Of a stretch of 64,000 nt of DNA, positions 1 through 64,000 are shown piece after piece; the stretch's first letter is position 1, and the number at the start of each line of letters is the position of its first letter. The notes below the pieces were generated by a model. The model had not been told where the DNA came from. It did not search any database and saw nothing but the letters and a program-made list of their open reading frames with translations. Origin of the DNA: Naegleria gruberi (lineage: Eukaryota); assembly GCA_000004985.1 (NCBI GenBank), contig GG738845.1; one strand, 5' to 3'. The translations under genes and the position numbers were made by a program.

Positions 1-2497
1 TATTCATAATGTAATAGCTTAACAATAATTCATTCTTCTTCTCTTTCTTCAAATATTGTTCAATCCACAAACTTTCCATTTCATCAAATGGGAATATAGA
101 AAGCAAATCAATGAAACAATTTCCAATCAAGGAGTAGTAAAGCATACAGTAGAATGTTCTTCTCTTCTCACTTTCATCCTCCATACTTCTGCAATAATCA
201 AAAGCCAAGTGATACATATCATTAGTTAAATATATTAAGACTTGAATATTGGAATCAATTGAATACTTCGATGAAGTGGTTATATCCATGTCGGAAGTGT
301 TCGAAGTAGTTGAATCAGACAAAATGTTTAACAAACGCTGTGCTGAATTAAATGAGCAAGATTTGATTAAAATACTGAGTATACTTGAAACCCATTCATC
401 CAATTCACTGAAAGAACTTTCGCTATTGTTAATAAATAAGTTCGAAAGGTAATGAATAGCTTGATTAAGAATTGAGTCTTGGGTACGTTTAGTGTCCAAC
501 AGCCATAATCCAACAGCAAAGTGTTGATATGGAGCTGGAATGTTGAATTCCTTAGCATACTTATTTAAAATTGAAACGTCATTACCATTTGAATGTGAAT
601 GGTTATTATCAATAATTAAATAGAATATAATTAAATGTTTGAGTTGGAGTGAAATATTACTATTATAGATTTGTAAAATGAAATTTTTCAAATCTTTTGG
701 TGGATATTCTACTTGGCATTTCTCTGCCATATGTTCTATTAAAAAGTTTTTAGTGTTAGTAACATTATGAGTAGGTACCATATCGCTGTCAACACTAGTA
801 AGATTCATAATATTCAAAATAGAATTGAATTCATCTTCACTAACATTGATCTTGTTGATAGGGAATGGTTGTTCTTTTCTTTGATCCCACTCGGTTTGTA
901 ATTGGGTATAATTGTAAATATTAGATGTCATTGGTAATAAACCATTTTGAATTAACCATATCATGGTTTTAGCATATTCCACCTTGAAGGTGATAGTCTC
1001 CTTATATTTTACTAGGCTAGGAGTATAGTCATCACCAACATTTTCAATTAACTTAGCTCTATGAATTATTGATTGAATAAGCAAACATAAGGTTTCAAGT
1101 TTGCGAATTGATTTTTGTAACACCTTTTTGCATTCCTGTAACACAAGTGGAGGAGTTGTACGATTTGTATTTTCAAGTAATTGTTGTAAATTTTTTTCCA
1201 ATTCAGAAAATTCGTATTCTTGTGTATTCTTGATCCAAATAGTAATATCCTTAATATCGTGGACGATAAATCTTTGTTTAATACTTTGACTTGTACTCAT
1301 TGGAGCATCGTTATTGAATGGTAATATCAAATCCTCTTGATTTAATACAGTTCCTTCGATATATTCTACCAATGTTGATATTAAATTATTATTGTACAAA
1401 TCTTCGAACAAGTTGTTCATGTTAGATCTGTATTGATGTAATAATTTTTGTAAGGAAGGATTGGCTATCAAGGTATTGTCATTTTTCATTGTGATAGTAT
1501 GAATAGATTGATTTGTCAATACACTAATCTCCAGTCTTGTCAAGTTATTTGACTTATATTGAACGTAATCATGAACATGAACATCCAAGATATTACAATA
1601 CAAATTTTCAATGTCTATACATGCTAAACTAGACTCTAGTTGATCAGTTAAAATCCAAATATTCAAATTGAATATGAGTAATTTGACACTACCTCCATCT
1701 TGTAGTAAAATCAGAGAAGAATACTTGTCAATATTAACTAATTTAACTTGAACCAATTGTTCAGCATAATCTCTCAAGTCAATATATTGCTTAGATTGAT
1801 ATGATTTAAAGTAATCAACAAAATAAAACATTACAAGTTCGTTTGCCTCTGTTCCAACAAGAAGAGTAAAATCATGTTGTTTGCCAATATTATTAATTGA
1901 AATACTTGTAATACTATCATTGCACAATTGTTGAGTAAATACTTTCTCTAATAAATTATTCAATATCTTGTAAAATATAATCTTTCCACTTTCAAATCCT
2001 ACAATGATTAAATCCTTTTCTTTGCTATAATAAATACTAGTTGGATTATCAAGAGGTAAATATTTAAAATTAAAATCATGATCCATAAGACCTATACCAT
2101 TATTTGTTAATACTACAAGGTGATTTTCAACAGCCAAACAATTATTAATTTCATAATCAAGATTAAAATGTCTTAATTTTCTACCACTAGATAAATCAAT
2201 AGTAAATAATTCCTTTTCCTTTGTAAAACAACAAAGAATCTCTCCAGCACTATCACTAGGTGAATAATAACAACAAGTATTAATATCGGATGGTGAATAA
2301 AATGTTGCAACAACCAATTTGGTCTCGTTATCAACAATCTTTACTTGTCTCCCTTCAGTGATCACAAAGGAAACAAAACCATCTGATGTTATTCTTCCTT
2401 GTTGAGCATTCTTCACTCCCGGAATTTCCCTTCCCAAACACAATTCATAGGGAAGCCTCATAGATAATTGATGAGTAGCCAATGAAGGAGTGGTCAT
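1..2497 (-). CDS. Hypothetical protein, partial. The start is in the window and the 3' end runs off the left edge. The N-terminus looks WD40/beta-propeller-like.
   Basis: ATG at 2495-2497 on the minus strand, read as aaaaaATGacc with A-rich context. My manual translation (MTTPSLATHQLSMRLPYELCLGREIPGVKNAQQGRITSDGFVSFVITEGRQVKIVDNETKLVVATFYSP...) stays open for about 830 codons down to position 1. The ORF track omits it because the window contains no stop. The sequence is coding-like and not low complexity. Confidence 0.5.
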   Translation of the reverse strand, partial: MTTPSLATHQLSMRLPYELCLGREIPGVKNAQQGRITSDGFVSFVITEGRQVKIVDNETKLVVATFYSPSDINTCCYYSPSDSAGEILCCFTKEKELFTIDLSSGRKLRHFNLDYEINNCLAVENHLVVLTNNGIGLMDHDFNFKYLPLDNPTSIYYSKEKDLIIVGFESGKIIFYKILNNLLEKVFTQQLCNDSITSISINNIGKQHDFTLLVGTEANELVMFYFVDYFKSYQSKQYIDLRDYAEQLVQVKLVNIDKYSSLILLQDGGSVKLLIFNLNIWILTDQLESSLACIDIENLYCNILDVHVHDYVQYKSNNLTRLEISVLTNQSIHTITMKNDNTLIANPSLQKLLHQYRSNMNNLFEDLYNNNLISTLVEYIEGTVLNQEDLILPFNNDAPMSTSQSIKQRFIVHDIKDITIWIKNTQEYEFSELEKNLQQLLENTNRTTPPLVLQECKKVLQKSIRKLETLCLLIQSIIHRAKLIENVGDDYTPSLVKYKETITFKVEYAKTMIWLIQNGLLPMTSNIYNYTQLQTEWDQRKEQPFPINKINVSEDEFNSILNIMNLTSVDSDMVPTHNVTNTKNFLIEHMAEKCQVEYPPKDLKNFILQIYNSNISLQLKHLIIFYLIIDNNHSHSNGNDVSILNKYAKEFNIPAPYQHFAVGLWLLDTKRTQDSILNQAIHYLSNLFINNSESSFSELDEWVSSILSILIKSCSFNSAQRLLNILSDSTTSNTSDMDITTSSKYSIDSNIQVLIYLTNDMYHLAFDYCRSMEDESEKRRTFYCMLYYSLIGNCFIDLLSIFPFDEMESLWIEQYLKKEKKNELLLSYYIMN

Positions 2498-2695
2498 TTT
2501 TTAAAGCAGAAAAAATTTATTCGTTCTTGTTCAAATAAGTTTTTCAAATTTTCATCATCATCTTTATTTCTATTATATAAAATACAATATATTCGAGTAA
2601 TCATATGGTGATGACCGAAATCCTTCGGAAGTTCGGAAGGTTGAAGAGGTTTTTAATAATTTAATATTTTCATCAAATTATAAATACTAAAAAAA

Positions 2696-4679
2696 ATGAG
2701 AGAAGTTGTAACGCTGCAATTTGGTCATTATTCAAACTTTATTGGCTCACACTATTGGAACACACAAAAGAATGTATTGGAAGGATACAAGCCATTGATG
2801 AATAATTATCACATTCCAAATTTTCGTCCTGAAGTGGAAACAAGTGTCTTATTCCGAGAGACTAGAGGTGGTTATTCGATTCATTCAGAAGATGAAGCAC
2901 TAGAATATTTTCCTAGATTGTTAGTTTTTGATTTGAAGGGATCAAGAGGATCTTTGAGAAAGAATAATGCTGATCCTTATCAATCAGTTGATCAAGAATT
3001 TATCAATCAACATAAGAATATTACTCGTTGGGATAAATTGGAAGTGATGAAGACTTTTGAAAATACTAAACAAACTAAATTTACAAAACAACAATTAAGC
3101 AAGAATGAAAATACACGTGAATTGGTATTGAGTGACGATGAAAGTGAAGTCAGTCAATCACAAGAACCACAACAAAAGAAACAAAAGAAGGAATATAGTA
3201 GAATAGATATTGAACAGGATTTGGAGGAAAATGTCTCGTTATGGAGTGATTATCTTCAAGTGGATTTTCATGACAAGACTATTTGTGAACCTCTCCAGTT
3301 CCAATTTGAAGCAGAAAGTTTCAACGCTCTTAATTATGAATCCTCTGAAGGATTTTCCATGAATAGTGCCTTTGATGTTTATTCTACAGGAAGAGAAGTT
3401 TTACATGGTAATTTTAGTTTGGATCAATACGATGATTTTTCTTCTCAATTAATGTACTTTGTTGAGGAATGTGATAGCTTGGATGGTTTCCAAATTTTCA
3501 CAGATTCTTTCAATGCTTGGGGATTGACCTGTACTGAATTTATTGAAATGATCAAAGATGAAGTTGGAACCAAAGTGCCAATTATTGCCTATGCATCATC
3601 TCCATATATTCCATCTTTTGCTAGTGACACTGATAGATCCAAGTTTATTTTGAATACTTGTCTCACTTATTGTGACCTCTATGAAAATGCAAGCTTGTTT
3701 ATTCCAAACAATGCTCAACAATTAGAATCTATGGCTTCTAGTCCATTCTTCTCTGGATTTGATGTAAGTATAAGTTTTAATACTTTTAGATTCACAATAA
3801 TTCCATCAATTTAATTTGAAATATTCGAAATGTTAATAGCCAAGAAAAATGTATCACTCTGCTTCAGTTATGGCTGCTGCTTTTGATTCCGTCTCTCTTT
3901 CCTATCGTCTCAATGGCCAAGGTAATAAGCAAATTGGCATGCACACATTCGCACAAGAAATGACTCCTCTTTCCTCACTTAAAATTGCCAATATTAATTT
4001 GGCATTCCCATATGCTTACACAATGGGATCATCTCTATATCAAAATTTGAGAGGTCTCAATCCAATTCATCAAAATAATCTCTTCACACCACTCCTCTCT
4101 AATATTGCCTCTGGATATGACAGTGAATCTCCATTTGCTCACTCTCTCATTCTCAGAGGTTTGAATCCAGTTAGTGTTCCACTCTATCACGATTCCGATC
4201 TCAAGGAATTGGATCAATTACGTATGAAGAAATACGGAGGTGAAGAATTGGAAAAGTACAGACACCTCATTGGATGCAATTCTCATAGTGAAATGATTGA
4301 AAATTATATGGGACAAACAAGAAGTTACTCCAAACATGCCTTCCATGTAAATCAAGCATTCCAAACACCATATACCTTCCCAAGAATCCTCAATAATGAA
4401 ACACTTTCAGATAAGGGCTTTTTGAGAGAGGCAGGCGCAAATGCAGCAGAACGTGTTGAAAGTTGTCCACTTGGAGCTTACTTGTCGAATAGTAGAAACT
4501 TTGTCCAACACATCAAGGAACTCAATGAATACTTTGACATGCTCAACGGAGGTACTTCTGCTCTATTTTCTGGTGGATTGACTGGTGCCACAACTTTCAG
4601 ATACAAAATTTCCAAAGATGAAATGAAAGAATACAAGGAAGTCATGGGCAGAATGTTTGATAATTATGAAGAATCATAA
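2696..4679 (+). CDS. Misato/DML1 family protein (tubulin/FtsZ-like, mitochondrial distribution). Two exons joined by a 76-nt GTAAGT..TAATAG intron at about 3764..3839.
   Basis: The N-terminus MREVVTLQFGHYSNFIGSHYWN matches the misato signature (MREV/IxTLQxGxxxNxxGxHxW). An internal FVEECDSLDGFQI block matches misato YVEECDYLQGFQI. Track ORF 2696..3814 ends just after a GAT|GTAAGT donor. The downstream ORF 3849..4679 is in frame from a TAATAG|CCAAGAAAAATG acceptor. Confidence 0.75.
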
Positions 4680-4804
4680 ATGTTTGTCCAATCTTCAATG
4701 TTTAAATTTTAATTTCCAAATTCTAATATGATTTCAATTATTCTTTGCAACTTCTTCACCAATATTATAAATCTTTTAAAGTAATTTTATTTACAATGAA
4801 GAAG

Positions 4805-5344
4805 TTATTTAGCCAACTTCTTTCGAATTTCCTCACTCAACCATTTCACACCATCTCCAATACCTTCCCCACTCAAAGCATTTGAGGAAACTATGGTCCA
4901 GCTCTTATTTGAAATGTTGTGTAATTTCAAAGATTCAGACACTTCGGAGGAACTAAGGGAATTTGCCAAGTCTTGTTTGTTGGCAAAGAACAGTATTGGT
5001 ATTGGTCTTTCTTTAATTTCTTTCAACAGAATTGTCAGCTCATCTTCTGCGACTGCAACTCTTACACGATCAGCACTATCAACAACAAAGATAACTCCAT
5101 CCACTTCCCCGTAAAAACTCTCCCACAAATTTCTATACTTTCCCTGTCCAGACATATCAAACACTGTAAAATTAAGTTTCTCATAATCAAAATTCTCTTG
5201 ACTGTAACCAACAGTTGGAACAACATTTGTTTCACGTTCCTTCTTTGGCTTTAAATGATTAATAATTGTTGATTTTCCGCTGTTATCCAATCCGCAACAA
5301 ACAATCTTTACACTTTCCTTCTTTTTAGAATTAAAAGCTCCCAT
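4805..5344 (-). CDS. ARL6: ARF-like small GTPase ARL6/BBS3 (Bardet-Biedl syndrome 3 homolog, a BBSome-recruiting GTPase)
   Basis: [33 protein letters not shown]...[20 protein letters not shown]...[10 protein letters not shown] aligns along its length with human ARL6 ([58 protein letters not shown]). G1, G3 and G4 motifs are present. The track's 16-aa N-terminal extension begins at a TTG and is rejected; the real start is the MGxx ATG. Confidence 0.8.
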   Translation of the reverse strand: [179 protein letters not shown]

Positions 5345-5714
5345 TTTCTTTTTAATAATATAGGTTGTATTAATTATAATAGCAAAATACAAGGTGCCCG
5401 AGCAACACAGTCGACTGAGTTTTTTTGATGAGGTTTTTTGATGGTCAAGTTCTCTACAGCTTTAAATGCGTACAAAAATGGCGCCACAATTTTCATTAGC
5501 CTTATTGATAATAAGAGATGATGGAAATACAAGTTATGATAAAGATATTATCTTTATAATAAAAATCCATACATTTAATACAATCCTAAGTAATTACATG
5601 TAAAATAGTGCATTTTTGATTCATGAGTTTCTGAATTCTACCACTACATTACTTTGTGAATCTAACTAACTTATTCCATAAAATTTACAAAAATTTATTA
5701 CAAAATTCCATGAT

Positions 5715-6722
5715 TTAAATTTCCTCAGATTTATACTTGATAGGTGGATCAAGAATAACAAATCTTGAAGCTATCAATGCCAATTCTTCACTTGGTTTAG
5801 TTCTTTCAATAATTGCTTGAATTCCACCCAAAGTTCTCTCAAGTGCCAAACCAAAATCATTATCTCCATGAATTGTATAAAAAGCCAAAAATAAAGCACT
5901 CACAACATCACCAGTTCCAGTAAAAGAACCTGGTAAACGTTTAAACTTGATTCTATACTTTTTCTGAGAATGTCTATTACTGGCATACAAGACAAGAGTT
6001 TCCTTATCATTATTAAATTCCACACTGGTCAAAACAACGACAGGAATATTATATGGTTCACTGTGGAATAAATTAATGACATCGAGAGCATCTTGTTCAG
6101 TTTCAATTTTCTTTCCACTCAATGTTTCTGCTTCGAATTGATTTGGTGTAATGACAGAGGCACGTTTCAAAACTTGATCTCTATAAATTTGAATCAATGA
6201 TTCTGGCACATATAATTTTCCAGCGTCACCCATAACTGGATCACAAACTAAATTTATACAATATCATCAATTATTGATTGTATAAATATAATTTTTCTAA
6301 TTTCTCAACATACCATAAATTAATTTTGGATTTTTCTCAACTAATGAATCATGGATATGCAAAATATTAGACAAGAATGTTTCACTTCCGATATATCCTG
6401 TAAGTAAATGAGTATAAGATCCTTCCAAATTATTCATTTGTAAACCTTGAAATAATTGTGCAAGTTCATCTCCACTAAGTGTTTGTCCCTTCCATCCTTT
6501 CGAGTAGCCAGTATGATTAGAAAATTGTACCGAATTAATAAAATCAACTTCAAAGCCTAATAATTGAAGAGGAAAAACAGCAGCTCTATTTCCAACATAT
6601 CCATGAACCACATGACTCTGAACACTCAAAACCTTTCCGTTCAAACATGATGGTATGCTAGAATAATCAATGGTTGTTGGTGCAACTGAAGACGATGATG
6701 ATGCAGTTTGTGATGAGGACAT
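5715..6722 (-). CDS. PDXK: Pyridoxal kinase (PdxK, ribokinase superfamily). Two exons with a 66-nt GTATGT..TTTAG intron at about 6248..6313.
   Basis: [43 protein letters not shown] matches human PDXK ([43 protein letters not shown]). Exon 1 ends ..NPKLIY|GTATGT. Splicing into exon 2 recreates the PdxK motif [18 protein letters not shown] GTGDxxxA anion-hole motif ([11 protein letters not shown]) is present. The start may be the upstream ATG at 6755, adding 11 aa. Confidence 0.85.
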
Positions 6723-7683
6723 TTTTTTATAATGATTCTCTTTGAGCGCATTCATAACAAATTATTCTTCTAGTCTACTACTGGTATGCTGCTTCAAGTG
6801 CAATTATTACAATTGTAAAGATGACATTGATTGAGGAAAATAGGAGAGAGTCCAAGATACTGAGAATTAATGAGAATTAATTATCTTTGTCTTTCCGAAG
6901 AAGAAAAAATCAATAAAATTGAATTTTAAAAAATGAAACAGTGTACGATAGAGTCGGATTTTTATTTTGTTGAAATTCAAGTGTAGGTTTTTAGGGATTG
7001 TGACGATGATTGTGGAAAATGTGATGATTTTTAATTTTGGTGAACCATGATAATAATAATTGAAAATATGGAATTTTTTGATAATGTTAATATGTTTTTT
7101 GGCATGATGGAATATATTTATTGTTGAATTGTTTAATTTAATTTAATATTTATTCGGAAAAGACAACAGGATAAAAGTAAAAATCAATTTGTTCAATTAT
7201 TGAATGAACAGATAGCATCATTATTTGGTAAAACTTGCATTAATTTTATGAATGTTCAGGTGCTGTATTATTCGAAAAAGAATAAATTGGCAATCAATGC
7301 CATTGATAGAAAATACTTGGTACATTTATATAATTTAATGCAATTTATTGAAAATGGAGAATATAGAATTATTAAATCATCTCCCTATTTACACACAATT
7401 ATTAGTAATAATAGATTATATTGTGACCATTTATTATTGAAAACAATAGTACAATAGAGAGTGTGCAGACTACTACTAGCTCAACATATGTAAATAAAAT
7501 TCAACACTAAATATATTTTCCAAATTATTTAAGCCATCTAGCTCGTAAGAGAGAACAACGGTCTATCTAAGTGGCATTAAGGGTCATAAGCACTAAGCGT
7601 AAATTATTTTCATTGTAATCTAAAAATTAATGAGACGTAAATCTCTCCGATCGTAATGTATTAGTACACATTAATTAAAAAAA

Positions 7684-7902
7684 ATGAGTCAACAAACCCA
7701 AGTAGTCATTGTCGATGGTTATGGTGCTGTCAGTAGCAATTGCGATTATCAACCAACAGCACAATTTGTGCCTGGGAACTATAGATCTGATGTTGAGATT
7801 GAGAAGGCCAATGAAGCATTGGCTTGTGTTATGGGTGAATTGTTTGACAATGGATTTACATTTTTGGTCAAACATGGTGAAAACTTTATTTTTAAAAAGT
7901 AA
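7684..7902 (+). CDS. Small hypothetical protein of 72 aa
   Basis: A complete ORF (MSQQTQVVIVDGYGAVSSNCDYQPTAQFVPGNYRSDVEIEKANEALACVMGELFDNGFTFLVKHGENFIFKK) with the same a-rich ATG context (aaaaaaaATGagt) seen at confirmed genes. It is not low complexity. There is no homology I can name. Confidence 0.3.
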   Translation: MSQQTQVVIVDGYGAVSSNCDYQPTAQFVPGNYRSDVEIEKANEALACVMGELFDNGFTFLVKHGENFIFKK

Positions 7903-7951
7903 GGCTGGCTAATACTATCAATAAATTGAATTTATGTTCTAAGGACAAAAT

Positions 7952-8042
7952 TGATGAGTGTGGGATTTGAACCCACGCCCTTGCGGAACACGGTATTAAT
8001 CATACCTTAACGTGTCGTCTTAGACCACTCGACCAACTCACC
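7952..8042 (-). tRNA. tRNA-Leu (anticodon AAG, class II with long variable arm) containing an 11-nt intron 3' of the anticodon
   Basis: Reverse complement: GGTGAGT TG GTC GAGTGGTCTAA GAC G ACACG TTAAGG[TATGATTAATA]C CGTGT tCCGCAAGGGCG GTGGG TTCAAAT CCCAC ACTCATC A. The 7-bp acceptor stem has one G-U pair. The D-stem is 3 bp and the D-loop has GG. The anticodon stem is 5 bp (ACACG/CGTGT), with U33-A34-A35-G36-purine37. The T-arm is GTGGG/TTCAAAT/CCCAC and the discriminator is A73. 18 nt lie between the anticodon stem halves, which means a 7-nt loop plus an 11-nt intron at the canonical 37/38 position. Confidence 0.8.
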
Positions 8043-8170
8043 ATATGCATCACAAAAAACAAGCCATTTAGGATTAAATTAAAGAATTCAATTTAATGTA
8101 AGTGTGGAAGCAAAATTAACAAAAAACATTATGAAAATTTAAAAAGAATTCAAATTTACAAATAGTTAGC

Positions 8171-9151
8171 TTAAACCTTATTTTCAGGACTTTGTTGAGG
8201 TGTTGATTCAACCTTTGGAGCAGTTTCTCTACCCTTTACAATAGTATAAGCCATACTACCAAAGATGGAAATGAAAGTACCCACAACACTGACAGAATCC
8301 AATTTGTCACCAAAGACAACAGCACCAAGCAAGCTTTGAACACAAGCCTTACAAGTACCAGAGATGGTGTGAGTGAGAGAGGAAGTGACATTAATTTGGA
8401 GGAAAGTGGCAACATTGATCAAATAGCCCAAAACGCTACTAACAATCAAAATGAAAATGAAACGAGTATCAGTAATATGTGGACTAGATAAGGCTTCACT
8501 TAAATCACCAGTAACCAAACAAATAATGAACAACAAGACGGAACTGATAATATTGTTGTAGAGCATCAAAACCCATTGGTTACTAACCAATTGCATCTTT
8601 GACTTGACAAAGATACCATAGAGAGCGACAAAGGCACTAGATAACAATCCATAAATAACACCCAACCAAGTGAAATCCATACCATCCAAACCAGCCTTTC
8701 CTAAAACTCCAATAATATAACCAATTAATACAACTCCACAACAATACAAGATATTTAAACTTGTTGTTTGCTTGTGTAAAACATAGATGAACAAGGCAGT
8801 AAAACAAATAGAGAGGGATCTAGCAATTTGATATAATAAAACATCGGCAACTTGCAAACACAAATTATTAAAAACAAGCATACCAATGAAGAGAATAGAA
8901 AGTGGAGCAATTTGTTTGGCACGATCCATATTAAATTCTGGTGCCGGAATGAAATTTGGAAGAATTGGATGAGAGGCTGCTTGTAAAATGATCGCAAACA
9001 CTAATTGTACCAAAGTCATTGTCATGGCTGGGAATGTATATTCCTTAGAACTTAAAATATACTTGTTTGCGAATACTGTTGATAACGAAATAACAAAGTA
9101 GAAGGCCACTGCGCTGGCGATAATAGATGTTGAATAATGTTTTTCAGTCAT
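8171..9151 (-). CDS. Nucleotide-sugar / triose-phosphate transporter family (SLC35-like) multi-pass membrane protein
   Basis: 326 aa with about 9-10 hydrophobic helices. The N-terminal FANKYILS motif and overall architecture are typical of the TPT/SLC35C-E nucleotide-sugar transporter family. The start has A-rich context. Confidence 0.65.
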   Translation of the reverse strand: MTEKHYSTSIIASAVAFYFVISLSTVFANKYILSSKEYTFPAMTMTLVQLVFAIILQAASHPILPNFIPAPEFNMDRAKQIAPLSILFIGMLVFNNLCLQVADVLLYQIARSLSICFTALFIYVLHKQTTSLNILYCCGVVLIGYIIGVLGKAGLDGMDFTWLGVIYGLLSSAFVALYGIFVKSKMQLVSNQWVLMLYNNIISSVLLFIICLVTGDLSEALSSPHITDTRFIFILIVSSVLGYLINVATFLQINVTSSLTHTISGTCKACVQSLLGAVVFGDKLDSVSVVGTFISIFGSMAYTIVKGRETAPKVESTPQQSPENKV

Positions 9152-9394
9152 TTTTTTCTTATCAAATTTTATTTTCCAAACTACTTTCGCGCCTTTTTTT
9201 CTTTCTTTAAGAATTAAGTTTTATTTCCAATGAGGAATTGGAAGATTTCATAGGAACAACATAATATTATTCCAGCTTGTTTTGTTTCATAATTGAAATG
9301 AGAATTCATAAATATTTACAACAACAGTAAATAAAATCAAATTGAAATCTTCTAATTGTAAAGTACCAAGTTCTTTTAAATTTATATTAAAAAA

Positions 9395-10525
9395 ATGGCA
9401 TCAGACACTGAAGTTGATTGTGTTGTGATTGATTGTGGATCAGCTTTTTGTAGAGCTGGTTTTGCAAGTGGAGATTCTCCTAGAGCTGTTTTTCCTCCGA
9501 TTGTTGGTCGACCGAAACATCAGTCTCTTATTATTGGAATGAGCCAGAAGGATGCCTACATTGGTGATGAAGCATCAACTAGGAGGAGAGGAATTTTGAT
9601 TTGGAAATGTCCAATCGAGAAGAGGATTGTTACAGGATCATGGGATGATATGGAAAAGATTTTATATCATACATTTTATAATGAGTTGAGGGTAGATCCT
9701 CAGGAACATCCAACTCTAATGTCTGAAAGTCCATTCAATCCAAAATCAAATAAGGAAAAGATGACTCAGATTATGTTTGAAACATTTGAAGTGCCTGCTT
9801 TTTATATGGCAAATCAGGGAGTGTTGGGATTAATTGATTCTGGAAAGAGTAGTGGAATAGTATTGGATTGTGGAGAGGGTGTATGTCAATCAGTTCCAAT
9901 TTATGAAGGAATGGCACTGCCACATGCCACTATGGAATTGGATTTTGCTGGAAGAGATGTGTCTGCATGGTTAATGAGTTTTTTGATGGATAAAGGATAT
10001 TCTTTGTATAATACAACAGCAGAAAAGGAAATAGTAAGGGATATAAAAGAGAAATTGGGAAGAGTTGTTTTAAATTTCTCAGAAGAAGTAAATTCACCAA
10101 CCACGAAAGAGGAAGAATATGAAATGCCTGATGGCAACATTTTCAAAATTGGAAAGGAAAGTTTTAAAATTACAGAACCATTTTTTACTCCAACTTTATT
10201 GAATATGGAATCGTATAGTTTACAAGAAATGATTTTTCAATCCATTTCCAAATGTGATTTGGATCTGAAAAAGGAAATGTACAATAACATTGTTCTTGCA
10301 GGTGGAAGTACATTATTTAAAGGATTTCATGAGAGATTAAGTAAGGAATTGAATGAAATTATTCCAACAATGGTTCATTCGAATATTTCTGCTCCACCTC
10401 ACCGAAAATATTCAACATTTATTGGTGGAACAATTTTGGGAAGGTTGTTATCGTCTCAAATAGTTGGTCCAACCTCTGAAAGAATTGATTCACAAAACAG
10501 TTCTTCTTCTTGGTCTCTCAAGTGA
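9395..10525 (+). CDS. Actin-like protein (divergent actin/Arp family member)
   Basis: [31 protein letters not shown]...[58 protein letters not shown] is collinear with actin ([81 protein letters not shown]) at roughly 50% identity over the first 150 residues. Confidence 0.7.
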   Translation: [376 protein letters not shown]

Positions 10526-10699
10526 ATACAAAGAATATGGATCCTCACTAATTCATAGAAAGTGCTTTTAATCATCAAAATTGAAAATGTTATTCTCTTC
10601 TTTTTTAAATGTAACTGTTGTTTTTATTCTTCTTGATTCTTGATGTACGTGATATCAGTGGAAAATTTATAATAAGCCACAAACAAAACTACAAAAAAA

Positions 10700-11989
10700 A
10701 TGAGCACAATGCAGACAATTCATCAACAATCAACGATATCATTGGATGCTCACTATCGACAACAACAACAACCTGAGATGATAATAATAGATGACATAGA
10801 GGAGGAACAACAAACCGATAATACTAGTATGGTGACCGATATTGTTGTTAACGGTAATGAAAATATTGATGTGAGTAGAGCGGTGAAAAGTAATGGCAAA
10901 ATTGAAAAGAGGAAACGGATGCTGGAAAGGAGAAGGAACAAGATACATCAAATTAAAAGGAAATGGAAGGAAGTGAATAATATGCGAGCTTGTGTAGAAG
11001 AGGAAGTTGAAGAAAATAATGCAACAACTAACTGTGGTAATGCAATTTCCAAAGATGACTTGAAGAATGTGCTGTCATCTTTACTCGAAGGAACAGTCCT
11101 ACAAGCTATGAAGACAATGCAAGAGGAAATATCTTCTCTCAAGGAGCAACAGGAAACACTCCTCTCTATAATAGCCAAATCCGAAACTTCAAATAATACC
11201 ACTAGTGTTATTACCACTCCACAATCATCTACTTCCACTACTCCTACTCCTCCTCATCATTTCTCTAAGCAACAACCTTCACAAGTACCACCACCACCAT
11301 CATCACACCTCTTACATCAACCTAAGCATCACGGTTCTGTAGATAAAGATTGCTGGGTTATTTGGAATAATGCAATTTATGACAAGTTACATCTTTTGAG
11401 AAGAATGAAAACAATTAAATATCATGAATGGGAAGATTTCGTGGCAAGAGATGCTCTCATTTGGAGGCGACACTTTGAATTGAAAGATCAATATAAAACC
11501 TCTGACAAGAAACAACATTACACACAATATGTGGACTATATTAGTCCAGTAATGCATGCTAAGGAATTTCTTGGAAAAACCCTCCAAAAAATCAGAGAAG
11601 GATCATTCAAGAACAAGGAAGTATCTCAAGATATGCTTAACAAAATGCTCGATAGTGTTTCAAAGGAGGCCAACATTGGCCCATACCAACAAGACATGCT
11701 CAAGAAGAAGGAAATTACACCCAAGTCCAAGATTAACTCACCTTTCTGGTGGTTGAATCTCGATATTTATAGACAGCTTTCAATTTTGGTGGAAATGAAA
11801 ATTGTTTCCAAAGTTGATTGGAATAATTACATGAAAAAGGTAATGCAACTGAGTGACTCGATTTTGGTTGAAACTGACCGAGCCCAGAAAATCATTACCT
11901 TTGGCGAGGATTTAATGAAATCTATCAAAGAAAAGACCTCTACTGACAAGTGGTTCCAATTTTTACAAAAGAAGAGATTGGAAGAGTAA
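10700..11989 (+). CDS. Hypothetical protein of 429 aa with a basic patch (KRKRMLERRRNK), S/T/P/Q-rich linker and predicted coiled coil
   Basis: A long intron-free ORF with A-rich start context (acaaaaaaaATGagc). I cannot assign any domain. Confidence 0.45.
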   Translation: MSTMQTIHQQSTISLDAHYRQQQQPEMIIIDDIEEEQQTDNTSMVTDIVVNGNENIDVSRAVKSNGKIEKRKRMLERRRNKIHQIKRKWKEVNNMRACVEEEVEENNATTNCGNAISKDDLKNVLSSLLEGTVLQAMKTMQEEISSLKEQQETLLSIIAKSETSNNTTSVITTPQSSTSTTPTPPHHFSKQQPSQVPPPPSSHLLHQPKHHGSVDKDCWVIWNNAIYDKLHLLRRMKTIKYHEWEDFVARDALIWRRHFELKDQYKTSDKKQHYTQYVDYISPVMHAKEFLGKTLQKIREGSFKNKEVSQDMLNKMLDSVSKEANIGPYQQDMLKKKEITPKSKINSPFWWLNLDIYRQLSILVEMKIVSKVDWNNYMKKVMQLSDSILVETDRAQKIITFGEDLMKSIKEKTSTDKWFQFLQKKRLEE

Positions 11990-12187
11990 GTTACATACTA
12001 CACAATCCAATTTTGCGAGTAAAGGACTGTGTTTAAAATAATTGTTTTCTTCTTTTTTTCTGTTTTCTTCATTCACCCAGGTGTTATTAATTACCAAAGC
12101 CATGCTAAGAATAAATAAAATGTGAAACGGTTTTTCAAAAACACAACCGTTACATTTCAAATTTAAAAAAAAAGCAACAACAACAAT

Positions 12188-14722
12188 ATGGCACCCAATA
12201 TCACCTCCAAAGCCAACAATGTGGTCTTTATCGACGCAACACCATCCACACCAACTAAAAAGACCACCAAACAACGTTCTACCACACCCATCAAGTCTCC
12301 CACCAAAAACACAATCATGAATTTCTTCTCCACCAAGAAACAAACACCCTCATTGTCAATTACAACACAATCTACAAACAACAGCTGTTGTCTTACAGTG
12401 GCATCACACACTGCTACAACCACCACTCCTCTTCCTCCTACTACAAATGCTAGCACCACCACAAGAAATAATGATGCCCTTTCGATAACCTCCGAGGAGG
12501 ATGATGTTATCATGATTGAATCATCACAAGAAAGTTTAATTATTACTAATAGATTACCTCAAGTTGTGGTTATGGAAATGATTAATGATAGTCATATTGT
12601 TAATAATAATAATAATACTAATAATAACATGATAACATCCATGATGACTGGTGTTAATACCACTCCAAAGAATGACAAGAAGAGAAAGTATGAATTATCA
12701 CCATCTACCGATGAAGAAAAGAAGGAAAATATTGATCCTAAACAAATGAATGCAATTCCATCTTCACCAATTGTTTCACCAAAGAAGAAGAAACTAAAAG
12801 AAACTATTGTTACTGCTTCTGATAGTATTGCTAATACTACTGCTGCTACTACTGCTACAACTCCTTCCTCAACAACAATTAGTGATAAAACACCAACAAG
12901 TGTCGAAGAATGTGAAGAACTAATTCAACAACTTGTTAATGAAGTGAAAAATCTCAAACCATCATTAGATGACTCTTCAAAGTTGAGAAAGGATGAAAAG
13001 ATTAAAAAGTACTTGAAGAAATTATTTGAATTTTGTCAATCCAATAAGGAATTCCAAGCCAATAAGAATACCTATCCATTCAAACCTGCATTTATTAATT
13101 TATTGATTGCTTACTGTCAAGGTGTTGCCTCTCTAGATGTTGATGAGTTGATTCAGGATGTGAGAAAGTCATGGATTAAGATTGCCCAAAAGAAGCAACT
13201 CGTTACTGGAACAATTGATGAAAATACCATTGACAATTTACTGCCAACAATTGATGCCATGAAGAATGCCATCAATTTGCACTTGGAGAGAAAGGTTTAT
13301 GGTGTTAAGGATTTGTGTGAAATTAGTGTTTGGGAAGCAAGAAAACTTTCCTCTCTCACCACCAAGGTTGGTTCCACAGCTAGAGATTGTGCCACCCTGG
13401 CTAAGCAAATGAGAAGTAACTTTAAAAAGATTGCTGAAACTAAAGGAAAGGAAATTAACAAGTTACAAAAGCTCAAAGTCAAATTGGAGAAGCAAGCTGC
13501 TAAGGAAACTAAGAAGGAAGCAAAGAAGGAGGCAAAGAAGGAAGTTGCCTCGAATGCTGCCACTCTCACCTCTCCAAAGAAGAATAAGCAAACTCAAGTC
13601 AAGTGTAAGAGTATCACACTTTTCACACAAAAATGTAACATTCTTAAAGAGGATAAGGTTGTTTCTGCTCCTGTTTGTAGAGTTCAAAGTGGAAAGACCA
13701 TTGAAGAAATTGATTTGGCAATTGCTGCTCAAAACTATCCAGTCTCTCTCAAGGAAACAATTGCCTCCATGAAGAAGAATCCACTCAAAAAGCCAAAAGT
13801 TGCCTTCAAATTCATTTCACTCTTTGGTAAGGTTCATACTTTCCATAAGGACGAAGAAGAGTGCCAATCCACTGTTGTTAACGGAAGAAAACCACTTGCT
13901 AAGGATCCAAACATGACCTATCCAGAAGAGGATGAGGAAGAGATGGAAGAATTGGTTTTGGGTGAAGCTGATCTTGCTGTTGAAGGTGAATGCCTCGATT
14001 CTGAAGATGATGATGGTGAAGAACTTGAATTTGATTCAGAAGACGATGTAAATATGGAGGAAGATAATATTTGTGCTGATGACATTATTGAATATGAGGA
14101 TGGTAAGATTGAACATGTTGAAACAAGTGAAATCTCCAAGGATCAACAAAAGAAGAAGAAGAGACAACAATTATCTGATTTGGATCCAATCTTTGAATGT
14201 TCAAATCAATTACAAGAAGTTACTTTCACTGTTGATGAAGATTTCATCTTTGACATTTCTGAATTGAATTGCAATCAAGTGTTTTGGTGGCAAAATCAAT
14301 CAGCTCCAAAGAAGAATGTCACTGCCACTGAAACTGAAGCTAAGAATGCAACCAGTTCAACTGATGCCACCAATTCAGACAAGATGGATACTACTTCTGA
14401 TGGAACAACCACAACAGAAACAGGTGAAAAGAAAAGCAAGCCTAAAAAGCAACAAGGTGCTTCTGTTCCAGGAGAAATCAAGTTTGTCAATCAAACAGAC
14501 TCTTTCACCTCTCCTTCCAAGTCTGATGTTTGGGAATCTGGTCAAATGGAACATTTGAAGATCATTCTCACTACATGTGCAACTAAACCAGAAATTGTCG
14601 CTGCCATGCTTCAAAAATTCCCATCTCTCTCAAAGAACAGAGTCAATAAGAAGATTAAGGACATTGTTGTCAAGGAAAAGAGAGATGGCGATAGTAAGAC
14701 CAAATTTTATTTGAAGGAATAA
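12188..14722 (+). CDS. Hypothetical K/S/T-rich, acidic-patch protein of 844 aa, possibly nuclear
   Basis: A long ORF with start context caacaatATGgca. It contains poly-N/T tracts, a KKEAKKEAKKE repeat and a D/E-rich segment. There is no recognisable catalytic domain. Confidence 0.45.
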   Translation: MAPNITSKANNVVFIDATPSTPTKKTTKQRSTTPIKSPTKNTIMNFFSTKKQTPSLSITTQSTNNSCCLTVASHTATTTTPLPPTTNASTTTRNNDALSITSEEDDVIMIESSQESLIITNRLPQVVVMEMINDSHIVNNNNNTNNNMITSMMTGVNTTPKNDKKRKYELSPSTDEEKKENIDPKQMNAIPSSPIVSPKKKKLKETIVTASDSIANTTAATTATTPSSTTISDKTPTSVEECEELIQQLVNEVKNLKPSLDDSSKLRKDEKIKKYLKKLFEFCQSNKEFQANKNTYPFKPAFINLLIAYCQGVASLDVDELIQDVRKSWIKIAQKKQLVTGTIDENTIDNLLPTIDAMKNAINLHLERKVYGVKDLCEISVWEARKLSSLTTKVGSTARDCATLAKQMRSNFKKIAETKGKEINKLQKLKVKLEKQAAKETKKEAKKEAKKEVASNAATLTSPKKNKQTQVKCKSITLFTQKCNILKEDKVVSAPVCRVQSGKTIEEIDLAIAAQNYPVSLKETIASMKKNPLKKPKVAFKFISLFGKVHTFHKDEEECQSTVVNGRKPLAKDPNMTYPEEDEEEMEELVLGEADLAVEGECLDSEDDDGEELEFDSEDDVNMEEDNICADDIIEYEDGKIEHVETSEISKDQQKKKKRQQLSDLDPIFECSNQLQEVTFTVDEDFIFDISELNCNQVFWWQNQSAPKKNVTATETEAKNATSSTDATNSDKMDTTSDGTTTTETGEKKSKPKKQQGASVPGEIKFVNQTDSFTSPSKSDVWESGQMEHLKIILTTCATKPEIVAAMLQKFPSLSKNRVNKKIKDIVVKEKRDGDSKTKFYLKE

Positions 14723-14857
14723 TTCAATCAGCTGAATATTTTTTCTCTCTTCAACATTGAAGAAGTGTTTGAAAGAAAAAACTCTAGTTATATGTAGCAT
14801 TAATAAAAAAAATTCAATAAATGGAATGGGCCTTTTGTGATAGTTAAAATCAACTAA

Positions 14858-16075
14858 TTAATTTTGGTTTGGTATTTGTGTATTGCCTGTATCAACAACA
14901 CCTAGACTCATAACCTGGAAGTAAACTGAAGGATGAATGAGAGATCGTCTTGGTGATTTCAAAAGGTGAGCCTCAAAGAATGTTCCCTCTTCTTTTGGTG
15001 GTTGCTTTTCAAGTTTCTTTGAGAGTAATCTTACATGTGAAAAATATTTACAGGTTTCACCTAGAACTGTTCTATCATCTAGTTCATGTAGAGTATAATT
15101 AGTGTACAAGAAGGCAATTTGATATTTTCTGGCAATTTTCTTCATTAGTCGAATTATTTCGTCCAAACTTAAATCCTCCTTTTCTGATATCTTGCTATTG
15201 ACCTTTGACTGTACAAGAGAGGTCAAAATAACAGCCAAACTATCAATTACTACCAATCGAAGAGAGTTGTAGAAATTATCTTGTTCACTTTCTATGAGTT
15301 TAACCAATTCTATTAACAGAGTCTTCAATTCTTCCGGTGTTGAAACATCCAACACTCTGATTTTTGTAAATGTCTCTACGAGTGAGCAAATTTCATCAGC
15401 TTCCACTTGTGACTGTTGTGTAGCTTGAGATTGTCTAATTTGTTCATTATATAGATTGCTCTTTGATTCATACATCATGGCAAATTCTCTTGCATTGAAA
15501 GATGAATTTGTTGAAATCCACAAAACTGTATCTGAATTCTTTTCAATAATGGTATTGAGTGACACAGTTTTACAGAGACAAGTTTTTCCACTTGATTGAA
15601 ATCCAACAATTTCTGTCAATTCTCCACATTGAATTCCTCCATCCAACAAGCTATCCAATTGACCACTTCCTGTATTCAGTCCAGAAACTCTAATTTTACC
15701 ATCATTGAGTGCCATTTGTTCTACACTGACACTCTTTGGAGCATATCTTCCCAACAAGTATTCTTGTAAAATATAAACTTGTTTTTTTACAATATTCATA
15801 TTAAAATTAAAATTTGATGGAAGCGATTTGATAGAATATTTTCCATTATTATCAGTCTCCTCTTCCTGCACAGATACAACCCTTTCATCCTGATTTTGTA
15901 GAGCAACAACACTCTCATTATTCTGCAATTCCGAATTGTACCACCTCTGCATTCTGTTCGTCAAATTTCCGGCTGAATTGAAAACAACATCTTCCACACT
16001 CTCAATCCCACTCCCACACATCAAAATGTACAGTGATCGAGGAATGTTATTCTTATGTTCGGATAGTAGAGGCAT
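14858..16075 (-). CDS. RAD51 paralog (RecA-fold, XRCC3/RAD51C/RAD51D-like)
   Basis: LNTGSGQLDSLLDGGIQCGELTEIVGFQSSGKTCLCKTV matches the RAD51-paralog pattern (TGxxxLDxLLGGGIxxGxITEIxGxxGxGKTQxC) including Walker A. A Walker B-like hhhhD motif (LRLVVIDSLAVIL) follows. There is an N-terminal extension of about 130 aa. Confidence 0.65.
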   Translation of the reverse strand: MPLLSEHKNNIPRSLYILMCGSGIESVEDVVFNSAGNLTNRMQRWYNSELQNNESVVALQNQDERVVSVQEEETDNNGKYSIKSLPSNFNFNMNIVKKQVYILQEYLLGRYAPKSVSVEQMALNDGKIRVSGLNTGSGQLDSLLDGGIQCGELTEIVGFQSSGKTCLCKTVSLNTIIEKNSDTVLWISTNSSFNAREFAMMYESKSNLYNEQIRQSQATQQSQVEADEICSLVETFTKIRVLDVSTPEELKTLLIELVKLIESEQDNFYNSLRLVVIDSLAVILTSLVQSKVNSKISEKEDLSLDEIIRLMKKIARKYQIAFLYTNYTLHELDDRTVLGETCKYFSHVRLLSKKLEKQPPKEEGTFFEAHLLKSPRRSLIHPSVYFQVMSLGVVDTGNTQIPNQN

Positions 16076-16268
16076 TTTTTTTATTATTATTTGAATATTT
16101 TAATATTTAAAATTCTCCCAATCAGTGGATATATAAGACTAATATTTGGGCGGGAAATAATTATTAGTGGGCCACGGAATTACAGTCAAGAACAAATGGT
16201 GAAGATTTACTAGAATTCTCAAATGAAAGATTTTAATCTCATTATTTCTTCTTACTGCTTGTTGTTAG

Positions 16269-19200
16269 TTAGTTGTGAATAATTTTGAATTTGTAATTGA
16301 TGCTCGATTCATCATGGTTCACCTTTTCACAATAGCACAAGAATTTCAAGTGGTGACCCAGTACTAATTCCCTTGCTTGTTTGAAAGTTTCTGAGCCAGT
16401 GACTGGAAGTTTCTTATTTGTTGTTGCTCCTTTCTTGTAGGCAAATATTTGCTGAATAGCTCTTGTATCCAGAGTCAATGTTACATGCTTTCCAACCTTT
16501 ACTTGGAATAGGAGGTCATGATCTGGTTTGGTAAATTTATGATTGCAATGGCCACATATTTGATCTGTATCCACAAACCAGGTTGAATCTGAAGTAAGTT
16601 GTTTTTGACAATGTGGACAAACAGGAACTGTTGGACGATCTCCAATTTCTAAAATGTCTGAAATATATCCTTCCACATTTCCAACACTTTTCTCAAAGCA
16701 AGTAAACTCATAATTAATAGAATTGAGAATGGATTGTGATTGAATCTTTCTTCCATTTTTCTTTAAAAATCCTTCTTCTACTCTCAATCTGACGCTGTAT
16801 GGGAATTTCACATCACTTGCTTGTTCCAATCCACTACTAGTGGAAGGATAAATCATTGAAAATTTGTCTGCTATTAATTGAGTAGACTCGTGCATATCCT
16901 CAGTTCTTTTTACCAATATATTGTGAATAGTTACATTTGTTCTATTGCTACTAAAACCATATGCGACAGCCAATAGCATGGATGTTTCTAACAATAGACT
17001 ATCCAATCGTAAAATGATATTAGAATGTTTCTGTAATACATAAACGGAAAACTTAGTGGTATTATCATGATTATTTTCGGCTATATAAATAATCTTTCCC
17101 TCAATGTCACATCTGTGTACTCTCGAGCTATTTTCATCATTCACTACGTCTTCAACACCTCCATGAGATTGTTGAGTATCTCCAGAAATTGGTTGATCGA
17201 AATTATAATACAAGCTATGTTTGTAGGAAGAATGAGGAGCAATATTTTCAGGAATTGGATCTACACCAATGACGGAGCCCATACTGAAATTATCTTCTGG
17301 AGGAATAAATTTACAAGAGGTGTGTTGTTTGTTTGTGGTAAAGAAATATACAGGAATGAGAGGATTGGTAAATTCGCTTGAATTAGAATAATTACTCAAT
17401 TGGGAATCAGTTGTAAGATTATGTTCAGTGTGATACATTGGTGAAACAATGGAATATAATTCATCATTTGGTCCAATATAAATTCTATCCTTAAATGAAC
17501 AAACATCAAATTGGAAAATTTTGCCTTGAGAAATGTTAGGGTCAAATATTGATTTCCAATAATCATATTCATGACTACCTGAAGGGAGTAAAATTACACA
17601 AAGACTTCTTGATTTGGAACATTGAATGAGAACACTGTTGGACATGTTTGATTCATTTGCAAGTTGAGGAATTCTATTGTAAATCTCATTAAAAGAGCTT
17701 TCCAATGTTTGTCTAATATAATCATAACTCCAAACACGTTGTATTACTCCCTGAATGTTAACATAATAAGATGGGAAGAAGGCTGAATGAAGTTGTTTGT
17801 AAATGATTTCAAACTTCTTTGTGAAAGGACCATTTGAAATTCTGGAAATTAAATGATAATTTCTTTCATAATCCTGTTCACTTTGGGATGAAAAGTCAAT
17901 TCTTCTTCTTGGAGTGTTGATAATATTCTTATGTCTGACATGGGTTGGAGTTGATCTAATACCTTGGGAAGTTCTTGGAGGAGTTGAAGGTGTTGCATTA
18001 TCATCACCTGTCAAGTCCATATTATCCTCATTGGAATCTTTAGAAAGCATTGGGAATGTAAATTTTGACTCTAGTTGTTCAATATCTTGTTTCAACTCGT
18101 TAACATCTGAAGATTGAGAATTACATTTCATTTCAAAAACGTAGGATATTACAGGTCTTGGTCTGAAAATCCAATCACTATTTGAATCATGGGGATCGCT
18201 AGATGGTGTAATGTGGAATAAATTTGTTGCAATTTCAATAATACTTCCAGGTTCTAAATTCCACTTGTCTCTCATTTCTCTTAAGAGGAATACATCAAAG
18301 AAATCATTTTCTTCCAAATTTTTTTGAAGTATTTCATTATCGTGAGGTTGGGTAGGTCTTTTTAACATTTTACAAATACATAGAGACAGATTCGGATAAA
18401 TTTGTGGTGAAGAACTGAAAACTAGAATTTTCAAAACCATACTGTCTTTTGGGGAGTTAGGTTGTGATAAAGTCATACCAGAACCAATATTGGCAAATAC
18501 TTTTTCATTCAAGCATCCATTAACTGCTCTAATAAGTTTAGAAACAAATCTACCTGATGATTTTACAGTTAGAATCTTCTTTAAATGTTCCCATTGTGAA
18601 AAGAATTGATCAGTACTATTTCCTGATGATGACTGTTGAGAAAGAGAAACTGTACGTTCAGCCACTGGTGGTGCCTTTGATTTTCTGAGTTTATCTAACC
18701 AACTTTCTCCAACAACATTATTATCATTTACAGTGTTATTTTCAGTCATGACATCATCTTCAATATCCTCGTCAGCTACTACTTTGGATTTTCTGTTGGA
18801 GAAGAGTAAATTTTCAACCTCACTTTCTCTTGGATTTCCAACTTTTTTCTTAATTCCCTTTAGTCTAGTTTCCAAATCAAATCCATCTTCTCCTGATATA
18901 ACGATATTATTATTCTTTGGTGGGGATATTTGTTTAGGTTGTTGTGGTGGAGGAGCACTTTTTTGAATTTGTTGAGGGGTTGAATAATTAATGGCAGAAA
19001 CCATTTGACTGAATTGTTTGTCTCTATTATTCATTGTTGTAGTATCTTCCTCTTCACTATCAGTAACAATTAAATCATCAATATCAATTGTTGGTTTTGA
19101 AGATGTCCTATTATTCATCACTTGTTTTTGTTGTGTTAAATAAGTTGAAATGAGTGCAGAATTATTAAGTGTAGCTTGAGGTGCACTTGCAAATAGTGCT

Positions 19201-20204
19201 GCATTCACTCCACTCAATACAGCCATTGTTGGTACTGGAATAGTTGGATTTGTTTCTTCATCTGAAAAATCGTCAATATCGTCATCTTTTTCAATTTCCT
19301 TTGGTATATGATAGGATATTGAATTATTTTGAGATTTTCTTTTTTGAGTTGGTGTTTTGTGAGGTGTAGAACTATAATAGTGTGATGAAGATTTTCTTGT
19401 ACTGGCAGATGAATTATACGAGAAAGAAGGAGGAACAATAGTCTTCTCTAGAGATGGAATTATTCCTTTGTTCAATGGTTGTGACATTTGAGAAGATGTT
19501 GTAGATTTGGTTTGAGATTCCTCATCGTAATTCATATCATTATCCTCATCTGATGAAGAATAATAAATTCCTGAAATTTTTTCTGGAATTGATTTCTTTG
19601 TAATTTTTCTCTTTTTTGGTGAGGTTGATCCCTTCTTTTTCTTGTTAGATTTGTTGGATGATTTGTTTAGACTAAGTGAAACACTTGGTTCATCGAAATA
19701 TTTATCAAAATCATCGTCACTAATCACTTCATCCTCTACTACTTTGGAATTTTTCTTAGGTGTTGGTTGTTTCTTCTTTCCAATCGGTAAACTCATATTA
19801 ACTTCATCATCTTGACTTTCTCTCATAGAAGATGAGGAAGATTTCTTCTTATCAAAAACAGCAGACAAGACAGCATTGCTTTCCTCTGGACTCACATCAA
19901 TTCCAGTCTTGTTTGCATTATCTTCATTTTGTGAATCCTCATAGAATGATTGTGAATCTTGTTGTTGCTTTCCATAAATTTTGGAAAATTTTGTTGGTTT
20001 GTAAGTAATTTCTTCATCAGAATCCGAAGATGATTCTCCACGAAATTGTATTCCTCCACCTCTTCCAACAACATTATTTCCTCTAGGTATTTGTTTTGAA
20101 AGGAGTGCAAGCTGTTTTTGCTCTGCATTTTGTCCTCCAGAGAGTGGTGTCCTAATGGAAACCTTGTTAGTATTCAATGGTGCGTTATTTCTAACTTTCC
20201 ACAT
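16269..20204 (-). CDS. Large (1311 aa) protein with a long disordered S/K-rich N-terminal half and a C-terminal OB-fold plus C4 zinc ribbon resembling RPA70 DBD-C. A candidate ssDNA-binding factor.
   Basis: A single intron-free ORF. The C-terminal CPHCQKQLTSDSTWFVDTDQICGHCNHKF is followed by LLFQVKVGKHVTLTLDTRAIQQIF. This mirrors the RPA70 C-terminal pattern CxxC..(15-20)..CxxC followed by YxLxLxIxDxTG..xxxFxxxAxxL. Upstream blocks are beta-rich and OB-like. The functional call is inference only. Confidence 0.5.
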   Translation of the reverse strand: MWKVRNNAPLNTNKVSIRTPLSGGQNAEQKQLALLSKQIPRGNNVVGRGGGIQFRGESSSDSDEEITYKPTKFSKIYGKQQQDSQSFYEDSQNEDNANKTGIDVSPEESNAVLSAVFDKKKSSSSSMRESQDDEVNMSLPIGKKKQPTPKKNSKVVEDEVISDDDFDKYFDEPSVSLSLNKSSNKSNKKKKGSTSPKKRKITKKSIPEKISGIYYSSSDEDNDMNYDEESQTKSTTSSQMSQPLNKGIIPSLEKTIVPPSFSYNSSASTRKSSSHYYSSTPHKTPTQKRKSQNNSISYHIPKEIEKDDDIDDFSDEETNPTIPVPTMAVLSGVNAALFASAPQATLNNSALISTYLTQQKQVMNNRTSSKPTIDIDDLIVTDSEEEDTTTMNNRDKQFSQMVSAINYSTPQQIQKSAPPPQQPKQISPPKNNNIVISGEDGFDLETRLKGIKKKVGNPRESEVENLLFSNRKSKVVADEDIEDDVMTENNTVNDNNVVGESWLDKLRKSKAPPVAERTVSLSQQSSSGNSTDQFFSQWEHLKKILTVKSSGRFVSKLIRAVNGCLNEKVFANIGSGMTLSQPNSPKDSMVLKILVFSSSPQIYPNLSLCICKMLKRPTQPHDNEILQKNLEENDFFDVFLLREMRDKWNLEPGSIIEIATNLFHITPSSDPHDSNSDWIFRPRPVISYVFEMKCNSQSSDVNELKQDIEQLESKFTFPMLSKDSNEDNMDLTGDDNATPSTPPRTSQGIRSTPTHVRHKNIINTPRRRIDFSSQSEQDYERNYHLISRISNGPFTKKFEIIYKQLHSAFFPSYYVNIQGVIQRVWSYDYIRQTLESSFNEIYNRIPQLANESNMSNSVLIQCSKSRSLCVILLPSGSHEYDYWKSIFDPNISQGKIFQFDVCSFKDRIYIGPNDELYSIVSPMYHTEHNLTTDSQLSNYSNSSEFTNPLIPVYFFTTNKQHTSCKFIPPEDNFSMGSVIGVDPIPENIAPHSSYKHSLYYNFDQPISGDTQQSHGGVEDVVNDENSSRVHRCDIEGKIIYIAENNHDNTTKFSVYVLQKHSNIILRLDSLLLETSMLLAVAYGFSSNRTNVTIHNILVKRTEDMHESTQLIADKFSMIYPSTSSGLEQASDVKFPYSVRLRVEEGFLKKNGRKIQSQSILNSINYEFTCFEKSVGNVEGYISDILEIGDRPTVPVCPHCQKQLTSDSTWFVDTDQICGHCNHKFTKPDHDLLFQVKVGKHVTLTLDTRAIQQIFAYKKGATTNKKLPVTGSETFKQARELVLGHHLKFLCYCEKVNHDESSINYKFKIIHN

Positions 20205-21439
20205 TTTCCTAGGATTTATTTGATGATAATAGAAGGCAAAAAGTAGCCTAAAAAGTTGAATTTATATTATTTGATGATCAAAAATATTTAATTTTGTGTG
20301 ATGAAGTAAATGTATGATCTCTGTGGTTGTTGATTTTTTTTTAATGATGAAAATTTTTCAACTTGGGGCTGGAAAACATGTGTTTGAAAAATCCAGAAAA
20401 ACAAGGAATCTTAAATGACCAACAATATTTTACCAGATAAGAATCAATCATGACTGGCCAAATTATTCGAAATTTTAAACTTTTCTTCTTAAGGTGGCGG
20501 TAGGGTCTTCCAAAAATATTCCTTCAATGAAAAAAAAAATGTTTGCAATGAAATACAATTTTGCTCCTTTACATTCTCATTGAACAAGCAATTATAAGCC
20601 ATCTTCGATTCATCTTTTATTCTACTTGCCTGTTTGATGTCTAATACTCTTCAAGTTTTTATACATCAATTTTCTATCATCATCACAAATATTTAATTTT
20701 TGTTATTTATAATTTGAATGCAGGGTTACTGTGCCAGTTTCACCTAGTTTCACTCATCAGAGAATACACACGATCCAACTACAAGTTGTCTATCTAATGA
20801 ATTGGTTCCGAGATGTTTGCTAATGCTTTGATTGTGATTTTGAGCAAAGTTTTGGCTGTTTTGAAATAAGCAAACAACAAAATAATCACAAAAAAAATGA
20901 AAAGAGGGTTGTGTTTTGGTGTGGGAGTAAAATAAGTTGTTTTGTCACCAAGATTCTATAATGTAAAGAATGGATTTGTTGGTAAAGTTCCTATTCACCA
21001 CAAGGAACTGAATGGCACTATTTGTTGTCTACATTACAAGCAATTTATTGACAAATATTATGAAATGGAGAAAAAATTCACAAACTCAAACTTAGGAACA
21101 ATTCAAACAGTACAACAAAATACCTCTACTCCAAATCAATGTTATCATTCCATGTACATTCCGAAAAAGCTATTACAACTCTGGTACCTTCGACCAACAA
21201 GTGTACTAATAACAAGAAAGTTTGAATTGTGTTCATAAATGATTTTTTATTAAAATTACTAAATTTGCCATTTTGCCAATAATAGATATTCGAATATTTG
21301 TAAACCAACATTTGCACTTCCAATTAAAATAGGCGAACCGCCACCTTAATTCTTTCTTTCAATAAGAAACAATTAATATTATTTAACTGGAAATTGTTTA
21401 AAAAAAATGAGCAGTTTAGTTTTTAACTATGGTAATACT

Positions 21440-21552
21440 TTTGTCAATGTGCCTCCCCAACAACAAATGTTGCTACAATTAATTTGACTGGATTATTGTC
21501 GAGTATTCTTCCATCATCAACAACTTTACAAAATTCGTTAATTATGATCCGA
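21440..21552 (+). repeat. Degenerate, frameshifted copy of the 5' coding end of the TAF13-like gene (the second copy is at 37415..37530)
   Basis: 21409 aaaaaaaATGagcagttt...ccccaacaacaaatgttgctacaattaatttgactggattattgtcgagtattcttccatcatcaacaactttacaaaattcgttaattatgatccgaaccaac aligns with 37392 aaaaaaaATGagtcaatat..ccccaacaacaaaatgttgatacaagtaatttgactggattattgtcgagtattaataatcttccatcatcacaacaaacctttacaaaattcgttaattatgatccgagccaag. Identity is about 88% over roughly 115 nt with several 1-6 nt indels. The 21.4-kb copy hits a stop after 27 codons. Confidence 0.7.
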
Positions 21553-21622
21553 ACCAACACTCAAGCTGAACAACCGTCAACACGCACGAAGTTAGCTTTT
21601 GTGTATTAATATTATTACATTT

Positions 21623-22189
21623 TTATTGGATGATCGTAAAAACTTCAATTTCAGTAACTTTGAAAGTATTAGTGCCTGCCAAGTAGGTGTTAGCTTTAAA
21701 GCTTTGAGGTTCCATTCCACAAGGTAATTCATAGGTTGTACCAAAATTGGAAAAAGACTTTGAGTTCCTATTACAATCATCAGCAATATATATGTCATGA
21801 TTTCCAAAGGTTGGAAGATAGTGTGGATGATTGTAAATGGCTTGTTGTTTTTGGTCTTGTTTGACATTGAATTTTGTAATATGATAACTTCCATTCAATT
21901 TTTCAAGCTTGAAAAGAAATGCTGCATCGTCACAAGCAAACTCATAATTTGATTTCCAATTTTGAGATGAAAAACCTCCAAATATTTTTCCAAATTCGGA
22001 CTTGATAATTGTTAAGGTTGCTCCTTGATTATCACATTTTTCATGGAAGATTTCAGAACTGAATCCATCTTCACTTGCTCTGAATAATAATTTTGGAGTT
22101 TGTTGGCTCTTCGTGAAGGTAGATAATTCGAGACCAACATTTTCAATGGAAGAAAGAATTTGTGAGGAAACAAAGTGGTTTGGTTGCAT
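21623..22189 (-). CDS. TLDc-domain protein (TBC/LysM-associated domain, as in OXR1/NCOA7/TBC1D24), 188 aa
   Basis: KLLFRASEDGFSSEIFHEKCDNQGATLTIIKSEFGKIFGGFSSQNWKS...AAFLFKL matches the TLDc core (LLYRxSxDGFsaxxFHxKCDgxGpTLtlIKtxxGxIFGGYtsxxW...FLFsL). Confidence 0.6.
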   Translation of the reverse strand: MQPNHFVSSQILSSIENVGLELSTFTKSQQTPKLLFRASEDGFSSEIFHEKCDNQGATLTIIKSEFGKIFGGFSSQNWKSNYEFACDDAAFLFKLEKLNGSYHITKFNVKQDQKQQAIYNHPHYLPTFGNHDIYIADDCNRNSKSFSNFGTTYELPCGMEPQSFKANTYLAGTNTFKVTEIEVFTIIQ

Positions 22190-22315
22190 TTTTTATTGAA
22201 AATATTTTGTTGAAGGAAAAAGCTCAATTAAGGGAATAATGGAACAAAAAAAACTCAACAAGTTCGATTAGCATTGTTCTTCTTAAACCAGAAATTAGCA
22301 AGTAAATAGTGAAGG

Positions 22316-23553
22316 ATGGTTTTGAATCAAACTCATGAACATGGTGATTTAACTGACAAGAACAAGCTATTGAATCAGGAATCACCAACTAGTTATAATC
22401 CTTCTCCTAATAGTTATTATTCCAACCCTTCGGACCCATATTTACATCAGCAAGGGAGCTTGGAAAATGTAAGTTGAAAGAGTTGATTAATATCTTTCTC
22501 TGACTATTATAATAGGTTAAACAACACAATAGCAATGATGAGGAAAAGATATGTCGTTGTTGTCATGGAGTTTTAACAAGTAATGATGATTATATTTCTC
22601 CGTGCAAATGTACAGGTTCCATGAAGTTTGTTCATCGTTATTGTTTGGTATGTTTTTCAATTATCTCATATGTTAACTAGGCTTAGGATCAATGGAGAAC
22701 AGTGAGTCCAAAAGCAACATCTTTCTATCAGTGTGATATTTGCTCACATCCTTATGATATCAAAGATGTGGATGAGAATGGTAGGGTTTTAGATGAAACA
22801 GAAGTGAAAGAACAAGGTTGTGGTTATAAACCTAAATCAATACTCAAGTTTGGCACATTAGTAACTCTTGACTTTTCAATCATTCTAATTGTTTGGCAAG
22901 TATTGGTATTATTATGTGCTGGTTTCTTTGCTTTGTGTGATTATGATTATGGATTGAGAGCTAAATTGTTTGGTCTGGATATGAATATATATCTGGTTAC
23001 CTATATGTAAGTATATTAGAAATTTGAGGAAATGGATTAATAGTTCAATAATAGTTGTGGATTGGTAATGTTCTTCTTCATTATGGGCATGTTAGGATTG
23101 TGCTGTACTGGAATTGTTATCTTGAACAAGATGATGAATGACACCTTCTGTGGGAATTGTTTAACTAATGACCACTATTACTCTCATAATACATACCCAT
23201 ACTATGGCAGAAGGCACTCCAGACGTTCAGCTTTGTACCATTGGTACTGTTTTTGGCCATCCTTGTATGGTCGTCCAATATATGGTAGTTCTCCACATTG
23301 TTTCCCATTCGGTTGCTTTAATTGTGGAACTGGTTTTTCTGGAAATTGTGGAAAATGTGGTGATTGTAAAGGAGAAGGTGTATTGATTGTTCTTGTTATC
23401 ATTGTTCTTGCAGTGGCTATTGTAGGATTAGTGTTTGGTATGATTCTTATGGGATTGCTAGGCTATAGAATATTTTCTAGAAGAATTTCCGTTTTGAAAA
23501 AGAAAGACCAAGCTAAGTATCAACAAATTCAAAATTACTGGCCTCTTCCTTAA
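22316..23553 (+). CDS. MARCH-type RING-CH (C4HC3) membrane E3 ubiquitin ligase. Four exons with three short introns at about 22469..22515 (47 nt), 22648..22686 (39 nt) and 23007..23054 (48 nt).
   Basis: Exon 2 encodes ICRCCHGVLTSNDDYISPCKCTGSMKFVHRYCL, and exon 3 continues DQWRTV..YQCDICSHPY. Together this is the RING-CH signature (CxxC..PCxCxGS..VHxxCLxxW..CxxC). At least three hydrophobic helices follow in exons 3-4. All three introns are GTAAGT/GTATGT...(A)ATAG or CTTAG, and all splices preserve frame. Confidence 0.7.
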
Positions 23554-23639
23554 ATCCTTAAATTTCATCAATAGCATAAATAATAGACATTATAATCTCT
23601 TATTACTAGTTAAAATTAGTTATTAGAGTAAAGATGATA

Positions 23640-24470
23640 TTAAACATGTGACGTTATAATTAACATGTTCGATATATAGGTTTGAATTTTAACAACTTCA
23701 ATAACTTCAGATTCCTCAATTTAAGTACCACTTCCAACATGGAAGTGTGCACATGCATGCTAGTTGCACTGATGGTAATTATTGGCGATACATGTTGATA
23801 TGCAATATCAGAAATAATGATGGATGTGTTCACATGCTCGTTACACAACCAAATTTGTTGAAACTTAGTGAGAAGTAAATGCATGCAGTGCTAAAACTAT
23901 ATGGCAATGAATTGTGAATGTAGACATGTGAGACATGTTCCAACTCGTGAGATTAACATGTTGATAAGGCAAATGCTCGGTTGTTGATTAGTTAGATCTG
24001 CCTTAGCAAAGCGCCACAGTCATTACCTTTAGCGTGTGGTAACCACATCCGTATTCATCATTCCTATTACTGTTGATCTTATTAATATTCCTACATTAGT
24101 GTTTGTATCCGAGAGTTCAAAAAGCAACCTCAACTTGTTGTGAGGGAAAATATGGCTGCATGTGGTAGCGAACAGAACCATAATGGATTTGTACGGGGTA
24201 ATCTCTTCACTACAAATTAGTACAAATAATTGAGGAATTGTGTGTGCACAAAGATCAATTTTGCTCCATGCTCCTCCACTAGCTCTTGCTGTATGCTGTT
24301 TGACTTTGTTCAAAACTTGGACACATGATTCTAATAGAAGCTAACCACCAAGTTGATCCTTTTCTTTTTGACATTTTCTCACAACAAAAGCATATCAATC
24401 AAGGGAATGTTCTCACCAATCATACCATTATTTTAAACTTTTATTACTGTAAGTACATGGGAGTGAGAAA
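23640..24470. promoter_or_regulatory. Non-coding region upstream of the giant EGF-repeat gene, strongly enriched for (A)CATG(T) motifs. A candidate cis-regulatory cluster.
   Basis: At least 11 ACATG occurrences in about 830 nt: aacatgtgacg, taacatgttcg, caacatgg, cacatgcatgc, tacatgttgata, cacatgctcg, atgcatgcag, agacatgtgagacatgttcc, taacatgttgataagg, acacatgatt, tacatggg. The longer word (T)AACATGTTGATA is repeated at about 23790 and 23957. Roughly one occurrence would be expected by chance. Confidence 0.25.
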
Positions 24471-24524
24471 AAAACACGTTCTTGTGCTCGGCCAAATTTA
24501 ACCCTTACATTCTATTTAAGGGAG

Positions 24525-27500
24525 ATGAAAAACGTTGTTTCCACCGCGAACTACAAATTTCGTAGGTACAAAATGAACTTTTTACTGAAAAATTTCCAAA
24601 TGAGGAATGATACCACAGTGTTTTTACAATATTCTGTTGTGGTGTGCGCTTTAAGAGGCTGCTATCCATGTGAAAGTTGCAAAGATTCGAAACAAAAAAA
24701 CAACAACATGAGGATAAGAAATTATTGCTTCATTGTAATTGCCTTACTGCTACTTTGTTCAGGGGTGATTTTGGTGCGAGGTTTGTCATGCTCAAAAGAA
24801 GAAGATTGTGCTGATTCTTCAGGTTCTTGTATCAATGGAAAATGTGAGTGTTGGAATAACCATAAGACAGGTGATTATTGTGATGTATGCATTAGAGGTT
24901 ACGTTGGTGCCAATTGTGAAGATTGTGCCGCTGGTTTTACAAAAGACCCACAAGATGGGTCAACATGCTTGGCCAATTGTAATCCAGCTTGTTATAGAGG
25001 TGATTGTGTTGGCACTAATCTTTGTGAATGCAATACAGGTTGGGATGGAGCCACATGCAATGTTTGTGCTAAAGGATATAGTGGTACAGATGCTTTTGGC
25101 AATCTTTTATGCGACGTAAAAACCTGTGTTCCTGGATGTGGTTATCATGGAAAATGTGATGTTCCTCCAAGTACTTGTAAGTGTGATTATGGTTGGGAAG
25201 GGGCTGTTTGTAATATCCCTCAATGTTATGGAAACTATGCCTGTGGTAATAACTCATATTGTTCATCCGCTTTCGAATGCTCATGTGTTGAAGGTTATAA
25301 CCAAACTGCAGCTGGTTGTGTGCCAAATGTTTATAATTGTCCTGTACCATGTGGAGATCATATGAAATGTAACTCTTCATTACTTTGTGCATGTGAACAA
25401 GGTTATGATAGTATCAATGGTGCTTGTTACAAAACATGTCCTTCTAATAGTGTTAGATCTGGAACTGATTGTGTTTGTGTTGCAGGATATTCCTTAAATA
25501 ATGGTGTATGTGAAAAAGAATGTAAAGACTGTACCAATGGAGTTTGCTCCAATGGAGTTTGTACATGTAATGATGGTTTTGAAAAGAAGGGAGAGTATTG
25601 TTACAAGCCATGTTCAGTATTTACTGGAACAGTTGGTGCTACTTGTGCTATTGGTGGTATTTGTAAAGCTAATGGTCCATTCTTCTCCTGTTCGTGTTCA
25701 GAATCTGGTAAAGAAGAGTTTAATGGAGTTTGCAGAACACCTTGCAATCCTGCTTGTGGTGAAAATACTGAATGTAATGAGAATTCAATTTGTCAATGCA
25801 AATCAACACTCGATCAAGATAAATATTCATTCGATAATGCAACCAGAAAGTGTTATCCAAATTGTACCAAATGCAAATTGGAACATCAAACATGTAACAA
25901 TCCAGATGATGCAAATTGTTTCTGTGACAGAGTGAGAGGTTATTTACCAATTTATGATTCCAATGGAGTTGTCATTTCCTGTGAAAAACCATGCAATCCT
26001 GCTTGTATGGGATATTCACACTGTGTTAATGGTGATCATTGTGAATGTGATACTGGTTATACCAATTATGGAAATGAATATGGTTGTGTGAAAACCTGCA
26101 CATCAGCTTGTATTGGTTTGAGTTGGTGTAGTGACGCTATTTGTTATTGTCCTTCTGGATATCAACAACATAGTAATTCAACAAGTATTTGGTGTGAACC
26201 TGTTTGTTCAACTCCATGTGGTGCTAACATGGAATGTAGTGCTCCAGACAATTGTACTTGTAAAGCTGGATATGAAGTGATTGGAAGTGAATGTATCAAA
26301 TTATGTCCTTCTAATAGTGTTAGATCTGGAACTGATTGTGTTTGTGTTGCAGGATATTCTTTAAATAATGGTGTATGTGAAAAAGAATGTTCTCCAGAAT
26401 GTACCAATGGAGTTTGCTCCAATGGAGTTTGTACATGTAATGATGGTTTTGAAAAGAAGGGAGCTTACTGTTACAAGCCATGTTCAGGATTTACTGGAAC
26501 AGTTGGTGCTCCTTGTGCTGCTGGTGGTATTTGTAAAGCTAATGGTCCATTCTTCTCTTGTTCGTGTTCAGAATCTGGTAAAGAAGAGTTTAATGGAGTT
26601 TGCAGAACACCTTGCAATCCTGCTTGTGGTGAAAATGCTGAATGTAATGAGAATTCAATTTGTCAATGTAAATCAAATCTCGATCAAGCTAAATACTCAT
26701 TCGATAATGCAACCAGAAAGTGTTATCCAAATTGTACTAAATGCAAATTGGAACATCAAACATGTAACAATCCAGATGATGCAAATTGTTTCTGTGACAG
26801 AGTTAGAGGTTATTTACCAATTTATGATTCCAATGGTGTTGTCATTTCCTGTGAAAAACCATGTAATCCTGCTTGTATGGGATATTCACACTGTGTTAAT
26901 GGTGATCATTGTGAATGTGATACTGGTTATACTGATTATGGAAATGAATATGGTTGCGTGAAAACCTGCACATCAGCTTGTATTGGTTTGAGTTGGTGTA
27001 GTGACGCTATTTGTTATTGTCCTTCTGGATATCAACAACATAGTAATTCAACAAGTATTTGGTGTGAACCTGTTTGCTCCACTCCATGTGGTATTAATAA
27101 GCAATGTAGTGCTCCAGAAGAGTGTTCATGCAAGATTGGCTTTGATGACGTGAAAGAGGTGTGTGTTGAATCTTGCCAAGTAGGTTACTCGAGAGCCGAA
27201 GATGATGATAAGTGCTATGCCGATTGTAAAGTCTGTGGAGCTCACTCTTCTTGCTATCACTCTGAATGCGTTTGTGATTTGGGTTATCAAGTAGATGCTA
27301 GAGGTGATTGTTCTTCAGTTGTCCATGACAATAGCACAGGGAATACTACTGCAGGTAATAGTTCTACTTCTGGTGGCTGTGATCCAATATGTAATCCAAC
27401 AACTAGTTCCTGTCTGGATGGAGCTTGTATTTGTAAAGACAATTTGGAAATGATTGGTGGTGAGTGCGTTCATGTTTGTTCTTTAGATTGTGGTATTCAT

Positions 27501-30500
27501 GGAATTTGTCAAAATACCACAGGCAGTGCAACTTGTAACTGTACTGATTTCTTTGAAGGAATGGCATGTTCCACCTGCAAGAGTGGTTTTTCATTGATTA
27601 ATGACCGATGTGTATGTGATGATTCTTCAGGTCGTGCTTTGGTGGGTGAGAATTGTATCTGTAACTCTGTAGCCTCGTTTAAACAAGTTGGTACAGAGTG
27701 CGTTCGTTCTGAACCAAATTGTAGATATGGATGTGGTAATGGATTGTGTAGATTTGTGAATAATGTTACTTCAGACACTGAGTGTGTGTGTTCAGCTGGT
27801 TTCATTTCTACCAATCAATCCAATTGTAATGATTGTGATAGCAATCAAGGCTTGATTCTCTCCAATGGTTTGTGTGTATGCAATGTTAGACTTGGTTTCA
27901 GATTATCAACAATAGATGGGAAATGTAAAATTTCCACACCAATTTGTGCTGACAAATGTGGTAATGGTGAATGTCAATTCGTTGATTCCACAACTGATTT
28001 GGCAGAATGTAAATGTAATGTAGGTTATATGACTGTTCGTGGCTCTGGAAAGATGTGTTCCGAATGTGCAACAGGATACTCACTTTCAAATGGTGTTTGT
28101 AAACTCATTTGTCCTGAAGAATATTCTGGAGATGACTGTTCTACGTATACTCCAACATCTGCTTGTGTGAATCCACCATCAAACTCTCTTTCTTTCTGTA
28201 AATCTGTTGTCTCTTATCAGGTGAAAAATACCTTATATATCCAAGGAGCTCAAAGCCCATCCCAAGCCAAGGAAATGTTCTTTACCAACATGAAATCAGT
28301 AGATGAGGCTGCTAGTAATATCCTCTCTCAAGTATTGAATGAATTTGCAAAACAAAACATGTCTTGTGATTCCAATTGTATTGCTGTATCAACCAAATCC
28401 ATTTGTTACCAATACATTAGTTCATGTTCTGTTGATAATTCCAATGTTGCAGTTGAAAAGAAGCTCTGTAAAAGTGTTTGCAATTACATTTTGAATAATG
28501 AAGTTGTGACTTATCCTGATGTTTATGCTAATAGTTGTAATAGATTACCAGAGACAAATTGTTTTTATGGTACTTATTTGCCTCCAGCCACCAGCTGTTT
28601 TGGAGTTCCTTACTTGAATTCTTCAGTTTGTTCTGGAAAAGGACGTTGTGTCGATACTGACTCTTGTTCATGTAATCAAGGGTTTACAGGTAGAAACTGC
28701 CAACTCCCATTCTGTTTTAACATAGATAGCTCTGACCGTTTGGTTTGCTCATCCAATGGTGAGTGTGTTGGAGTTAACAAGTGTAATTGTAAATCTGGTT
28801 TCACTGGTAAAGACTGTTCTATCATTAATTGTAATGGAAAGAGTGAAGCTGAAGGAGGATGCTCATTCCATGGACAATGTTCTGCTGAGCACAAGTGTGT
28901 TTGTTCTGGTAACTTTGTTGGTGCTTCATGTTCAGAATGTGCAACAGGATTCACTGGAGTAAATTGTGATATTCCAATTTGTAATGGTATCAAAGCTAAT
29001 GATAAGACAGTGTGTAGCTCAAGAGGATCATGTATTGTTGATGGTGGTGAGCCAAAATGTTCTTGCTCCTCAGGATATAGTGGAACCAGTTGCCAAAACT
29101 TTAAATGTAATGATATTGACAGATCTAGTTCAGATGCTTGCTCCAAACATGGTAAATGTATAGCACAAAACACCTGTGTTTGTGCTGGTAATTTCGATCC
29201 GCTGAGATATTGTTCCACTTGTACACCTGCTTTCAATGGAACTGATTGTACAGAGAGAATTTGTTCAGATGAGTTGACTTGTAGTGCCCATGGTAAATGT
29301 AATTCCAATTTCAAGTGTGACTGTCAAGGAAACTGGGTTGGTGATTTCTGTAACCAATGTAAAGATGGATTCGTTGGAACTAATTGTCAATTTGAATGCT
29401 CACCATCAACAAAGTGTAGTGGTAGAGGATCATGCAACATGGATGGAACTTGTCAATGTACTGGAAATAGTATTGGAAAAAATTGTGAACAATGTGCAAC
29501 AGGATGGTTTGGAGCAAAATGTGACTTTTCCATTGATTCCACAAGCTTTGGATTCTCTAGTAAGGGAGATTCTTTATATGGAACTGTTTATTCCAACCTT
29601 AAAAAGAAATTTGCTTGTTCTGACCTTGTAACAACAACTGATATTCTTGGAATTGGTGCTGTATGTGTTTTGAATCCTGAAAAGAGTTCCATGGAAATTA
29701 TTTTAGGTCTCTCTGCATCCGTTAAAATTGGTAGTACTTTACAATTCAAGAAATATTTCGATTCACTTGAAACAACTCAAGTCACAATTTCAACTAAGGA
29801 TTATGTGGCAGTTTCACCACTCGCAAACTTGATTTCAGATAAGCCAAGCGTATCCAAAGCTTGTGGAAAAGTATACTTGGATGCTTCATCATCTGTTTCA
29901 ATAGATCGTAGAACTTTGCTCTTCTCGTGGTCAAATATTTTAGCTCCAACAACACATGATGCAGATACTTTGAATGCATTCCTTTCTTCAGTTACATCTT
30001 CTGGTGTTTATATTGGAGGTGCTGATTTGAGCGTAGGTTCTTACTCAGTCCAAGTAACTGTAACAAGCTCATTCTCTCTTGAAAAATCAACTTCTACCGT
30101 TTCTTTTGATGTATCTGATTTGACATCCCCAACTGTGGCTATTAAGGAAGGTCTTGAGAGTAGTATAATCATTGGTAAAAGTTCCGTCATTACACCAACT
30201 GTAACTTTCCCTTCTTGTTATAAGGGAGAGGGACCAATTAGTTATGTCTATACTTTGGATACCACAAAATCCATAAATGTTGATGTAAAACAAAAGGGTG
30301 AATTATTGATATTTAATGATGATTATACTAAAATAACTGAAGAGGGTGATTATTACTTTATTTTGACCACAACTCAAAAAGGAGCTGCTGATGTTAAGGT
30401 ACCATTCAAAGTTACAGCCAAAGCACTTCCACTTGTTGTTTCTTTCAGTGTTCGTGACATGGTTCAATCTTTTGAAAATGATGTAACTTTCACAATCATC

Positions 30501-32594
30501 ACTCGTGACCCAAGCAATCCAAGTAATCCTGGAGGAGATGTTGTCTTGTCATGCACCAATCTTGACACTGCCACAACTTGTGATGGATTTTCAAATTCTG
30601 CAAGTAATATTAATCAAACTACTCGCAGTTTCAAACAAGGAATGCAACCAGGAACTTATATGTTCACAGCAACCTATACTAAGGGATCTAGAAAGTCTCA
30701 ATCTTCTGTAAAAGTCACACTTTTGGACAAACCAAAATCAACAATTATTAGAGTGTTAGTTTCCCCTCCTAGGAGTGCTGATTTGACAGCAGTTGATCCT
30801 TCTACTGAACTAGTTCTTCAAGCTACAACAATGGATACATTGAGTTCAGATAGAGTCTTTACTTGGAGCTCTCCTGATATTGACCTTACCTCAATTACCA
30901 CTTCCAACAAGTATATTGTAATTCCAAAGAGCTCTCTCGTTCCAGGAACTTCCAATACTGTTAAAGTTAAGATTGTAGATGGCACTAGATCTGGAGAGGC
31001 TGAAATTTCTTTCTCTGTTAACTCTCCTCCAACACAAGGTATTTTAGAAGTCACACCATCCACAGGTATTGCTTTATCTGATGAATTCCAAATTAAGTGT
31101 GGAAATGGTTGGTACGATGTTCAACTTCCTTTATCTTTCAAATTCATGTACAAGGAAGAAAATCAAACAAATTGGAAAACTCTATCAGAACAATCAGAGA
31201 AGAGATCCTTGGCAACATCCTTACCATTTGGTGTGTTGCAAATCAAAGCCATTGTTTACGACTCATTGGGAGCATCGACTGAAGCAATCACTACAGTAAC
31301 CACTATACTTCCAGATGCTGGAGCAGTCCTGAGCATTTTAACCTCACAACAAGGGACAGTCACTGTTTCAACACTTGCTTCTGCTCTCAGTGTTGTTGGA
31401 TCAGTTACGGGATTGACTACAGATCAAAAAGCAGCAATGCAAGAGGCCAGTAAGACTTTTGTTAACAAGTACTTTGAACAACAATCTCAAAAAGACAGTT
31501 TGCTTGAAGAATCATCTTCCTCTGCCTCATCTAAACTTTCAGTTATTTCTTCTATCAGTAATTTTGTAAAAAATCTCCCTGATGAGACTGTTTCAATGGT
31601 TATTCAAAAATTCTCTAAAACTATGGGTTCTGCTTCTACTAGTTCCTCAATTAGTATGGGTAGTGACGATATTTCCTCATCAACCAAGTCAGCAAACTCT
31701 CTCAGAGAACACGTTACTCAAAACATGGCTAAGAGATTTATTTCTTCCTTCACCAAGAATGATTTGAAGACGATTGACGATGTTTATGCCAGTCTTGTTA
31801 GCATTCAAGTTAAATCTTCTGTCGCTGATATGCCAGCCACTAGAGGAGAGGGTGTGGACTCAAACACTTATGCAAGACTTGTCAGTATTCCAACTTTGAA
31901 TGGATTGTCAGAATTGGTTAAGGATCAGGGTGTCTCTTCATTCAAACTTTCATCAACATTTGGTGATAATTCCAAGATTAAGAGTTTAGATAGTGTTAAA
32001 GTTTCAGCAAAGATTCGTCTATTAGATACTTCTTCTCTCAAAGCAGCCACCAAAGTGTTTGAATTGGGAATATCTGATAGTGGTAATAATATCATTGTAC
32101 AAAATAGCCAGTCTATTGCAACTTTGACCATCGAAAGAGTACCCAATGGAAGAAGATCTGTTATGGCTTCTGTACGAAAATGCTTCTCATTGCAAAATAA
32201 TGATTATGTACAAGATAGTACTTGTAGTATTTCTTCAGAAACCAATTCGAATATTGTCATTTCAGTCCAAAGCACTGGATCATATGTAGTTGTAGAACAA
32301 CCAGCTCCAACCAGTAGTTCAGTTCAGCCAACACCTTCTGTATCAGTTGTATCTCCAGCTCATTCAACTACAACTCCGCAAACCTCAACCACCACCACAA
32401 CTCCACAAACTTCTAAAGGCAGTACCAAGGTTCCAACAACAAGTGGACCAAATCTTGATTATATTGCTCTTATATTATTAATTATTCCAGTGGTACTTGT
32501 TGTAGTTGGTATTATTGGATTAACTGTTTGGTTAATGAAGAAGAAGAAGAACTCAAATAAGGATACTAACTTGGTTGAATTGAGAAGTGTTTAA
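24525..32594 (+). CDS. Giant (about 2630-2689 aa) type I membrane protein. It has dozens of EGF / laminin-type EGF repeats, a Ser/Thr-rich Ig/PKD-like region, a mucin-like stalk, one C-terminal TM helix and a short cytoplasmic tail. It is a probable adhesion or surface receptor.
   Basis: A single 8.07-kb intron-free ORF. A likely signal peptide starts at the internal ATG near 24707 (MRIRNYCFIVIALLLLCSGVILVRG). There are more than 30 CxCxxG(W/Y/F)xGxxC units, for example CKCDYGWEGAVC and CSCNQGFTGRNC. The C-terminus reads TTTPQTSTTTTTPQTS..LDYIALILLIIPVVLVVVGIIGLTVWLMKKKKNS. Confidence 0.8.
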   Translation: MKNVVSTANYKFRRYKMNFLLKNFQMRNDTTVFLQYSVVVCALRGCYPCESCKDSKQKNNNMRIRNYCFIVIALLLLCSGVILVRGLSCSKEEDCADSSGSCINGKCECWNNHKTGDYCDVCIRGYVGANCEDCAAGFTKDPQDGSTCLANCNPACYRGDCVGTNLCECNTGWDGATCNVCAKGYSGTDAFGNLLCDVKTCVPGCGYHGKCDVPPSTCKCDYGWEGAVCNIPQCYGNYACGNNSYCSSAFECSCVEGYNQTAAGCVPNVYNCPVPCGDHMKCNSSLLCACEQGYDSINGACYKTCPSNSVRSGTDCVCVAGYSLNNGVCEKECKDCTNGVCSNGVCTCNDGFEKKGEYCYKPCSVFTGTVGATCAIGGICKANGPFFSCSCSESGKEEFNGVCRTPCNPACGENTECNENSICQCKSTLDQDKYSFDNATRKCYPNCTKCKLEHQTCNNPDDANCFCDRVRGYLPIYDSNGVVISCEKPCNPACMGYSHCVNGDHCECDTGYTNYGNEYGCVKTCTSACIGLSWCSDAICYCPSGYQQHSNSTSIWCEPVCSTPCGANMECSAPDNCTCKAGYEVIGSECIKLCPSNSVRSGTDCVCVAGYSLNNGVCEKECSPECTNGVCSNGVCTCNDGFEKKGAYCYKPCSGFTGTVGAPCAAGGICKANGPFFSCSCSESGKEEFNGVCRTPCNPACGENAECNENSICQCKSNLDQAKYSFDNATRKCYPNCTKCKLEHQTCNNPDDANCFCDRVRGYLPIYDSNGVVISCEKPCNPACMGYSHCVNGDHCECDTGYTDYGNEYGCVKTCTSACIGLSWCSDAICYCPSGYQQHSNSTSIWCEPVCSTPCGINKQCSAPEECSCKIGFDDVKEVCVESCQVGYSRAEDDDKCYADCKVCGAHSSCYHSECVCDLGYQVDARGDCSSVVHDNSTGNTTAGNSSTSGGCDPICNPTTSSCLDGACICKDNLEMIGGECVHVCSLDCGIHGICQNTTGSATCNCTDFFEGMACSTCKSGFSLINDRCVCDDSSGRALVGENCICNSVASFKQVGTECVRSEPNCRYGCGNGLCRFVNNVTSDTECVCSAGFISTNQSNCNDCDSNQGLILSNGLCVCNVRLGFRLSTIDGKCKISTPICADKCGNGECQFVDSTTDLAECKCNVGYMTVRGSGKMCSECATGYSLSNGVCKLICPEEYSGDDCSTYTPTSACVNPPSNSLSFCKSVVSYQVKNTLYIQGAQSPSQAKEMFFTNMKSVDEAASNILSQVLNEFAKQNMSCDSNCIAVSTKSICYQYISSCSVDNSNVAVEKKLCKSVCNYILNNEVVTYPDVYANSCNRLPETNCFYGTYLPPATSCFGVPYLNSSVCSGKGRCVDTDSCSCNQGFTGRNCQLPFCFNIDSSDRLVCSSNGECVGVNKCNCKSGFTGKDCSIINCNGKSEAEGGCSFHGQCSAEHKCVCSGNFVGASCSECATGFTGVNCDIPICNGIKANDKTVCSSRGSCIVDGGEPKCSCSSGYSGTSCQNFKCNDIDRSSSDACSKHGKCIAQNTCVCAGNFDPLRYCSTCTPAFNGTDCTERICSDELTCSAHGKCNSNFKCDCQGNWVGDFCNQCKDGFVGTNCQFECSPSTKCSGRGSCNMDGTCQCTGNSIGKNCEQCATGWFGAKCDFSIDSTSFGFSSKGDSLYGTVYSNLKKKFACSDLVTTTDILGIGAVCVLNPEKSSMEIILGLSASVKIGSTLQFKKYFDSLETTQVTISTKDYVAVSPLANLISDKPSVSKACGKVYLDASSSVSIDRRTLLFSWSNILAPTTHDADTLNAFLSSVTSSGVYIGGADLSVGSYSVQVTVTSSFSLEKSTSTVSFDVSDLTSPTVAIKEGLESSIIIGKSSVITPTVTFPSCYKGEGPISYVYTLDTTKSINVDVKQKGELLIFNDDYTKITEEGDYYFILTTTQKGAADVKVPFKVTAKALPLVVSFSVRDMVQSFENDVTFTIITRDPSNPSNPGGDVVLSCTNLDTATTCDGFSNSASNINQTTRSFKQGMQPGTYMFTATYTKGSRKSQSSVKVTLLDKPKSTIIRVLVSPPRSADLTAVDPSTELVLQATTMDTLSSDRVFTWSSPDIDLTSITTSNKYIVIPKSSLVPGTSNTVKVKIVDGTRSGEAEISFSVNSPPTQGILEVTPSTGIALSDEFQIKCGNGWYDVQLPLSFKFMYKEENQTNWKTLSEQSEKRSLATSLPFGVLQIKAIVYDSLGASTEAITTVTTILPDAGAVLSILTSQQGTVTVSTLASALSVVGSVTGLTTDQKAAMQEASKTFVNKYFEQQSQKDSLLEESSSSASSKLSVISSISNFVKNLPDETVSMVIQKFSKTMGSASTSSSISMGSDDISSSTKSANSLREHVTQNMAKRFISSFTKNDLKTIDDVYASLVSIQVKSSVADMPATRGEGVDSNTYARLVSIPTLNGLSELVKDQGVSSFKLSSTFGDNSKIKSLDSVKVSAKIRLLDTSSLKAATKVFELGISDSGNNIIVQNSQSIATLTIERVPNGRRSVMASVRKCFSLQNNDYVQDSTCSISSETNSNIVISVQSTGSYVVVEQPAPTSSSVQPTPSVSVVSPAHSTTTPQTSTTTTTPQTSKGSTKVPTTSGPNLDYIALILLIIPVVLVVVGIIGLTVWLMKKKKNSNKDTNLVELRSV
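25437..27085 (+). repeat. Near-identical internal tandem duplication inside the EGF-repeat gene. Two units of about 782 nt (25437..26218 and 26304..27085) with an 867-nt period.
   Basis: tgtccttctaatagtgttagatctggaactgattgtgtttgtgttgcaggatattc recurs at 25437 and 26304. Identity stays above 95% through ..tggtgtgaacctgtttg(t/c)tc(a/c)actccatgtggt, apart from a 3-nt indel (KDCTNG versus SPECTNG). The encoded roughly 289-aa block (CPSNSVRSGTDCVCVAGYSLNNGVCEKEC...WCEPVCSTPCG) is repeated twice. Confidence 0.9.
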
Positions 32595-33006
32595 TAACTG
32601 TTTCAAGGCTTGGAAGATAATGTGATGATATTAGTGTTGATAATGTCCTTGGTTGGTGTTAATTTTTACACTTGGAAGTCTGACAATACGTTTACTCCAC
32701 AGTTTTTTATTTACCGAATCTTAATTTAAAAATAAATTCGTTTCAATTTATTTATATAAACCCATATTCCCAAGAGAAAGAGTGTTTGCCTGTATGTTTT
32801 TGCAAGATTTGGAAAATCTGTAGGTGGAATAGGATGAAGAGCGTTAACCATCACAGTGTTAGTTAGATATGATTCCATTGATTCATCTTTAATTTAAGAA
32901 AGAACTAGTGACCATCTTTGGGGAATTTTGTAAATAATTACTTCAAGTTTTTTGTGAGGTAGATGAAGAATCTGGAAATTTACCAGAAATTGGGAGTTGT
33001 CTCACT

Positions 33007-35094
33007 CTAATAAACTTTTGTTACCTTTAGTTTTGCACCAACTACTTTAACAAAGTGTTCAGTGTCTCTGAATAATGAATTGTCATTACGTGCAAGCTCT
33101 AATTCGTCTGCAAACAACTCCTTCAATTGTGTCAAGCATTGATCTGGAGAATATCTCTTGCAGTGATCTTCCTGAAGCATACCAGTCATGATTTGTTTGA
33201 GATTTTCATTTTGGATAGATACAGCATTTAATGGATCTTCAGCAGTAACTGGTTGTTTTGACATCATTTCTAAAACAGTCATACCCAAAGAATATACATC
33301 TCCTGTTATGGAAATTAATTTTTCCTTTTGTTTTTCAGGAGCCAAATATCCCTTTGTGCCACTCTTATTCACTATCACATCGTCGCTTTGAAAACAACAT
33401 AGTCTATCTTCATTAACTTTATGAAACAAAATTGACAATTCATAATCAATTAAAAACCAACGATTTTCAATTCTTATAATATTTTGAGGTTTGATATCAT
33501 TGTGAACAATCTTCTTCGTGAACAGAATTGTCATTTGAATCAAAATATCGGATAAAAAATGGATAATATCACTCAACTCGAAGTTTGTTTTCATTCCAAT
33601 AACATCAGCAAGACAATCACCTGCCAAACTGAATAAACCACGGTGATCGTCATTCAAATAGGGCGTTAACATAGTGTTGCGCAATCTTAAAACCATGTTC
33701 CCTTCCTCAATAACTGTGTCTTTTGAGAATACTGTAACAGAATGTTTTGGTGTTTCCTTAAAGAAAATGTCACCTTTCACTAAATTATTTCGTTTTGAGA
33801 AGTATGTAAAAGAAGAGTCCTTATTGAAGCAAACATTTCCAAACGGTTCGATGGAAATAATGGAGTTGTCTGCATACCGGTATTGCTTTTGCTTTTTGGA
33901 AGAGTCACAAACGGATGAACTAGTATGGGATTTTAGGTATTCTTGCATTTTGTTGAATTCAACGTCATAAAAAATACATAATAGAAATGCAACAAGTTCT
34001 ACTCTTCCATAATATTTTTCATCTGCTGATTTTTCTTGAATGGGCTCGTGTTCGAGAGTAACGGACGAATCAATATCTGAAAATAATTCATTAGAGCCCG
34101 AAGTACTTGTCAAAAATTCGCCTTCGTCTGCTTTCGTTATATCTATTTTCGTGCAATCATTTGAAAATGAACCAACATAGTGCAGCACATAACTCAAATC
34201 AAAATCATTTTTTGCATCATTTTCATTTTTAGTTACTAACACGTTCATAACATAAACAAAAGATTTCTTACTGCTTGTGTTCACTCCTATTGTGAAAAGT
34301 TTGGAATGGCTATCAATGATTGTTGAATCACTGGTAATAAGGTTTCTTATTGCATAGGCCAAGCTCAATCTCATTTGTATTATTAACTTCAAAAAGTCTT
34401 TATGCATATAATGATGTGTAACTATGTCTGGTTTATCTTCTCTTATCAATTTGATAACATCAATACTATCTCTGTATTTTCTAATCAAAACATCGTCTGG
34501 TTTAACACCTAAATTTATATCCTCAAATACTTCATTGTCATGAAACAAGTCTTTAACCACTTGATTTCTTTACTCTTTAGTAAAATTAAATTGTTATGAT
34601 ACATACCCACACCTGAAATAATTTTGGAAACAAACAGCCAAATCAAAAAGAGGAGAAAAGTGAGAGCCAGTTTTGGTAAGCTCTGATGTGTCTTTCCAAC
34701 CAGGTAATTCGAATCTGCTCGGAAACAAGGCTTTGAATAACAAGCAATAATTTCGACCCAAGTCCTCTTCTTTTGCAAAATCAAAAACTTTAAACACTTC
34801 ATTTGCTGTTTCATTGTTTGGTGAGTAGACAAACTTGTTGATGGCCATCAAACAATTTGTATATAAATTACTCTTCACAATTTCATGTTCGGAAGACTCT
34901 GCCAATTTAATGTTCAAGTGATAAAAACAATCTCTGAACTGACTAACGTAGTTTTGGTTTGTAGACCAATTTGATGGAATTTTGAATTCAATATTTCTAT
35001 CCTGGACACCATTTAGTGCTTGTTTCACTTTCTCTTTTACTATGGCATCAGAAAATTTACTAAATTCGTGAGTACAATAAACAAAATGCAACAT
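33007..35094 (-). CDS. Protein-kinase-like protein, a probable divergent kinase or pseudokinase. Two exons with a very short (about 39-50 nt) GTATGT..TAAAG intron at about 34568..34606.
   Basis: A catalytic-loop-like HNDIKPQNI (HRD becomes HND), DYE in place of DFG (FLIDYELS), and an APE-like GTKGYLAPE. The track's 33007..34560 ORF starts at a GTG. The upstream ORF 34594..35094 ends at a GTATGT donor. Joining them gives ..YFRCG|NQVVKDLF.. in frame. The start of exon 1 is an ATG with A-rich context at about 35092. Confidence 0.55.
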
Positions 35095-35612
35095 ACACTT
35101 TGCCTGATCCAGAGTTTGAACGTTTACGGCCAGCCATTTTGTTAATTTTTTTTTGTTATTTTTAAAAAATATTCAGGCGGGAAAAATTCGATTTGCAAAT
35201 CCCATTTATTATTTTTGGCTATCCTTACCAACTTTATCATTCGGAAATTTGTTTAATGGAATGAATTTTGTCTTTTGAATCTTTATTAAGATTGGTGCAA
35301 GACTATTTTCAATTTACATGTGCATATCTGATGAAATTAGTTGAATATTTAAATCTTCTATCTCAGTCAACAATAAGTGACAATATTTTTGATAATTATG
35401 TGAAATAATGTAGTATCTAACTCAAAGTCTTTGAAAAATTTAACGATGCCAATGAAATAACAGTTGGCCTTTATTACGCATTTGAACGTTCACAACACTA
35501 GTTTAACAAACCCAATTAGTAGAAAAATATTCCATTGTAACAACAAAGTTCACTACCAGTCAACTCGCAACTTTAAAAAAATAGCATCACTCCACAGCGC
35601 AAAAAGTTCAAA

Positions 35613-35981
35613 ATGTCACAAACAATAGATAAGGCAACAGCCTTAGAAAAAATCCCTCGCGATTATTCAACCTATTCCAAACTCTCTGCTGAATTAAAGT
35701 TGGACGTTGATGTTGTCAGAATTACCTTGCAAAAGACTGGCAGTTATTGTATTGGTCAAATACCAATGGTAGTGTTTGAAAATGATCGCTCATTGGCCTT
35801 CCTTGCCCTCTCAAAAGGTTTTTCTCTTGATAAATTACCAGCCATCTATAAAAGTGATAAGGAAATGGTCTTGATGGATTATAAGAAAAGATATTATGGT
35901 CCAATTCATGCTAACATGGACCTTTGGAATGATAAGGATTTTCTTGATCAATTACTTGTTTTAAATCCGAGCCTTGAATGA
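35613..35981 (+). CDS. DUF4116-repeat protein, N-terminal segment. Possibly the first part of a disrupted longer gene.
   Basis: It encodes 122 aa ending ..NDKDFLDQLLVLNPSLE. DKD..L and NPxLL are DUF4116-like repeat elements. The frame closes at TGA 35979. Confidence 0.4.
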   Translation: MSQTIDKATALEKIPRDYSTYSKLSAELKLDVDVVRITLQKTGSYCIGQIPMVVFENDRSLAFLALSKGFSLDKLPAIYKSDKEMVLMDYKKRYYGPIHANMDLWNDKDFLDQLLVLNPSLE

Positions 35982-36065
35982 TTTATCCAGATAAAAATCC
36001 ACTGGCAGTCGACGGAATCCACTCACATCTGACAAAATCCTTTCAATCCAGCGTTGGCTGGATAA

Positions 36066-37181
36066 CACGGATACATATTACCCTCCCTTGAATATTTCCC
36101 CGAATCATTAAGGGATGACAAGGACGTTGTCACGAAACTTATTTCAAAGAATGGAAGAAAAATTGAATTTGCTTCCGATCGATTGAAGAATGATGATGAA
36201 TTGATTTTGTTGGCTTCATCAAATTCTTCAATCTTTGATTATACAAAACCTAGAGAATTATCAAAGGAACTTTGTTTGGAAATTATTCACAGACAAGGTA
36301 AGGCAAATAGAGATATTCCACCTTATTTAAAGATGGATAGAGATATTGTAAAGGCTCATTTAACTTACTTTACTAATTATTCCTATTTTACTAATGTTGA
36401 TAGGTGTTTCACTGCTGATGAAGAGATGGTTACACTTGTTCTTTCCAGAGATGTTGAACAATGGAAATACATTGATGAGTCATTGAAGAATAATGAAAAA
36501 TTCTTGGCTAAGATTTTGACTATTATTCCTTCCATTTACAAGTTTTTCCCTTTGAGCAAGCGATGCATTAAGGAAGTTGCCTTAAAAGCAATGAAATATG
36601 GTAAAAACTTATGCTTGGCAAGTGAAGCGCTCAAGAATGATAAGGATGTTGTGATGGAAGCTGTTTCAAATTCAGGCCAGTCTATTAGATATGCATCGAA
36701 GGAACTGAGACAAGATAAAAAAGTGATTGAAGCAGCTTTGAAGAATGACCCTTATGGAGTATCATACATCCTTTCAAAACTAACTGAAGAAGAAAGATTG
36801 ATTGGAACATGGAGATTCCAATTCAAGGTCGGTGAACATTCCCAATACAATCACGATCTCATGATTTTTGATTTAGTTTTGAATGCTGATTATTCATACC
36901 TTTTATTCAATCAAGATATCTCTGAAGATTACGATGCTGGGTATCCAAGAACAAGAGACAGAAAAACCACTGGTAAATGGAAAATTGGAATCTATAACAG
37001 TGTTGATGCTCTCTATTTGGATGAAAATGCTTTAATGTCCATTGCCATGTTAAATGAGTGTGCTAATTATCACAACAGAAATTGTGAACAGTTTAATGAA
37101 GAGGCTGAGAGGCATACGTACTCTCATGATAGAAAGACTTTCTCATTTGCAGATGGTGTTTGGTCTGAAAGACTTTTTTAG
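36066..37181 (+). CDS. DUF4116-repeat protein. The reading frame opens at 36066 without an ATG. It is either a continuation of 35613..35981 across a disrupted region, or it starts at the internal Met near 36333.
   Basis: It reads ..LEYFPESLRDDKDVVTKLISKNGRKIEFASDRLKNDDELILLASS.. and later KNDKDVVMEAVSNSGQSIRYASKELRQDKKVIEAALKNDPYGVSYI. These are classic DUF4116 units (ALxYASxELRNDKEVVLAAVKQNGxAL). The track start at 36183 is a TTG. It shares the frame of the upstream ORF but is separated from it by three stops (35979, 36030, 36063). Confidence 0.5.
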   Translation, partial: HGYILPSLEYFPESLRDDKDVVTKLISKNGRKIEFASDRLKNDDELILLASSNSSIFDYTKPRELSKELCLEIIHRQGKANRDIPPYLKMDRDIVKAHLTYFTNYSYFTNVDRCFTADEEMVTLVLSRDVEQWKYIDESLKNNEKFLAKILTIIPSIYKFFPLSKRCIKEVALKAMKYGKNLCLASEALKNDKDVVMEAVSNSGQSIRYASKELRQDKKVIEAALKNDPYGVSYILSKLTEEERLIGTWRFQFKVGEHSQYNHDLMIFDLVLNADYSYLLFNQDISEDYDAGYPRTRDRKTTGKWKIGIYNSVDALYLDENALMSIAMLNECANYHNRNCEQFNEEAERHTYSHDRKTFSFADGVWSERLF

Positions 37182-37391
37182 TTGTGTTTACTACATAACC
37201 GACATGTTATAAAAACTAACAATTGTTTCTGAAATATATTTCACAATCCAATACAATTCTGTAGCTTGATCGTTAACAATATAGATGGCCATATCAATGC
37301 ATATCTACTTATGAAGGAATCAGAACTTATATCCTGAATATGTTTCGACATTGTTATCATGGCTCTAAAACAATAATAATTATCAAAAAAA

Positions 37392-38207
37392 ATGAGTCAA
37401 TATAACTTTTATGCTGGACCACCCCAACAACAAAATGTTGATACAAGTAATTTGACTGGATTATTGTCGAGTATTAATAATCTTCCATCATCACAACAAA
37501 CCTTTACAAAATTCGTTAATTATGATCCGAGCCAAGATGGAACGAGTGTTGGTTCGGAAGGAGCAGAATCTATGGGACCACCAACAACAAAGAAAGGAAC
37601 TACAAGGAAGAGGACATCTAAAGGAGGCTCTTCTTCATCACAGCCTAAAAAGAAAAAAAAGACAACTACAAAATCAAAAAAGAAGCAAGCAGCTGCCGAT
37701 GTGGACGATGACGACGATGACGACGATATGCCAGAAGTAAATACAAAGAAAAAACAAGATGTTGACGATGATGATGATATGCCGGAATCAAATCCGAATG
37801 GTGATGAATTTTCTGGAGAGGACGATAATGATGATGACAATGATGAGGACGATGATAATGACGATGAGGATGATGATACACCAAAAAAGAAATCAAAGAG
37901 GAAATCAAAAGGAGAGCCAAAAGAAGGCTCAGGAAGAAAAAAGACTGAATTGGCTCCACATATTAGACAAATGATGTATGGATTTGGTGATGTGAGGAAT
38001 CCTCTCCCAGAGACAGTGACACTCATGGAAGAATTAGTGCGCGAATATGTTCATGAAATTGTTTCGGAAGCTCTTAAAATCTCAAAGAAGGGTAGATTAA
38101 ATCCAGAAGATTTAGTCTTCCTGATTAGACACGATTCTAAGAAATATCTCAGAGTGGACGAATTATTGAGAAAATATCAAGAAATTAAGAAAGCTAGGGA
38201 TTTGTAA
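37392..38207 (+). CDS. TAF13: TFIID subunit TAF13 homolog with an unusual N-terminal extension of about 190 aa. The extension has a Q/S-rich leader, K-rich and poly-D/E tracts.
   Basis: The C-terminal histone-fold region HIRQMMYGFGDVRNPLPETVTLMEELVREYVHEIVSEALKISKKGRLNPEDLVFLIRHDSKKYLRVDELLRKYQEIKKARDL aligns with human TAF13 (LRCMMYGFGDDQNPYTESVDILEDLVIEFITEMTHKAMSIGRQGRVQVEDIVFLIRKDPRKFARVKDLLTMNEELKRARK). Confidence 0.7.
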   Translation: MSQYNFYAGPPQQQNVDTSNLTGLLSSINNLPSSQQTFTKFVNYDPSQDGTSVGSEGAESMGPPTTKKGTTRKRTSKGGSSSSQPKKKKKTTTKSKKKQAAADVDDDDDDDDMPEVNTKKKQDVDDDDDMPESNPNGDEFSGEDDNDDDNDEDDDNDDEDDDTPKKKSKRKSKGEPKEGSGRKKTELAPHIRQMMYGFGDVRNPLPETVTLMEELVREYVHEIVSEALKISKKGRLNPEDLVFLIRHDSKKYLRVDELLRKYQEIKKARDL

Positions 38208-38344
38208 TTATTTGTAAATTTTTGTAAATATAATCATTATTAATGTTTCGAATAATATTATCCTTTATTTTCAATTTATTAATTTGTTGCTGTATTCCAA
38301 GTGCATAGTTTACAACAAAGAGGAGAATTAAAAAAATAGAAAAA

Positions 38345-39038
38345 ATGTCACGACTTGCAAAGCCATCTTGGCTCACAAAAGATTTTTCAAAAACATTTTA
38401 TGATTCACAAGGATTGATTGAAGAGGATGTCTCACTATTACTCGGAAATTATTGGCTGAATGATAATATTATCAATTTTTATTACTTGTTTTTGGAGAAT
38501 GAAAAATTCAGAGAATATTGTTTTGTTGCACCATCTGTTTCTTTCATTATTTCCATGGTTGATGATGATGAAATTAAAAATACATTACATTCACTAAATG
38601 CAAAGGATAAAAAACTTGTATTTTTCCCAGTGACTGACAATACAGACATTTCATCTTCAGGAGGAACACATTGGAGCTTATTAGTTTTTGAAAGTAATTC
38701 TGGAAAATTCTATTATTTTGATTCAATGGGATCCATGAACAAGTCAGCTGCCAAATATCTTGCCTCAAAGGTGGCTCCATATTTTGGTGTGAAAGCTTCC
38801 AATTTACATATTGCTAAAGCTCCTCAACAAAAAAAGTAAGTGCAACAATTGAGTTATATTGGATAAATATTCTACCAGTGGATATGATTGTGGAATTTAT
38901 GTATTGGCAATGAGTGAATATATTGCAGAGCATGGTCTTTCAGATGCTCAAATCGAATCAGAAATTACACCTTCAAAAGCTACCCAATTGAGAAAGGTTA
39001 TTTTGGATTTAATTGAAAAGAAATCCCAAGAAGAATAA
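38345..39038 (+). CDS. NEDD8-specific protease DEN1/SENP8-like (C48 ULP family). Two exons with a 43-nt intron at about 38836..38878.
   Basis: Exon 1 has LNDNIINFYYLFL...GTHWSLLVFES (the His box of the ULP fold) and ends AA|GTAAGTG. Exon 2 begins after CTACCAG| and gives ..QQKNGYDCGIYVLAMSEYIAEHG.. The catalytic Cys sits in the NGYDCG context, as in human SENP8 (QQNGYDCGMYV). Confidence 0.75.
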
Positions 39039-39317
39039 AGTTATCAAGTTAACCATTGTAATTTTTAAAACGGTATAAATCTGTACTTTGAACAAGTTCC
39101 ACCAACATGAACATCAAAATAGACACCATTTGAAACGTGTGCCCAACAAGGATTGGTCTACTTGTGTGTGGCATCCAATAAGGAAGGTGGCTGAAGAGAA
39201 TAGTGACACAGTACAGGGTTGGCGCGCACTTTTTAAAAAAAATAACTTGAAGATTGGGGTCAGAAGTTACTGCAGCTGTTAAACCTGTTTGTTAATTTAT
39301 CTGATCACAAAATAGAG

Positions 39318-40961
39318 ATGAAAATTCAAAATTTTGCGATCATTGTGTTGACAACATTGTTGTTGTGTTGTTTTGTGTTTATTTGTTTCTTGATAAATGG
39401 ATATTCGAAATGTTTGAATCACCAGACAGGCATAATTAATCATGATGTGCACAAGTTGGCACTGATTGATTCCGATAGGGTGAGAGAAATTCCTCTCATC
39501 AACAAGAAGGTACCTCCTTCAGCTGTTATTCTCCCCAGAAATTTGCATCAACAGCTCCAACCAGTTCTTTCTATACCTCCCACAAAAATGACAAAGGAAC
39601 TCGAAATTGAACAAGAGGAAAAAACAATGGATGATTCGGAAAATATCATTGTTGCAAATCCAAATAAGTTTCCACCCAAACCATTACCAGACGAACCAAC
39701 ATTGCAAGGTAATCCCAACGAAACCAGTAATCCATTATGTGTAGATAAACGAAAGAGAGATTACAAACAGGTACCAATCAGAGTATCAGGACTTTTTAAT
39801 GGGGAATTTAGAGATTGTAGCATTAGGTGTGTTGGAGATGGCTATCCAAATCAACCAAGTTTACCTGATGTGTATGTGGGACGAGATGCTCCTCCTGATG
39901 GCTGTCCAAACTCTTTTTCCTTCATTTCTACAATGGAAAATCAACCAATGTTCAAGACCAATATCCACAGTTTAGTAGGTACGACTAATTTAAAAACTGA
40001 CGTTCCAGTTCAATATTTTAGTTGGGCTGAATATAGTTACATGAGCAAACCAAAACCAAAAACAGCAACTGCAATGATGGCGGTTTTCATTTCAAATTGT
40101 GGACCACCAAAACGATTGGAAATCATCAAGGAATTGGAGGAACACGGAGTTACAATCCATTCATATGGTAAATGTTTGCACAACACACAAATGCCAGATA
40201 CAAGAGATGGTGACTATTTGGGAATTAAAACTCGGATTACCTCCACTTACAAATTCGTATTTGCAGCTGAAAATTCAGAAACTGACGATTATGTCACTGA
40301 GAAACTTTTTGGAACATTTGATTCTGGAAGTGTTCCAGTTTATTTGGGAGCTCCAAATGTTAAAAAGTTTGCCCCAAGTGAAAAATCCGTCATTTCAGTT
40401 TCTGATTTTGCGACCATTAAGGAATTAGCAGAATATTTGAAAATGTTAGATAAGGATGATGTAAAATACAATGAATATTTGAAATGGAAGGAAGAAGGAC
40501 CATCACATGATTTTATTGCCATGATGGATATGGCTATTATACACTCTTCATGCAGATTGTGCATCAAAGTTGCAGATCACTACAGAAAGATTTACAACAA
40601 CCAGGTTGGAAATCAAATAATTCCAAAAGATAAACTTGGAAAGGACAGCATTATTGTGAGCGTTAGACCAAGAGGAGAATTCTACATGAAACAAGTTGAA
40701 CTATTACCAAATGAAATGAGTCTCAAACATCTCAAGAGAAAGATACAGAAATTGTATGCTGATAATCCTCTTCCTGTCGGATCTATTCACTCCATTTACA
40801 GATTATGGGACAATAACAAGATACCAATCAAGGATGAAGACTTTAGAAATGGTATTATTCACAATAGTATTGAGTTGGAGGTTATATTCCTTTATCCTTA
40901 TCATCCAGGAAGAGGAAAATTCAATGAGTGGCAACAAACTCACAAATTCTACCTTCATTAA
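39318..40961 (+). CDS. Alpha-1,3/4-fucosyltransferase (CAZy GT10), type II membrane protein. Paralog A of a tandem pair.
   Basis: An N-terminal signal-anchor (IIVLTTLLLCCFVFICFLINGY). The catalytic region has the GT10 motifs FVFAAENSETDDYVTEKLF (FxFENS...DYxTEK) and VPVYLGAP. A conserved extra C-terminal region of about 120 aa is shared with paralog B. Confidence 0.75.
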   Translation: MKIQNFAIIVLTTLLLCCFVFICFLINGYSKCLNHQTGIINHDVHKLALIDSDRVREIPLINKKVPPSAVILPRNLHQQLQPVLSIPPTKMTKELEIEQEEKTMDDSENIIVANPNKFPPKPLPDEPTLQGNPNETSNPLCVDKRKRDYKQVPIRVSGLFNGEFRDCSIRCVGDGYPNQPSLPDVYVGRDAPPDGCPNSFSFISTMENQPMFKTNIHSLVGTTNLKTDVPVQYFSWAEYSYMSKPKPKTATAMMAVFISNCGPPKRLEIIKELEEHGVTIHSYGKCLHNTQMPDTRDGDYLGIKTRITSTYKFVFAAENSETDDYVTEKLFGTFDSGSVPVYLGAPNVKKFAPSEKSVISVSDFATIKELAEYLKMLDKDDVKYNEYLKWKEEGPSHDFIAMMDMAIIHSSCRLCIKVADHYRKIYNNQVGNQIIPKDKLGKDSIIVSVRPRGEFYMKQVELLPNEMSLKHLKRKIQKLYADNPLPVGSIHSIYRLWDNNKIPIKDEDFRNGIIHNSIELEVIFLYPYHPGRGKFNEWQQTHKFYLH

Positions 40962-41088
40962 CTTGTGGTAAAGTTTGGAAAACCACACTTGATATAGATG
41001 TAGGTTCAGCTCAGTGTAATAATTTTAAAAAGTGCAACAACACCAAAAATTCATCCCTGCATTTTCCTCTAAAAATTATTCTGCTCCT

Positions 41089-42795
41089 ATGAAAACTCTA
41101 CAAATTATAACAATAGTACAGACGGCCCTGTTATTGTGCTGCTTTGTTGTTATAACCATCCTAATTAACAAATATTCTCTCCTTGTAAAGGAAATTAATA
41201 GTTCAAAATTACATCAATATTCTTCCCTAAATCTAAATTTGATTAAGCTTACATCACCACCCGAGACAACAATAACATCTTCCATTGTGATAAAACCACA
41301 AAAAACCTCATCACAACAACCTCCGATTAGAGAGCAATCGCCCATTGCACCATCGTCACCTGTACTCACACCTACAACAAAAGTTAATGATAAGGAGGAT
41401 CCAATAGACAAGACTCGAACCAAACTTACGACTTTGAACCTCAGTAGGAGGGAAAAACTATTGAGGGATAAGCAAAATGGATCAAACAAATCGGTCAGTC
41501 ACAACACTGAAGTGACATCCATTGAAAATCAAGACAAGCAGGTATATCAGATACCTCTTAACGGTGGAAGGGAATTAGCCAATTGCCCAGATAACGAGAA
41601 TAGAGATTATAACGAAAATCCAATTAAGGTCAGAGGTAAATTTACAGGCGAGTTGACCAATTGTCCAATAAGATGTGTTGGAGAGGCAAACCCACCAGAT
41701 GTGTTTTCTGGGAGAGATTCACCTAGTGGTGGTTGTCCACACGCATTTTCGTATCAATTTACCATGGAAAATATTAAATTGAGAAAGGCATCCACCCATA
41801 GTTTAATAGGTACAACTGATTTATCTTCAGATGTTCCAGTTCAATATTTTAGCTGGGCTGAATATAGTTATATGGACCCACCAAAGAATAAGACAGCAAC
41901 TGCAATGATGGCGGTTTTCATTTCAAATTGTGGACCACCAAAACGATTGAATATCATCAAGGAATTGGAGGAACATGGAGTTACAATCCATTCATATGGT
42001 AAATGTTTGCACAACACACAAATGCCAGATACAAGAGATGGTGACTATTTGGGCATCAAGACAAGATTAACTTCGACATACAAATTCGTATTTGCAGCTG
42101 AAAATTCAGAAACTGACGATTATGTCACTGAAAAATTGTTCGGAACATTTGACTCTGGAAGTGTTCCAGTTTATTTGGGAGCTCCAAATGTTAAAAAATT
42201 CTTACCACACGAGAAGTCAATTATTTCAGTTTCTGATTTTGCAACCATTAAGGAATTAGCAGAATATTTGAAAATGTTAGATAAGGATGATGAAAAATAC
42301 AATGAATATTTGAAATGGAAGGAAGAAGGACCATCACATGATTTTATTGCCATGATGGATCTGTCAATTTTGCACTCTTCATGCAGATTGTGCATAAAGG
42401 TGGCTGACTATCACAGAAAGATTTACAACAACCAAATCGGTCACCAGCTCATTCCTAAGGAAGACCTCAAAGAAGGTAGTATAGTGGTGAATGTTAGACC
42501 AAGAGGAGAATTCTACATGAGACAGATCGAATTATTACCAAATGAAATGAGTCTAAGACAGCTCAAAAAAAAGATACAAACACTCTATGCCAAAGAAGAA
42601 GCAACACTGGGATCTATTTACTCCATTTACAGATTATGGGATAAGAACAAGACACCAATTCAGGACAAGGATATGAGAAATGGTGTAATTTACAACAATG
42701 TAGATCTGGAAATCATCTTCCTCTATCCATATCACAAAGGTAGAGGAAAATTCAATGAGTGGCAACAAACTCACAACACCTTTAACCTACATTAA
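41089..42795 (+). CDS. Alpha-1,3/4-fucosyltransferase (CAZy GT10), paralog B. Its P/S/T-rich stem is longer than in A.
   Basis: The same motifs as paralog A. The nucleotide sequence of the catalytic core is nearly identical to paralog A, for example acagcaactgcaatgatggcggttttcatttcaaattgtggaccaccaaaacgattg in both. The track start at 41032 is a GTG, so I re-called the start to ATG 41089 (MKTLQIITIVQTALLLCCFVVITILINKY), which parallels the paralog A start. Confidence 0.75.
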   Translation: MKTLQIITIVQTALLLCCFVVITILINKYSLLVKEINSSKLHQYSSLNLNLIKLTSPPETTITSSIVIKPQKTSSQQPPIREQSPIAPSSPVLTPTTKVNDKEDPIDKTRTKLTTLNLSRREKLLRDKQNGSNKSVSHNTEVTSIENQDKQVYQIPLNGGRELANCPDNENRDYNENPIKVRGKFTGELTNCPIRCVGEANPPDVFSGRDSPSGGCPHAFSYQFTMENIKLRKASTHSLIGTTDLSSDVPVQYFSWAEYSYMDPPKNKTATAMMAVFISNCGPPKRLNIIKELEEHGVTIHSYGKCLHNTQMPDTRDGDYLGIKTRLTSTYKFVFAAENSETDDYVTEKLFGTFDSGSVPVYLGAPNVKKFLPHEKSIISVSDFATIKELAEYLKMLDKDDEKYNEYLKWKEEGPSHDFIAMMDLSILHSSCRLCIKVADYHRKIYNNQIGHQLIPKEDLKEGSIVVNVRPRGEFYMRQIELLPNEMSLRQLKKKIQTLYAKEEATLGSIYSIYRLWDKNKTPIQDKDMRNGVIYNNVDLEIIFLYPYHKGRGKFNEWQQTHNTFNLH

Positions 42796-42890
42796 AATAA
42801 TCTTCAATCTAGATCAATAGTCTTTCGATTAGTAATCCAAATATTATTTTCAATAAAACAGAAAGAAGCGGAAAAGTCAATCAAAAAAAA

Positions 42891-43379
42891 ATGCTTGCTC
42901 GTCAACGTCTTATTCTCTCATCAGCCATTCGTACCAACAAGGTTGCTGCTTCTTGTTTGGTTCGTAATTTCTCCACCTCCCAAAGAGTATTTGGAGATGA
43001 AAGTGGATTCCATGATGACTTTAAAACTGTCCGTAAACCACCACAAGTTAATATTAATGAATTGATGGAAAAGAAGAAGGAAGAAATACAAAAGATTATC
43101 GAATCTAACAATATTGTTTTATTTATGAAAGGAACACCACAAAGACCTGAATGCGGATTTTCTGGTGCTGTTGTTCAAGTTTTGAAACTCTACGATGTTG
43201 AATATCATTCCGAAAATATGAATAAGGATACCATGATGAAGGAAGCTTTGAAGGAATATTCCGATTGGCCAACAATTCCTCAATTATATGTTAATGGTAA
43301 ATTTATTGGTGGAAGTGATATTGTTTTGAATTATCATAAGAATCACGAATTCCAAGATGTTTTGGATGGTAAATTGTAA
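42891..43379 (+). CDS. GRX5: Monothiol glutaredoxin (Grx5-like, CGFS active site) with an N-terminal mitochondrial-type presequence
   Basis: The hallmark of CGFS glutaredoxins is present: MKGTPQRPECGFSGAVVQVL..WPTIPQLYVNGKFIGGSDIV. The N-terminus MLARQRLILSSAIRTNKVAASCLVRNFSTS is basic and hydroxylated like a mitochondrial targeting peptide. Confidence 0.8.
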   Translation: MLARQRLILSSAIRTNKVAASCLVRNFSTSQRVFGDESGFHDDFKTVRKPPQVNINELMEKKKEEIQKIIESNNIVLFMKGTPQRPECGFSGAVVQVLKLYDVEYHSENMNKDTMMKEALKEYSDWPTIPQLYVNGKFIGGSDIVLNYHKNHEFQDVLDGKL

Positions 43380-43716
43380 TAATTTGAATAAATTATTTAA
43401 TTGTACTTGAGTAACACCACTTACAATCTAAATATTGTAACATCTGAGCCAACTTCTGATTCAGGCAACCAAGTGAGAGAATCCATAATTAGTAGTTCAA
43501 CATACTCTCTTTATAAATTATTGAGTGATGAAATCAAATTATTCAACACAAGATCCAACAAGCTCAGAAAAATGGCTAAATCAAGCAGTGGTCATTTTGC
43601 TTTTTACCTTAAAACTCATTTAAAACTCATGGAATAATTGATGGTTAATAGTATAATTTATTTGGGTTTGTTATTTTGGGTAGTAGTTGAGTTTTAGAGA
43701 TCTATCAGCAAATTGT

Positions 43717-46700
43717 TTAAATTCTGTTATTTCTCATGAGGGATTGGTAATTGAAAGAGGTTGGGGATGGAGATTCAGTATTATTGACATCAGAGTGTAA
43801 GGAAACCAAAGATAAATCCAATGGAAGAGCAGCTTTTGGATCTCTTTCCAAGTTTTGTGGAATTTTGTGGAAACCAAACTTTTTAGCCAAATCAGTTGGG
43901 TGTTGAGGAGGATTTAAGAAACCACACTTGCACAAGAAGCAATAGTAAGTGGTCATCAATTCAATAACCTTTGGACAAGTAACATTGGAATTTTCCAAAC
44001 CTTCCAAAGTGTGAGTGTTATCATACCATGGACGCTTGGCAGTCATCTTCAAGTCATAATCATCAGTGAAATAGGTTACCAATGGATACAATACATTTTC
44101 TTCAACAACCTTTCCAGTTTCAGTTTCAGCACTTTTATCTCTATTAACAGTAGCTTGATATAACTTTTCCTTCCATTCCTTGAATGGCAATGGCTTGATA
44201 CTGTAACCAAGCTTGTTACCACATTCGAATAATGAATTGAAGAAGAATTCGTGAGGATTGACCAAGTGATAAGCTTGATGTTTAACAACAGAGTCCATAG
44301 TTCTTGACAAGTGAACAATGGCACCAGAAATGAAATCAACAGGAGACATATCCAACTTGGAGAGTGGCATATCTGGATAGTAACCCATTTGGATACAACC
44401 CTTAATCATACGACACAAGAAGTCATCTGGATTCCAGACACCAGTCTTGGCGTGACCTGTAATATAACCTGGTCTGTAGATACAAACTGGTAAACCTCTC
44501 ATACGAGCATTCATGCACAACTTTTCAGCAACATACTTGGATTGTGGATAACCAGTCAAATCTTCGTGATATGGAAGTGTGGAATCTTCATAGACATCAG
44601 TGAATTCCTTATATTGTTCAGAGTCAAAAACAGATGTTGTGGAAACATAGTGAACTGGAGTCAACTTTTGACCAGCACAAGCCATCTTTAAAATTTCACG
44701 AGTACCATTAACGTTGGAGGCCTTCAACTTGTCATAACTGTAGAGCCAATGGACAGCGGCACCATTGTGAACAATGATATCAATAATGTTGGTCATTTCT
44801 TCAAACTTGTTTTCATTCAAACCCAACAATGGTTTAGTCAAATCTCCCAAAACTGGAATAATTCTCATTTCAACAACTTGAGCCAAGTTATTTCTGTTAA
44901 TAGAGTTGACAGAGTCCATTTCTTCTTCTTGATCCATTTCCTTAGAAGTCCACAAGAAGTGATATGACAAGAGGGATTCCAAAATACGTTTTCTGGCCTT
45001 TTCTTCATTTTCAGCTCTAACCAAACAGTAAATCTTGGCAGTTGACTTCTTCAAAAAGTCAGCCAACAAGAATGTACCCAAGAAACCAGTACATCCAGTA
45101 ATCAAAATGTTCTTTGGATTTTGCCAAACCTTGGAATAGGAAATGAAATCGTTAAAGTTCAATTGATGTTGAGGTCTGATAAATGCTTCCAAGTGAGTAT
45201 CCATAGAAACATCTTGAATCAAGTGTTGATTTTTGGTTTGACCACTTCTCAATTGTTCAATAGCAACAGCGAGAGCAGAGATGGTTGGAGCTCTGAACAA
45301 TAATTCAACTGGGAGTTTTTGAGCACCTTCAACTTGATTTCTGATCAACAAGGTCAATGTTGTAGCATTGATAGAGTGACCACCCAAATCAAAGAAGTTA
45401 TCATGGATACCAATGTTATCAGTGTTACCACGTGATAAAACATCAGCCCAAATTTGTTGTAATTGCTTTTCCAAATCATTTCTTGGAGCAACATATCCTT
45501 CTTCATCACCAGAATCCAAAGATGGCATGTGAATTGGATTTGGTAAATCTTGTTTTTTGATTTTACCGTTTGGAGTCAATGGAATCTTTTCCAATGGAAC
45601 AAAGTATGAAGGAATCATATAATCTGGTAATCTGGTTCTGATGTGTTGTCTCAAATCCTTAATGATGGTCTTGATTATACTAGATTCCATATAATTTCCA
45701 TTCTTGGCGTTGAGGGTAGAATTCTTTTCTAATTCAACCTTATCCAAAACAAAGTATGTAACAATACGCTTTTCATTTTGAATGCAATCTTCTCTGACAA
45801 TGGTAACACTTTCCTTAACAAATTCGTGAGAGTTCAGACAGGTGTTAATTTCACCCAATTCAATTCTGAAACCTCTAATCTTAATTTGGTCATCAGCTCT
45901 ACCACTGCATTCAGCATCACCACTAATTAAATATCTACCCAAGTCACCAGTTCTGTACATTCTATCCACATAACCACTGGTCATGAATGGATTTGGAATG
46001 AACTTTTCACGAGTATCCTTTTCCTTACCCTTATAACCTTGAGAAAGATGAGGAGATCTCATGTAAATTTCACCCATTTCACCAATACCTGACAACATGA
46101 ATTTGTTATCACGAGAAGTGAATCTGCTCAATGTCAATGCTTGAACATCTTGCATACCTCTACCGATTGGTAAAATATCCTTCAATTGTTCGAAAGGAAT
46201 ACCAGTTTCAATACACTTTTCACCTGGACGTGGGACCATATAGTAGGTAACAGAACGTTGAGTTTCAGTTGATCCATACAAGTTGATAACCTTAACGATT
46301 GGTGCAATGTCACACAATCTCTTAACGAATTTCTTAGACAAGACATCACCAACAAAGAATGCATATCTCAAATGATTCAATTGGAACAATTGAGATGATG
46401 TGTTAATGACAGATGCAGCAGTAGCCAACAATTGACCCATTGGTGGAGTCAAACAACAAACTGTAATCTTCTTTTCTTCGAACCATTCAGCAAGACGACC
46501 TGGATTGACAATATCTTCATTAGATGGAATATACATGGTACATCCCAAGAACCATGGAGTAAAAATGTCACGTTGCAAAGGATCGTGAGAAATACCAGAT
46601 TGCATTGAGAATCTGTCATTTTCACTAAAGCCAAAATATTGTTTCATCCATGGATAATAGTGAGTGAGAGGACCGTGTCTTCCCAAAACACCCTTTGGAA

Positions 46701-48126
46701 TACCAGTACTTCCTGATGTATAGGTGCAAACAGCAAAGTCATCTTGTGTAATTTTAACATTCAAAGTTGGATCTTCACTCAAATTGGAATCGTTATAATC
46801 AGAGTAGACATTCTCATTAAGAATATCAGTCATGGATTTCAATACTGTTACAAACTTGGTCTTTTCATTGATAAAATCAATGACAGACTTTGGTAATTGA
46901 CCAGCAGCTTCAATTAAAATAACTGCAGATGGTGTTGAAACTTCCAAACAAGTGATAATTCTGTCGGCTGGATAAGCAGGATCTAACATGTTAAAAATTG
47001 CACCACATTTCAATGTAGACAAGATGGCCAACACAACTGGACAAGATCTGTGACCAAAGATTGTCACAACCTCCTGTCTCTTCAATCCCTTATGAAGTAA
47101 GTGTCTTGATAACTGATTGGAAACTCGATTCAATTGTTCAAAGGTAACACTTTCATGATTATCAACCATGGTAATTCTATCTGGTGTTTGTTTAGCCTGT
47201 TCTTGGAAAATTTCATGAATTGGACCAATGAAATCGTTATTCAAAGCTTTATCAGGGTGTGGTAAAACCTTCTTGGCATATTCAGTCACCAAACTGATAT
47301 CATAAATAGAGACATTGCAATTACTCGACAATACTTGTTCAGAAACTAATTTCAATTGATTCAATAATTCAGCCATTCTCAATTCTGTGAACAAGTTATT
47401 TTGATAAATGATACTGAGTTCGTTAGATTGAGTATTGTAGTGTAAATTTAAATCAACATTAGAAATAGGGAATGGTTTGTCCACCTTAGTGAATGGACCG
47501 GCATAGGAACTATAAGAAACTTGAACGAGTAAATTTGTATCAATATTACCAGCATTAGCATTGTTAGACAAAAATTGTTCGAGAATATTCTTTACATTAT
47601 TGAAATATGATAAATGATTCAATGAATCATTGTATGATTGTTGAATATTGGAAAGTAACTTTTTAAAACTATACTTTTCAGTAGCATCACTTTGTGAAAT
47701 ACCTTCAAATGTATCTTCTTCATTGGAAGGCATTGGAATATTGGCTGACAAGATGAATGAATCCTTTTCTTCATTACAATCTTGCAATACACCAATTAAA
47801 AAGGTTTCTTCATATGTATATCTACATAATAATACAACAAATAAGGAGAGAATGAATGAATTCTTAGTAAATAATTGTTGTGCCTCTGAATCTCCATTCT
47901 TGATAAACAGTTCTCTAAATTTGCTACTATTCAACACTTGTTCCATTGAAATGGTATATTCTAATGGTTTATACTCAACTTGGGTAGTAGAGGTAGTAGA
48001 AGTTGATGAAGCTGCTTCATCATTTAACATAACTCTAGGATAATCAGTTGGCAATTTCAAACTTTGATTTTGACTCAACAATTGTGACCAAAACGACAAT
48101 TGTTTTTCCTTCAACAATGAGGCCAT
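43717..48126 (-). CDS. LYS2: L-2-aminoadipate reductase (Lys2-type, A-T-R architecture)
   Basis: Homology to S. cerevisiae Lys2 runs across the whole protein. [96 protein letters not shown] aligns with Lys2 [132 protein letters not shown] aligns with Lys2 [37 protein letters not shown]. The PCP motif is [11 protein letters not shown]. The reductase domain has [17 protein letters not shown] and [10 protein letters not shown] (YxxxK). The track N-terminus starts at a GTG; the first ATG is at 48126 (MASLLKEK...). Confidence 0.85.
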   Translation of the reverse strand: [1469 protein letters not shown]

Positions 48127-48670
48127 GATGCAATTAAAGTGATGATGATTTGAAAAATGTAAATTTACAATGATACTCGAAAGTAGTAACACACTAGTTA
48201 ACTAGTAGTAGGGGAAGGGGAATATGTGTGCAAGTAGCAGAGCAGCAGCAGCAACAGAGAGAACAATTGAATGAATAGAAACAACACAGTCTTGTTGTAG
48301 AGTTGTTTTTTTCGCTCTTTTTCGTGGTGCATCTCCACAGAGACCAAAAGTAAAACGCGAGAGGTGAATCCACATTTTAAATATCAAGCCATTTGAATTT
48401 ATTTGGCGATTTTTCCTCTAGGGATTTTGGGTCATTTCAATTAAAATTCAGCGAATATGTTTAAATTTTCCACTGTGTTGCACTACAATTTACAATGGTG
48501 ATGATGTGTTTGTTGAGGAGAAATTTATAGAAGTTTAAAAGTTGTTTTAAAATTATTGAAAATACATGTATTTCATAGTATTCAATGAATGAAGGCACAG
48601 AGGAAGGATGGGAGAAATGAGGAGTAACAACATTTATGTGACCTCAAATTTACAACACACTTCAAATAAC

Positions 48671-49602
48671 CAAGGGGGGACATAGTTATTTTTAGACAAG
48701 CTACTTGCACGGTAAAGTTTTGAAGCAACCATAGGGAGAAAGGCTTTGCTTTCTTTCTTGATATATACAATAAATGGTGAAATGAAGATTTCAGAATAGA
48801 CAGTCAACTCAATGGTATATCTAAAACTTTTTTCTGTTTTTTTGGTATTATTGTAGTTATTGTGTAATATTAGTGTAAAGTTCCCATAACATTTAAAGTA
48901 CCATACCATTGATATTTTCTCGCCACCATTTGAGAGATAGGTGAATAGTATCTATATAATTATACTCTAAAGAGCCGAGTCGTCAGAATCAGTATTGATC
49001 TTGGTGTATCCCACAGGAGGTAAGTAGTAGGAAATACTTCGTCAAAAAATGACTAGCGAAATTTTGTTGTAAAGAGATGAGTATTATGTCTATATATAAA
49101 CAACCTCAGCCAATAAAAATTCATGGATTCGTTATAATAGATATATATTATCAGTGGTAAAATATTTGTCTGTCAATATGACTTATTAGAGTAATGTAAA
49201 CTTGATGAAAGTTGTTCGTCATTTTATCATTATTTTATAATAAGGAAAAAAATTAGTTGGTAAACTATACTTATTTTTGGAGTAAATAATTGATTTCAAT
49301 CAACTATTATTTCTATAACCGTTTCTGCTAATGTCTATAAACGACTGGAAAAATATGAGAACAAACAAGCATAAATTTATTTATTAAATTAGCACAGGAT
49401 AATAGAATAGTGAAAATCCAGTTGTTTATTCAATTTTGATGGAAACTGATTTTCTTTTCAAAAAATTGTCATCTTATGCATTCATTGAAGCTCAAAAATA
49501 AATTTTTTTATTTATTTTAATTGAAAATAATGAGTTTCTTGTACCATAATATTTTTTAAAAAATGTATGACTTCAACAAATTCTTCACTATGTCCCCCCT
49601 TG
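48671..49602. repeat. A pair of 16-nt inverted repeats, CAAGGGGGGACATAGT at 48671..48686 and its reverse complement at 49587..49602. They flank about 900 nt of AT-rich non-coding sequence between the LYS2 5' end and the next gene.
   Basis: An exact 16/16 match with a G6 run in a region of about 70% A+T. I estimate about 0.04 chance occurrences in 64 kb given the composition. An adjacent direct CAAATAAC word occurs at both sites. Confidence 0.35.
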
Positions 49603-49770
49603 CAAATAACTCCGTAAAATTATAATTGTTTGTTTTTAGAATACTTTACATTTGTGTTTGGCCGTATTACTCTCCTTTTAAATCATGTTGTAACGGTCGT
49701 CTCAATTTCATTTATGACATTTTAACCTTATTTAAGATTTACATTACTCCTGTGGAGGGATTTTGGTTTA

Positions 49771-50373
49771 TTATCTATTTAGAATATTGTAAAACCTCCA
49801 CTTCCATTCAGATTTCAAGTAGAACGAAGAAAGAGATGCAAGCTCAATGTGTTCATTGTAAAACCTTTCAGAAATTTTAGAATAATCAATAATAGTGAAG
49901 AGTTCAGAAAATATCAATTCCGAGTTGAGATTACTATTCAACAATTTCAAAATATCCTTTCCATAATTTTGTAAGATATATTCACACATTAATTTTGAAT
50001 ATTCATTATCAAATATTTTAGTATTCAATAAATCAGTAATTTGTTCAACATTATCGAGAGGATAATTTTGATTTTTTAATTGTATTAATTCATCTATTAT
50101 TGATTTTGATACTTTCATACTAAATTTATATACATCATACGGAATGTTTAATTCTACAGTCTTATTATAATCTCTAATGACACTCAGATATGATGTCAGC
50201 ATACTGAGAATAGAAATCGGTAAAAGTATTCGGAATGGTAGTGAATTTTTAATTATTTGATGGTATTTAATCCGAATAAAATTAATAGTGATTTGTTTAA
50301 TATTACTATTGGATGATTGTTGGCTGAGGTGATGAAGGAATTTTGACGATTTGAGTGAGGAGAAGAATTTCAT
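49771..50373 (-). CDS. Hypothetical protein of 200 aa
   Basis: A complete ORF with strong start context (gaaaaaaATGaaa). Leu/Ile/Asn-rich. No domain recognised. Confidence 0.4.
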   Translation of the reverse strand: MKFFSSLKSSKFLHHLSQQSSNSNIKQITINFIRIKYHQIIKNSLPFRILLPISILSMLTSYLSVIRDYNKTVELNIPYDVYKFSMKVSKSIIDELIQLKNQNYPLDNVEQITDLLNTKIFDNEYSKLMCEYILQNYGKDILKLLNSNLNSELIFSELFTIIDYSKISERFYNEHIELASLSSFYLKSEWKWRFYNILNR

Positions 50374-50417
50374 TTTTTTCTAAATTGATTTTAAATTATT
50401 TTGAATTCATGGAATGT

Positions 50418-52217
50418 TTATAATTTAGATTGAATTACATTCAAACTTCTTCTTAGTTGAATATCATCTCTTCTATTCAAAACAACAACACTAACCCTAT
50501 CCAGCTCAGGAGACACCTCCAAATGGATATGATCATTCTCCGCAAACAAGTGATCAGAAGCTGCCAGTGGCGTAAGAATATGATTTTCTAACACACCTGT
50601 AACAGTAAGGGAAGGTCTATATCTCTTCATGAGCCATATCACAACATCCTCACTCCATGTCATTTTGAATCTTTTTTGAGTAAAGGCAAATGTTGAAAAG
50701 ACATTCAATTGTGTCACAATTTGATTACAAAGCTCAATATCTGAGAAGGCAAAGAATGGTATAATAGCATTAAATTGATGGAGGAATGCATCAAAGCATT
50801 TTGGTTGTTTGCTTTCTTCTGTCGATTTGTTAGAATTATTCAAATGATCGACCAGTATTGGTGTGATTTGATGTCTAAATTCAATCACTCTATCTAAGGC
50901 ATCAATGGTTGAGTATGAAGAAGTAACTTGGTCAACAAACTTTGAAGAAGGTGGAGGAGGTGCAACCTTTGTACGATTCATTCTTCGTTTAAAATCATAA
51001 TCATAGGCATCCTCATTCTCGTAACCTTCAAATCCATTATCCCAATTACCTATTGTCTTTTTCTCCTTTTCGTATTTCTCTATTAAATTATTTGGTCCAC
51101 TCTCCAGAATATTCTTTTTCACAACTTGGTCACTTATTACAGAAATGCAAATAAATATGGCCTGGCTGGCATCTATTATTTTCACCAAATCATCCTCGTT
51201 ATCTTTCTTCTTTTCTTTTTTCCCAGGTTCTAGTGAGGATGATTGCTTTCTCGTTTTTTGCTCTAGAATAATGCCAGATCTGAAGAGTTGATGTAAAAAT
51301 CTGAATACAGATGGATGGGCACTCTCCATATTATTGAATACAATTACAGCATTTGGAGTGGTCTCTAGAATGACATTTAATTGACCTAGCATGTAATTGA
51401 AAGGTTCAGAATATCTATACTCATCAGAAAATTGTACAAGATTTGATAAATCTTCCTCCTCGGTAAAATAGCTCATATCTAAGAGTACAAATGGTCTGCT
51501 TTGTGATTGGGCAATGAGTTTTGACAGATAAATTTTTCCACATCCAACAGGTCCAATTAAGAACAAAGAGAGTGGTATCTTTGTTTGCTTCCTTATCTGA
51601 TGATTATCTTCCATATTTGAAATGAATTGATTTTCATTCGTGAGTTGATGATAAGAGTAGGACCATATTGTAGACTGACGAAGTAAGCAGAAACAAACTG
51701 TCTTGATGGCAATTTCCTGATTCACCAAACACTTATTTAAATAATTTTCCAACTGTAAGAGTGGAACAGTCTTTCTCTGCACACCCTTCTTTCCGCCGCT
51801 CATAATTGGTCTATCAAATCTTTCAATAATAAAAGGTGGTCTTATTTGGTGGTTATTGTCTCCCAAATAATCAAATTTGTTAGAGGCTTCGACTGGAACT
51901 GAATTCGATGCTGCCGAAGAAAATAAATTCCAATATTGATGTTGGAATAACATGTTGGTAGCCTTGTCCTTTAATTCTTGAAAAACTCGCATAAATCCAC
52001 CATTTGAATGTGTTGTTTCCTCTTGTTGATCAATGATGAGATTTTCATTCCGATATTTATCAGTTGTGTTTTCTAATGATGCCTTCACATTGGCTGCTGA
52101 TGATGAGGAATTAATTAATTTACTCTGTGTTGTTGTCATATTGTTTTGGTTTGATTGTCCTTGTGAAGGAAGATTTGATGATGAGGGTTGTTTATTTCCT
52201 ATCGTTAAATTGGACAT
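50418..52217 (-). CDS. ClpB/Hsp104 D2-like AAA+ protein with a degenerate active site, a probable pseudo-ATPase. It has a low-complexity N-terminal region.
   Basis: LLQLENYLNKCLVNQEIAIKTVCFCLL..PLSLFLIGPVGCGKIYLSKLIAQSQ..RPFVLLDMSYFTEEEDLSNLVQ..VIVFNNMESAHPSVFRFLHQLFRSGIILEQKTRK parallels ClpB NBD2 (LLxLEEELHxRVVGQDEAVxAV..GSFLFLGPTGVGKTELAKALA..RIDMSEYMEKH..VILFDEIEKAHPDVFNxLLQVLDDGRLTDGQGRTV). The Walker A Lys is retained but GKT becomes GKI. The Walker B hhhhDE becomes VIVFNN. The sensor/GQ motif reads VNQ instead of VGQ. Confidence 0.55.
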   Translation of the reverse strand: MSNLTIGNKQPSSSNLPSQGQSNQNNMTTTQSKLINSSSSAANVKASLENTTDKYRNENLIIDQQEETTHSNGGFMRVFQELKDKATNMLFQHQYWNLFSSAASNSVPVEASNKFDYLGDNNHQIRPPFIIERFDRPIMSGGKKGVQRKTVPLLQLENYLNKCLVNQEIAIKTVCFCLLRQSTIWSYSYHQLTNENQFISNMEDNHQIRKQTKIPLSLFLIGPVGCGKIYLSKLIAQSQSRPFVLLDMSYFTEEEDLSNLVQFSDEYRYSEPFNYMLGQLNVILETTPNAVIVFNNMESAHPSVFRFLHQLFRSGIILEQKTRKQSSSLEPGKKEKKKDNEDDLVKIIDASQAIFICISVISDQVVKKNILESGPNNLIEKYEKEKKTIGNWDNGFEGYENEDAYDYDFKRRMNRTKVAPPPPSSKFVDQVTSSYSTIDALDRVIEFRHQITPILVDHLNNSNKSTEESKQPKCFDAFLHQFNAIIPFFAFSDIELCNQIVTQLNVFSTFAFTQKRFKMTWSEDVVIWLMKRYRPSLTVTGVLENHILTPLAASDHLFAENDHIHLEVSPELDRVSVVVLNRRDDIQLRRSLNVIQSKL

Positions 52218-52385
52218 TTTTTAGGCGGGAATTTTCAAGTTAAAGTTTAAACAATGCAATTAATTGTTAATAAATAATTAAAAGGGTTTTGTTACCATTA
52301 AATGTCGATCTTTTAATTTAACATTGAATAAATTGTACTCAACCGTTCATAAATTTGTAATGCAAAAGAATTTAAATATTAAAAA

Positions 52386-55300
52386 ATGAAATCTTCAACC
52401 AGTAGAAATGAGTTGGGGAAATCTGGAGCCTCGTCATCATTAACTTCTGGAGAAGGTACACCTACAAAACCTATCAGAAGAAGAGCAGGAAGTACTAATC
52501 AAGGATCATCATCCACAACATCATCATCCGATAAAACCAAATCATCTCGTTCATCAACTGTAAGAGGCAACAATGAAAAGGATACTCCAACACCAACTAC
52601 TACATCATCAAAGGAAAATACCAAGTCAAAAGAAAATTCAAAAGAAAAGGAACCAAAATCCGAATCAAAATCGGAAAGAGGATCAAGCACACCTCTTATG
52701 CCTCCACCACCTAATACAGAAAAATGTACTCCTTTCTATCCTATTACCATGTTCCAAGAAAAATCAGCATTCGGAGCAAACTATAATGAAGGAGAATTTA
52801 TCGAAACACTCACTTATAAATTATTAAATGAAGTTAATAGAATTAATTCCAATAATTCGTCAAATGGATTTGGATCAAACAGTGCGAATCAAGAATTAGA
52901 GGACAAACAAGCTGATTATTTGGAAGTTTTTCAACAATTATTTCACAGAAGTATTGTTGATATGGAAAGATTAATGAAAGATGTAAATATTACTGTGGAA
53001 AAGTTGGTAAAAGAAACTGAAGCTGCATCTCAGAAACATCAGTCCAAATTACAAACATTTCATCAAGAGTTAGAGGTAGGTAATCTTTTTAAATTAATTA
53101 CTAATTAGCCATCAAGACAATATCAGAAAAATTCAAAAATATCGAAGATGTCATTAATCAAGTTGGTAATACTACTGTACAAATTGGTAATACTCTCGAC
53201 ACTGTAGATAAACAAAAGAGTAGAGCTATTGAAGCTAAACAATTGATGAAATTCTTTAATGAATTCAACAGCTATACCCCAGAACAATTCAAACACGAAA
53301 TTTTACCAAAGAAAAAGTTCAACCATGCCATCTTTAAGAAGAAGGGATCACAACATCGCGCTGCCAAAATTGTGCAAGAATTGTCCCTCATTGCTGCTGA
53401 TTTGACAAAGGTAGATTCATGTAAAAATGCTATTGCCAATATCAAATTATATAATGACGACCTTTTACAAAATTTATTGGAAGATTTTGCTCAATCTGTC
53501 AAGTTGAGTGAGGATCAAAGAAAACAAGGTATTAGCGAAATGAAGAAAAAGGCCAGAATTTTGCTTGATATTAAGAATGAATCAAAATGCATTGATCTCT
53601 ATGTAAAGATGAGATTTGAAAAATTCATTACCTTTACAACGGAGGCTGTTGAAAAACAATTGAAGGAAAATTTTGGAACACTCCTAAAAGATATAAAAGA
53701 ATTAGAGACTAAATTGGAATCTAAAAAACCTACCAAATCAGTTGTTGAAGAAGAAAATGAGGATGATGAAGATCAAGACGAAGAAAGAGGCACATCTACA
53801 GAAGTCTCTCAAAATAATACGAATAATACTGGTACAGATAAGTCTACGGATAGTAATGCAGAAAAAGAGGATATCGAATCTCTAGAAAATACTCTCGATA
53901 CATATAGACAACAACTTGATGAAGCTCGGTCTAACACTCGAGAAATTGTATATCAGGAATGTATCAATGCTGTCATTAAGAGTGTAAATGATGTTGAAGC
54001 ATACACAAACTTTTTAACAAGAGTTGAAAAGGCAACCTCATCAGAATATTCTATCATTTCTGAAGTATTTTCCAACTCTTCTAGAGATGTACTTTTACTC
54101 TTCCTTCAAAAGATTGTTGATGAAATTCTGGAAGAAATTGTGAGTTCACTCCTCAAAGAACCAGAAGAAGATAGATTGGAATCATACCTCAAAAATTTCG
54201 AAAAGATTTATAATACCACCATTAATTTTGTGGATAGACTGGTGACAGAACACTCTAACATTCCAACTTTGAAATCCAACTTGACAAGAAGCATTGAGAA
54301 TATCTTCTTTGTCAAAAAGAAGGGTTATGGAAGTGTAGAACAAAAATATGTCGATGGAAAGTATGAGGAGATTGTTCAACCAATTGAAGAAATGGAATCA
54401 CCAATATTACAACTCTTAGCTACCTCTCAAAAAACTCTTCTTTCTGGCTCCAACTTGCTACAAATTTTCAGCAACGCTATGCAAGTACCTGAACAAGTTG
54501 AAATGCTCAAAGATTATCCTCGATTACAATTGGATGTTATTGTAAACTTTATTCACACTAACACTGAATCATTGTTGAGATGCAAGAAACTGTCTCTAAA
54601 GAATGAAATCCCAAAGAATATGTACACTATTTTTGAATTGCTGAAAAATGCTGTTTGTAATTATGTAAAGAAGGGACTCGAATTTTCTGTGGCAACTATT
54701 TCATATGGAGCCAAGAAGGAACCATCCACAGATCTCTACTTGGCAATTCACTTGACAAATTCTGTACTCCAAAAAGTACAGAGACACTTGGAACAAAACG
54801 TACTGCCAAGCATTGTGTCTGTATCCTTGCCAATGCAATTACAATGTATCAAGCTGAAAGATGATTTATTTTCTACCCTCGAGTCATATGTTGTGAAAGG
54901 ATTGGAAATTATGTTAAAATCTATTGTAGAGTATTGTAAATTCATTTTGGAGAAGGAACAAAAGAATATTGCAGCAGACTATAAACCAAAAGAAAATGAT
55001 TCAAGGTTTGTCTTTGTAGAACATCAACCAACCCAGGGCTGCACAAAATGTTGTTCCTTCCTGACAACACACTGCGAACAGATTCAAACCTGTCTATTTG
55101 GTAAGAATAGAGAATACTTTTTGACGAAATTGGGTATGCATTTTTTCCAATTATTGACCAATACCCTTAAAGATATGTCAGTAAGCAATTTGGGAGCCAT
55201 TAAATTGATGAGAGATTTGTCAGAGTATCAGAAATGTATGAGACAATTCCAAGTAACAGTTATTGAAGATCAATTCGATACTCTCAGAGAAGTTTCCAAC

Positions 55301-55459
55301 GTTTTACTTGTCTTACCACAGAATCTTCCAGAAGTTGTCTCTCAATTAGAAAAGAATCCATCCGTGAAACATGAAGATGTTATTGCATTCATCAGAATGA
55401 GAAGTGACTATAGCAAGAATAAGACCATGTTTAAAGAGAAAATCCCTGATTTCCACTAG
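52386..55459 (+). CDS. EXOC5: Exocyst complex component Sec10/EXOC5. Two exons with a 29-nt intron at about 53080..53108 (G|GTAATC...TAATTAG|). The N-terminal extension is S/T/K-rich.
   Basis: Exon 2 opens ..KQKSRAIEAKQLMKFFNEF, matching human EXOC5 TPRQRAVEAQKLMKYFNEF. The C-terminus FIRMRSDYSKNKTMFKEKIPDFH matches EXOC5 FVQLRADYRSARLARHFS. The exon 1 ORF (track 52386..53108) ends FHQELE, aligning with EXOC5 FQHFQELD. Only the phase-1 join across the 29-nt intron keeps the frame open. Confidence 0.75.
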
Positions 55460-55829
55460 ATCAATTTTCTTTTATAAACTCCACCAATTATTCTTGCTTT
55501 GCAACTTTGCCTCATATCTCCTGAGTGTTGTTGCGGATATTCTGTTAACAACCGTAATTGACTGTATCGCTGAATTTTTTGCGCTCTCCTCTTCCCACCT
55601 ATTAATCCTACCATCATCAATAAGGCAAATCACCTTCCAAACATATTTCAGTTCCACGTAAATGTTGCACAGGTTCTTCCTTTTGACCCAAACAATTGGA
55701 ATGCCTAGATATTGTTCCTTTTGGATAAAAGAACCTTTTTTCAAGTCCAACTCACTTCTACGTTGAAACTGTATATCAAGAAATATATTAAGGTAGTAAG
55801 GTACCATCCATTCTTTTTAAAACAAAAAA

Positions 55830-58800
55830 ATGCAAACACTACCAAGAGATAACACTCCTGAAAGTGCAATGAATCACATTATGCAGGTTGGTAATGCATC
55901 ATCAAGATTACTTGGTTGTTCCACCTCAAAGAGGATCTCCTCCACACTAGCCGCATCACTCTGTATGATTGTTGCAGTGGTATGCTTTAGTTCAATCATG
56001 ATGATCTCATCTAGCTTTAGCTTTGTAGAGGGACAACAACAACCACAACTCAAAGTCTGTATCAATCAAACATCTACATGGAAGCAAGACATCTGTAGTA
56101 CCAATATTACAATGACCTATCCTAGTTATTGTCATTATCAAAATCCGTACATTGTTCCCTATCCTCTAGGTTACAAATTATTCAATGATTCCACTATTGA
56201 TTTGCAAACATGTTTAGATAAGAATGGAAATCCACAAGATGAATGGTCTGATGAATGCTACTTCCTCAATTCTTTAAATATCATAGAGTTGGAGGGTTTC
56301 TCCACAGGTAATCAATCCTCTCGTTACATTCTATTTGCTACTAATAGAGGCCAATTATTTGGATCCAATTTCAATGATGGAAACGTGTTGCTTCCTCTCA
56401 TGGGAGATAACAATCACTTTGAACCAATTACAAAGGTTGTGAGCGTTCCTTTCAAGGAAGGAAAGGGTGTTTACGTCATTGGTAAAGCAAAACAACACTC
56501 TATCATGTATTATTATTCGCAATTGGATGTAACTTTTCGTCCATGCACCAATTTTAATTTACTAACCAATGCAGATATTGTTTATAGTGAAATTTTATAT
56601 ATGGAAGATCAGGGAGAAATATTCTTACTTTTAATTGGTGAGGAAACAATCTTCTTTTCAAAACTTGGAGCATTGTGCAATATTGTAGAAAAGATTTATA
56701 CTTATCAATTCACTAGTGAAAAGATTGTTAATGTTCAAGTTCATACTCAATATTATAACATTTCTAAACCGACAGCATCCATCTATATTAAGGATGATCA
56801 TCCATACAGAAATTTAATTAGTATTCAAACTAGCAAGTCTCTCTATTTGATTCCTTTCGAGAGAGGTGATAAGGTTATAAGTGGTAATTCTGCTGGATAC
56901 AATCTAATTTATAGAGTTGGATCTTTGGATGAAAAAACTACCATAAGTGGATATACTTTATTCAAGGAGGAAATTATTAAGGCAACTGGTGGAGAATGTT
57001 CTTCATCGGCTCCAGAATATTATCAAGCTCTCTATATTGGAGTTGCTACTTTTAACTCTCAAACTGGATCTTCCAAGATGACTTTGAGAAATTTGAACAG
57101 TTGGGGTTATGAAAGAAGTGATAATACTGTATGTGACGTGACCATTGGTGAATATCCAATCGATGGAAAGTGTGTCAAAGCATTTGAACATGTGCAAACA
57201 CTTCCATACAAGGTCACTCATATCAAATCAACATTTGTTGATCTTCCAGTTGAAGTAAGGGATCAAATTATGGGAATTACAGCTCAATATGTTACCAATA
57301 CCCAAGCAGCTATTCAATCAGTTGGCCCCATGTGTGAACAAATGGCTGGTGTTTCAACTCTCCTAAATAAGGGATCTGATTACATGACCAATTACAAGGC
57401 TTGTTTAGCAACTTTCCAAGCAGTAATTGAAGGAGCTGGACAATGTTCAACCCTTCTGGATATTATTCCACCAGATACTGTGAGAGAAATGATGCTTTAC
57501 CACTGGGTTCACAACATTTTCATCACCATGGAAGATAATTCTCTCATTATTTTTGGTGCTCAAGCTCGTGCATGTCAATCATCTGTTGAAAGAAGTCTAG
57601 TTGTCCGTGAGTACAATCAATTCAAACTTGTTGGAAGACCTTTGGAGTTGGGTATTTCACCAAATGGTCAACACATCTTCCTTACCTTAACAAGAAAGAA
57701 GTGGGAAATTGACGCCTTAATTCGTTATCATGCCATTTGTGAAACTCTGAAAAAGGATGAGAAAAATATATTCTTTAGTTCATTTGCTGATACATGTAAG
57801 GAAAATCCACCAACTGAACCAAATATTGGTTTATTTGGTTTCTCACTTAGTTATTGTATGCCTGGTTTATACTGTCCTAATGTTAAGGAAACAGTCATTA
57901 CAAAACTAGATAATGGTTACTATACTGAAAGACCTAATTATGCCATGCTTTGTCCAAAAGGCAATTTTTGTAAGTTTCTTCTAATAGCTTTTGTTTTACT
58001 CTTTTGATGTTAATAGGTACAAACGGTGTCAAGATGCTTTGTCCACCAGGATTCTATTGTGATGAAGAGGGGTTGGAAGCTCCAAAACGTTGTACTGATA
58101 ATAATTACAATTGTTTCAAGAGTGGTTTACAACAAGAAAATAACGTGCCAGACAAGGGAACTTTAACATTGACTCCTTACTATCCAACCATTCCAATTTC
58201 AGATGGTTTATTCATTATGAGAAGGGATGCCATCCATTATTCAGTTGCAGAATGTAAGAAAGGTGAATACTGTCCATTAGCAAGAGAACTTCAATTTAAC
58301 TCAACTGAGGATTTTAACACTACCAGAAAGAGTTTGAATTGTCCTGATAATACTTTTTGTACAGATTCCCGCATCATTACTCCAACTATTTGTAAATGCA
58401 ATTTTAGTTATTGTAGTTATTGTGTTGATGGAGCAAGTCAGGAAATTGCCTGTCCAGCAGGTTTTTACTGCACCTCTCCAGCAACAAAGAAAGCATGTAC
58501 AAGTGGTCAATATTGCCCTGAAGGAAGTGTCATTCCTCAAGTGTGTCCTGCTGGATATTATTGTGCAAATCCTTCTTCTTTGTCAACTTGTCCTTCTGGA
58601 CATTATTGTCCAACAGGAAGCATTATTCCAAGAGCATGTAGTTTCCTTTCAATTTGTTCAACCAATCAAGAACATGAGGCTTTCAACATTTTGGGATTCC
58701 TCTTTGTTTTTATTTGTTCTTTAATTGTCATTGTAATCTTTTATGCTATCAGACTTGGAAGAAAGTTATGGAATAATTATATTGATAAGAAGAGATCAAT

Positions 58801-60885
58801 TATTCAAACACCAACTTCTCAAAGAGAATTGATGGAACCAGGTGACAAAAAGCCTGCAGGTGTTTCCATTGTCTTTGATAAGCTTTGTTATCATGTGAAT
58901 GGCAAATCAATCCTTAATGATGTGACAGGTGTAATTCCTCCATCTAGATTGACTGCAATCATGGGACCTAGTGGTTGTGGTAAGACAACATTACTTTCCA
59001 TTTTGGCAGGAAGAGTTTATGAAGGTTCAATCAATGGTACCATTAAGATTAATAATACTATTGATTCATTCGCAAATTTGAAAAAGATTACAGGATTTGT
59101 TCCACAAAATGATATCATGCATCCAAATTTAACAGTTAAGGAAACTATTCATTTTGCAGCCAAGACTAAATTGGACTTTAGATTGGCCGCTAAACAAGTA
59201 ACTTCAATTATTAGTAATGTTATTGAAACTCTTGGTCTTGGTCATATTAAACACTCAATTATTGGTGATGAAAAGCAGAGAGGTATTTCAGGAGGTCAAA
59301 AGAAACGTGTTAACATTGGTATTGAATTGGCAGCTGATCCAAAAGTTTTGTTTTTGGATGAACCTACTTCTGGTTTAGATTCAGTCTCAAGTAAGGAAGT
59401 TATGTTTGCCCTTAATAGAATTGCTACTGAACAAAATGTTACCGTTGCAGCAGTTATTCACCAGCCTAGAACTGAAATATTCGAAATGTTCCATAATGTA
59501 ATTTTATTGGAAACTGGTGGTAGATTAGTTTATAATGGACCAAGCGCAAATGCATTGCCATATTTTGAAAAGTTAGGTTACAAAGCAGATGCAAAAGTTA
59601 ATCCAGCTGATTTCATTCTCGATGTTACCTCTGGTCAAGTTCATAATGATAACAAATATATTGCCTCAAGTTTATCTCAAGTTTGGGAGAAACATAGTTC
59701 TACAAGTTATTTCAAAGTCAATCAGAAAGAACTCTTGGAATGTTCTGATTATGAAGAAATTAAGAGGGAAAATTCAAGAAGAACAACTCTTATCACAAGT
59801 CAATTATGGTTATGTTTGAGAAGAACTTTGATTCAATTCACAAGAAGTGTTTTTGATTTCTTATTGGGTGTCTCTTTGGTGTATATTGGTGGTCTTGCAT
59901 GTGGTATAATCTTTGTAGATGGTTTGCATTACAGAGGACCTCCACACGAAGAAATTATCAAATTATGTCCAGAACCATTAAGATTGAAATGTTCAATGCC
60001 CCTCGATGATCCAATCATTTCTATGGCACAAATCATTCCATTGGGTATGGCATTGTGTGGTGTGATGAGTTCTTTGAGTATTTTCGGTGATGAATTGGTT
60101 GTTTTCAAGAGAGAATATGCAAGTGGATTGTCAACCTTAATGTACTTTATTGCAAAGAATATTGTTCACATTCCTTATATTTTGATTTATCCAGCCATTT
60201 ATACGTCCATCTTTTATATTCTTGCCAATCCATTAGGATCTTTCTGGGAATAGTAAGTAGTACAATTAGTGATCTTGTAATTAATATTGAAAATGATAGT
60301 TATGGATATTTAATTTTAGTTTATAATGTTGCTGTTGGTTTTGGTTATTTGCTTTCCATTCTATTGCGACCATCTGTCAGTAAATTGGCAGGTGTAGTTG
60401 TTGTAATTATCATGACCATGTTAGCAGGCCTTAGACCAACAATTCCTCAAATGAATGACATGTTCTTCCCAATGAATATTCTCCACTGGATTTCCTTCTT
60501 GAGATATTCACAAGAAATTGTTTATCTAATTGAACTTGAAAAGTTTACTCAAATTTTCAATGTTCAAACAAGTTTAGACATTTTTGGATACCAGTTTGGA
60601 AATTGGTGGTCAGGTGTAGCATTGATTTGTTATGCAATTGCTTTGAGAATTCTCGCCTATTTGGCTTTATTATATGTTCCAGATACTGTTTTCATAAAGA
60701 GAGGATTCAGATGGCTCATTAATAGAAGAGTTATTATCAAGAATTGGATTGCTCAAAAGAAGGCAAACAGAAAACCAAAGGAATTTCTTGTTGACTCCTC
60801 ACCTTCAACACCTGTTAACCTAAGTAACGAGAATCTATTAGGAGGAGAAGAACAATCACCATATTATAGAGTTTCAGACATTTAA
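55830..60885 (+). CDS. ABCG-family half transporter (nucleotide-binding domain then transmembrane domain, abbreviated NBD-TMD below) fused to a large N-terminal extracellular region. The ectodomain is a roughly 700-aa unknown domain plus GCC2/GCC3-like CxxGxYC cysteine repeats, then one TM helix before the NBD. Three exons, about 1654 aa, with introns at about 57970..58016 (47 nt) and 60253..60299 (47 nt).
   Basis: Exon 1: ATG with aaaaaaaATG context, an N-terminal hydrophobic segment (LAASLCMIVAVVCFSSIMMISSSFSFVEG), then a long Cys-containing ectodomain. The donor TG|GTAAGT and acceptor TTAATAG| join in frame to exon 2 (..KGNFC|TNGVKMLCPPGFYCDEEG). Exon 2 has repeats CPPGFYC / CPAGFYC / CPEGSVIPQVCPAGYYC / CPSGHYCPTGS and the TM helix ILGFLFVFICSLIVIVIFYAI. 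Then come the ABC NBD motifs: Walker A GPSGCGKTTLLSILAGR, Q-loop, signature ISGGQKKRVNIGIEL, Walker B KVLFLDEPTSGLD, H-loop AVIHQPR. Exon 3 follows a GTAAGTAG..ATGATAG| intron and adds further TM helices (VGFGYLLSILLRP.., VVVVIIMTMLAGL.., WSGVALICYAIALRILAYLALLYV). Confidence 0.75.
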
Positions 60886-61010
60886 ATAAAATCAAAAGCA
60901 AATTTGCTGCAAAAACAAAAGTGCAATTCTAGTATTCCATGTAAATTTTAAAAAAAACGAAAAACGTTAAAGTTTGCCTATTATCATCAGACTAGTAATA
61001 TTTATTAACA

Positions 61011-61877
61011 ATGGCATCTAATGGCGTAATTTTTACAGAATTAAACACTTGTATGAAGTGGAATGATAAATATATTCCTGAAAATCAATTAATTTACGTT
61101 CGGGATGGAACTACAAGTTGTGATGGAGGCTTTCTTGTTCATCACTTTTTGAATTCTTTTATTAATCATGGAAAGAAAGTAACGCTGTGTTCTTTTAATC
61201 AATCCTTCTTTCACTACAATACAGTTGAATTAAAATTAAATATTAATTTGGAAAAGGAATCACAGGAAGGAAAATTTACATTTATTGATGCTCAACAATC
61301 TTTTGTAGATTCATCGGTGGAGACTGGAGATGACTTACTTTTATTTTCATCACCATTGTTAATTACAAAGACTACACCTGCCACAAGACCAACTTGTATT
61401 GTCAATTTAAAGCATAATAATAGTTTGGATGAATATTTGGCTAATTTATTTGAAATTTTAACTTGTGAGAAACAACAATCATCATGCATCATTTTGGATC
61501 ATGTTAATCCTCTATTACAATATTATTTTGATCAAGATGTCAATAGGAAATTGTTGAAATTTATTACCAAATTGAAGAAATTCTATTCGAATAATATTTC
61601 AATTATTGTCTTGATGCATAATCATCCAGCAGATGATGAAAATACTCAATTGACTAACATGTTTGAACACATGAGTGATATTGTTTATAGAGTGGGTCCA
61701 CTTCCAACAGGCTATTCAAAGGATGTTCACGGAAAAGTTGAATGCATTTCATATATTAATGACGGTACATTGGCAAGCTCAAAGAAAGCTTCTCTTCATT
61801 TCAAAACATTTGAATCAAAGGTTTCATTGTTTGCACCAGGTTCTGTTTCGGCTTCTCACGACACTTTCTTATTTTAA
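61011..61877 (+). CDS. ELP6: Elongator complex subunit ELP6 homolog
   Basis: GTTSCDGGFLVHHFLNSFINHGKKVTLCSFNQSFFHYNTVELKLNINLEKESQEGKFTFIDAQQSF aligns with human ELP6 (AKTDGSFLVHHFLSFYLKANCKVCFVALIQSFSHYSIVGQKLGVSLTMARERGQLVFLEGLKS). GYSKDVHGKVECISY aligns with GFCRDVHGQLRILWR. Confidence 0.65.
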   Translation: MASNGVIFTELNTCMKWNDKYIPENQLIYVRDGTTSCDGGFLVHHFLNSFINHGKKVTLCSFNQSFFHYNTVELKLNINLEKESQEGKFTFIDAQQSFVDSSVETGDDLLLFSSPLLITKTTPATRPTCIVNLKHNNSLDEYLANLFEILTCEKQQSSCIILDHVNPLLQYYFDQDVNRKLLKFITKLKKFYSNNISIIVLMHNHPADDENTQLTNMFEHMSDIVYRVGPLPTGYSKDVHGKVECISYINDGTLASSKKASLHFKTFESKVSLFAPGSVSASHDTFLF

Positions 61878-61965
61878 CTAAACATTATCTTTATTTTTCT
61901 GTTATTATTCCTTTCATTGAATTTAATTAGCGAAAAATTAACACAAATTACAAAGAAATCATGAT

Positions 61966-62847
61966 TTATCTTCTCTTCCCAAGAGTTGCTAAAGGTGTAT
62001 TCTTATACTCAACTGGTTGCCTTAATCCAGACTTTAAATGATCTTGGGTTAGAGAATGGGTAAAATCACCCCACATTTTGTTGTTCTTTGGTTGAGTTTC
62101 TTGTGGAACTGGGCTTGCAGCTTTGAGAGCGTCTGACCAACCTCCTGATTGTGTCATTGTACGAACTGCTGATTGCTTATCTGGAATGATAGCCTTAGAT
62201 GTTGTGAACATTTCTGAAGGAATGTGTGTACTGGTGGTAGAAGTTTCCGAAAGTTTTTGCTTTTCTGCAATCTCAGCAGCATAGGTTGTCTTGAAAGTGC
62301 TCATTAAATTCTTTTCATTTTCCTTCTCAATCATCCACTGTTGTTTCTTTTGTTCCACGAGACGAGATGGAGCATGATTTTCTTGGAGTCCTGGTTTGAT
62401 TGTTCTAATGGCCTGAATTGCTGAATCAGTTTTTAATGCTTGTTGTGGAGGTGCATAGGTGAGATTTGTCATGGAAACGTGACTTTGTTCATATCTATCA
62501 TCACCATGAACAAAGAGTATTTCCTTCTCAGTCTCTTTAGGAAGAATTGGTTCTTCTACTCTGTAGGCATCCTTCTTGAGATTTGTTGGGTGTTGGTACA
62601 TTATTTGATTAAGTGTGGCTGGAGTTTTTAAGAGATTTTCATAACCAGTATCATTTCTCAATTTATCTTGATAGTCGGAAGCATTTCTTTCTTCAATCCA
62701 ATTTTCAATTAATGTTCCATTATTGTAGAGGTTTTTATGACTGCTTAAACCAATTTGTTCCGATCTTAAGACTCTTTCCTTAGGTGGAAGATATTCTGTA
62801 ACAGACTTTAAAGTACCAGTTTGTTGATGTTGTCTTGTTTGTTCCAT
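61966..62847 (-). CDS. Hypothetical protein of 293 aa with repeated T-x-TY / TTY-type motifs. It may be a cilium/axoneme-associated protein, but that is a weak call.
   Basis: A complete ORF (MEQTRQHQQTGTLKSVTEYLPPKE...) containing MTNLTYAPP and FKTTYAAEIAEKQ motifs. These are reminiscent of the TTYxxxF repeats of axonemal microtubule-associated proteins. No firm homology. Confidence 0.4.
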   Translation of the reverse strand: MEQTRQHQQTGTLKSVTEYLPPKERVLRSEQIGLSSHKNLYNNGTLIENWIEERNASDYQDKLRNDTGYENLLKTPATLNQIMYQHPTNLKKDAYRVEEPILPKETEKEILFVHGDDRYEQSHVSMTNLTYAPPQQALKTDSAIQAIRTIKPGLQENHAPSRLVEQKKQQWMIEKENEKNLMSTFKTTYAAEIAEKQKLSETSTTSTHIPSEMFTTSKAIIPDKQSAVRTMTQSGGWSDALKAASPVPQETQPKNNKMWGDFTHSLTQDHLKSGLRQPVEYKNTPLATLGKRR

Positions 62848-63188
62848 TTTCTATATTGATGCTGATGATTCAGTGTTGTATTGTTATTGGGAGGTAAATT
62901 TACAAAATATTGGGGTGTTGTTTGTTCGTACTATTTTAAAACAAGAAAGAGAGATTTACTCAATACACTCTGATTGTTCTAATAATTATTATTCCGATAA
63001 TGATACTTCTCTATTTAAGATTTGAGAGAAGGTGTCTTGCTATTTTTTTTTAAATTTTGTTTCAATCCCTTTGAAAGCGTTTGAAAAACCTCCTTAACGT
63101 CTAGAACCGTAAATTTTGGCGCCAAACCGAAAGTACAGGTATCTTCATTATTATCAATAACAAATAATTAATTGGATGTCATATGTGT

Positions 63189-64000
63189 TTACATCTTTAC
63201 ATTGGAATGAAATGGTTTGATGTAAATATTTTCATCAATTCTCAAAATCATTTCACTAAATTCCAAAGCTCTATCCATTATTGAAACAATGAGATGACAT
63301 GGCTCAATAACACCACTCTTTAGTTGATTGGAGACTTGTTCATCCATTGAGACTCCAAAATATTGTTCATTTTTGATACTTCTCAATTTTGAAAGGACAA
63401 TTGAGGCATCGTAACCCATATTTGTTGATAATACTTTTGGAATAACTTCGAGAGCATTAGAGAATGCTTCCAGAATAAATTGTAATTGATTAGGATAATT
63501 CAATGTTCTAATATACTTGGAAATATCCATAAATGTAGCACCTCCACCAGGACACACTTGTTCTGTATGATTTAATATTCCCATACAGTCCTGAATACTT
63601 CGTTGGATTTCATTGGATATTTCAGAATTAGGGCTTGAAATTTTGATAGTATTCCAAATATACTTGGCATGATTCTGAGAATTCGATAAAATCTCCAAAT
63701 GGTAGTTTCCATTGTCGACACTGGTTAGGTTAATTTCATCCAAATAGCCACAATTATTGTATCCACTCGAAATGATACTATTACCAATGATTGAAAGAAC
63801 CTCTGCCGATTTGAAATCAACAAATCCAACACAGAGAACATTCTTGTGTTTTAAATATTCTTGAACAATTTTGTGAATTCCAATACCAACATTGAATATC
63901 ACGTTGATATTCAATTCATTAATTAAATAGTCACAAAGTTCTGTCAGTTTTTTGTACTCGTTTTCTAAATTTGATTGACTAACTCTAAATATTTTAGAAA
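63189..64000 (-). CDS. Divergent group II chaperonin-like protein (TCP-1/CCT family fold), 3' portion. The 5' part lies beyond the right edge of the window.
   Basis: The reading frame is open from 64000 down to the stop at 63189. It contains VCPGGGATFMDISKYIRT, with the GGGA motif being the Cpn60/TCP-1 equatorial-domain signature, about 110 aa before the C-terminus as in CCT subunits. It is much more divergent than canonical CCT1-8. Confidence 0.45.
   Translation of the reverse strand, partial: SKIFRVSQSNLENEYKKLTELCDYLINELNINVIFNVGIGIHKIVQEYLKHKNVLCVGFVDFKSAEVLSIIGNSIISSGYNNCGYLDEINLTSVDNGNYHLEILSNSQNHAKYIWNTIKISSPNSEISNEIQRSIQDCMGILNHTEQVCPGGGATFMDISKYIRTLNYPNQLQFILEAFSNALEVIPKVLSTNMGYDASIVLSKLRSIKNEQYFGVSMDEQVSNQLKSGVIEPCHLIVSIMDRALEFSEMILRIDENIYIKPFHSNVKM

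Follow-up and report, generated by a model that had tools for sequence, protein, structure and literature searches.

The described systems that come closest to the locus examined here are those that leave a piece of a gene at a distance from its intact parent. Unprocessed (duplicated) pseudogene fragments, conventional segmental duplications and processed (retro)pseudogenes are among them, and Pack-MULEs and Helitron transduplication are known for transposon-mediated capture of gene fragments. Templated insertions ('filler DNA') made during double-strand-break repair measure tens to a few hundred bp and take their sequence from a donor elsewhere in the genome. For TTAA-targeting transposons of the piggyBac superfamily, the terminal inverted repeats usually start with CCC/CCY. 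PiggyBac-class repeats have been reported in Naegleria lovaniensis (PMC6125883, Table 3). The gene that concerns us encodes TAF13, which is normally a simple histone-fold-only protein (PMC6672047).

We examined a 64,000-nucleotide stretch of Naegleria gruberi contig GG738845.1 (hereafter the window), in which a short piece of the TAF13 5′ coding region recurs 16 kb upstream of the gene, on the same chromosome and in the same orientation. This piece is very probably a non-functional, decaying partial duplicate of TAF13, that is, an unprocessed pseudogene fragment. Like other members of that class it is a DNA-level copy on the parent's chromosome that is truncated, frameshifted, interrupted by a premature stop and neutral between strains; homology to the parent, disabling lesions (deletions of 1 and 4 nt and a TGA) and neutral evolution between strains were all found. 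It differs from a conventional segmental duplication in being very short (~110-160 bp), in having no flanking homology and in containing the 5′ coding end only. Its size, its distant donor, its sharp boundaries and its lack of poly(A), terminal repeats or target-site duplication are shared with filler DNA, a likeness that is a mechanistic analogy only. Pack-MULE and Helitron transduplication would also leave a short gene fragment away from its parent and near a transposon-like element, but this fragment lies outside the inverted repeats of the neighbouring element and is present in a strain without it. A processed (retro)pseudogene would likewise be a dispersed, coding-only copy, and as the parent is intronless the absence of introns is uninformative; however, the copy is a 5′ fragment and is not 3′-anchored. 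With no A-tract at the 3′ junction and no flanking direct repeats, a processed retropseudogene was ruled out.

A first-pass annotation of this DNA, made from the letters alone, had reported that about 115 nt of the TAF13 leader recur at about 88% identity with several indels, and the alignments bear this out. When the intergenic region 20205-21622 was compared with the 64-kb window by BLASTN, a single strong non-self match was returned, joining 21452..21557 (+) to 37419..37535 (+) at 87.2% identity over 117 columns with 11 gap columns (E=7e-34). The same pair was recovered by self-BLAST of the whole window. The position first given for the copy, 21440..21552, was a few bases off, and the features concerned are as follows:

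21452..21557, plus strand: core of the TAF13-derived fragment, homologous to codons 10-48 (BLASTN E=7e-34, alignments, exact blocks)
37419..37535, plus strand: parent segment within intact TAF13, codons 10-48, peptide PPQQQNVDTSNLTGLLSSINNLPSSQQTFTKFVNYDPSQ
37392..38207, plus strand: intact TAF13 gene in a single exon, coding for 271 aa with the histone fold at aa 189-269 (Pfam PF02269 E=2.4e-25, PDB match, orthologue P0001)

If gaps are ignored, the core has 4 substitutions in 106 aligned nt relative to TAF13 (~96% identity), together with three deletions of 1, 6 and 4 nt. In the alignment, these leave a net frameshift, and the conceptual peptide of the fragment is spread across three frames. 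Exact blocks common to both copies measure 13, 28, 12 and 29 nt, the 28- and 29-nt blocks being the longest. Only codons ~10-48 of the 271 in TAF13 are contained in the fragment, and on the 3′ side homology is lost sharply after CCAA, with CACTCAAGC following directly. BLASTN and TBLASTX against the window found no further parts of TAF13, and no other window sequence, in the 1.4-kb gap that holds the fragment, and the leader was found nowhere else in the window by BLASTN, TBLASTX or self-BLAST. An exact search of JGI metagenome contigs with a 28-mer from the fragment gave 0 matches. Demonstrable homology is limited to the ~106-nt core.

It had been considered at the outset that the shared segment might turn out to be a common low-complexity, microsatellite-like sequence. 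This is not so, as the segment has two copies in the window and a 3-mer entropy at the 58th percentile among random windows of 117 nt; its 12-mers are confined to the fragment and TAF13 within the window, two trivial ones excepted. Self-BLAST of the 64 kb found three repeats in all, and the fragment/TAF13 pair is the only short dispersed one. The two remaining repeats are both tandem: an internal repeat of ~820 nt in the 2689-aa REJ/EGF-domain gene (25430-26248 and 26297-27118, 95.5% identical), and adjacent GT10 fucosyltransferase paralogues (39863-40961 and 41694-42795, 82% identical over 1.1 kb).

The identity of the parent gene is clear from its histone fold, which matches Pfam PF02269 (TFIID-18kDa) with 88.8 bits (E=2.4e-25) and has human TAF13 as its best PDB match (E=2.6e-23, vs ~5e-10 for SPT3). 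There is one TAF13-type histone fold and no second one, and the layout of the protein is a conserved leader, then a K-rich/acidic extension, then the histone fold. The only strong TAF13 homologue is a 252-aa metagenomic protein, P0001, with 73% identity in the histone fold. Its N-terminus carries the same leader motif (VDTSNLSGLLGNIPSQTQFVNYDPNNDDASVGSE vs VDTSNLTGLLSSINNLPSSQQTFTKFVNYDPSQDGTSVGSE), in which VDTSNL[ST]GLL..I..PS..T.FVNYDP..D..SVGSE is kept, and the leader is followed by K-rich and acidic stretches as in N. gruberi TAF13. The contigs with P0001 show a non-syntenic neighbourhood, Tfb4-TAF13-CysRS, and because its gene neighbourhood differs P0001 is a fairly distant relative. Since this distant orthologue has both the leader and the same extension, the leader is an old, selected and ancestral part of TAF13, and its ancestry and conservation there set the direction of copying as from TAF13 to the fragment.

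To look for the leader in other proteins, TAF13 aa 1-64 were searched with HMMER against 1.84 billion protein representatives, and two matches were returned, P0003 and P0004. P0003 (60 aa) was rejected as a separate leader protein, being the N-terminus of the sister-strain TAF13 fused to a translated Illumina adapter, and P0004 was rejected as a low-complexity repeat protein. The sister-strain contig L004 (Logan) ends at 1839-1862 in the Illumina adapter AGATCGGAAGAGCGTCGTGTAGG, and the P0003 C-terminus, …SVGDRKSVV, is an artefact in a public protein collection. The leader was found in no protein besides TAF13 among these 1.84 billion representatives, a protein search to which unannotated N. 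gruberi genes are invisible, and a search with the full-length TAF13 protein returned TAF13 orthologues only. These results do not support the earlier suggestion that the leader is a mobile or exon-shuffled module captured by TAF13, as P0001 has the leader and HMMER finds TAF13 alone; nor does a mobile module seem to be the cause of the N-terminal extension of TAF13, as the same leader and extension stand in the distant orthologue. The N. gruberi TAF13 extension is lineage-specific yet conserved in a relative, and no capture event is needed to explain it. The 271-aa TAF13 itself was absent from a 15-billion-protein collection and was not returned by homology search, and the N. gruberi proteome is present there; TAF13 is probably missing from the NEG-M annotation and the N. 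gruberi protein set.

A comparison between strains was made with two contigs from run ERR1078381 (PRJEB11402), which represents a closely related strain that is ~98-99% identical. Contig L004 covers the DUF4116-TAF13 region at 95.5-98.6% identity, and contig L005 covers window 19013-25303 at 97.9-98.9%. In L005 the fragment is found at the same locus, 66 nt beyond the TLDc stop. As this assembly is independent, the fragment is not an assembly artefact, and since both strains carry it at the same place the duplication predates the strain split. Three substitutions and three deletions relative to TAF13 are common to the fragments of both strains, and from the three common deletions it follows that the frame was already broken before the split. 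Later divergence between the two fragments comprises five indel events (3, 2, 7, 2 and 11 nt) and several substitutions. The open reading frame of the sister-strain fragment reads MSSLVFNYFTFVNASPTTNAINCYN before its stop, vs MSSLVFNYGNTFVNVPPQQQMLLQLI in the window, with the premature stop at a different point. Differences between the strains were counted for four kinds of sequence:

Fragment, 21400-21557: 5 substitutions in 153 nt; 4 indel events
Other local intergenic DNA: 10 substitutions in 1721 nt; 10 indel events
Flanking coding sequences: 0-0.6% substitutions; 1 indel event in total (REJ-gene CDS)
First 160 nt of TAF13, 37392-37551: 1 synonymous change, upstream of the parent segment; no indels

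The excess of substitutions in the fragment over other local intergenic DNA is significant (Fisher p=0.005), and its indel density is ~4 times that of the same DNA (p=0.018). Both strains retain the 28-nt block unbroken; in the sister strain the 29-nt block is already interrupted. Because it has indels that are not multiples of three, its stop differs, and its substitution and indel rates are raised while the TAF13 5′ coding sequence is near-unchanged, the fragment evolves without constraint. The first-pass annotation had offered a duplication leaving a dead 5′ gene fragment as one of its two readings, and this is the one that agrees with the data: the copy is truncated and frameshifted, has indels that are not multiples of three, changes faster than local intergenic DNA and does not preserve its open reading frame.

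Some other places within the two contigs also vary between the strains. The spacer upstream of TAF13 (37182-37391) has 4.4% substitutions and 8 indel events with 106 gap nt, which makes it far more variable than most intergenic regions (0.4-0.8%) and similar to the fragment. A local hotspot lies between the TTAA site and the A-run of the fragment (21350-21399, 50 nt), where 6 of 42 aligned nt are substituted (14%) and 2 indels occur. Inside the DUF4116-repeat gene, 114 nt (35972-36085) are present in one strain and absent from the other; this difference is bounded by the direct repeat CCTTGAAT and is therefore a change in repeat-unit copy number, not an intron.

On the 5′ side of the core the evidence for homology is of a different kind, and it concerns the following features:

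21400..21411, plus strand: AAAAAAAATGAG, generic N. gruberi translation-start context (5 window occurrences, others at ORF starts)
21407..21487, plus strand: residual 26-codon ORF, MSSLVFNYGNTFVNVPPQQQMLLQLI, closed by a frameshift-induced TGA
21412..21451, plus strand: ATG-to-core spacer, 40 nt vs 22 nt in TAF13; indel hotspot between strains (shuffle test, strain comparison)
21558..21622, plus strand: 65-nt tail, probably TLDc 3′ flank, between the end of homology and the TLDc stop (sharp homology loss; 11-nt strain indel)

The same start-codon context had been noted ahead of both the copy and TAF13, and the 12-mer AAAAAAAATGAG is indeed literally identical at 21400-21411 and 37385-37396. 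With that said, it occurs 5 times in the window vs 0.17 expected, the three further sites (2696, 7684 and 10700) are likewise at ORF starts, and an A-run stands ahead of the ATG in most long ORFs of the window. As all five copies are at ORF starts and an A-run before the ATG is the rule, AAAAAAAATGAG is a generic start context of this genome and gives no specific evidence of homology. Between the ATG and the core, the 40 nt of the copy and the 22 nt of TAF13 show similarity at chance level (p~0.4, shuffle test), and neither this stretch nor the 60 nt upstream of the A-run resembles TAF13 more closely than shuffled controls do (p = 0.08-0.4). Over 47 nt, the spacer 21412..21451 differs between strains by two substitutions and two indel events. 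AAAAAAAATGAG at 21400, 45 nt upstream of the core, shares the frame of the core's first part, and since a good in-frame start lies there a start codon was likely once part of the unit. The ORF that opens at 21407 has 26 codons, with TGA as codon 27, in keeping with the frameshifted copy that was first described as stopping after 27 codons. Its first ~13 codons stay in frame in both strains (one 3-nt indel), which over so very few sites is weakly compatible with a tiny ORF.

The fragment lies between two genes on the minus strand and beside a larger insertion:

16269..20204, minus strand: 1311-aa ORF, no Pfam domain, start facing the intergenic region
20489..20492: left TTAA target-site duplication of the 853-bp element (single TTAA at the sister-strain empty site)
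20493..21345: 853-bp element, bounded by 9-bp terminal inverted repeats GGTGGCGGT/ACCGCCACC and separate from the duplication (sister strain without element)
21346..21349: right TTAA target-site duplication of the 853-bp element (single TTAA at the sister-strain empty site)
21623..22189, minus strand: TLDc-domain gene NAEGRDRAFT_61569, XP_002683582.1 (Pfam PF07534; 100% match to N. gruberi protein)

The fragment is antisense to the TLDc gene and 66 nt from its stop codon. The gap between the flanking minus-strand ORFs, 20205-21622, measures 1418 nt, and the 1.4-kb intergenic space (20204-21623) in which the fragment was first placed is thus real, but most of it is a strain-specific, 853-bp transposon-like insertion that is unrelated to the fragment. 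The inverted repeats of this element are perfect, 9 bp long and abut both TTAAs, and in the sister strain the empty site is a single TTAA between the same flanks (L005 3960-3963). The 853-bp segment bears the signature left when a non-autonomous, TTAA-targeting (piggyBac-like) transposon inserts or is precisely excised, and it resembles a non-autonomous element of piggyBac type for which N. gruberi strains are polymorphic. The TTAA duplication, the terminal inverted repeats and the presence/absence polymorphism with a clean single-TTAA empty site are as in the piggyBac superfamily; unlike in that superfamily, the repeats are just 9 bp and start with GGT, and there is no transposase ORF. An internal 98-aa ORF had no homologue in a protein search and no Pfam match. 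No second copy of the element was found in the window, and a 23-mer from the element end had 0 exact matches in JGI metagenome contigs. The element is independent of the fragment, because the fragment is outside it and is present in the strain without it. A transposon-captured fragment was accordingly ruled out, with the element at 20493-21345, the fragment starting at 21400 and the sister strain having the fragment only. Directly adjoining the TTAA site on its left, the sister strain carries a nearly perfect, AT-rich palindrome of ~78 nt, AAGTTTAAAATTTCGAATTTATATATAATAAT...ATTATTATATATAAATTCGAAATTTTAAACTT (L005 ~3966-4047, minus-strand reading), of which window 20455-20482 retains only the right arm; this palindrome may be a foldback/MITE remnant or a hairpin-prone indel hotspot.

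The surroundings of the fragment were also scanned for structural signals. In a search for repeats, the fragment proved to be flanked neither by inverted repeats nor by a target-site duplication; only a weak, 74% AT-rich inverted pair turned up, which was rejected because of its overlap with the TLDc stop codon. When the two strands of the fragment were folded, no RNA-structure signal emerged (z = +0.4 and +0.5). There was no Rfam or tRNA match near the fragment, and the scans, aimed at retrotransposon targeting or ncRNA, gave only a tRNA at 7952-8042. This tRNA gene is placed by ARAGORN at 7951-8043 on the minus strand (93 nt, no definite anticodon, probably intron-containing) and matches Rfam RF00005 with 47 bits.

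A decaying duplicate has to be weighed against other readings of the same locus. It is unlikely that the locus is instead an older paralogue, or a separate small gene with its own start codon, in which a recent ectopic gene conversion from TAF13 homogenised the ~106-nt core and nothing else. This would account for a core with ~96% identity beside a non-alignable stretch after the ATG, and for a genuine-looking start context in frame with the core; there is also a faint similarity of the conceptual peptide, NYGNTFVNVPPQQQ vs QY--NFYAGPPQQQ (FFNY in P0001), which is not statistically supported. However, gene conversion needs two events instead of one, and neither BLASTN nor TBLASTX found a further coding trace, of the histone fold or otherwise, up- or downstream. 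Between strains, indels form a hotspot behind the ATG, so scrambling by indels is sufficient to make this stretch non-alignable, and the hotspot alone can explain the loss of alignability. That TAF13 and the 21.4-kb locus each acquired the leader separately, as a mobile or exon-shuffled module, is given a very low probability. The copy is short, covers no more than the N-terminal leader and has a transposon-like element ~55 nt away, as such a module might, but the presence of the leader in P0001 makes it far older than the duplication, and no other protein among the 1.84 billion representatives has it. Furthermore, the TTAA element has no fragment inside, the sister strain carries the fragment but lacks the element, and the fragment is not surrounded by inverted repeats or a target-site duplication.

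Function is the other side of the question. The fragment could be active as RNA, either as a trans natural antisense or as a source of siRNA by way of the TLDc 3′ UTR or read-through, or it could be a 26-codon micropeptide gene, and we regard all of this as highly unlikely. Geometry and orientation do fit, with the fragment antisense to TLDc and 66 nt beyond its stop. An antisense transcript would have ~106 nt complementary to the TAF13 mRNA 5′ coding region, with perfect blocks of 28 and 29 nt, lengths that suffice for targeting by small RNAs; neither strain has lost the 28-nt block, and the start context is optimal. Against this, the fragment decays faster than the surrounding intergenic DNA, its 29-nt block is broken in the sister strain, its ORF sequence is not conserved and there is no excess of RNA structure. 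The specific form in which the fragment, transcribed in the TLDc 3′ UTR or read-through, would be a trans-acting antisense or siRNA precursor against the TAF13 mRNA 5′ coding region is slightly less probable again. If it were true, it would couple a subunit of a general transcription factor to the expression of an unrelated gene in an organism with RNAi machinery. Finally, in an AT-rich genome with a Q/S/N-rich encoded peptide one might think of an assembly artefact, of a microsatellite or of Q/S-rich, low-complexity coding sequences that are alike by chance, but with E=7e-34, normal complexity, no further copies in the window and an independent assembly from another sample that has the fragment at the same locus, the probability of this is negligible.

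Under the decaying-duplicate reading that we prefer, ~110-160 bp of TAF13, certainly codons 10-48 and possibly everything from the start codon, was copied at the DNA level before the split of the two N. gruberi-like strains. The copy lies in the 3′ flank of the TLDc gene, on the chromosome of its parent, 16 kb upstream of it and with unchanged orientation. As for mechanism, the likeliest would be repair of a double-strand break that left a short, ectopically templated patch, or else a larger duplication that was afterwards trimmed by deletion. We infer that the copied piece included the start codon and that indels subsequently scrambled the sequence behind the ATG. After the split the copy has drifted neutrally, collecting frameshifting indels and substitutions, with nothing conserved encoded in it.

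In itself, the locus adds one more short pseudogene fragment and carries little biological weight; such relics are rare in this compact protist genome, with only one in the 64 kb. The by-products of the analysis are the recognition of the TAF13 leader as a conserved, lineage-specific motif, a TAF13 annotation gap and a strain-polymorphic 853-bp element. The fragment also serves as a locally neutral yardstick: its rate of change between strains, like that of the spacer upstream of TAF13, is ~5 times that of other intergenic DNA, which suggests that most N. gruberi intergenic sequence is constrained.

What the first reader, a model, noticed from the sequence alone, without database searches (positions are those of the whole stretch)
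39318..42795. Tandemly duplicated GT10 alpha-1,3-fucosyltransferases with a conserved extra C-terminal domain
Two head-to-tail paralogs, 547 and 568 aa, both carry the diagnostic GT10 motifs (FVFAAENSETDDYVTEKLF, VPVYLGAP) behind a type II signal-anchor. Their catalytic cores are nearly identical at the nucleotide level, which suggests recent duplication or gene conversion. Their stem regions have diverged completely. Paralog B has a long P/S/T-rich stem, probably O-glycosylated. Both share a roughly 120-aa C-terminal extension (..RPRGEFYM(K/R)Q(V/I)ELLPNEMSL(K/R)..IYRLWD..NEWQQTH) that is not part of canonical GT10 enzymes. Lewis-type fucosylation machinery is uncommon outside animals, plants and a few bacteria.
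Basis: partly seen in the sequence, partly recalled or inferred. Interest (0 to 1): 0.5.

Follow-up and report, generated by a model that had tools for sequence, protein, structure and literature searches.

The report
Tandem plant-type core fucosyltransferase genes in Naegleria
Two neighbouring genes of the amoeba Naegleria gruberi encode Golgi-type fucose-adding enzymes of the same subfamily as the plant enzyme that fucosylates the core of N-linked sugars, and their "extra" tail is a normal, already crystallised part of that subfamily, so the finding is real but largely ordinary.

Summary
ORF A (39318-40961, 547 aa) and ORF B (41089-42795, 568 aa) lie head to tail. Both match Pfam GT10 (E about 1e-38), have one N-terminal membrane anchor, and share an intact tail of about 120 aa.

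The interpretation needs correcting in four places.
- **Organism.** The window is Naegleria gruberi nuclear DNA.
- **The tail is not extra.** The proteins match Arabidopsis FUT11/FucTA, the core alpha1,3-fucosyltransferase (PDB 9S6A), end to end (phmmer 2.8e-57; Foldseek TM 0.77). A tail-only profile hits only that structure in the PDB (1.7e-7). In 1.84 billion proteins it found 64 hits. All ten long hits I checked carry it directly after a GT10 domain, in plants, Chara, Amoebozoa and Naegleria. In AtFUT11 this region is part of the acceptor domain. The last ~100 aa are predicted to form a ubiquitin-like beta-grasp.
- **Core-type, not Lewis-type.** The catalytic Glu and most N-glycan-contacting residues of AtFUT11 are conserved in both paralogs.
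- **Old duplication, not recent.** dS is above 1 outside the donor domain and 0.29 inside it. Synonymous differences are strongly clustered, which indicates gene conversion confined to the donor core.

Verdict: new members of a known kind, of modest interest. No enzyme activity was tested.

The parts
39318..40961 (+). Gene A: FucTA-type GT10 fucosyltransferase, 547 aa, no intron needed
   Evidence: ORF. PF00852 E 4e-38. phmmer to PDB 9S6A E 2.8e-57 over residues 146-476. Foldseek TM 0.77 on the target over 415 columns.
39333..39398 (+). A: signal-anchor / transmembrane helix (about aa 6-27)
   Evidence: The only hydrophobic 19-mer windows start at residues 1-15. The model shows a helix at 2-48.
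39438..39692 (+). A: disordered stem (aa 41-125)
   Evidence: pLDDT below 50 over residues 41-125. No DNA similarity to B in this stretch.
39738..40061 (+). A: N-terminal acceptor subdomain (aa about 141-248). It holds the catalytic base E207 and the acceptor-contact residues Y233, S235 and E238.
   Evidence: Alignment to AtFUT11 residues 104-200. Residue map E158->E207, Y192->Y233, S194->S235, E197->E238. The roles of these residues come from PMC12929593.
40068..40595 (+). A: GT10 donor (GDP-fucose) domain as matched by Pfam (aa 251-426)
   Evidence: PF00852 match. The donor contacts S259, N260, R266, E318, N319, E328 and K329 are identical to AtFUT11.
40641..40958 (+). It is predicted to be beta-grasp-like and is the counterpart of the AtFUT11 C-terminus.
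40962..41088 (.). 127-nt spacer between gene A and gene B
   Evidence: Sequence read directly.
41089..42795 (+). Gene B: FucTA-type GT10 fucosyltransferase, 568 aa from the first ATG
   Evidence: ORF. PF00852 E 1e-37 at residues 271-446. 61% identical to A. All catalytic and acceptor residues kept except A406->S.
41104..41160 (+). B: signal-anchor (about aa 6-24)
   Evidence: Hydropathy.
42472..42792 (+). B: C-terminal module (aa 462-568)
   Evidence: 69% identical to that of A. dN/dS 0.15. Member of alignment A3.
40062..40529 (+). Homogenised (gene-conversion) tract in A, aa 249-404. Its partner in B is 41893-42360.
   Evidence: 96% protein identity here against 59-70% in the flanking segments. 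dS 0.29 here against 1.1-1.3 in the flanks. Synonymous differences are clustered: 68 runs against 101.8 +/- 6.0 expected, with 0 of 20000 permutations as low; longest run of 42 identical codons, P = 0.00035.

Best explanation
Genes A and B are two Naegleria gruberi members of the FucTA/FUT11 branch of glycosyltransferase family 10. This is the branch whose plant members add alpha1,3-fucose to the innermost GlcNAc of N-glycans (EC 2.4.1.214).

**Architecture.** Each protein is a type II Golgi-type membrane protein with five parts:
- a short cytoplasmic end and a signal-anchor helix;
- a disordered, fast-evolving stem;
- an N-terminal acceptor subdomain carrying the catalytic base (E207 in A);
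- the GDP-fucose-binding Rossmann domain with the GT10 motifs;
- a C-terminal region that folds back to complete the acceptor side.

The '120-aa extension' is that last region. It is an integral, family-defining module, with a predicted beta-grasp topology for the final ~100 aa. It is not an added domain.

**Evolution.** The two genes come from an old tandem duplication. Repeated gene conversion has since homogenised only the donor domain. The anchor, the stem, the N-terminal acceptor subdomain and the C-terminal module have diverged under purifying selection, which would allow the two enzymes to differ in acceptor preference or localisation.

**Shown here:** family, architecture, homology of the extension, conserved residues, the mosaic divergence pattern and the organism.

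**Inferred:** Golgi location, GDP-fucose as donor, the N-glycan core as acceptor, and any functional difference between A and B.
For: **Family and architecture**
- PF00852 in both proteins.
- Best solved relative is Arabidopsis FUT11 (9S6A): E 2.8e-57 over residues 146-476, and Foldseek E 4.5e-30 with target TM 0.77 and 415 aligned columns on a 410-residue target.
- Lewis-type GT10 structures score far lower and only through the donor domain (7YRO 1.3e-21, FUT9 9.6e-15, H. pylori FucT 8e-9).
- There is no PF17039 (Lewis-type N-terminal domain) hit.

**Residues**
- The catalytic base E158 and the acceptor contacts Y192, S194, E197, A358, H361 and S362 of AtFUT11 are identical in A.
- D120 is replaced by E. 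Nine of 13 donor contacts are identical (roles from PMC12929593).
- B and the Naegleria homologues keep them too.

**The extension**
- It is conserved in Naegleria, Dictyostelium, Planoprotostelium and a plant-like sequence.
- A profile of the extension alone hits 9S6A residues 310-397 (E 1.7e-7), the only significant PDB hit.
- Against 1.84 billion representatives it finds 64 proteins. In every long one the match is at the extreme C-terminus.
- All ten long hits I tested have PF00852 just upstream. The named ones include Cynara 'glycoprotein 3-alpha-L-fucosyltransferase A', Chara braunii, Soliformovum and Phalansterium.
- The models are confident. The fold searches return 9S6A plus ubiquitin-like folds.

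**Duplication and conversion**
- A and B are sisters in 200 of 200 bootstraps.
- Protein identity by segment is 59 / 96 / 70 / 69%.
- dS is 1.28 / 0.29 / 1.35 and undefined (saturated) in the anchor; dN/dS is 0.10-0.25.
- Synonymous differences are clustered.

**Organism**
- ORF 61011-61874 is exactly N. gruberi XP_002683282.1.
- ORF 9395-10522 is 100% identical to NAEGRDRAFT_29087.
Against: - No biochemical or glycomic data exist for Naegleria in the searched literature, so the acceptor is inferred from 32% identity to AtFUT11.
- Two fucose/guanine-side contacts differ (Y162->M, R248->H).
- The plant C91-C391 disulfide is absent. It is replaced by a different conserved Cys pair (C141, C196).
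- Even the Dictyostelium homologues are only candidates for the known core alpha1,3-fucosylation in that genus; their activity has not been proven (PMC11795075).
- AtFUT11 itself has a Lewis-x side activity (PMC12929593 abstract), so acceptor range cannot be read from the fold alone.
- Clustered synonymous identity could partly reflect local codon or RNA constraints rather than conversion.
Confidence: 0.72

Rival explanations
1. The enzymes are Lewis-type or antennal alpha1,3/4-fucosyltransferases. They would fucosylate terminal LacNAc-like or other outer-arm structures on N- or O-glycans or glycolipids rather than the N-glycan core.
For: - They share the GT10 donor domain and motifs with FUT9, mango FUT13 and H. 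pylori FucT.
- AtFUT11 itself can make Lewis x as a side activity (PMC12929593 abstract).
- Dictyostelium species carry antennal fucose as well as core fucose (PMC11795075).
Against: - Matches to Lewis-type structures cover only the donor domain and are 35 or more orders of magnitude weaker than the match to AtFUT11.
- The Lewis-type N-terminal domain PF17039 is absent.
- The FucTA-specific N-terminal subdomain, its catalytic Glu and the chitobiose/mannose-contacting residues are conserved.
Confidence: 0.13
2. The enzymes are protein O-fucosyltransferases or act on another non-N-glycan acceptor. The model is animal FUT10/FUT11 (POFUT3/4), GT10 members whose own C-terminal extension contacts a folded protein-domain substrate.
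For: - Human FUT10/11 are GT10 enzymes with a unique C-terminal extension predicted to contact the EMI domain (PMC11949838). GT10 extensions can therefore retarget the enzyme to protein acceptors.
- The two Naegleria paralogs differ most in their acceptor-side segments.
Against: - The FUT10/11 extension is described as alpha-helical with one disulfide. The extension here is beta-grasp-like and homologous to that of AtFUT11.
- N-glycan-contacting residues are conserved.
- The extension profile found only 64 clusters, and none of the ten I looked up was from an animal.
Confidence: 0.07
3. The core similarity reflects a recent duplication with very fast divergence of the stems and ends, not gene conversion after an old duplication.
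For: - A and B are each other's closest relatives in every segment.
- N. lovaniensis has a single gene at its locus.
Against: - dS is 1.1-1.35 in the well-aligned, purifying-selected N-terminal subdomain and C-terminal module. It is 0.29 in the donor domain.
- Synonymous changes are not expected to differ four-fold between adjacent segments of one gene.
- The differences inside the core sit in discrete patches between perfect tracts.
Confidence: 0.08

Closest known systems
Arabidopsis thaliana FUT11 / FucTA, core alpha1,3-fucosyltransferase (PDB 9S6A; PMC12929593)
   Same: - Same order of parts after the stem: N-terminal acceptor subdomain with the catalytic Glu, GT10 donor Rossmann domain, then a C-terminal region completing the acceptor domain.
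- 32% identity over about 415 aligned positions, target TM 0.77.
- E158, Y192, S194, E197, A358, H361, S362 and most GDP-fucose contacts are conserved.
- The CxxxC and CxxC cysteines are conserved.
   Different: - The disordered stem is much longer (about 85-110 aa).
- The plant C91-C391 disulfide is missing. A different conserved pair, C141 and C196, is present.
- Y162->M and R248->H.
- About 20 extra residues follow the last strand (..RGKFNEWQQTH..), shared with other amoebal sequences but absent from plant-like ones.
- The host is a heterolobosean amoeba and the activity is untested.
Naegleria lovaniensis / N. fowleri GT10 proteins (P0003, P0004) and related metagenomic sequences (P0001, P0002, P0005-P0008)
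   Same: Nearest relatives: 46-62% identity, the same architecture including the C-terminal module, and the same key residues. One related organism also carries a head-to-tail pair (L002).
   Different: - They are annotated only as hypothetical proteins or 'Fucosyltransferase'.
- N. lovaniensis has one gene at a non-syntenic locus.
- The L002 pair is not homogenised: P0001 and P0005 were never sisters in 200 bootstraps.
Dictyostelium discoideum GT10 homologues (P0013, P0014), candidates for the known core alpha1,3-fucosylation of Dictyostelium N-glycans (PMC11795075)
   Same: Same architecture, with the C-terminal module and the catalytic residues. 38-39% identity over 70% of the query.
   Different: - The positions equivalent to H361/S362, which contact the alpha1,3-arm GlcNAc in AtFUT11, are N/G in Dictyostelium but H/S in Naegleria.
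- Dictyostelium lacks GlcNAc-TI.
- Their activity has not been proven either.
Lewis-type GT10 enzymes: human FUT9 (8D0O), mango FUT13 (7YRO), Helicobacter pylori FucT (2NZW)
   Same: GT-B fold, the GDP-fucose-binding domain and the GT10 motifs.
   Different: - Their acceptor domain is the N-terminal PF17039 type, which is absent here.
- They lack the FucTA-type N-terminal subdomain and the C-terminal beta-grasp-like module.
- The match covers only about 150 residues of sequence.
Human FUT10/FUT11 (POFUT3/POFUT4)
   Same: GT10 members with a C-terminal extension that is thought to help choose the acceptor (PMC11949838).
   Different: Their extension is described as extra alpha-helices tied by a disulfide. 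The enzymes are ER-resident and O-fucosylate EMI domains. No homology of the extension to the one here was detected.

Membership tests
CAZy GT10 / Pfam PF00852 fucosyltransferases | A significant match to the GT10 donor-domain profile above the curated cut-off | tested here: met
   131.3 and 130 bits against a cut-off of 23.9; E 4e-38 and 1e-37.
CAZy GT10 / Pfam PF00852 fucosyltransferases | Conserved GDP-fucose-binding residues (AtFUT11 S218, N219, R226, E270, N271, E280, K281) | tested here: met
   All seven are identical in A and B.
FucTA/FUT11-type core alpha1,3-fucosyltransferases (EC 2.4.1.214) | An N-terminal acceptor subdomain carrying the catalytic base Glu158, which is absent from other alpha1,3-FUTs | tested here: met
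   Residues 146-248 align to AtFUT11 104-200. E158 corresponds to E207, which is invariant in 22 homologues. There is no PF17039 hit.
FucTA/FUT11-type core alpha1,3-fucosyltransferases (EC 2.4.1.214) | A C-terminal region after the donor domain (AtFUT11 348-501) that completes the acceptor domain | tested here: met
   [not shown]
FucTA/FUT11-type core alpha1,3-fucosyltransferases (EC 2.4.1.214) | N-glycan (G0) contact residues D120, Y192, S194, E197, A358, H361, S362 | tested here: met
   Six of seven are identical in A and D120 is replaced by E. B has A358->S.
FucTA/FUT11-type core alpha1,3-fucosyltransferases (EC 2.4.1.214) | Inter-subdomain disulfides of AtFUT11 (C91-C391, C128-C367 and a third) | tested here: inconclusive
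   The equivalents of C124, C128, C364 and C367 are conserved. The equivalent of C391 is Asp and C91 has no aligned partner. Two other conserved cysteines (C141, C196) exist. I could not inspect cysteine pairing in the model.
FucTA/FUT11-type core alpha1,3-fucosyltransferases (EC 2.4.1.214) | Transfer of fucose in alpha1,3 linkage to the reducing-end GlcNAc of N-glycans | not testable with these tools
   This needs an enzyme assay or N-glycomics. I found no Naegleria data in the literature library.
Lewis-type alpha1,3/4-fucosyltransferases (FUT3-7, FUT9, FUT13, H. pylori FucT) | An N-terminal acceptor domain of the PF17039 (Glyco_tran_10_N) type | tested here: not met
   No PF17039 hit at E <= 0.01 in A or B. 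More distant bacterial and other hits from the same search do carry it.
Type II Golgi glycosyltransferase topology | A single N-terminal signal-anchor followed by a stem and a luminal catalytic domain | tested here: met
   One hydrophobic segment at residues 6-27. Disordered stem at 41-125 and a folded domain from about 140. Localisation itself was not tested.

The most novel reading that the evidence does not exclude
Naegleria, including the pathogen N. fowleri, which has a close homologue (P0004), makes plant/insect-type core alpha1,3-fucosylated N-glycans. This is the 'anti-HRP' epitope, which is absent from and immunogenic in mammals. In N. gruberi the job would be split between two paralogs. 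Their GDP-fucose domain is kept uniform by domain-restricted gene conversion. Their acceptor-side modules (the N-terminal subdomain and the C-terminal beta-grasp-like module, 59-69% identical) would have specialised for different N-glycan substrates. Retention of the H361/S362 equivalents, which Dictyostelium lacks along with GlcNAc-TI, would then predict a GlcNAc-TI-dependent, plant-like pathway in a heterolobosean.
Probability: 0.3. Interest if true: 0.45.

Novelty: new member of a known kind. Interest (0 to 1): 0.27.

Why it matters
- **Taxonomic reach.** The finding extends the plant-type core alpha1,3-fucosyltransferase architecture to Heterolobosea, a deep-branching eukaryotic lineage whose N-glycans are uncharacterised in the literature I could search. 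That includes its C-terminal module, which has no Pfam model.
- **Age of the architecture.** The module's restriction to GT10 proteins of plants, charophytes, Amoebozoa and Naegleria suggests an old eukaryotic origin for this architecture rather than a plant or invertebrate speciality.
- **Possible antigen.** If Naegleria really displays core alpha1,3-fucose, that is a non-mammalian epitope of possible diagnostic or immunological interest for N. fowleri.
- **Gene conversion example.** The tandem pair shows conversion confined to one domain of a multi-domain enzyme.
- **Annotation gap.** Neither gene appears in the public N. gruberi protein set as far as I could test.

Tried and rejected
1. **Word-index search with the C-terminal alignment**. 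It returned only three short fragments and not even the source proteins, so it was uninformative. I replaced it with the exhaustive profile search.
2. **An apparent third FUT-like copy inside the neighbouring reductase gene**. This was an artefact: L001.fa holds two records, and the hits belonged to L002. A self-BLAST of the window shows only the A/B pair.
3. **Retrieving the annotated N. gruberi locus around the genes.** Exact look-ups of A, the TAF13-like ORF, the reductase ORF and P0065 were all negative. The look-up of the ELP6-like protein returned only metagenome contigs. I could not list the reference gene models at this locus.
4. **AFDB50 fold search** to look for a UniProt N. gruberi entry. 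That library was unavailable.
5. **Literature searches** for Naegleria N-glycans, GT10, fucosyltransferase and GlcNAc-TI found nothing relevant.
6. **Synteny.** The N. lovaniensis locus (L003) shares no neighbours with the window.
7. **Ancient tandem pair test.** I asked whether A and B each pair with one of the two L002 paralog types, which would indicate an ancient pair. They do not in any segment. The N. gruberi duplication therefore looks lineage-specific, or is fully masked by conversion.
8. **Horizontal transfer or viral origin.** I rejected this. The nearest relatives are other Naegleria, then Amoebozoa, then plant-like sequences, and the flanking genes are ordinary eukaryotic housekeeping genes.


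Full report
**What is in the sequence.** Two ORFs lie head to tail on the + strand, separated by 127 nt. A is 39318-40961 (547 aa). B is 41089-42795 (568 aa from its first ATG; the ORF as listed opens at GTG 41032). Each gives a single, strong Pfam match to PF00852, the GT10 fucosyltransferase donor domain (131 and 130 bits, cut-off 23.9). Each protein has one hydrophobic segment near residues 6-27 and none elsewhere. The AlphaFold model of A shows an N-terminal helix, a disordered stretch (residues 41-125, pLDDT below 50) and then a confidently folded body up to residue about 540. This is the usual type II layout of Golgi glycosyltransferases. The stem of B is 31% Pro+Ser+Thr, against 18% in the rest of the protein. 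O-glycosylation of the stem is plausible but cannot be tested here.

**Organism and context.** The window is AT-rich (GC about 0.34), gene-dense and almost free of introns. The neighbours are ordinary eukaryotic genes: a TAF13-like histone-fold protein, a Ulp1-family protease, a monothiol glutaredoxin, an adenylation-thiolation-reductase enzyme, Sec10, a kinase, an actin-family protein and ELP6. ORF 61011-61874 is residue-for-residue XP_002683282.1 of Naegleria gruberi, on a 1.56-Mb contig. The divergent actin ORF at 9395-10522 is 100% identical to NAEGRDRAFT_29087. The window is therefore N. gruberi nuclear DNA. Nothing near the two genes relates to glycosylation, apart from a TPT-family transporter-like ORF 30 kb away.

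**Which GT10 branch.** The nearest relatives of A are proteins from N. lovaniensis and N. fowleri and unnamed metagenomic sequences (46-62% identity). Next come Planoprotostelium and Dictyostelium, then plant-like sequences. Bacterial and animal GT10s are far weaker and carry the Lewis-type N-terminal domain PF17039, which A and B lack. Against all PDB sequences the top hit by a wide margin is 9S6A, 'Glycoprotein 3-alpha-L-fucosyltransferase A', that is, Arabidopsis FUT11 (E 2.8e-57, query residues 146-476). Mango FUT13, human FUT9 and H. pylori FucT match only about 90-170 residues of the donor domain (E 1e-21 to 1e-8). The full-length model superposes on 9S6A over 415 columns of a 410-residue chain (E 4.5e-30, target TM 0.77).

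**Role of the equivalent parts in AtFUT11.** The structure paper (PMC12929593) describes three parts:
- a donor domain (residues 201-347);
- an N-terminal subdomain (88-200), unique to this enzyme type, which binds the N-glycan and supplies the catalytic base Glu158;
- a C-terminal subdomain (348-501), which completes the acceptor domain and contacts the alpha1,3 arm.

**Residue mapping.** I mapped these residues through the printed alignment.

| AtFUT11 | Role | Protein A |
|---|---|---|
| E158 | catalytic base | E207 |
| Y192 | acceptor contact | Y233 |
| S194 | acceptor contact | S235 |
| E197 | acceptor contact | E238 |
| A358 | acceptor contact | A406 |
| H361 | acceptor contact | H409 |
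| S362 | acceptor contact | S410 |
| D120 | acceptor contact | E163 (conservative change) |

Nine of 13 donor contacts are identical. B and the other Naegleria sequences keep the same set.

**The C-terminal 'extension'.** This tail is not an addition to the enzyme.
- It is conserved in all the amoebal homologues and in a plant-like sequence.
- A profile built from the tail alone (A3) hits one thing significantly in the PDB: residues 310-397 of the 9S6A chain (E 1.7e-7).
- Searched exhaustively against 1.84 billion representative proteins, the profile finds only 64 sequences. In every long one the match is at the very C-terminus.
- All ten long hits that I checked have PF00852 immediately upstream. 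The named ones are a Cynara 'glycoprotein 3-alpha-L-fucosyltransferase A', a Chara braunii fucosyltransferase, and transcripts of the amoebozoans Soliformovum and Phalansterium.
- Folded alone, the module is confident (pLDDT 86.5) with a beta-beta-alpha-beta-alpha-beta order. Its best Foldseek hit is again 9S6A.

So the tail is a beta-grasp-like module that belongs to the FucTA-type architecture and has no Pfam model. Both paralogs keep it under purifying selection (dN/dS 0.15). Human FUT10/11 also have a C-terminal extension thought to select the acceptor. That one is described as helical (PMC11949838), and I found no link between the two.

**Duplication and gene conversion.** DNA similarity between A and B is limited to the last 1.1 kb (82.5%).

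| Segment | Protein identity | dS |
|---|---|---|
| Signal-anchor | 60-70% in sliding windows | undefined (saturated) |
| N-terminal subdomain | 59% | 1.28 |
| Donor domain | 96% | 0.29 |
| Linker | 70% | 1.35 (with C-terminal module) |
| C-terminal module | 69% | 1.35 (with linker) |

Within the core, perfect tracts of 44-77 nt alternate with patches of synonymous change. I ran a permutation test restricted to codons that encode the same amino acid. It gave 68 runs against 101.8 +/- 6.0 expected, with none of 20000 permutations as low. The longest run was 42 identical codons (P = 0.00035). The duplication is therefore old, and the donor domain has been homogenised by gene conversion. 'Recent duplication' does not fit.

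A and B are sisters in 200 of 200 bootstraps. Neither is closer to one of the two paralog types found in tandem in a related organism (L002). N. lovaniensis has a single, non-syntenic gene. The N. gruberi pair therefore looks lineage-specific.

A metagenome contig from a near-identical strain (L001, 97.5-99.7% identity) carries a B copy that differs from the window's B at 37 sites. At 33 of those sites, nearly all within 41910-42300, it equals A. This is what a strain-specific conversion event would look like. An assembly chimera between the two paralogs would give the same picture, so I treat it only as suggestive.

**Mechanism proposed.** Shown here are the family, architecture, conserved catalytic and binding residues, topology and evolutionary pattern. 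The rest is inferred. I propose that both proteins sit in the Golgi membrane with the catalytic body in the lumen and bind GDP-fucose in the conserved Rossmann domain. They would hold the chitobiose core of an N-glycan between the N-terminal subdomain and the C-terminal region. E207 would act as the base that activates O3 of the innermost GlcNAc, as described for AtFUT11. The two paralogs share a uniform donor domain and differ on the acceptor side and in the stem, so they may differ in substrate range or localisation.

One detail supports a plant-like acceptor. The residues that touch the alpha1,3-arm GlcNAc in AtFUT11 (H361, S362) are kept in Naegleria. They are N and G in Dictyostelium, a genus reported to lack GlcNAc-TI (PMC11795075). 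This is weak evidence, because the H361A mutant of AtFUT11 stays active.

**Comparison with what is known, and verdict.** These are new members of a known kind: FucTA/FUT11-type GT10 enzymes, in a lineage where they have not been studied. Membership of GT10 and of the FucTA-type architecture was tested and met. The enzymatic definition (EC 2.4.1.214) could not be tested.

What remains of interest is:
- the presence of this architecture in Heterolobosea, including a homologue in N. fowleri;
- gene conversion restricted to one domain;
- the beta-grasp-like nature of a module that lacks a Pfam model;
- the apparent absence of both genes from the public N. gruberi protein set. No N. gruberi entry appears among 61 homologues, and exact look-ups were negative.

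Interest is modest.

Noticed in passing
window 39318-42795: Neither FUT gene seems to have a protein model in public N. gruberi data. No N. gruberi-labelled sequence appears among the 61 homologues of A, and exact look-ups of A and B are negative. Flanking ORFs (ELP6-like, divergent actin) do match N. gruberi entries exactly. The genes may be unannotated.
   Followed up: partly
L001 1-886 against window 41910-42795 and 40079-40961: A metagenome contig (ERZ929261, PRJEB11402) from a near-identical Naegleria strain carries a B copy that differs from the window's B at 37 sites. At 33 of them, nearly all within 41910-42300, it carries the nucleotide of gene A. This is either a strain-specific conversion tract or an assembly chimera.
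   Followed up: partly
L002 311-1930 and 1995-3653: A related, unnamed organism (ENA ERZ27315067) also has two GT10 genes head to tail (539 and 552 aa). These two are not each other's closest relatives (0 of 200 bootstraps), so they have not been homogenised.
   Followed up: partly
P0013/P0014 (Dictyostelium), alignment A1 at the columns of A residues 409-410: The Dictyostelium homologues have N-G where AtFUT11 and all Naegleria sequences have H-S. In AtFUT11 these are H361/S362, which contact the alpha1,3-arm GlcNAc. This coincides with the reported absence of GlcNAc-TI in Dictyostelium.
   Followed up: no
[not shown]
   Followed up: partly
PDB 9S6A chain / PMC12929593 section 7: The paper lists a disulfide C124-C326. 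By my mapping of the deposited chain, residue 326 is Met. The conserved CxxC (C364/C367) opposite the CxxxC (C124/C128) seems the more likely partner. This may be a typographical slip in the text as held here.
   Followed up: no
window 8171-9151 (-): ORF of 326 aa with a TPT / EamA-type transporter match (PF03151, E 2e-19). This is the family that includes nucleotide-sugar transporters, so it is a candidate GDP-sugar transporter, 30 kb from the FUT pair.
   Followed up: no
window 43717-48192 (-): ORF of 1491 aa with an adenylation, phosphopantetheine-carrier and NAD_binding_4 reductase domain order (Lys2 / carboxylic-acid-reductase-like) lies immediately downstream of the glutaredoxin gene.
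   Followed up: no
window 37392-38207 (+): The TAF13-like histone-fold protein has a long N-terminal acidic and basic low-complexity region with runs of D and K.
   Followed up: no
window 7952-8042 (-): A 91-nt Rfam tRNA match (47.4 bits) covers the complete 71-position model. The extra length suggests an intron or a long variable arm.
   Followed up: no
window 36183-37181 (+): ORF with two matched stretches of DUF4116 (E 1.7e-30).
   Followed up: no

What the first reader, a model, noticed from the sequence alone, without database searches (positions are those of the whole stretch)
43717..48126. Intact Lys2-type alpha-aminoadipate reductase (A-T-R) in a genome that also encodes cilium genes
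The 1469-aa protein is collinear with fungal Lys2 through its N-terminal domain, adenylation core, PCP and NAD(P)-dependent reductase domain. Identical blocks include [10 protein letters not shown], SGIxHDPxQRDxFTPxFLG, [17 protein letters not shown] and [19 protein letters not shown]. Lys2 defines the alpha-aminoadipate route of lysine biosynthesis. That route is essentially a hallmark of fungi, with a few protist lineages. In the same window there is ARL6/BBS3 (flagellated organism), GT10 fucosyltransferases and a giant EGF-repeat adhesion protein. That combination is unusual and informative about lineage and metabolism. The gene is also a classic antifungal-type target. Its activation needs a phosphopantetheinyl transferase, which is not in this window.
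Basis: partly seen in the sequence, partly recalled or inferred. Interest (0 to 1): 0.7.

Follow-up and report, generated by a model that had tools for sequence, protein, structure and literature searches.

The report
Lysine-pathway reductase Lys2 in Naegleria
This is an intact gene for alpha-aminoadipate reductase (Lys2), the signature enzyme of the "fungal" route to lysine, sitting in the genome of a Naegleria amoeboflagellate; it is an ordinary, conserved housekeeping gene of that lineage and fits the old observation that Naegleria fowleri grows without added lysine.

Summary
Window 43717-48126 (minus strand) is one uninterrupted 1469-codon gene, and all five quoted sequence blocks are present. 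The protein has the full Lys2 layout: a catalytically dead condensation-like N-terminal domain, an adenylation domain, a carrier domain with its serine, and an NADPH thioester reductase. Every catalytic motif is intact. Its ten-residue specificity code (DPRCFVLRSK) is the Lys2 aminoadipate code (fungal DPRHFVMRAK) with three substitutions at positions that also vary among other Lys2 proteins. The organism is a Naegleria species (78% protein identity to N. fowleri). Orthologues occur in other Naegleria, Willaertia and Acrasis. They form a clade of their own (200/200 bootstraps), outside the opisthokont Lys2 clade and separate from bacterial NRPS modules, so this is neither contamination nor a recent transfer from fungi. 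Function in lysine synthesis is inferred, not shown. The support is that N. fowleri encodes Lys4-type homoaconitase and Lys12-type homoisocitrate dehydrogenase, and that its published minimal medium contains no lysine. The remaining steps (Lys20, Lys9, Lys1, Lys5) could not be checked. The aminoadipate pathway is already known in the related Euglenozoa. Verdict: a new member of a known kind, of modest interest.

The parts
43717..48126 (-). Complete intronless coding sequence of the Lys2-type alpha-aminoadipate reductase (1469 aa plus stop at 43717-43719)
   Evidence: ORF list. Start codon confirmed by alignment with N. fowleri, Willaertia and Acrasis orthologues. TIGR03443 matches aa 13-1412 to model positions 2-1364 of 1390. 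Differences from N. fowleri by codon position are 0.23/0.14/0.47.
47227..48126 (-). N-terminal condensation-like domain (aa 1-300) lacking the HHxxxDG catalytic motif. It corresponds to the N-terminal extension that precedes the adenylation domain in fungal Lys2.
   Evidence: A profile of 84 Lys2 N-termini matches the C-terminal ~270 residues of condensation domains upstream of A domains in bacterial NRPSs at E 1e-23 to 1e-47. The AlphaFold2 model has pLDDT 89.4 and pTM 0.89. Top Foldseek PDB matches are NRPS condensation domains, E 4.5e-11, prob 1.0.
45562..47208 (-). Adenylation domain (aa 307-855) with core motifs A3 [10 protein letters not shown] (470), A5 NLYGSTE (615), A7 YRTGD (724), A8 (742) and A10 Lys855. 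Specificity code DPRCFVLRSK (aa 515, 516, 519, 558, 590, 592, 616, 624, 625, 855).
   Evidence: Pfam AMP-binding and AMP-binding_C. Motif scan. Code extracted with GrsA numbering that was checked against 1AMU residues 234-335. Coordinate check: 46564-46584 translates to DPLQRDI.
45268..45465 (-). Carrier (thiolation) domain, aa 888-953, with the phosphopantetheine-attachment serine Ser918 in LGGHSI (codon 45373-45375)
   Evidence: Pfam PP-binding 2.1e-12. Motif. 45364-45387 translates to LGGHSINA.
43942..45111 (-). NAD(P)H-dependent thioester reductase domain, aa 1006-1395, with the nucleotide-binding motif TGCTGFLG (1010-1017) and catalytic Tyr1198/Lys1202 (YxxxK)
   Evidence: Pfam NAD_binding_4 1.2e-67. 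TIGR01746 thioester reductase 310 bits against a cutoff of 213. Motifs. 45076-45099 translates to TGCTGFLG.
43720..43890 (-). C-terminal tail (aa 1413-1469) beyond the end of the Lys2 family model, ending in the conserved [17 protein letters not shown]. Function unknown.
   Evidence: The TIGR03443 match ends at aa 1412. The tail motif is conserved in N. fowleri, a second Naegleria and Willaertia.

Best explanation
The gene encodes the Naegleria orthologue of Lys2, the alpha-aminoadipate reductase of the aminoadipate (AAA) route to lysine. The mechanism follows from the domain set and from established Lys2 enzymology; it is not shown here. A separate phosphopantetheinyl transferase first loads Ser918 of the carrier domain with phosphopantetheine. 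The adenylation domain, whose pocket carries the Lys2 code DPR-FV-R-K, then activates the delta-carboxyl of L-2-aminoadipate with ATP and transfers it to the carrier thiol. The C-terminal reductase domain uses NADPH to release it as 2-aminoadipate 6-semialdehyde. Saccharopine reductase and saccharopine dehydrogenase would then convert that product to lysine. The N-terminal condensation-like domain has no catalytic histidines. By analogy with fungal Lys2 it probably supports the adenylation domain structurally. The gene is a vertically inherited, single, intronless housekeeping gene of Heterolobosea. It is the likely reason why Naegleria fowleri does not need lysine in defined medium.
For: Shown here. 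(1) The reading frame is intact and under purifying selection. (2) The architecture is C-like/A/T/R and collinear with TIGR03443 over model positions 2-1364 of 1390. That family ranks first, at more than twice the score of the next one (997 vs 451 bits), and carboxylic acid reductase scores only 150 bits. (3) All catalytic motifs are present, including the carrier serine, the NADPH motif and YxxxK. (4) The specificity code is DPRCFVLRSK, against DPRHFVMRAK (54/84) or DPRHFVMRSK (18/84) in full-length Lys2. Seven positions are invariant in all 84 sequences. The three that differ (278, 322, 331) also vary among opisthokont Lys2: T in Creolimax, N in Batrachochytrium, and S331 in 28/84 (numbering checked). 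(5) The N-terminal domain is condensation-like by both profile and fold. (6) Orthologues at 78, 76, 69 and 54% identity exist in N. fowleri, another Naegleria, Willaertia magna and Acrasis kona; the last is annotated 'L-2-aminoadipate reductase LYS2'. (7) In a distance tree of the A-T region (92 sequences, 594 columns, 200 bootstraps), three splits each get 200/200: the heterolobosean clade, the opisthokont Lys2 clade, and all eukaryotic Lys2 against bacterial modules. (8) The flanking genes are ordinary eukaryotic genes of the same composition. From the literature. (9) The N. fowleri predicted mitochondrial proteome lists a homoaconitase (best Swiss-Prot hit LYS4, 615 bits, N. gruberi orthologue Naegr1|80875) and a homoisocitrate dehydrogenase (best hit LYS12_SCHPO, e-124) (PMC8296547 supplement 7). 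I confirmed the former: its first 348 aa score 455 bits on TIGR00139 homoaconitase, against 241 for the next family and 142 for mitochondrial aconitase. (10) The minimal medium for N. fowleri (Nerad et al. 1983, quoted in PMC8068756) contains Arg, Gly, His, Ile, Leu, Met, Phe, Pro, Thr, Trp and Val but no lysine. (11) Diplonemids and euglenids, also Discoba, have L-2-aminoadipate reductase and most AAA enzymes (PMC7052976 supplement).
Against: The TIGR03443 score (997.4) is below the curated cutoff (1030.1). Heteroloboseans straddle that cutoff (957-1042), while fungi score 1700-1970. Bimodular bacterial NRPSs reach 960-1060 bits by summed partial matches, so the raw score does not decide membership. 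Pocket position 278 is Cys here and in N. fowleri, where nearly all Lys2 have His. Homocitrate synthase, the aminotransferase, saccharopine reductase, saccharopine dehydrogenase and a Lys5-type transferase were not found or could not be searched for in Naegleria. The pathway evidence comes from congeners, not from this organism's own genome. No enzyme assay, expression data or genetics exist for any heterolobosean Lys2 in the literature I could search. The lysine-free medium is reported for N. fowleri and was read second-hand from a review.
Confidence: 0.85

Rival explanations
1. The protein descends from Lys2 but has been repurposed. It would reduce a different carboxylic or amino acid, or supply aminoadipate semialdehyde (piperideine-6-carboxylate) for something other than lysine, such as pipecolate or a secondary metabolite.
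For: The His-to-Cys change at pocket position 278 in this species and N. fowleri. The score below the curated TIGR03443 cutoff. A lineage-specific conserved C-terminal tail of unknown role. The downstream enzymes Lys9 and Lys1 were not demonstrated in Naegleria. Bacterial NRPS A domains with almost the same code exist in non-lysine contexts.
Against: Seven of ten code positions are invariant across all 84 Lys2 proteins, and position 278 also varies in undisputed opisthokont Lys2. A second Naegleria, Willaertia and Acrasis keep His278. Upstream enzymes specific to aminoadipate synthesis (Lys4, Lys12) are present in the genus. N. fowleri is a lysine prototroph, which requires some lysine pathway.
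Confidence: 0.08
2. The gene is foreign to the amoeba: either a recent horizontal transfer from a fungus or bacterium, or contaminating fungal DNA in the assembly.
For: The aminoadipate pathway is best known from fungi, and one phylogenomic study called the enzyme fungal-specific (PMC2823734). Lys2-like A domains exist in bacteria.
Against: Identity to any fungal Lys2 is only 32-36%. The heterolobosean sequences form their own clade outside the opisthokont clade, 200/200 bootstraps. Orthologues are present across Naegleria, Willaertia and Acrasis. GC content (0.34-0.37) matches the flanks, and the flanks are typical Naegleria genes. The gene sits next to the same glutaredoxin and GT10 genes on an independent metagenome contig that is 99.5% identical. 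An ancient transfer into the heterolobosean or discoban ancestor is not excluded.
Confidence: 0.04
3. The gene is a relic that is no longer expressed or needed, because the amoeba obtains lysine from the bacteria it eats.
For: Naegleria is a bacterivore with ample dietary lysine. No expression data were examined for this species.
Against: The 4.4-kb frame is open in AT-rich DNA (P about 3.5e-49). All catalytic motifs are intact. Substitutions against N. fowleri follow the order third > first > second codon position. The gene is conserved across at least five heterolobosean lineages. N. fowleri grows without lysine.
Confidence: 0.03

Closest known systems
Fungal Lys2 / alpha-aminoadipate reductase (S. 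cerevisiae Lys2, S. pombe Lys1p; TIGR03443)
   Same: It shares the four-part layout: a condensation-like N-terminal domain, adenylation, carrier and thioester reductase domains. It is collinear over the whole family model. It has the same catalytic motifs and the same core specificity code, D235 P236 R239 F299 V301 R330 K517.
   Different: Identity is only 32-36%. It scores 997 bits where fungi score 1700-1970. Pocket residues are Cys278, Leu322 and Ser331 instead of His, Met and Ala/Ser. It has about 55 extra C-terminal residues with a conserved heterolobosean motif. It branches outside the opisthokont clade.
Heterolobosean orthologues: N. fowleri FDP41_005596/FDP41_010133 (hypothetical proteins), Willaertia magna ABK040_007205, Acrasis kona 'L-2-aminoadipate reductase LYS2'
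   Same: They share length, architecture, start, C-terminal tail and specificity code (identical to N. fowleri). Identities are 78, 69 and 54%.
   Different: This is a different species. The window is 99.5% identical only to contigs of metagenome run ERR1078381. The NCBI N. fowleri models are unnamed and have segments spliced out, whereas the gene here is a clean open frame.
Euglenozoan L-2-aminoadipate reductase and AAA pathway (Euglena, diplonemids)
   Same: They belong to the same supergroup (Discoba) and the same pathway. Butenko et al. 2020 list the reductase together with homocitrate synthase, homoaconitate hydratase and the saccharopine dehydrogenases. The Euglena homoaconitase transcript is among the closest relatives of the N. 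fowleri Lys4.
   Different: No euglenozoan reductase was among the 120 best hits to this protein. A specific discoban relationship of the Lys2 genes was therefore neither shown nor tested by phylogeny.
Bacterial bimodular NRPSs (~2200 aa, C-A-T-C-A-T, some with a thioesterase) that carry a Lys2-like A domain
   Same: One A domain has the code DPRHFV(S/L/Y)RAK and is preceded by a condensation domain homologous to the Lys2 N-terminal domain.
   Different: They have a full catalytic condensation domain, a second module, and no terminal reductase. They fall on the bacterial side of a 200/200 split. Their best family matches are generic NRPS models at 1500-1900 bits.
Carboxylic acid reductases (CAR, NF041592) and other NRPS-like A-T-R enzymes
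   Same: They use the same A-T-R chemistry: adenylation, thioesterification and NADPH-dependent release of an aldehyde.
   Different: The CAR model scores only 150 bits, and on the T-R part alone. CARs lack the condensation-like N-terminal domain and the DPR...R.K pocket.

Membership tests
Lys2-type alpha-aminoadipate reductase (TIGR03443) | Whole-protein score at or above the curated family cutoff (1030.1 bits) | tested here: not met
   The score is 997.4 bits, a shortfall of 3%. Calibration: Willaertia 1042, Acrasis 1020, N. fowleri model 957, Creolimax 1336, fungi 1700-1974. Bimodular bacterial NRPSs reach 961-1060 by summed partial matches. The threshold therefore does not separate members from non-members in this score range. 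I treat this criterion as uninformative rather than disqualifying.
Lys2-type alpha-aminoadipate reductase (TIGR03443) | Single collinear end-to-end match to the family model, ranking first among all families | tested here: met
   One stretch, aa 13-1412 to model positions 2-1364 of 1390. The next family, MxcG, scores 451 bits. Bacterial relatives match only half of the model, and generic NRPS models rank first for them.
Lys2-type alpha-aminoadipate reductase | Domain order: N-terminal condensation-like (non-catalytic) domain, then adenylation, carrier and thioester reductase domains | tested here: met
   Pfam finds A, T and R. The N-terminal domain is condensation-like by profile and by predicted fold. 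No HHxxxDG motif is present in aa 1-300 (sequence).
Lys2-type alpha-aminoadipate reductase | Adenylation-pocket specificity code of Lys2 (DPRHFVMRAK or close variants) | tested here: met
   The code is DPRCFVLRSK. Seven of ten positions are invariant in all 84 full-length Lys2-type sequences. The three differences fall at positions that vary within accepted Lys2. GrsA numbering was verified against 1AMU.
Lys2-type alpha-aminoadipate reductase | Intact catalytic residues: A3/A7/A8/A10 motifs, carrier serine, NADPH GxxGxxG motif and reductase YxxxK | tested here: met
   [10 protein letters not shown] 470, YRTGD 724, [19 protein letters not shown] 742, K855, LGGHSI 914 (Ser918), TGCTGFLG 1010, Y1198/K1202.
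Lys2-type alpha-aminoadipate reductase | Phylogenetic placement with eukaryotic Lys2 rather than with bacterial NRPS modules | tested here: met
   The split of eukaryotic Lys2 (heterolobosean plus opisthokont) against 33 bacterial modules, including distant non-DPR ones, has 200/200 bootstraps. This is a neighbour-joining tree on Kimura distances only; no likelihood tree was run.
Lys2-type alpha-aminoadipate reductase | Enzymatic activity: ATP- and NADPH-dependent reduction of L-2-aminoadipate to the 6-semialdehyde after phosphopantetheinylation | not testable with these tools
   This needs recombinant protein and an assay. No heterolobosean enzyme has been characterised in the searchable literature.
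Alpha-aminoadipate (AAA) lysine biosynthesis pathway | Upstream enzymes specific to aminoadipate synthesis (homoaconitase Lys4, homoisocitrate dehydrogenase Lys12) in the same lineage | tested here: met
   N. fowleri homoaconitase (with an N. gruberi orthologue) and homoisocitrate dehydrogenase are listed in PMC8296547 supplement 7. The half-length Lys4 sequence scores 455 bits on TIGR00139, against 241 for the next family. Its relatives are annotated homoaconitases of chytrids, Euglena and bacteria. This was shown for congeners, not for the window's own organism.
Alpha-aminoadipate (AAA) lysine biosynthesis pathway | Homocitrate synthase, 2-aminoadipate aminotransferase, saccharopine reductase (Lys9) and saccharopine dehydrogenase (Lys1) present | not tested
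   No eukaryotic genome collection could be searched. The supplementary tables held contain no such entries. A kynurenine-oxoglutarate transaminase is mentioned for N. fowleri, but its role is open.
Alpha-aminoadipate (AAA) lysine biosynthesis pathway | Lys5/Sfp-type phosphopantetheinyl transferase to activate the carrier domain | not tested
   None was found in the window's 30 scanned ORFs. A 4'-phosphopantetheinyl transferase (g8662) is listed for N. fowleri in PMC8296547 Table S9, among genes not found in N. gruberi.
Alpha-aminoadipate (AAA) lysine biosynthesis pathway | Organism grows without exogenous lysine | tested here: met
   The minimal medium for N. fowleri lacks lysine (Nerad et al. 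1983, as quoted in PMC8068756). The evidence is second-hand and for a congener.
Carboxylic acid reductase (NF041592) | Full-length match to the CAR model above its cutoff (1300 bits) | tested here: not met
   The score is 150.5 bits, and the best stretch covers only aa 902-1293.

The most novel reading that the evidence does not exclude
The whole fungal-type aminoadipate pathway may be an ancestral trait of Discoba, and possibly of early eukaryotes, retained vertically in Heterolobosea, Euglenozoa and opisthokonts rather than being a fungal invention. On that reading Naegleria, including the brain-eating N. fowleri, makes its own lysine through an enzyme humans lack. Lys2 and its activating transferase would then be selective targets, and a 1983 nutritional observation would gain a genetic explanation.
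Probability: 0.35. Interest if true: 0.5.

Novelty: new member of a known kind. Interest (0 to 1): 0.3.

Why it matters
It adds a cleanly resolved, full-length Lys2 from a Naegleria species to a family usually treated as a fungal hallmark. It also shows that the gene is conserved across Heterolobosea as a clade of its own. With Lys4 and Lys12 in N. fowleri and that species' growth in lysine-free medium, it gives a coherent account of lysine prototrophy in these amoebae. This is useful for metabolic reconstruction. It also supports correcting the public N. fowleri models, which are unnamed and mis-spliced, and it bears on the debate over whether the aminoadipate pathway is ancient in eukaryotes. 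As a drug target the value is limited, because a pathogen in brain tissue has access to host lysine. None of this overturns current understanding: the pathway is already documented in the related Euglenozoa, and the reductase has been reported to have a patchy distribution among eukaryotes.

Tried and rejected
- **Raw TIGR03443 score as a membership test.** I abandoned this after finding that bimodular bacterial NRPSs reach the same score by summed partial matches.
- **The HDPxQRD motif as a Lys2 marker.** It is present in 83/83 full-length hits, but bacterial A domains of about 2200-aa NRPSs carry it too. My first tree grouping was therefore wrong and I redid it by architecture.
- **Exact-sequence look-up of the protein.** It is not on record.
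- **Synteny with N. fowleri and Willaertia.** There is no conserved neighbourhood beyond an Arf-family gene near Lys2 in both of those loci.
- **Literature on Naegleria with aminoadipate, saccharopine, lysine biosynthesis or auxotrophy.** Nothing direct turned up. Torruella et al. 2009 and Fulton et al. 1984 are not held.
- **Finding the N. fowleri Lys4 relatives of this organism.** The protein search returned fungal, Euglena and bacterial homoaconitases and one 86%-identical fragment. It did not return the Naegleria full-length models, so database coverage of Naegleria is patchy and absence of a hit means little.
- **Searching for Lys20, Lys9, Lys1 and Lys5 in Naegleria.** I did not attempt this. 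No Naegleria query sequence was available, and a fungal query would fill the 120-hit list with fungi.
- **Upstream region 48193-49770.** It holds no convincing ORF.

Full report
**Observation.** The window holds an open reading frame on the minus strand from 48192 to 43717. Homologues from N. fowleri, a second Naegleria, Willaertia and Acrasis begin at the same methionine (M(A)ASLLKEKQ), so this is the true start. At the window's 33.9% GC, the chance of 1469 consecutive sense codons is about 3.5e-49. The only addition is the strand, which is minus.

**Anatomy.**
- Pfam finds AMP-binding (307-698), AMP-binding_C (759-855), PP-binding (888-953) and NAD_binding_4 (1009-1270).
- The catalytic motifs are intact: A3 [10 protein letters not shown], A5 NLYGSTE, A7 YRTGD, A8 [19 protein letters not shown] and A10 Lys855. 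The carrier motif LGGHSI has Ser918, the reductase has the nucleotide motif TGCTGFLG, and it has the Tyr1198/Lys1202 pair.
- Pfam reports nothing for the first 300 residues at E <= 0.01, but they form a real domain. A profile built from 84 Lys2 N-termini matches, end to end, the last ~270 residues of the condensation domains that precede adenylation domains in bacterial NRPSs (E 1e-23 to 1e-47).
- An AlphaFold2 model of residues 1-300 is confident (pLDDT 89.4, pTM 0.89). Its best matches among solved structures are NRPS condensation domains (Foldseek E 4.5e-11, probability 1.0).
- The stretch has no HHxxxDG motif. It begins at the LPTDYPR motif, which the bacterial alignments place about 190-260 residues into the condensation domain. 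It is therefore a non-catalytic remnant. From memory, not checked here: fungal Lys2 has such an N-terminal extension, and it has been reported to be needed for adenylation activity.
- The last ~55 residues lie beyond the family model and end in [17 protein letters not shown], a tail conserved in Naegleria and Willaertia.

**Which family.** NCBIfam's equivalog model for L-aminoadipate-semialdehyde dehydrogenase (TIGR03443) is the top match at 997.4 bits. It matches in one collinear stretch covering model positions 2-1364 of 1390. The next family (MxcG) scores 451 bits and the carboxylic acid reductase model only 150. The score is just below the curated cutoff of 1030.1, so I calibrated it:

| Source | TIGR03443 score (bits) |
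|---|---|
| Fungal Lys2 | 1700-1974 |
| Creolimax (ichthyosporean) | 1336 |
| Willaertia | 1042 |
| Acrasis | 1020 |
| This protein | 997.4 |
| N. fowleri model P0003 | 957 |
| Bimodular bacterial NRPSs | 961-1060 (summed half-length matches) |

The raw score therefore does not discriminate in this range. What sets this protein apart is the end-to-end single match and the first rank of the family.

**Specificity code.** I extracted the ten-residue adenylation code after checking the GrsA numbering against the 1AMU sequence (residues 234-335 matched exactly).
- The code is DPRCFVLRSK.
- Among 84 full-length Lys2-type proteins it is DPRHFVMRAK in 54 and DPRHFVMRSK in 18.
- Seven positions (D235, P236, R239, F299, V301, R330, K517) are invariant in all 84.
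- The three positions where this protein differs also vary within accepted Lys2. Position 278 is T in Creolimax and N in Batrachochytrium. Position 322 is L or I in all heteroloboseans. Position 331 is S in 28 of 84.
- This is the aminoadipate pocket with lineage-specific variation.
- One detail stays unexplained. Cys278 occurs in this species and in N. fowleri, but a second Naegleria, Willaertia and Acrasis keep His.

**Organism and relatives.**
- The closest proteins are from N. fowleri (78% identity), an unnamed Naegleria in an ENA assembly (76%), Willaertia magna (69%) and Acrasis kona (54%). The Acrasis protein is annotated 'L-2-aminoadipate reductase LYS2'. Full-length fungal Lys2 follows at 32-36%.
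- The exact protein is not on record.
- The neighbouring glutaredoxin and ELP6 genes are found, residue for residue, on contigs of metagenome assembly ERZ929261 (run ERR1078381). Those contigs are 99.5% identical to the window in DNA. One of them carries the same GT10-glutaredoxin-Lys2 arrangement, cut off by the contig end.
- The window is therefore from a Naegleria species distinct from N. fowleri (75.7% DNA identity across the gene).
- The two NCBI N. fowleri entries are the same gene (99% identical to each other), are named only 'hypothetical protein', and have segments spliced out. One lacks the stretch containing the NADPH motif. The frame in that assembly breaks after 991 codons, while a Logan assembly gives an intact 1473-residue protein.

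**Phylogeny.** I built a neighbour-joining tree with Kimura distances on the adenylation-carrier region (92 sequences, 594 columns, 200 bootstraps). Three splits each receive 200/200 support:
- The heterolobosean sequences.
- The opisthokont Lys2 sequences.
- All eukaryotic Lys2 against 33 bacterial modules, which include distant modules with unrelated codes.

The gene is not nested within fungi, so a recent fungal transfer or fungal contamination is excluded. The flanks agree: composition matches, and the neighbours are ordinary eukaryotic genes, including actin, ARL6, Sec10, ELP6, TAF13, an ABC transporter and a mitochondrial-type glutaredoxin. Differences from N. fowleri by codon position are 0.23, 0.14 and 0.47, the signature of purifying selection. 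An ancient transfer into the heterolobosean or discoban ancestor cannot be excluded with a distance tree and this sampling.

**Does it serve lysine synthesis?** This is the inferred step. I could not search the genome of the organism, and the protein database covers Naegleria only patchily. A search with an N. fowleri protein did not even return that protein's own full-length model. Three lines of indirect evidence support the role.
1. The predicted mitochondrial proteome of N. fowleri (Herman et al. 2021, PMC8296547, supplement 7) lists a homoaconitase and a homoisocitrate dehydrogenase. The homoaconitase (EC 4.2.1.36) has LYS4 as its best Swiss-Prot hit at 615 bits and an N. gruberi orthologue, Naegr1|80875. 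The dehydrogenase has LYS12_SCHPO as its best hit at e-124. I scored the first 348 residues of the homoaconitase: 455 bits on TIGR00139, covering only half the model, against 241 for the next family and 142 for mitochondrial aconitase. Its nearest relatives are annotated homoaconitases of chytrids, Euglena and bacteria. In fungi these two enzymes serve the aminoadipate route.
2. [quoted passage not shown] It contains no lysine. N. fowleri therefore makes lysine.
3. In the related Euglenozoa, diplonemids and euglenids have the reductase and most other enzymes of the route (Butenko et al. 2020, PMC7052976 supplement).

Lys2 consumes ATP and NADPH and works only in the reductive direction (established enzymology). 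It therefore cannot be explained by lysine catabolism, which uses a different semialdehyde dehydrogenase.

**Mechanism.** The steps follow from the domain set and from established Lys2 enzymology:
1. A phosphopantetheinyl transferase, not in this window, converts Ser918 to the holo form.
2. The adenylation domain forms aminoadipoyl-AMP at the delta-carboxyl and loads it on the carrier thiol.
3. The reductase domain transfers hydride from NADPH and releases 2-aminoadipate 6-semialdehyde.
4. Saccharopine reductase and saccharopine dehydrogenase complete lysine.

The domains, motifs and pocket are shown here. The substrate, the chemistry and the pathway role are inferred.

**Comparison with what is known.** The aminoadipate route is classically fungal and euglenid (PMC3846528). 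One phylogenomic study still called the reductase fungal-specific in 2010 (PMC2823734). A survey by Torruella et al. 2009, which I could not read, is cited as showing a spotty distribution among eukaryotes (PMC3905944). I found no paper in the searchable library that connects Naegleria with aminoadipate, saccharopine or lysine biosynthesis. The finding is thus a new, well-resolved member of a known enzyme family in a lineage where orthologues are already deposited, and in one case named, but not discussed. Flagellated chytrid fungi also carry Lys2, and here the pairing simply reflects an amoeboflagellate.

**Verdict.** I put 0.85 on a bona fide Lys2 orthologue working in lysine biosynthesis. 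Rivals are repurposed function (0.08), foreign origin (0.04) and relic (0.03). Novelty: new member of a known kind. Interest: 0.3. The gene is useful for metabolic reconstruction, for correcting N. fowleri annotation and for the history of the pathway, but it is not surprising to a specialist.

Noticed in passing
P0018, P0023, P0031, P0034, P0036, P0050, P0060 (bacterial proteins): A set of ~2200-aa bimodular bacterial NRPSs carries one adenylation domain with a near-Lys2 specificity code, DPRHFV(S/L/Y)RAK. Each is preceded by a condensation domain homologous to the Lys2 N-terminal domain. They may activate aminoadipate or a similar acid, and they look like the bacterial sister group of Lys2. 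They also score 960-1060 bits on TIGR03443, around its cutoff.
   Followed up: partly
L001 10001-14421 (N. fowleri VFQX01000044.1); proteins P0003, P0004, P0001: The public N. fowleri Lys2 models (FDP41_005596, FDP41_010133) are named only 'hypothetical protein' and have internal segments spliced out. P0003 lacks the stretch that holds the NADPH-binding motif. The frame in that assembly breaks after 991 codons, whereas a Logan assembly gives an intact 1473-aa protein. This is probably an assembly indel plus a compensating false intron.
   Followed up: partly
window 46453-46455 (codon of Cys558, specificity position 278): The substrate-pocket residue that is His in 78 of 84 Lys2 proteins is Cys in this species and in N. 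fowleri. It is His in a second Naegleria (P0002), Willaertia and Acrasis. That implies either two independent two-nucleotide changes or a change followed by a reversion. The functional meaning is unknown.
   Followed up: no
window 43720-43890 (-): A ~55-residue C-terminal tail lies beyond the Lys2 family model and ends in [16 protein letters not shown](I/L). It is conserved in Naegleria and Willaertia and partly in Acrasis (QGLMRNNR). It is not a canonical peroxisomal signal, because N. fowleri has a further residue after it. Its role is unknown.
   Followed up: no
window 39318-40961 (+) and 41032-42795 (+): Two tandem GT10 (fucosyltransferase) genes lie directly upstream of the glutaredoxin and Lys2 genes. 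A metagenome contig fragment matches one copy at 97.5% and the other at 88.5%, so they are fairly recent tandem duplicates.
   Followed up: partly
window 41910-47610 and 58591-62719; loci L003, L004, L005: The window is about 99.5% identical to contigs of ENA metagenome assembly ERZ929261 (run ERR1078381, project PRJEB11402). The same or a very closely related Naegleria strain is therefore present in that sample. I did not determine what the sample is.
   Followed up: partly
window 7951-8043 (-): This is the single tRNA gene in the window (Rfam 47.4 bits). It is unusually long at 91-93 nt, and ARAGORN could not assign an anticodon. It probably contains an intron.
   Followed up: no
window 42891-43379 (+): A 162-aa monothiol glutaredoxin lies just 3' of Lys2. 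It is the counterpart of the N. fowleri mitochondrial Grx5-like iron-sulfur assembly protein listed in Herman et al. 2021. It is not adjacent to Lys2 in the N. fowleri locus.
   Followed up: partly
window 16269-20204 (-), 12188-14722 (+), 55830-58007 (+): Three long open reading frames (1311, 844 and 725 aa) have no Pfam family at E <= 0.001.
   Followed up: no
window 24525-32594 (+): The 2689-aa protein combines teneurin-type EGF repeats with a REJ domain (PF02010, 4e-35), the module known from polycystin-1 and sea-urchin receptor for egg jelly. This is an unusual pairing for a protist surface protein.
   Followed up: no
PMC8296547 Table S9: A 4'-phosphopantetheinyl transferase (g8662) is listed among genes found in N. 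fowleri but not in N. gruberi. If that is correct, a different transferase must activate Lys2 in N. gruberi-like species.
   Followed up: no

Follow-up and report, generated by a model that had tools for sequence, protein, structure and literature searches.

What can a ClpB-type AAA+ module do once its ATP-hydrolysing site has been replaced? This question is raised by a reading frame on the minus strand of a 64,000-nucleotide stretch of Naegleria gruberi DNA (contig GG738845.1 of assembly GCA_000004985.1; hereafter the window). An initial annotation, made from the sequence alone, had described its product as resembling the second nucleotide-binding domain (D2, or NBD2) of ClpB, with inactivating substitutions in both Walker motifs, A and B.

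The gene and its product

In the list of open reading frames of the window the gene is uninterrupted from ATG to stop, and its 599-residue product shows 100% identity to XP_002683585.1 (NAEGRDRAFT_45254), an NCBI model that carries the label "predicted protein [Naegleria gruberi]". The neighbouring genes, which encode a Lys2-like reductase, Sec10, fucosyltransferases and an ABC transporter, are ordinary and unrelated to it, and in a neighbourhood comparison they were not common to N. fowleri or N. lovaniensis. The features of the gene are collected in Table 1. As had been noted, the N-terminal region is of low complexity (Ser 14%, Asn 13%, Gln 8%); it is poorly conserved among relatives, and neither ankyrin repeats nor a hydrophobic anchor were detected in it by Pfam scan and hydropathy analysis, respectively. 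Its first 40 residues are rich in Ser, Asn and Gln, include two basic and no acidic residues, and contain no hydrophobic stretch.

Table 1. Features of the gene encoding XP_002683585.1, with positions in the window
Feature	Position	Strand	Basis
Entire coding sequence in a single exon, 599 aa and stop codon (50418-50420)	50418..52217	minus	ORF list, identity to NCBI model
N-terminal region, residues 1-140	51798..52217	minus	Composition, alignments, dN/dS, hydropathy, low pLDDT
First AAA+ helices, residues 156-185, LENYLNKCLVNQEIAIKTVCFCLLRQSTIW	51663..51752	minus	Alignments
Degenerate Walker A (P-loop) GPVGCGKI, residues 222-229	51531..51554	minus	Motif table
Pore-loop equivalent, residues 261-280, VQFSDEYRYSEPFNYMLGQL	51378..51437	minus	Alignment
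Degenerate Walker B, residues 290-305, AVIVFNNMESAHPSVF	51303..51350	minus	Motif table
Lys/Glu-rich insertion, residues 319-346	51180..51263	minus	Spacing, composition, low pLDDT
Sensor-1 strand AIFICISVIS, residues 353-362	51132..51161	minus	Motif table
Long helical and disordered insertion, residues 363-471	50805..51131	minus	Spacing table
Arg-finger region, residues 472-491, PKCFDAFLHQFNAIIPFFAF	50745..50804	minus	Alignments, motif table
C-terminal small (lid) domain, corresponding to ClpB_D2-small, residues 492-585, TWSEDVVIWLMKRYRPS...LENHILTPLA	50463..50744	minus	Alignments, dN/dS, hhalign and Foldseek coverage
Family-specific C-terminal helix ending in PTS1 SKL	50421..50462	minus	Tail alignment
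PTS1 tripeptide Ser597-Lys598-Leu599	50421-50429	minus	ORF translation

Fold and ancestry

Sequence, profile and predicted structure agree that the protein is an AAA+ module of the ClpB-NBD2 type, and its sequence similarity to ClpB/Skd3 is far above chance. In particular, the Pfam family AAA_2 matched residues 217-364 with 37.2 bits (cut-off 27), and human CLPB/Skd3 was the best match of a single-sequence phmmer search against PDB (E 7e-11). The family profile reached Skd3 with an E-value of 4e-22, versus 6e-15 for ClpC and ClpB, and hhalign aligned 317 columns to a Skd3-like protein (probability 99.8%, E 1e-27). Both the large alpha/beta domain and the C-terminal small helical domain of the ClpB-D2 fold were recovered, and the proposed fold was found in profile and structure searches alike; the AlphaFold2 (AF2) model, built from 36 sequences, was of good quality. 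The NCBIfam models ClpA and ClpB matched only residues 213-324 (33-36 bits, against cut-offs of 993-1232), and neither ClpB_D2-small nor any Ank family of Pfam gave a match at E <= 1.

The motifs named in the initial annotation follow one another in the order of ClpB D2, with a C-terminal small domain that is collinear as well. The DMSEY-like segment is LLDMSYF (residues 245-251), and the first AAA+ helices, strongly conserved within the family, contain LVNQ (residues 164-167) at the place of the VGQ of ClpB and other active Clp proteins. The earlier reading that D1 is absent agrees with the Pfam scan, which detected none; the protein is a single AAA+ module with no N-domain, NBD1 or middle domain.

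By sequence and profile, the closest relative is the single-ring human CLPB/Skd3, in agreement with the earlier suggestion of a Skd3-like derivative. Seventeen relatives were found in Naegleria, Willaertia, Acrasis and environmental eukaryotes. In a neighbor-joining tree this family was monophyletic in 50/50 bootstraps and grouped with the ankyrin-containing Skd3 clade in 40/50, a sister relationship that depends solely on this simple distance method and involves long branches. Ank hits came up throughout the Skd3 clade (seven members tested), P0123 being the one exception.

Two insertions separate the conserved blocks. The distance from the Walker B Glu position to sensor-1 is 64 residues in XP_002683585.1, versus exactly 41 in active relatives, and the Lys/Glu-rich segment of variable length lies in this interval, separating the Walker B helix from the sensor-1 strand. 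The distance from sensor-1 to the Arg-finger position is 121 residues; it ranges from 54 to 150 in the family and from 67 to 106 in Skd3-like proteins, compared with 33-49 in two-ring Clp proteins.

Loss of the catalytic residues

We compared the catalytic motifs of 17 family members with those of 19 active relatives. In Walker A, Lys228 is kept and Ile229 replaces the Mg2+-coordinating Thr (Skd3 T388), confirming the change of GKT to GKI. The motif reads GK[I/L/V] in 11 of the 12 members covering the region and GRI in P0013, whereas GKT is found in 19/19 active relatives; the GxxGxGK backbone is likewise kept in 11/12. The retained P-loop glycines and Lys228 are in themselves compatible with nucleotide binding. 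In Walker B (AVIVFNN, residues 290-296), N295-N296 stand in place of the Asp-Glu pair (Skd3 D454-E455), again as had been read from the sequence. This pair is NN, NH, NQ or HH in 16/16 members covering the region and DE in all active relatives. The predicted inactivation of Walker A and B is a trait of the whole protist family, both motifs being degenerate in all 17 relatives wherever the regions are present.

The damage extends beyond Walker A and B. Val360 occupies the position of the sensor-1 Asn (Skd3 N496), and Gln481 that of the Arg finger (Skd3 R561). The latter position is filled by Arg in 9/17 members and by Lys in one more, by Gln in N. gruberi, N. fowleri, N. lovaniensis and Willaertia, and by Ala, Ser or Thr in the clade of P0013, P0017 and P0022; Pro487, Phe489 and Phe491 in the same region are invariant across the family. 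The sensor-2 region, which had been listed among the collinear elements, is indeed collinear with ClpB, but its GAR motif has been deleted together with the Arg. The GYVG pore-loop motif is also lost: a Tyr alignable with Skd3 Y430 (Tyr267) persists in the Naegleria/Willaertia clade only, other clades having a deleted or variable loop. Altogether, both Mg2+ ligands (Walker A Thr and Walker B Asp) and both water-activating residues (Walker B Glu and sensor-1 Asn) are replaced, and the gamma-phosphate contacts (Arg finger and sensor-2 Arg) are replaced or deleted in the N. gruberi protein.

Human Skd3 loses its ATPase activity when mutated to K387A or E455Q, and its disaggregase activity when mutated to Y430A (PMC7343390). 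Disease mutations T388K, N496K, R561G and R620C fall in the nucleotide pocket of the same protein, and the last three diminish its ATPase and severely impair its disaggregase activity (PMC9584538). The N. gruberi protein is accordingly predicted to be a catalytically dead pseudo-ATPase.

Comparison of N. fowleri with N. lovaniensis gave a dN/dS ratio of 0.126 over the whole gene; by region, the ratio is 0.32 for the N-terminal part, 0.052 for the large domain and 0.023 for the C-terminal domain. Purifying selection on the gene is strong, and it is strongest in the small lid domain, more constrained than any other part, and in the core of the large domain. Selection of this strength indicates a pseudo-ATPase rather than a decaying gene; a decaying pseudogene is ruled out by the intact reading frame in four named species and by dN/dS of 0.13 overall, falling to 0.02.

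A conserved C-terminal tripeptide of the PTS1 type

The protein ends in -SKL immediately before the stop codon, which fits the peroxisomal targeting signal PTS1, [SAC]-[KRH]-[LM]. A tail of the form S-[K/R/N/S]-L is present in 16/17 family members and the canonical S-[KR]-L in 14/17, Ser being invariant; P0020 ends in -SKK. The column entropies of the tripeptide are 0, 0.95 and 0.32 bits, versus 2.3-3.5 bits at positions -4 and -6 to -12, with a conserved hydrophobic position at -5 (1.45 bits). Near-zero entropy of the tripeptide beside variable flanks points to a targeting signal rather than a folded element, and the pLDDT below 50 of the last three residues in the AF2 model suggests that the tail is probably exposed. 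Among 159 other ClpB-like proteins examined, an end of this kind was found in four, all in one small bacterial-looking clade. According to published work, Naegleria has peroxisomes. It possesses the PTS1 receptor PEX5, and most of the PTS1 signals predicted for it are -SKL (PMC7549135). Taken together, these observations make the peroxisomal matrix the most likely location of XP_002683585.1.

The initial annotation had overlooked this conserved SKL, which is the most informative clue to the site of action of the protein. XP_002683585.1 does not appear in the portion covered here of the mitochondrial/peroxisomal proteome table of N. gruberi (Supplementary Data 2; PMC8134430). In three divergent relatives, P0005, P0015 and the L005 gene, the SKL/SRL tail is accompanied by a hydrophobic N-terminal segment (17-residue Kyte-Doolittle mean 1.74-1.89), an arrangement at odds with a simple soluble matrix protein; no hydrophobic anchor was detected by hydropathy in the Naegleria, Willaertia and Acrasis proteins. 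On contig L005, the source of one of the most divergent members, the ribosomal L21e gene reaches only 52-54% identity to Acrasis and N. fowleri, its best match being a EukProt sequence at 82%. To our knowledge, neither Pex13 nor Pex14 is detectable in the lineage concerned.

Two possible connections were considered, the first of which was rejected. P0071, P0120 and P0155 are single-NBD proteins with intact GKT and DE that end in -SKL or -ARL, and could have represented an active eukaryotic peroxisomal paralogue serving as partner or ancestor. They branch with bacterial tandem-NBD2 proteins, away from the inactive family, and the cluster mate of P0120 lies on a gene-dense, bacterial-looking contig of 49 kb. 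A putative link to the heterolobosean mitochondrial T2SS or "Gcp" peroxisome pathway gained no support: none of the Gcp proteins is presented as resembling AAA or Clp proteins, and neither word occurs in the main text of that report, nor does the accession in those of its supplements that were covered (PMC8134430).

Possible role and alternatives

We favor, as the probable though by no means certain reading, a dead single-ring module of the ClpB-NBD2/Skd3 lineage that is imported into the peroxisomal matrix and acts there as a non-hydrolysing binding or scaffold protein. The SKL signal would allow Pex5 to carry the protein into the matrix, where it may bind or scaffold other proteins without hydrolysing ATP. 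In AAA+ proteins, contacts between adjacent subunits are made by the lid domain and the first helices. Since precisely these parts are best conserved and the motor parts are gone, a non-hydrolysing oligomer appears most likely. Such an oligomer, nucleotide-independent or at least non-hydrolysing, could hold or organize partner proteins as a holdase, adaptor or assembly factor, with no threading.

That the family further represents a new kind of factor in the peroxisomal matrix, with a dead Skd3-type module turned into a ring or scaffold that handles imported proteins independently of ATP, is a speculative extension to which we give only a modest chance. Its members might then serve as holdases, as assembly or cargo-release factors, or as adaptors for piggy-back import.

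It is unlikely that the protein instead accompanies an active AAA+ ATPase as a non-catalytic partner, much as LAP1/LULL1 accompany torsin. It would then be inserted in, or docked on, an active ring, for instance that of peroxisomal Lon or of another Clp-type ATPase, and regulate it; in some species this would involve donation of an Arg finger. Retention of Arg in nine members and Lys in one at the position of Skd3 R561, despite their own dead ATP sites, is consistent with this role, as is the conservation of the inter-subunit lid domain, higher than that of any other part. However, the Gln of Naegleria and Willaertia and the Ala, Ser or Thr of the P0013, P0017 and P0022 clade mean that Arg donation cannot be the conserved function, and the only active relatives ending in SKL that were found come from a bacterial-looking contig and fall in another part of the tree. 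The LAP1/LULL1-style subunit put forward in the initial annotation is thus disfavored, as an Arg-finger activator, for Naegleria, where the position is held by Gln481. Similarly improbable is a switch or structural ring that binds but does not hydrolyse nucleotide, like NSF-D2, p97-D1 or Pex1/Pex6-D1, with ATP or another phosphate ligand in the preserved P-loop stabilizing the oligomer or signalling metabolic state. The conserved P-loop backbone and the Arg finger kept in about half of the family would suit such a switch, and the N-N, N-H and N-Q pairs in Walker B resemble "trap" mutants made by engineering, for example Skd3 E455Q, whose purpose was to stop hydrolysis (PMC7343390). Nevertheless, replacement of both Mg2+ ligands, together with the Arg that P0013 has in place of the P-loop Lys, argues for weak or no binding of Mg-ATP.

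A location outside the peroxisomal matrix seems very improbable. The protein would then be cytosolic or membrane-anchored, with the PTS1 displayed as a tether for Pex5 or serving to piggyback a partner into peroxisomes, or SKL would be conserved for another reason, for example as a structural C-terminus. The hydrophobic segment beside the SKL/SRL tail in three relatives and the -SKK end of P0020 speak for this explanation. They are opposed by the entropy profile of the tail and its predicted disorder, and by the Naegleria, Willaertia and Acrasis proteins, which have no hydrophobic anchor.

Peroxisomal handling of misfolded or newly imported proteins is poorly understood. We know of no HCLR-clade (Clp/Hsp100-type) AAA+ protein in peroxisomes except Lon protease, and of no non-catalytic peroxisomal helper role described for the ClpB/Skd3 family. 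The literature search returned nothing relevant on the accessions, on peroxisomal ClpB/Hsp104-like proteins, or on ClpB/Skd3 in Naegleria. A conserved, PTS1-tagged and apparently non-hydrolysing relative of ClpB/Skd3 is a testable candidate for a peroxisomal non-enzymatic chaperone or adaptor, and the family as a whole offers a natural experiment on the uses of the AAA+ fold after removal of the motor. It carries the range of Skd3-like single-ring modules past animals and their nearest relatives, a point with a bearing on how human CLPB arose; if the kinship with Skd3 is true, the single-ring ClpB-NBD2 lineage would be older than Holozoa and would have been routed to different organelles across eukaryotes. 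The protein is also present in the pathogen N. fowleri, and no close human counterpart has such features.

Comparison with known systems

Skd3 (human CLPB, or ANKCLP), a disaggregase of the mitochondrial intermembrane space, likewise consists of a single AAA+ module of the ClpB-NBD2 type followed by a small domain. A long insertion at the same site between sensor-1 and the Arg finger (L507-I534 in the human protein; PMC9584538) is a possible further resemblance; between the insertion sequences of Skd3 and those of the inactive family no homology is recognisable. Skd3 possesses ankyrin repeats, which XP_002683585.1 lacks, and a mitochondrial targeting sequence with a PARL-processed hydrophobic stretch, of which the former is probably and the latter clearly missing from XP_002683585.1; conversely, the ATPase motifs and the GYVG pore loop of Skd3 have all been lost in XP_002683585.1, which ends in a PTS1 in place of mitochondrial targeting. 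A published account places the origin of ANKCLP in the holozoan stem (PMC4339202), whereas the inactive family occurs in heteroloboseans and other protists. ClpB, Hsp104 and Hsp78 differ in having two rings, with an N-domain and NBD1 and, in ClpB and Hsp104, a middle domain, and their NBD2 retains the catalytic residues and the pore loop that are lost in the single ring of XP_002683585.1.

Torsin shares with XP_002683585.1 membership in the HCLR clade of AAA+ proteins, a non-canonical Walker A and the absence of an aromatic pore loop, and its partners LAP1 and LULL1 are dead AAA+-like folds. Some members of the inactive family further resemble torsinA in an N-terminal hydrophobic segment, and some keep the Arg finger. 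However, torsin, LAP1 and LULL1 reside in the ER and nuclear envelope, whereas the predicted compartment of XP_002683585.1 is the peroxisome rather than the ER lumen, and the Naegleria protein, in contrast to LAP1 and LULL1, is devoid of an Arg finger. Membership in the torsin family was ruled out, as the Pfam Torsin family gave no match in XP_002683585.1 and hhalign to a torsinA sequence yielded no more than 69%, across 64 columns surrounding the P-loop. Finally, Pex1/Pex6 D1, NSF D2 and chloroplast FtsHi come from other clades of AAA+ proteins and are joined to active rings by fusion or co-assembly, whereas in XP_002683585.1 the dead module constitutes the entire protein.

Fold, gene and sequence constraint

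The N. gruberi gene is a single unbroken ORF from ATG to stop in AT-rich eukaryotic DNA (GC about 33% in the window), and its product matches the NCBI model 'predicted protein [Naegleria gruberi]' at 100% identity (XP_002683585.1; also EFC50841.1, D2UYT2 and NAEGRDRAFT_45254); a literature search found no mention of the gene or accession. The protein is of the ClpB-D2 type of AAA+ proteins by all tests run. In particular, Pfam AAA_2 matched residues 217-364 (37.2 bits, cut-off 27), and the NCBIfam ClpA and ClpB models matched the same core with scores far under their equivalog cut-offs. Human CLPB (Skd3) was the top match in a PDB sequence search (E 7e-11), with ClpC and ClpB NBD2 ranking next; a five-orthologue profile gave 4e-22 for Skd3 and 6e-15 for ClpC and ClpB. 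Using hhalign, the profile of the 17-member family was aligned with an ankyrin-Skd3-type protein over 317 columns covering the large and small domains (99.8% probability, E 1e-27). AlphaFold2 reached a pLDDT of 41 with only five sequences, the usable model coming from a 36-sequence alignment (residues 141-599, pLDDT 79.3, pTM 0.65); with this model the top Foldseek hits were structures of Skd3 (E 1.7e-20, some 440 columns), ahead of T. thermophilus ClpB NBD2. The fold proposed in the initial annotation was thus recovered in both profile and structure searches, the motif strings it named are all found in the ORF translation, and its low-complexity N-terminal region corresponds to residues 1-140, rich in Ser, Asn and Gln. 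Torsin identity was ruled out by the lack of a Pfam Torsin match and by hhalign comparison with torsinA.

In a codon alignment of the N. fowleri and N. lovaniensis orthologues, dN/dS was 0.126 overall (dS 0.90), with 0.32 in the N-terminal region, 0.052 in the large AAA domain, 0.115 in the insertion and 0.023 in the C-terminal domain. These low ratios rule out a decaying paralogue; judged by its sequence, the gene is a strongly constrained pseudoenzyme.

Inactivating substitutions in a protist family

To gather the family, 1.84 billion representative proteins were searched exhaustively with a profile. Its named members, besides N. gruberi, are from N. fowleri, N. lovaniensis, Willaertia magna and Acrasis kona, and a dozen more are environmental sequences. 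Two contigs of environmental members (L004 and L005) carry clear eukaryotic genes, e.g., IFT121, ribosomal L21e and a Prp19-like WD40 protein, and a third (L002) has furin-type protease and CRT-like transporter genes, suggestive of a eukaryote.

Motif columns in the dead family and 19 active relatives, read from their common alignment (n/m, among m members with the region present)
Motif (Skd3 residue)	Active relatives	Family	N. gruberi
Walker A GKT (T388)	GKT 19/19	GK[I/L/V] 11/12, GRI in P0013	I229
Walker B DE (D454-E455)	DE 19/19	NN, NH, NQ or HH 16/16	N295-N296
Sensor-1 Asn (N496)	N 19/19	mostly Asp; Val/Ala in Naegleria/Willaertia clade	V360
Arg finger (R561)	R 19/19	Arg 9/17, Lys 1/17	Q481
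Sensor-2 GAR (R620)	Arg 19/19 (GAR, GVR or GGR)	deleted in all	deleted
Pore loop GYVG (Y430)	GY[V/I]G 19/19	not conserved	Y267 aligns, without Gly context

The suggestion of a pseudo-ATPase with inactivated Walker A and B motifs is borne out, sensor-1, the Arg finger and sensor-2 being lost too in N. gruberi, and the substitutions recur in the relatives (dead Walker A in 12/12 and Walker B in 16/16 members). A Tyr at the pore-loop position is found in Naegleria and Willaertia only; the other clades have lost the loop or show variation in it. In human Skd3, ATPase activity is abolished by K387A and by E455Q, and disaggregation by Y430A (PMC7343390). Disease mutations of the nucleotide pocket include T388K, N496K, R561G and R620C, the last three of which diminish ATPase and severely impair disaggregase activity (PMC9584538). 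Since all these catalytic and pore positions are lost together, an ATP-driven unfoldase role is impossible. A conserved protist family is defined by this dead state.

Putative peroxisomal targeting signal

The N. gruberi protein ends in -SKL, the canonical PTS1, and disorder is predicted for these three residues in the AlphaFold2 model. The family tails are S-[K/R]-L in 14/17 members, -SNL and -SSL in one each, and -SKK in 1/17. In the C-terminus-anchored alignment, column entropy is 0, 0.95 and 0.32 bits at positions -3, -2 and -1, and 2.3-3.5 bits at -4 and -6 to -12. In Naegleria species PEX5 is present and peroxisomes are visible by morphology; the predicted PTS1s of N. gruberi are 'predominantly -SKL' (PMC7549135). 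The dead family carries a conserved PTS1, and peroxisomal localisation is predicted.

Among 159 other ClpB-like proteins gathered, such tails occur in one small, bacterial-looking clade only. Its proteins P0071, P0120 and P0155 are active single-ring ClpB-NBD2 proteins (GKT and DE intact) ending in -SKL or -ARL. They branch with bacterial tandem-NBD2 proteins, and P0175, a cluster mate of P0120, is encoded on a 49 kb metagenomic contig that is densely packed with genes and looks bacterial, ruling them out as a eukaryotic peroxisomal partner. Intracellular bacteria might use them as effectors against host peroxisomes, or their tails could be coincidental. Five proteins (P0018, P0019, P0023, P0025 and P0031) contain two or three tandem active ClpB-NBD2 copies without NBD1, an unusual Clp/Hsp100 architecture, and some of this group have signal-peptide-like N-termini.

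Three divergent family members (P0005, P0015 and the L005 gene) combine an SKL/SRL tail with an N-terminal hydrophobic, membrane-anchor-like segment (Kyte-Doolittle 17-residue mean 1.74-1.89), which a hydropathy scan did not find in the Naegleria, Willaertia and Acrasis proteins. The split of the L005 gene into two overlapping ORFs points to a frameshift, a short intron or a mistake in assembly; the 287-aa protein as called is a truncated version of the gene product.

Possible function

The protein would be made in the cytosol, bound at its SKL by Pex5 and taken up in folded form by the peroxisomal matrix. There it would be unable to hydrolyse ATP, and substrate threading would be unlikely because the pore loop is not conserved. 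Constraint is strongest in the first helices, the large-domain core and, above all, the small lid domain, the elements that in the AAA+ fold contact neighbouring subunits. Given these conserved inter-subunit elements, the simplest interpretation is an oligomeric platform that works without hydrolysis, and the family protein probably binds peroxisomal proteins as a holdase, adaptor or assembly factor.

The retained P-loop glycines and Lys would also fit a non-hydrolysing nucleotide-bound switch or structural ring, which we consider unlikely given the loss of the Mg2+ ligands and sensor-2. Similarly improbable is a LAP1/LULL1-like partner of an active ATPase, a role raised in the initial annotation: it suits the nine members that retain the Arg finger, but Arg is lost in a second clade and in the Naegleria/Willaertia clade, including N. 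gruberi, and such partnering therefore cannot be the common function. A literature check found no link between the gene and the heterolobosean mitochondrial T2SS/Gcp set.

Genomic context

The neighbours of the N. gruberi gene are unrelated and differ from those in N. fowleri and N. lovaniensis; synteny around the gene is therefore not kept between Naegleria species. In the latter two, an acetyl-CoA synthetase-like gene adjoins the orthologue and a BTB protein gene flanks its other side. The 725-aa and 749-aa ORFs of the window may belong to a single gene, broken by a short intron or a change of frame, or be two closely packed genes.

Coordinates of features in the window, in proteins and in related loci
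Sequence	Feature	Position	Strand	Remark
Window	dead ClpB-D2-type gene	50418-52217	-	599 codons
Window	AMP-binding + PP-binding + NAD_binding_4 ORF	43717-48192	-	1491 aa; Lys2-type alpha-aminoadipate reductase or carboxylic acid reductase architecture
Window	two adjacent paralogous GT10 fucosyltransferase genes	39318-40961, 41032-42795	+, +	apparent tandem duplication
Window	ORF, no Pfam match	55830-58007	+	725 aa; overlaps next ORF by 4 nt
Window	ABC-G-type transporter ORF	58004-60253	+	749 aa; directly after 725-aa ORF
Window	2689-aa ORF	24525-32594	+	teneurin-type EGF repeats, REJ domain; polycystin-1-like extracellular architecture
N. gruberi protein	LVNQ	residues 164-167		
N. gruberi protein	GPVGCGKI	residues 222-229		
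N. gruberi protein	LLDMSYF	residues 245-251		
N. gruberi protein	AVIVFNN	residues 290-296		
P0005	hydrophobic segment	residues 9-25		
P0015	hydrophobic segment	residues 2-18		
L005	family gene, first ORF	5800-6087		N-terminal part with hydrophobic segment and QEIAIK helix
L005	family gene, second ORF	6080-6943		starts ahead of P-loop
L003	P0175 locus	8001-9095		
L007 (N. fowleri)	acetyl-CoA synthetase-like gene	5111-7498		
L008 (N. lovaniensis)	acetyl-CoA synthetase-like gene	4988-7726		

Relationship to Skd3

In a neighbour-joining tree of 186 NBD2-type domains (284 columns, Kimura distances, 50 bootstraps), the dead family is monophyletic in 50/50 replicates and forms an exclusive group with a 43-member single-ring clade in 40/50. 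In this clade, which takes in proteins named as Mytilus and the fungus Dimargaris, N-terminal ankyrin repeats occur in 6/7 of the members tested, marking them as Skd3/ANKCLP-type. The dead family differs in having none (Pfam scan of the N. gruberi protein). From sensor-1 to the Arg finger the spacing is 54-150 residues in family members, against 67-106 for Skd3-like proteins and 33-49 for two-ring Clps; the Skd3-specific insertion L507-I534 occupies this site (PMC9584538), but no homology could be recognised between the inserted sequences. With a simple method and long branches, the grouping is suggestive; together with the PDB and profile matches it agrees with the initial view of a Skd3-like derivative, Skd3-type proteins being the closest active kin. 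An origin of ANKCLP in the holozoan stem lineage has been described (PMC4339202; PMC7343390). The Dimargaris verticillata protein (P0176, KAJ1973087.1), with ankyrin repeats, a Skd3-type NBD and ClpB_D2-small, is fungal and outside Holozoa, unless it stems from contamination.

The predicted peroxisomal localisation of an AAA+ pseudoenzyme would be a new setting for the HCLR (Clp/Hsp100-type) clade. Pseudoenzymes of the AAA+ kind are already known; besides Lon, we know of no member of this clade in peroxisomes.
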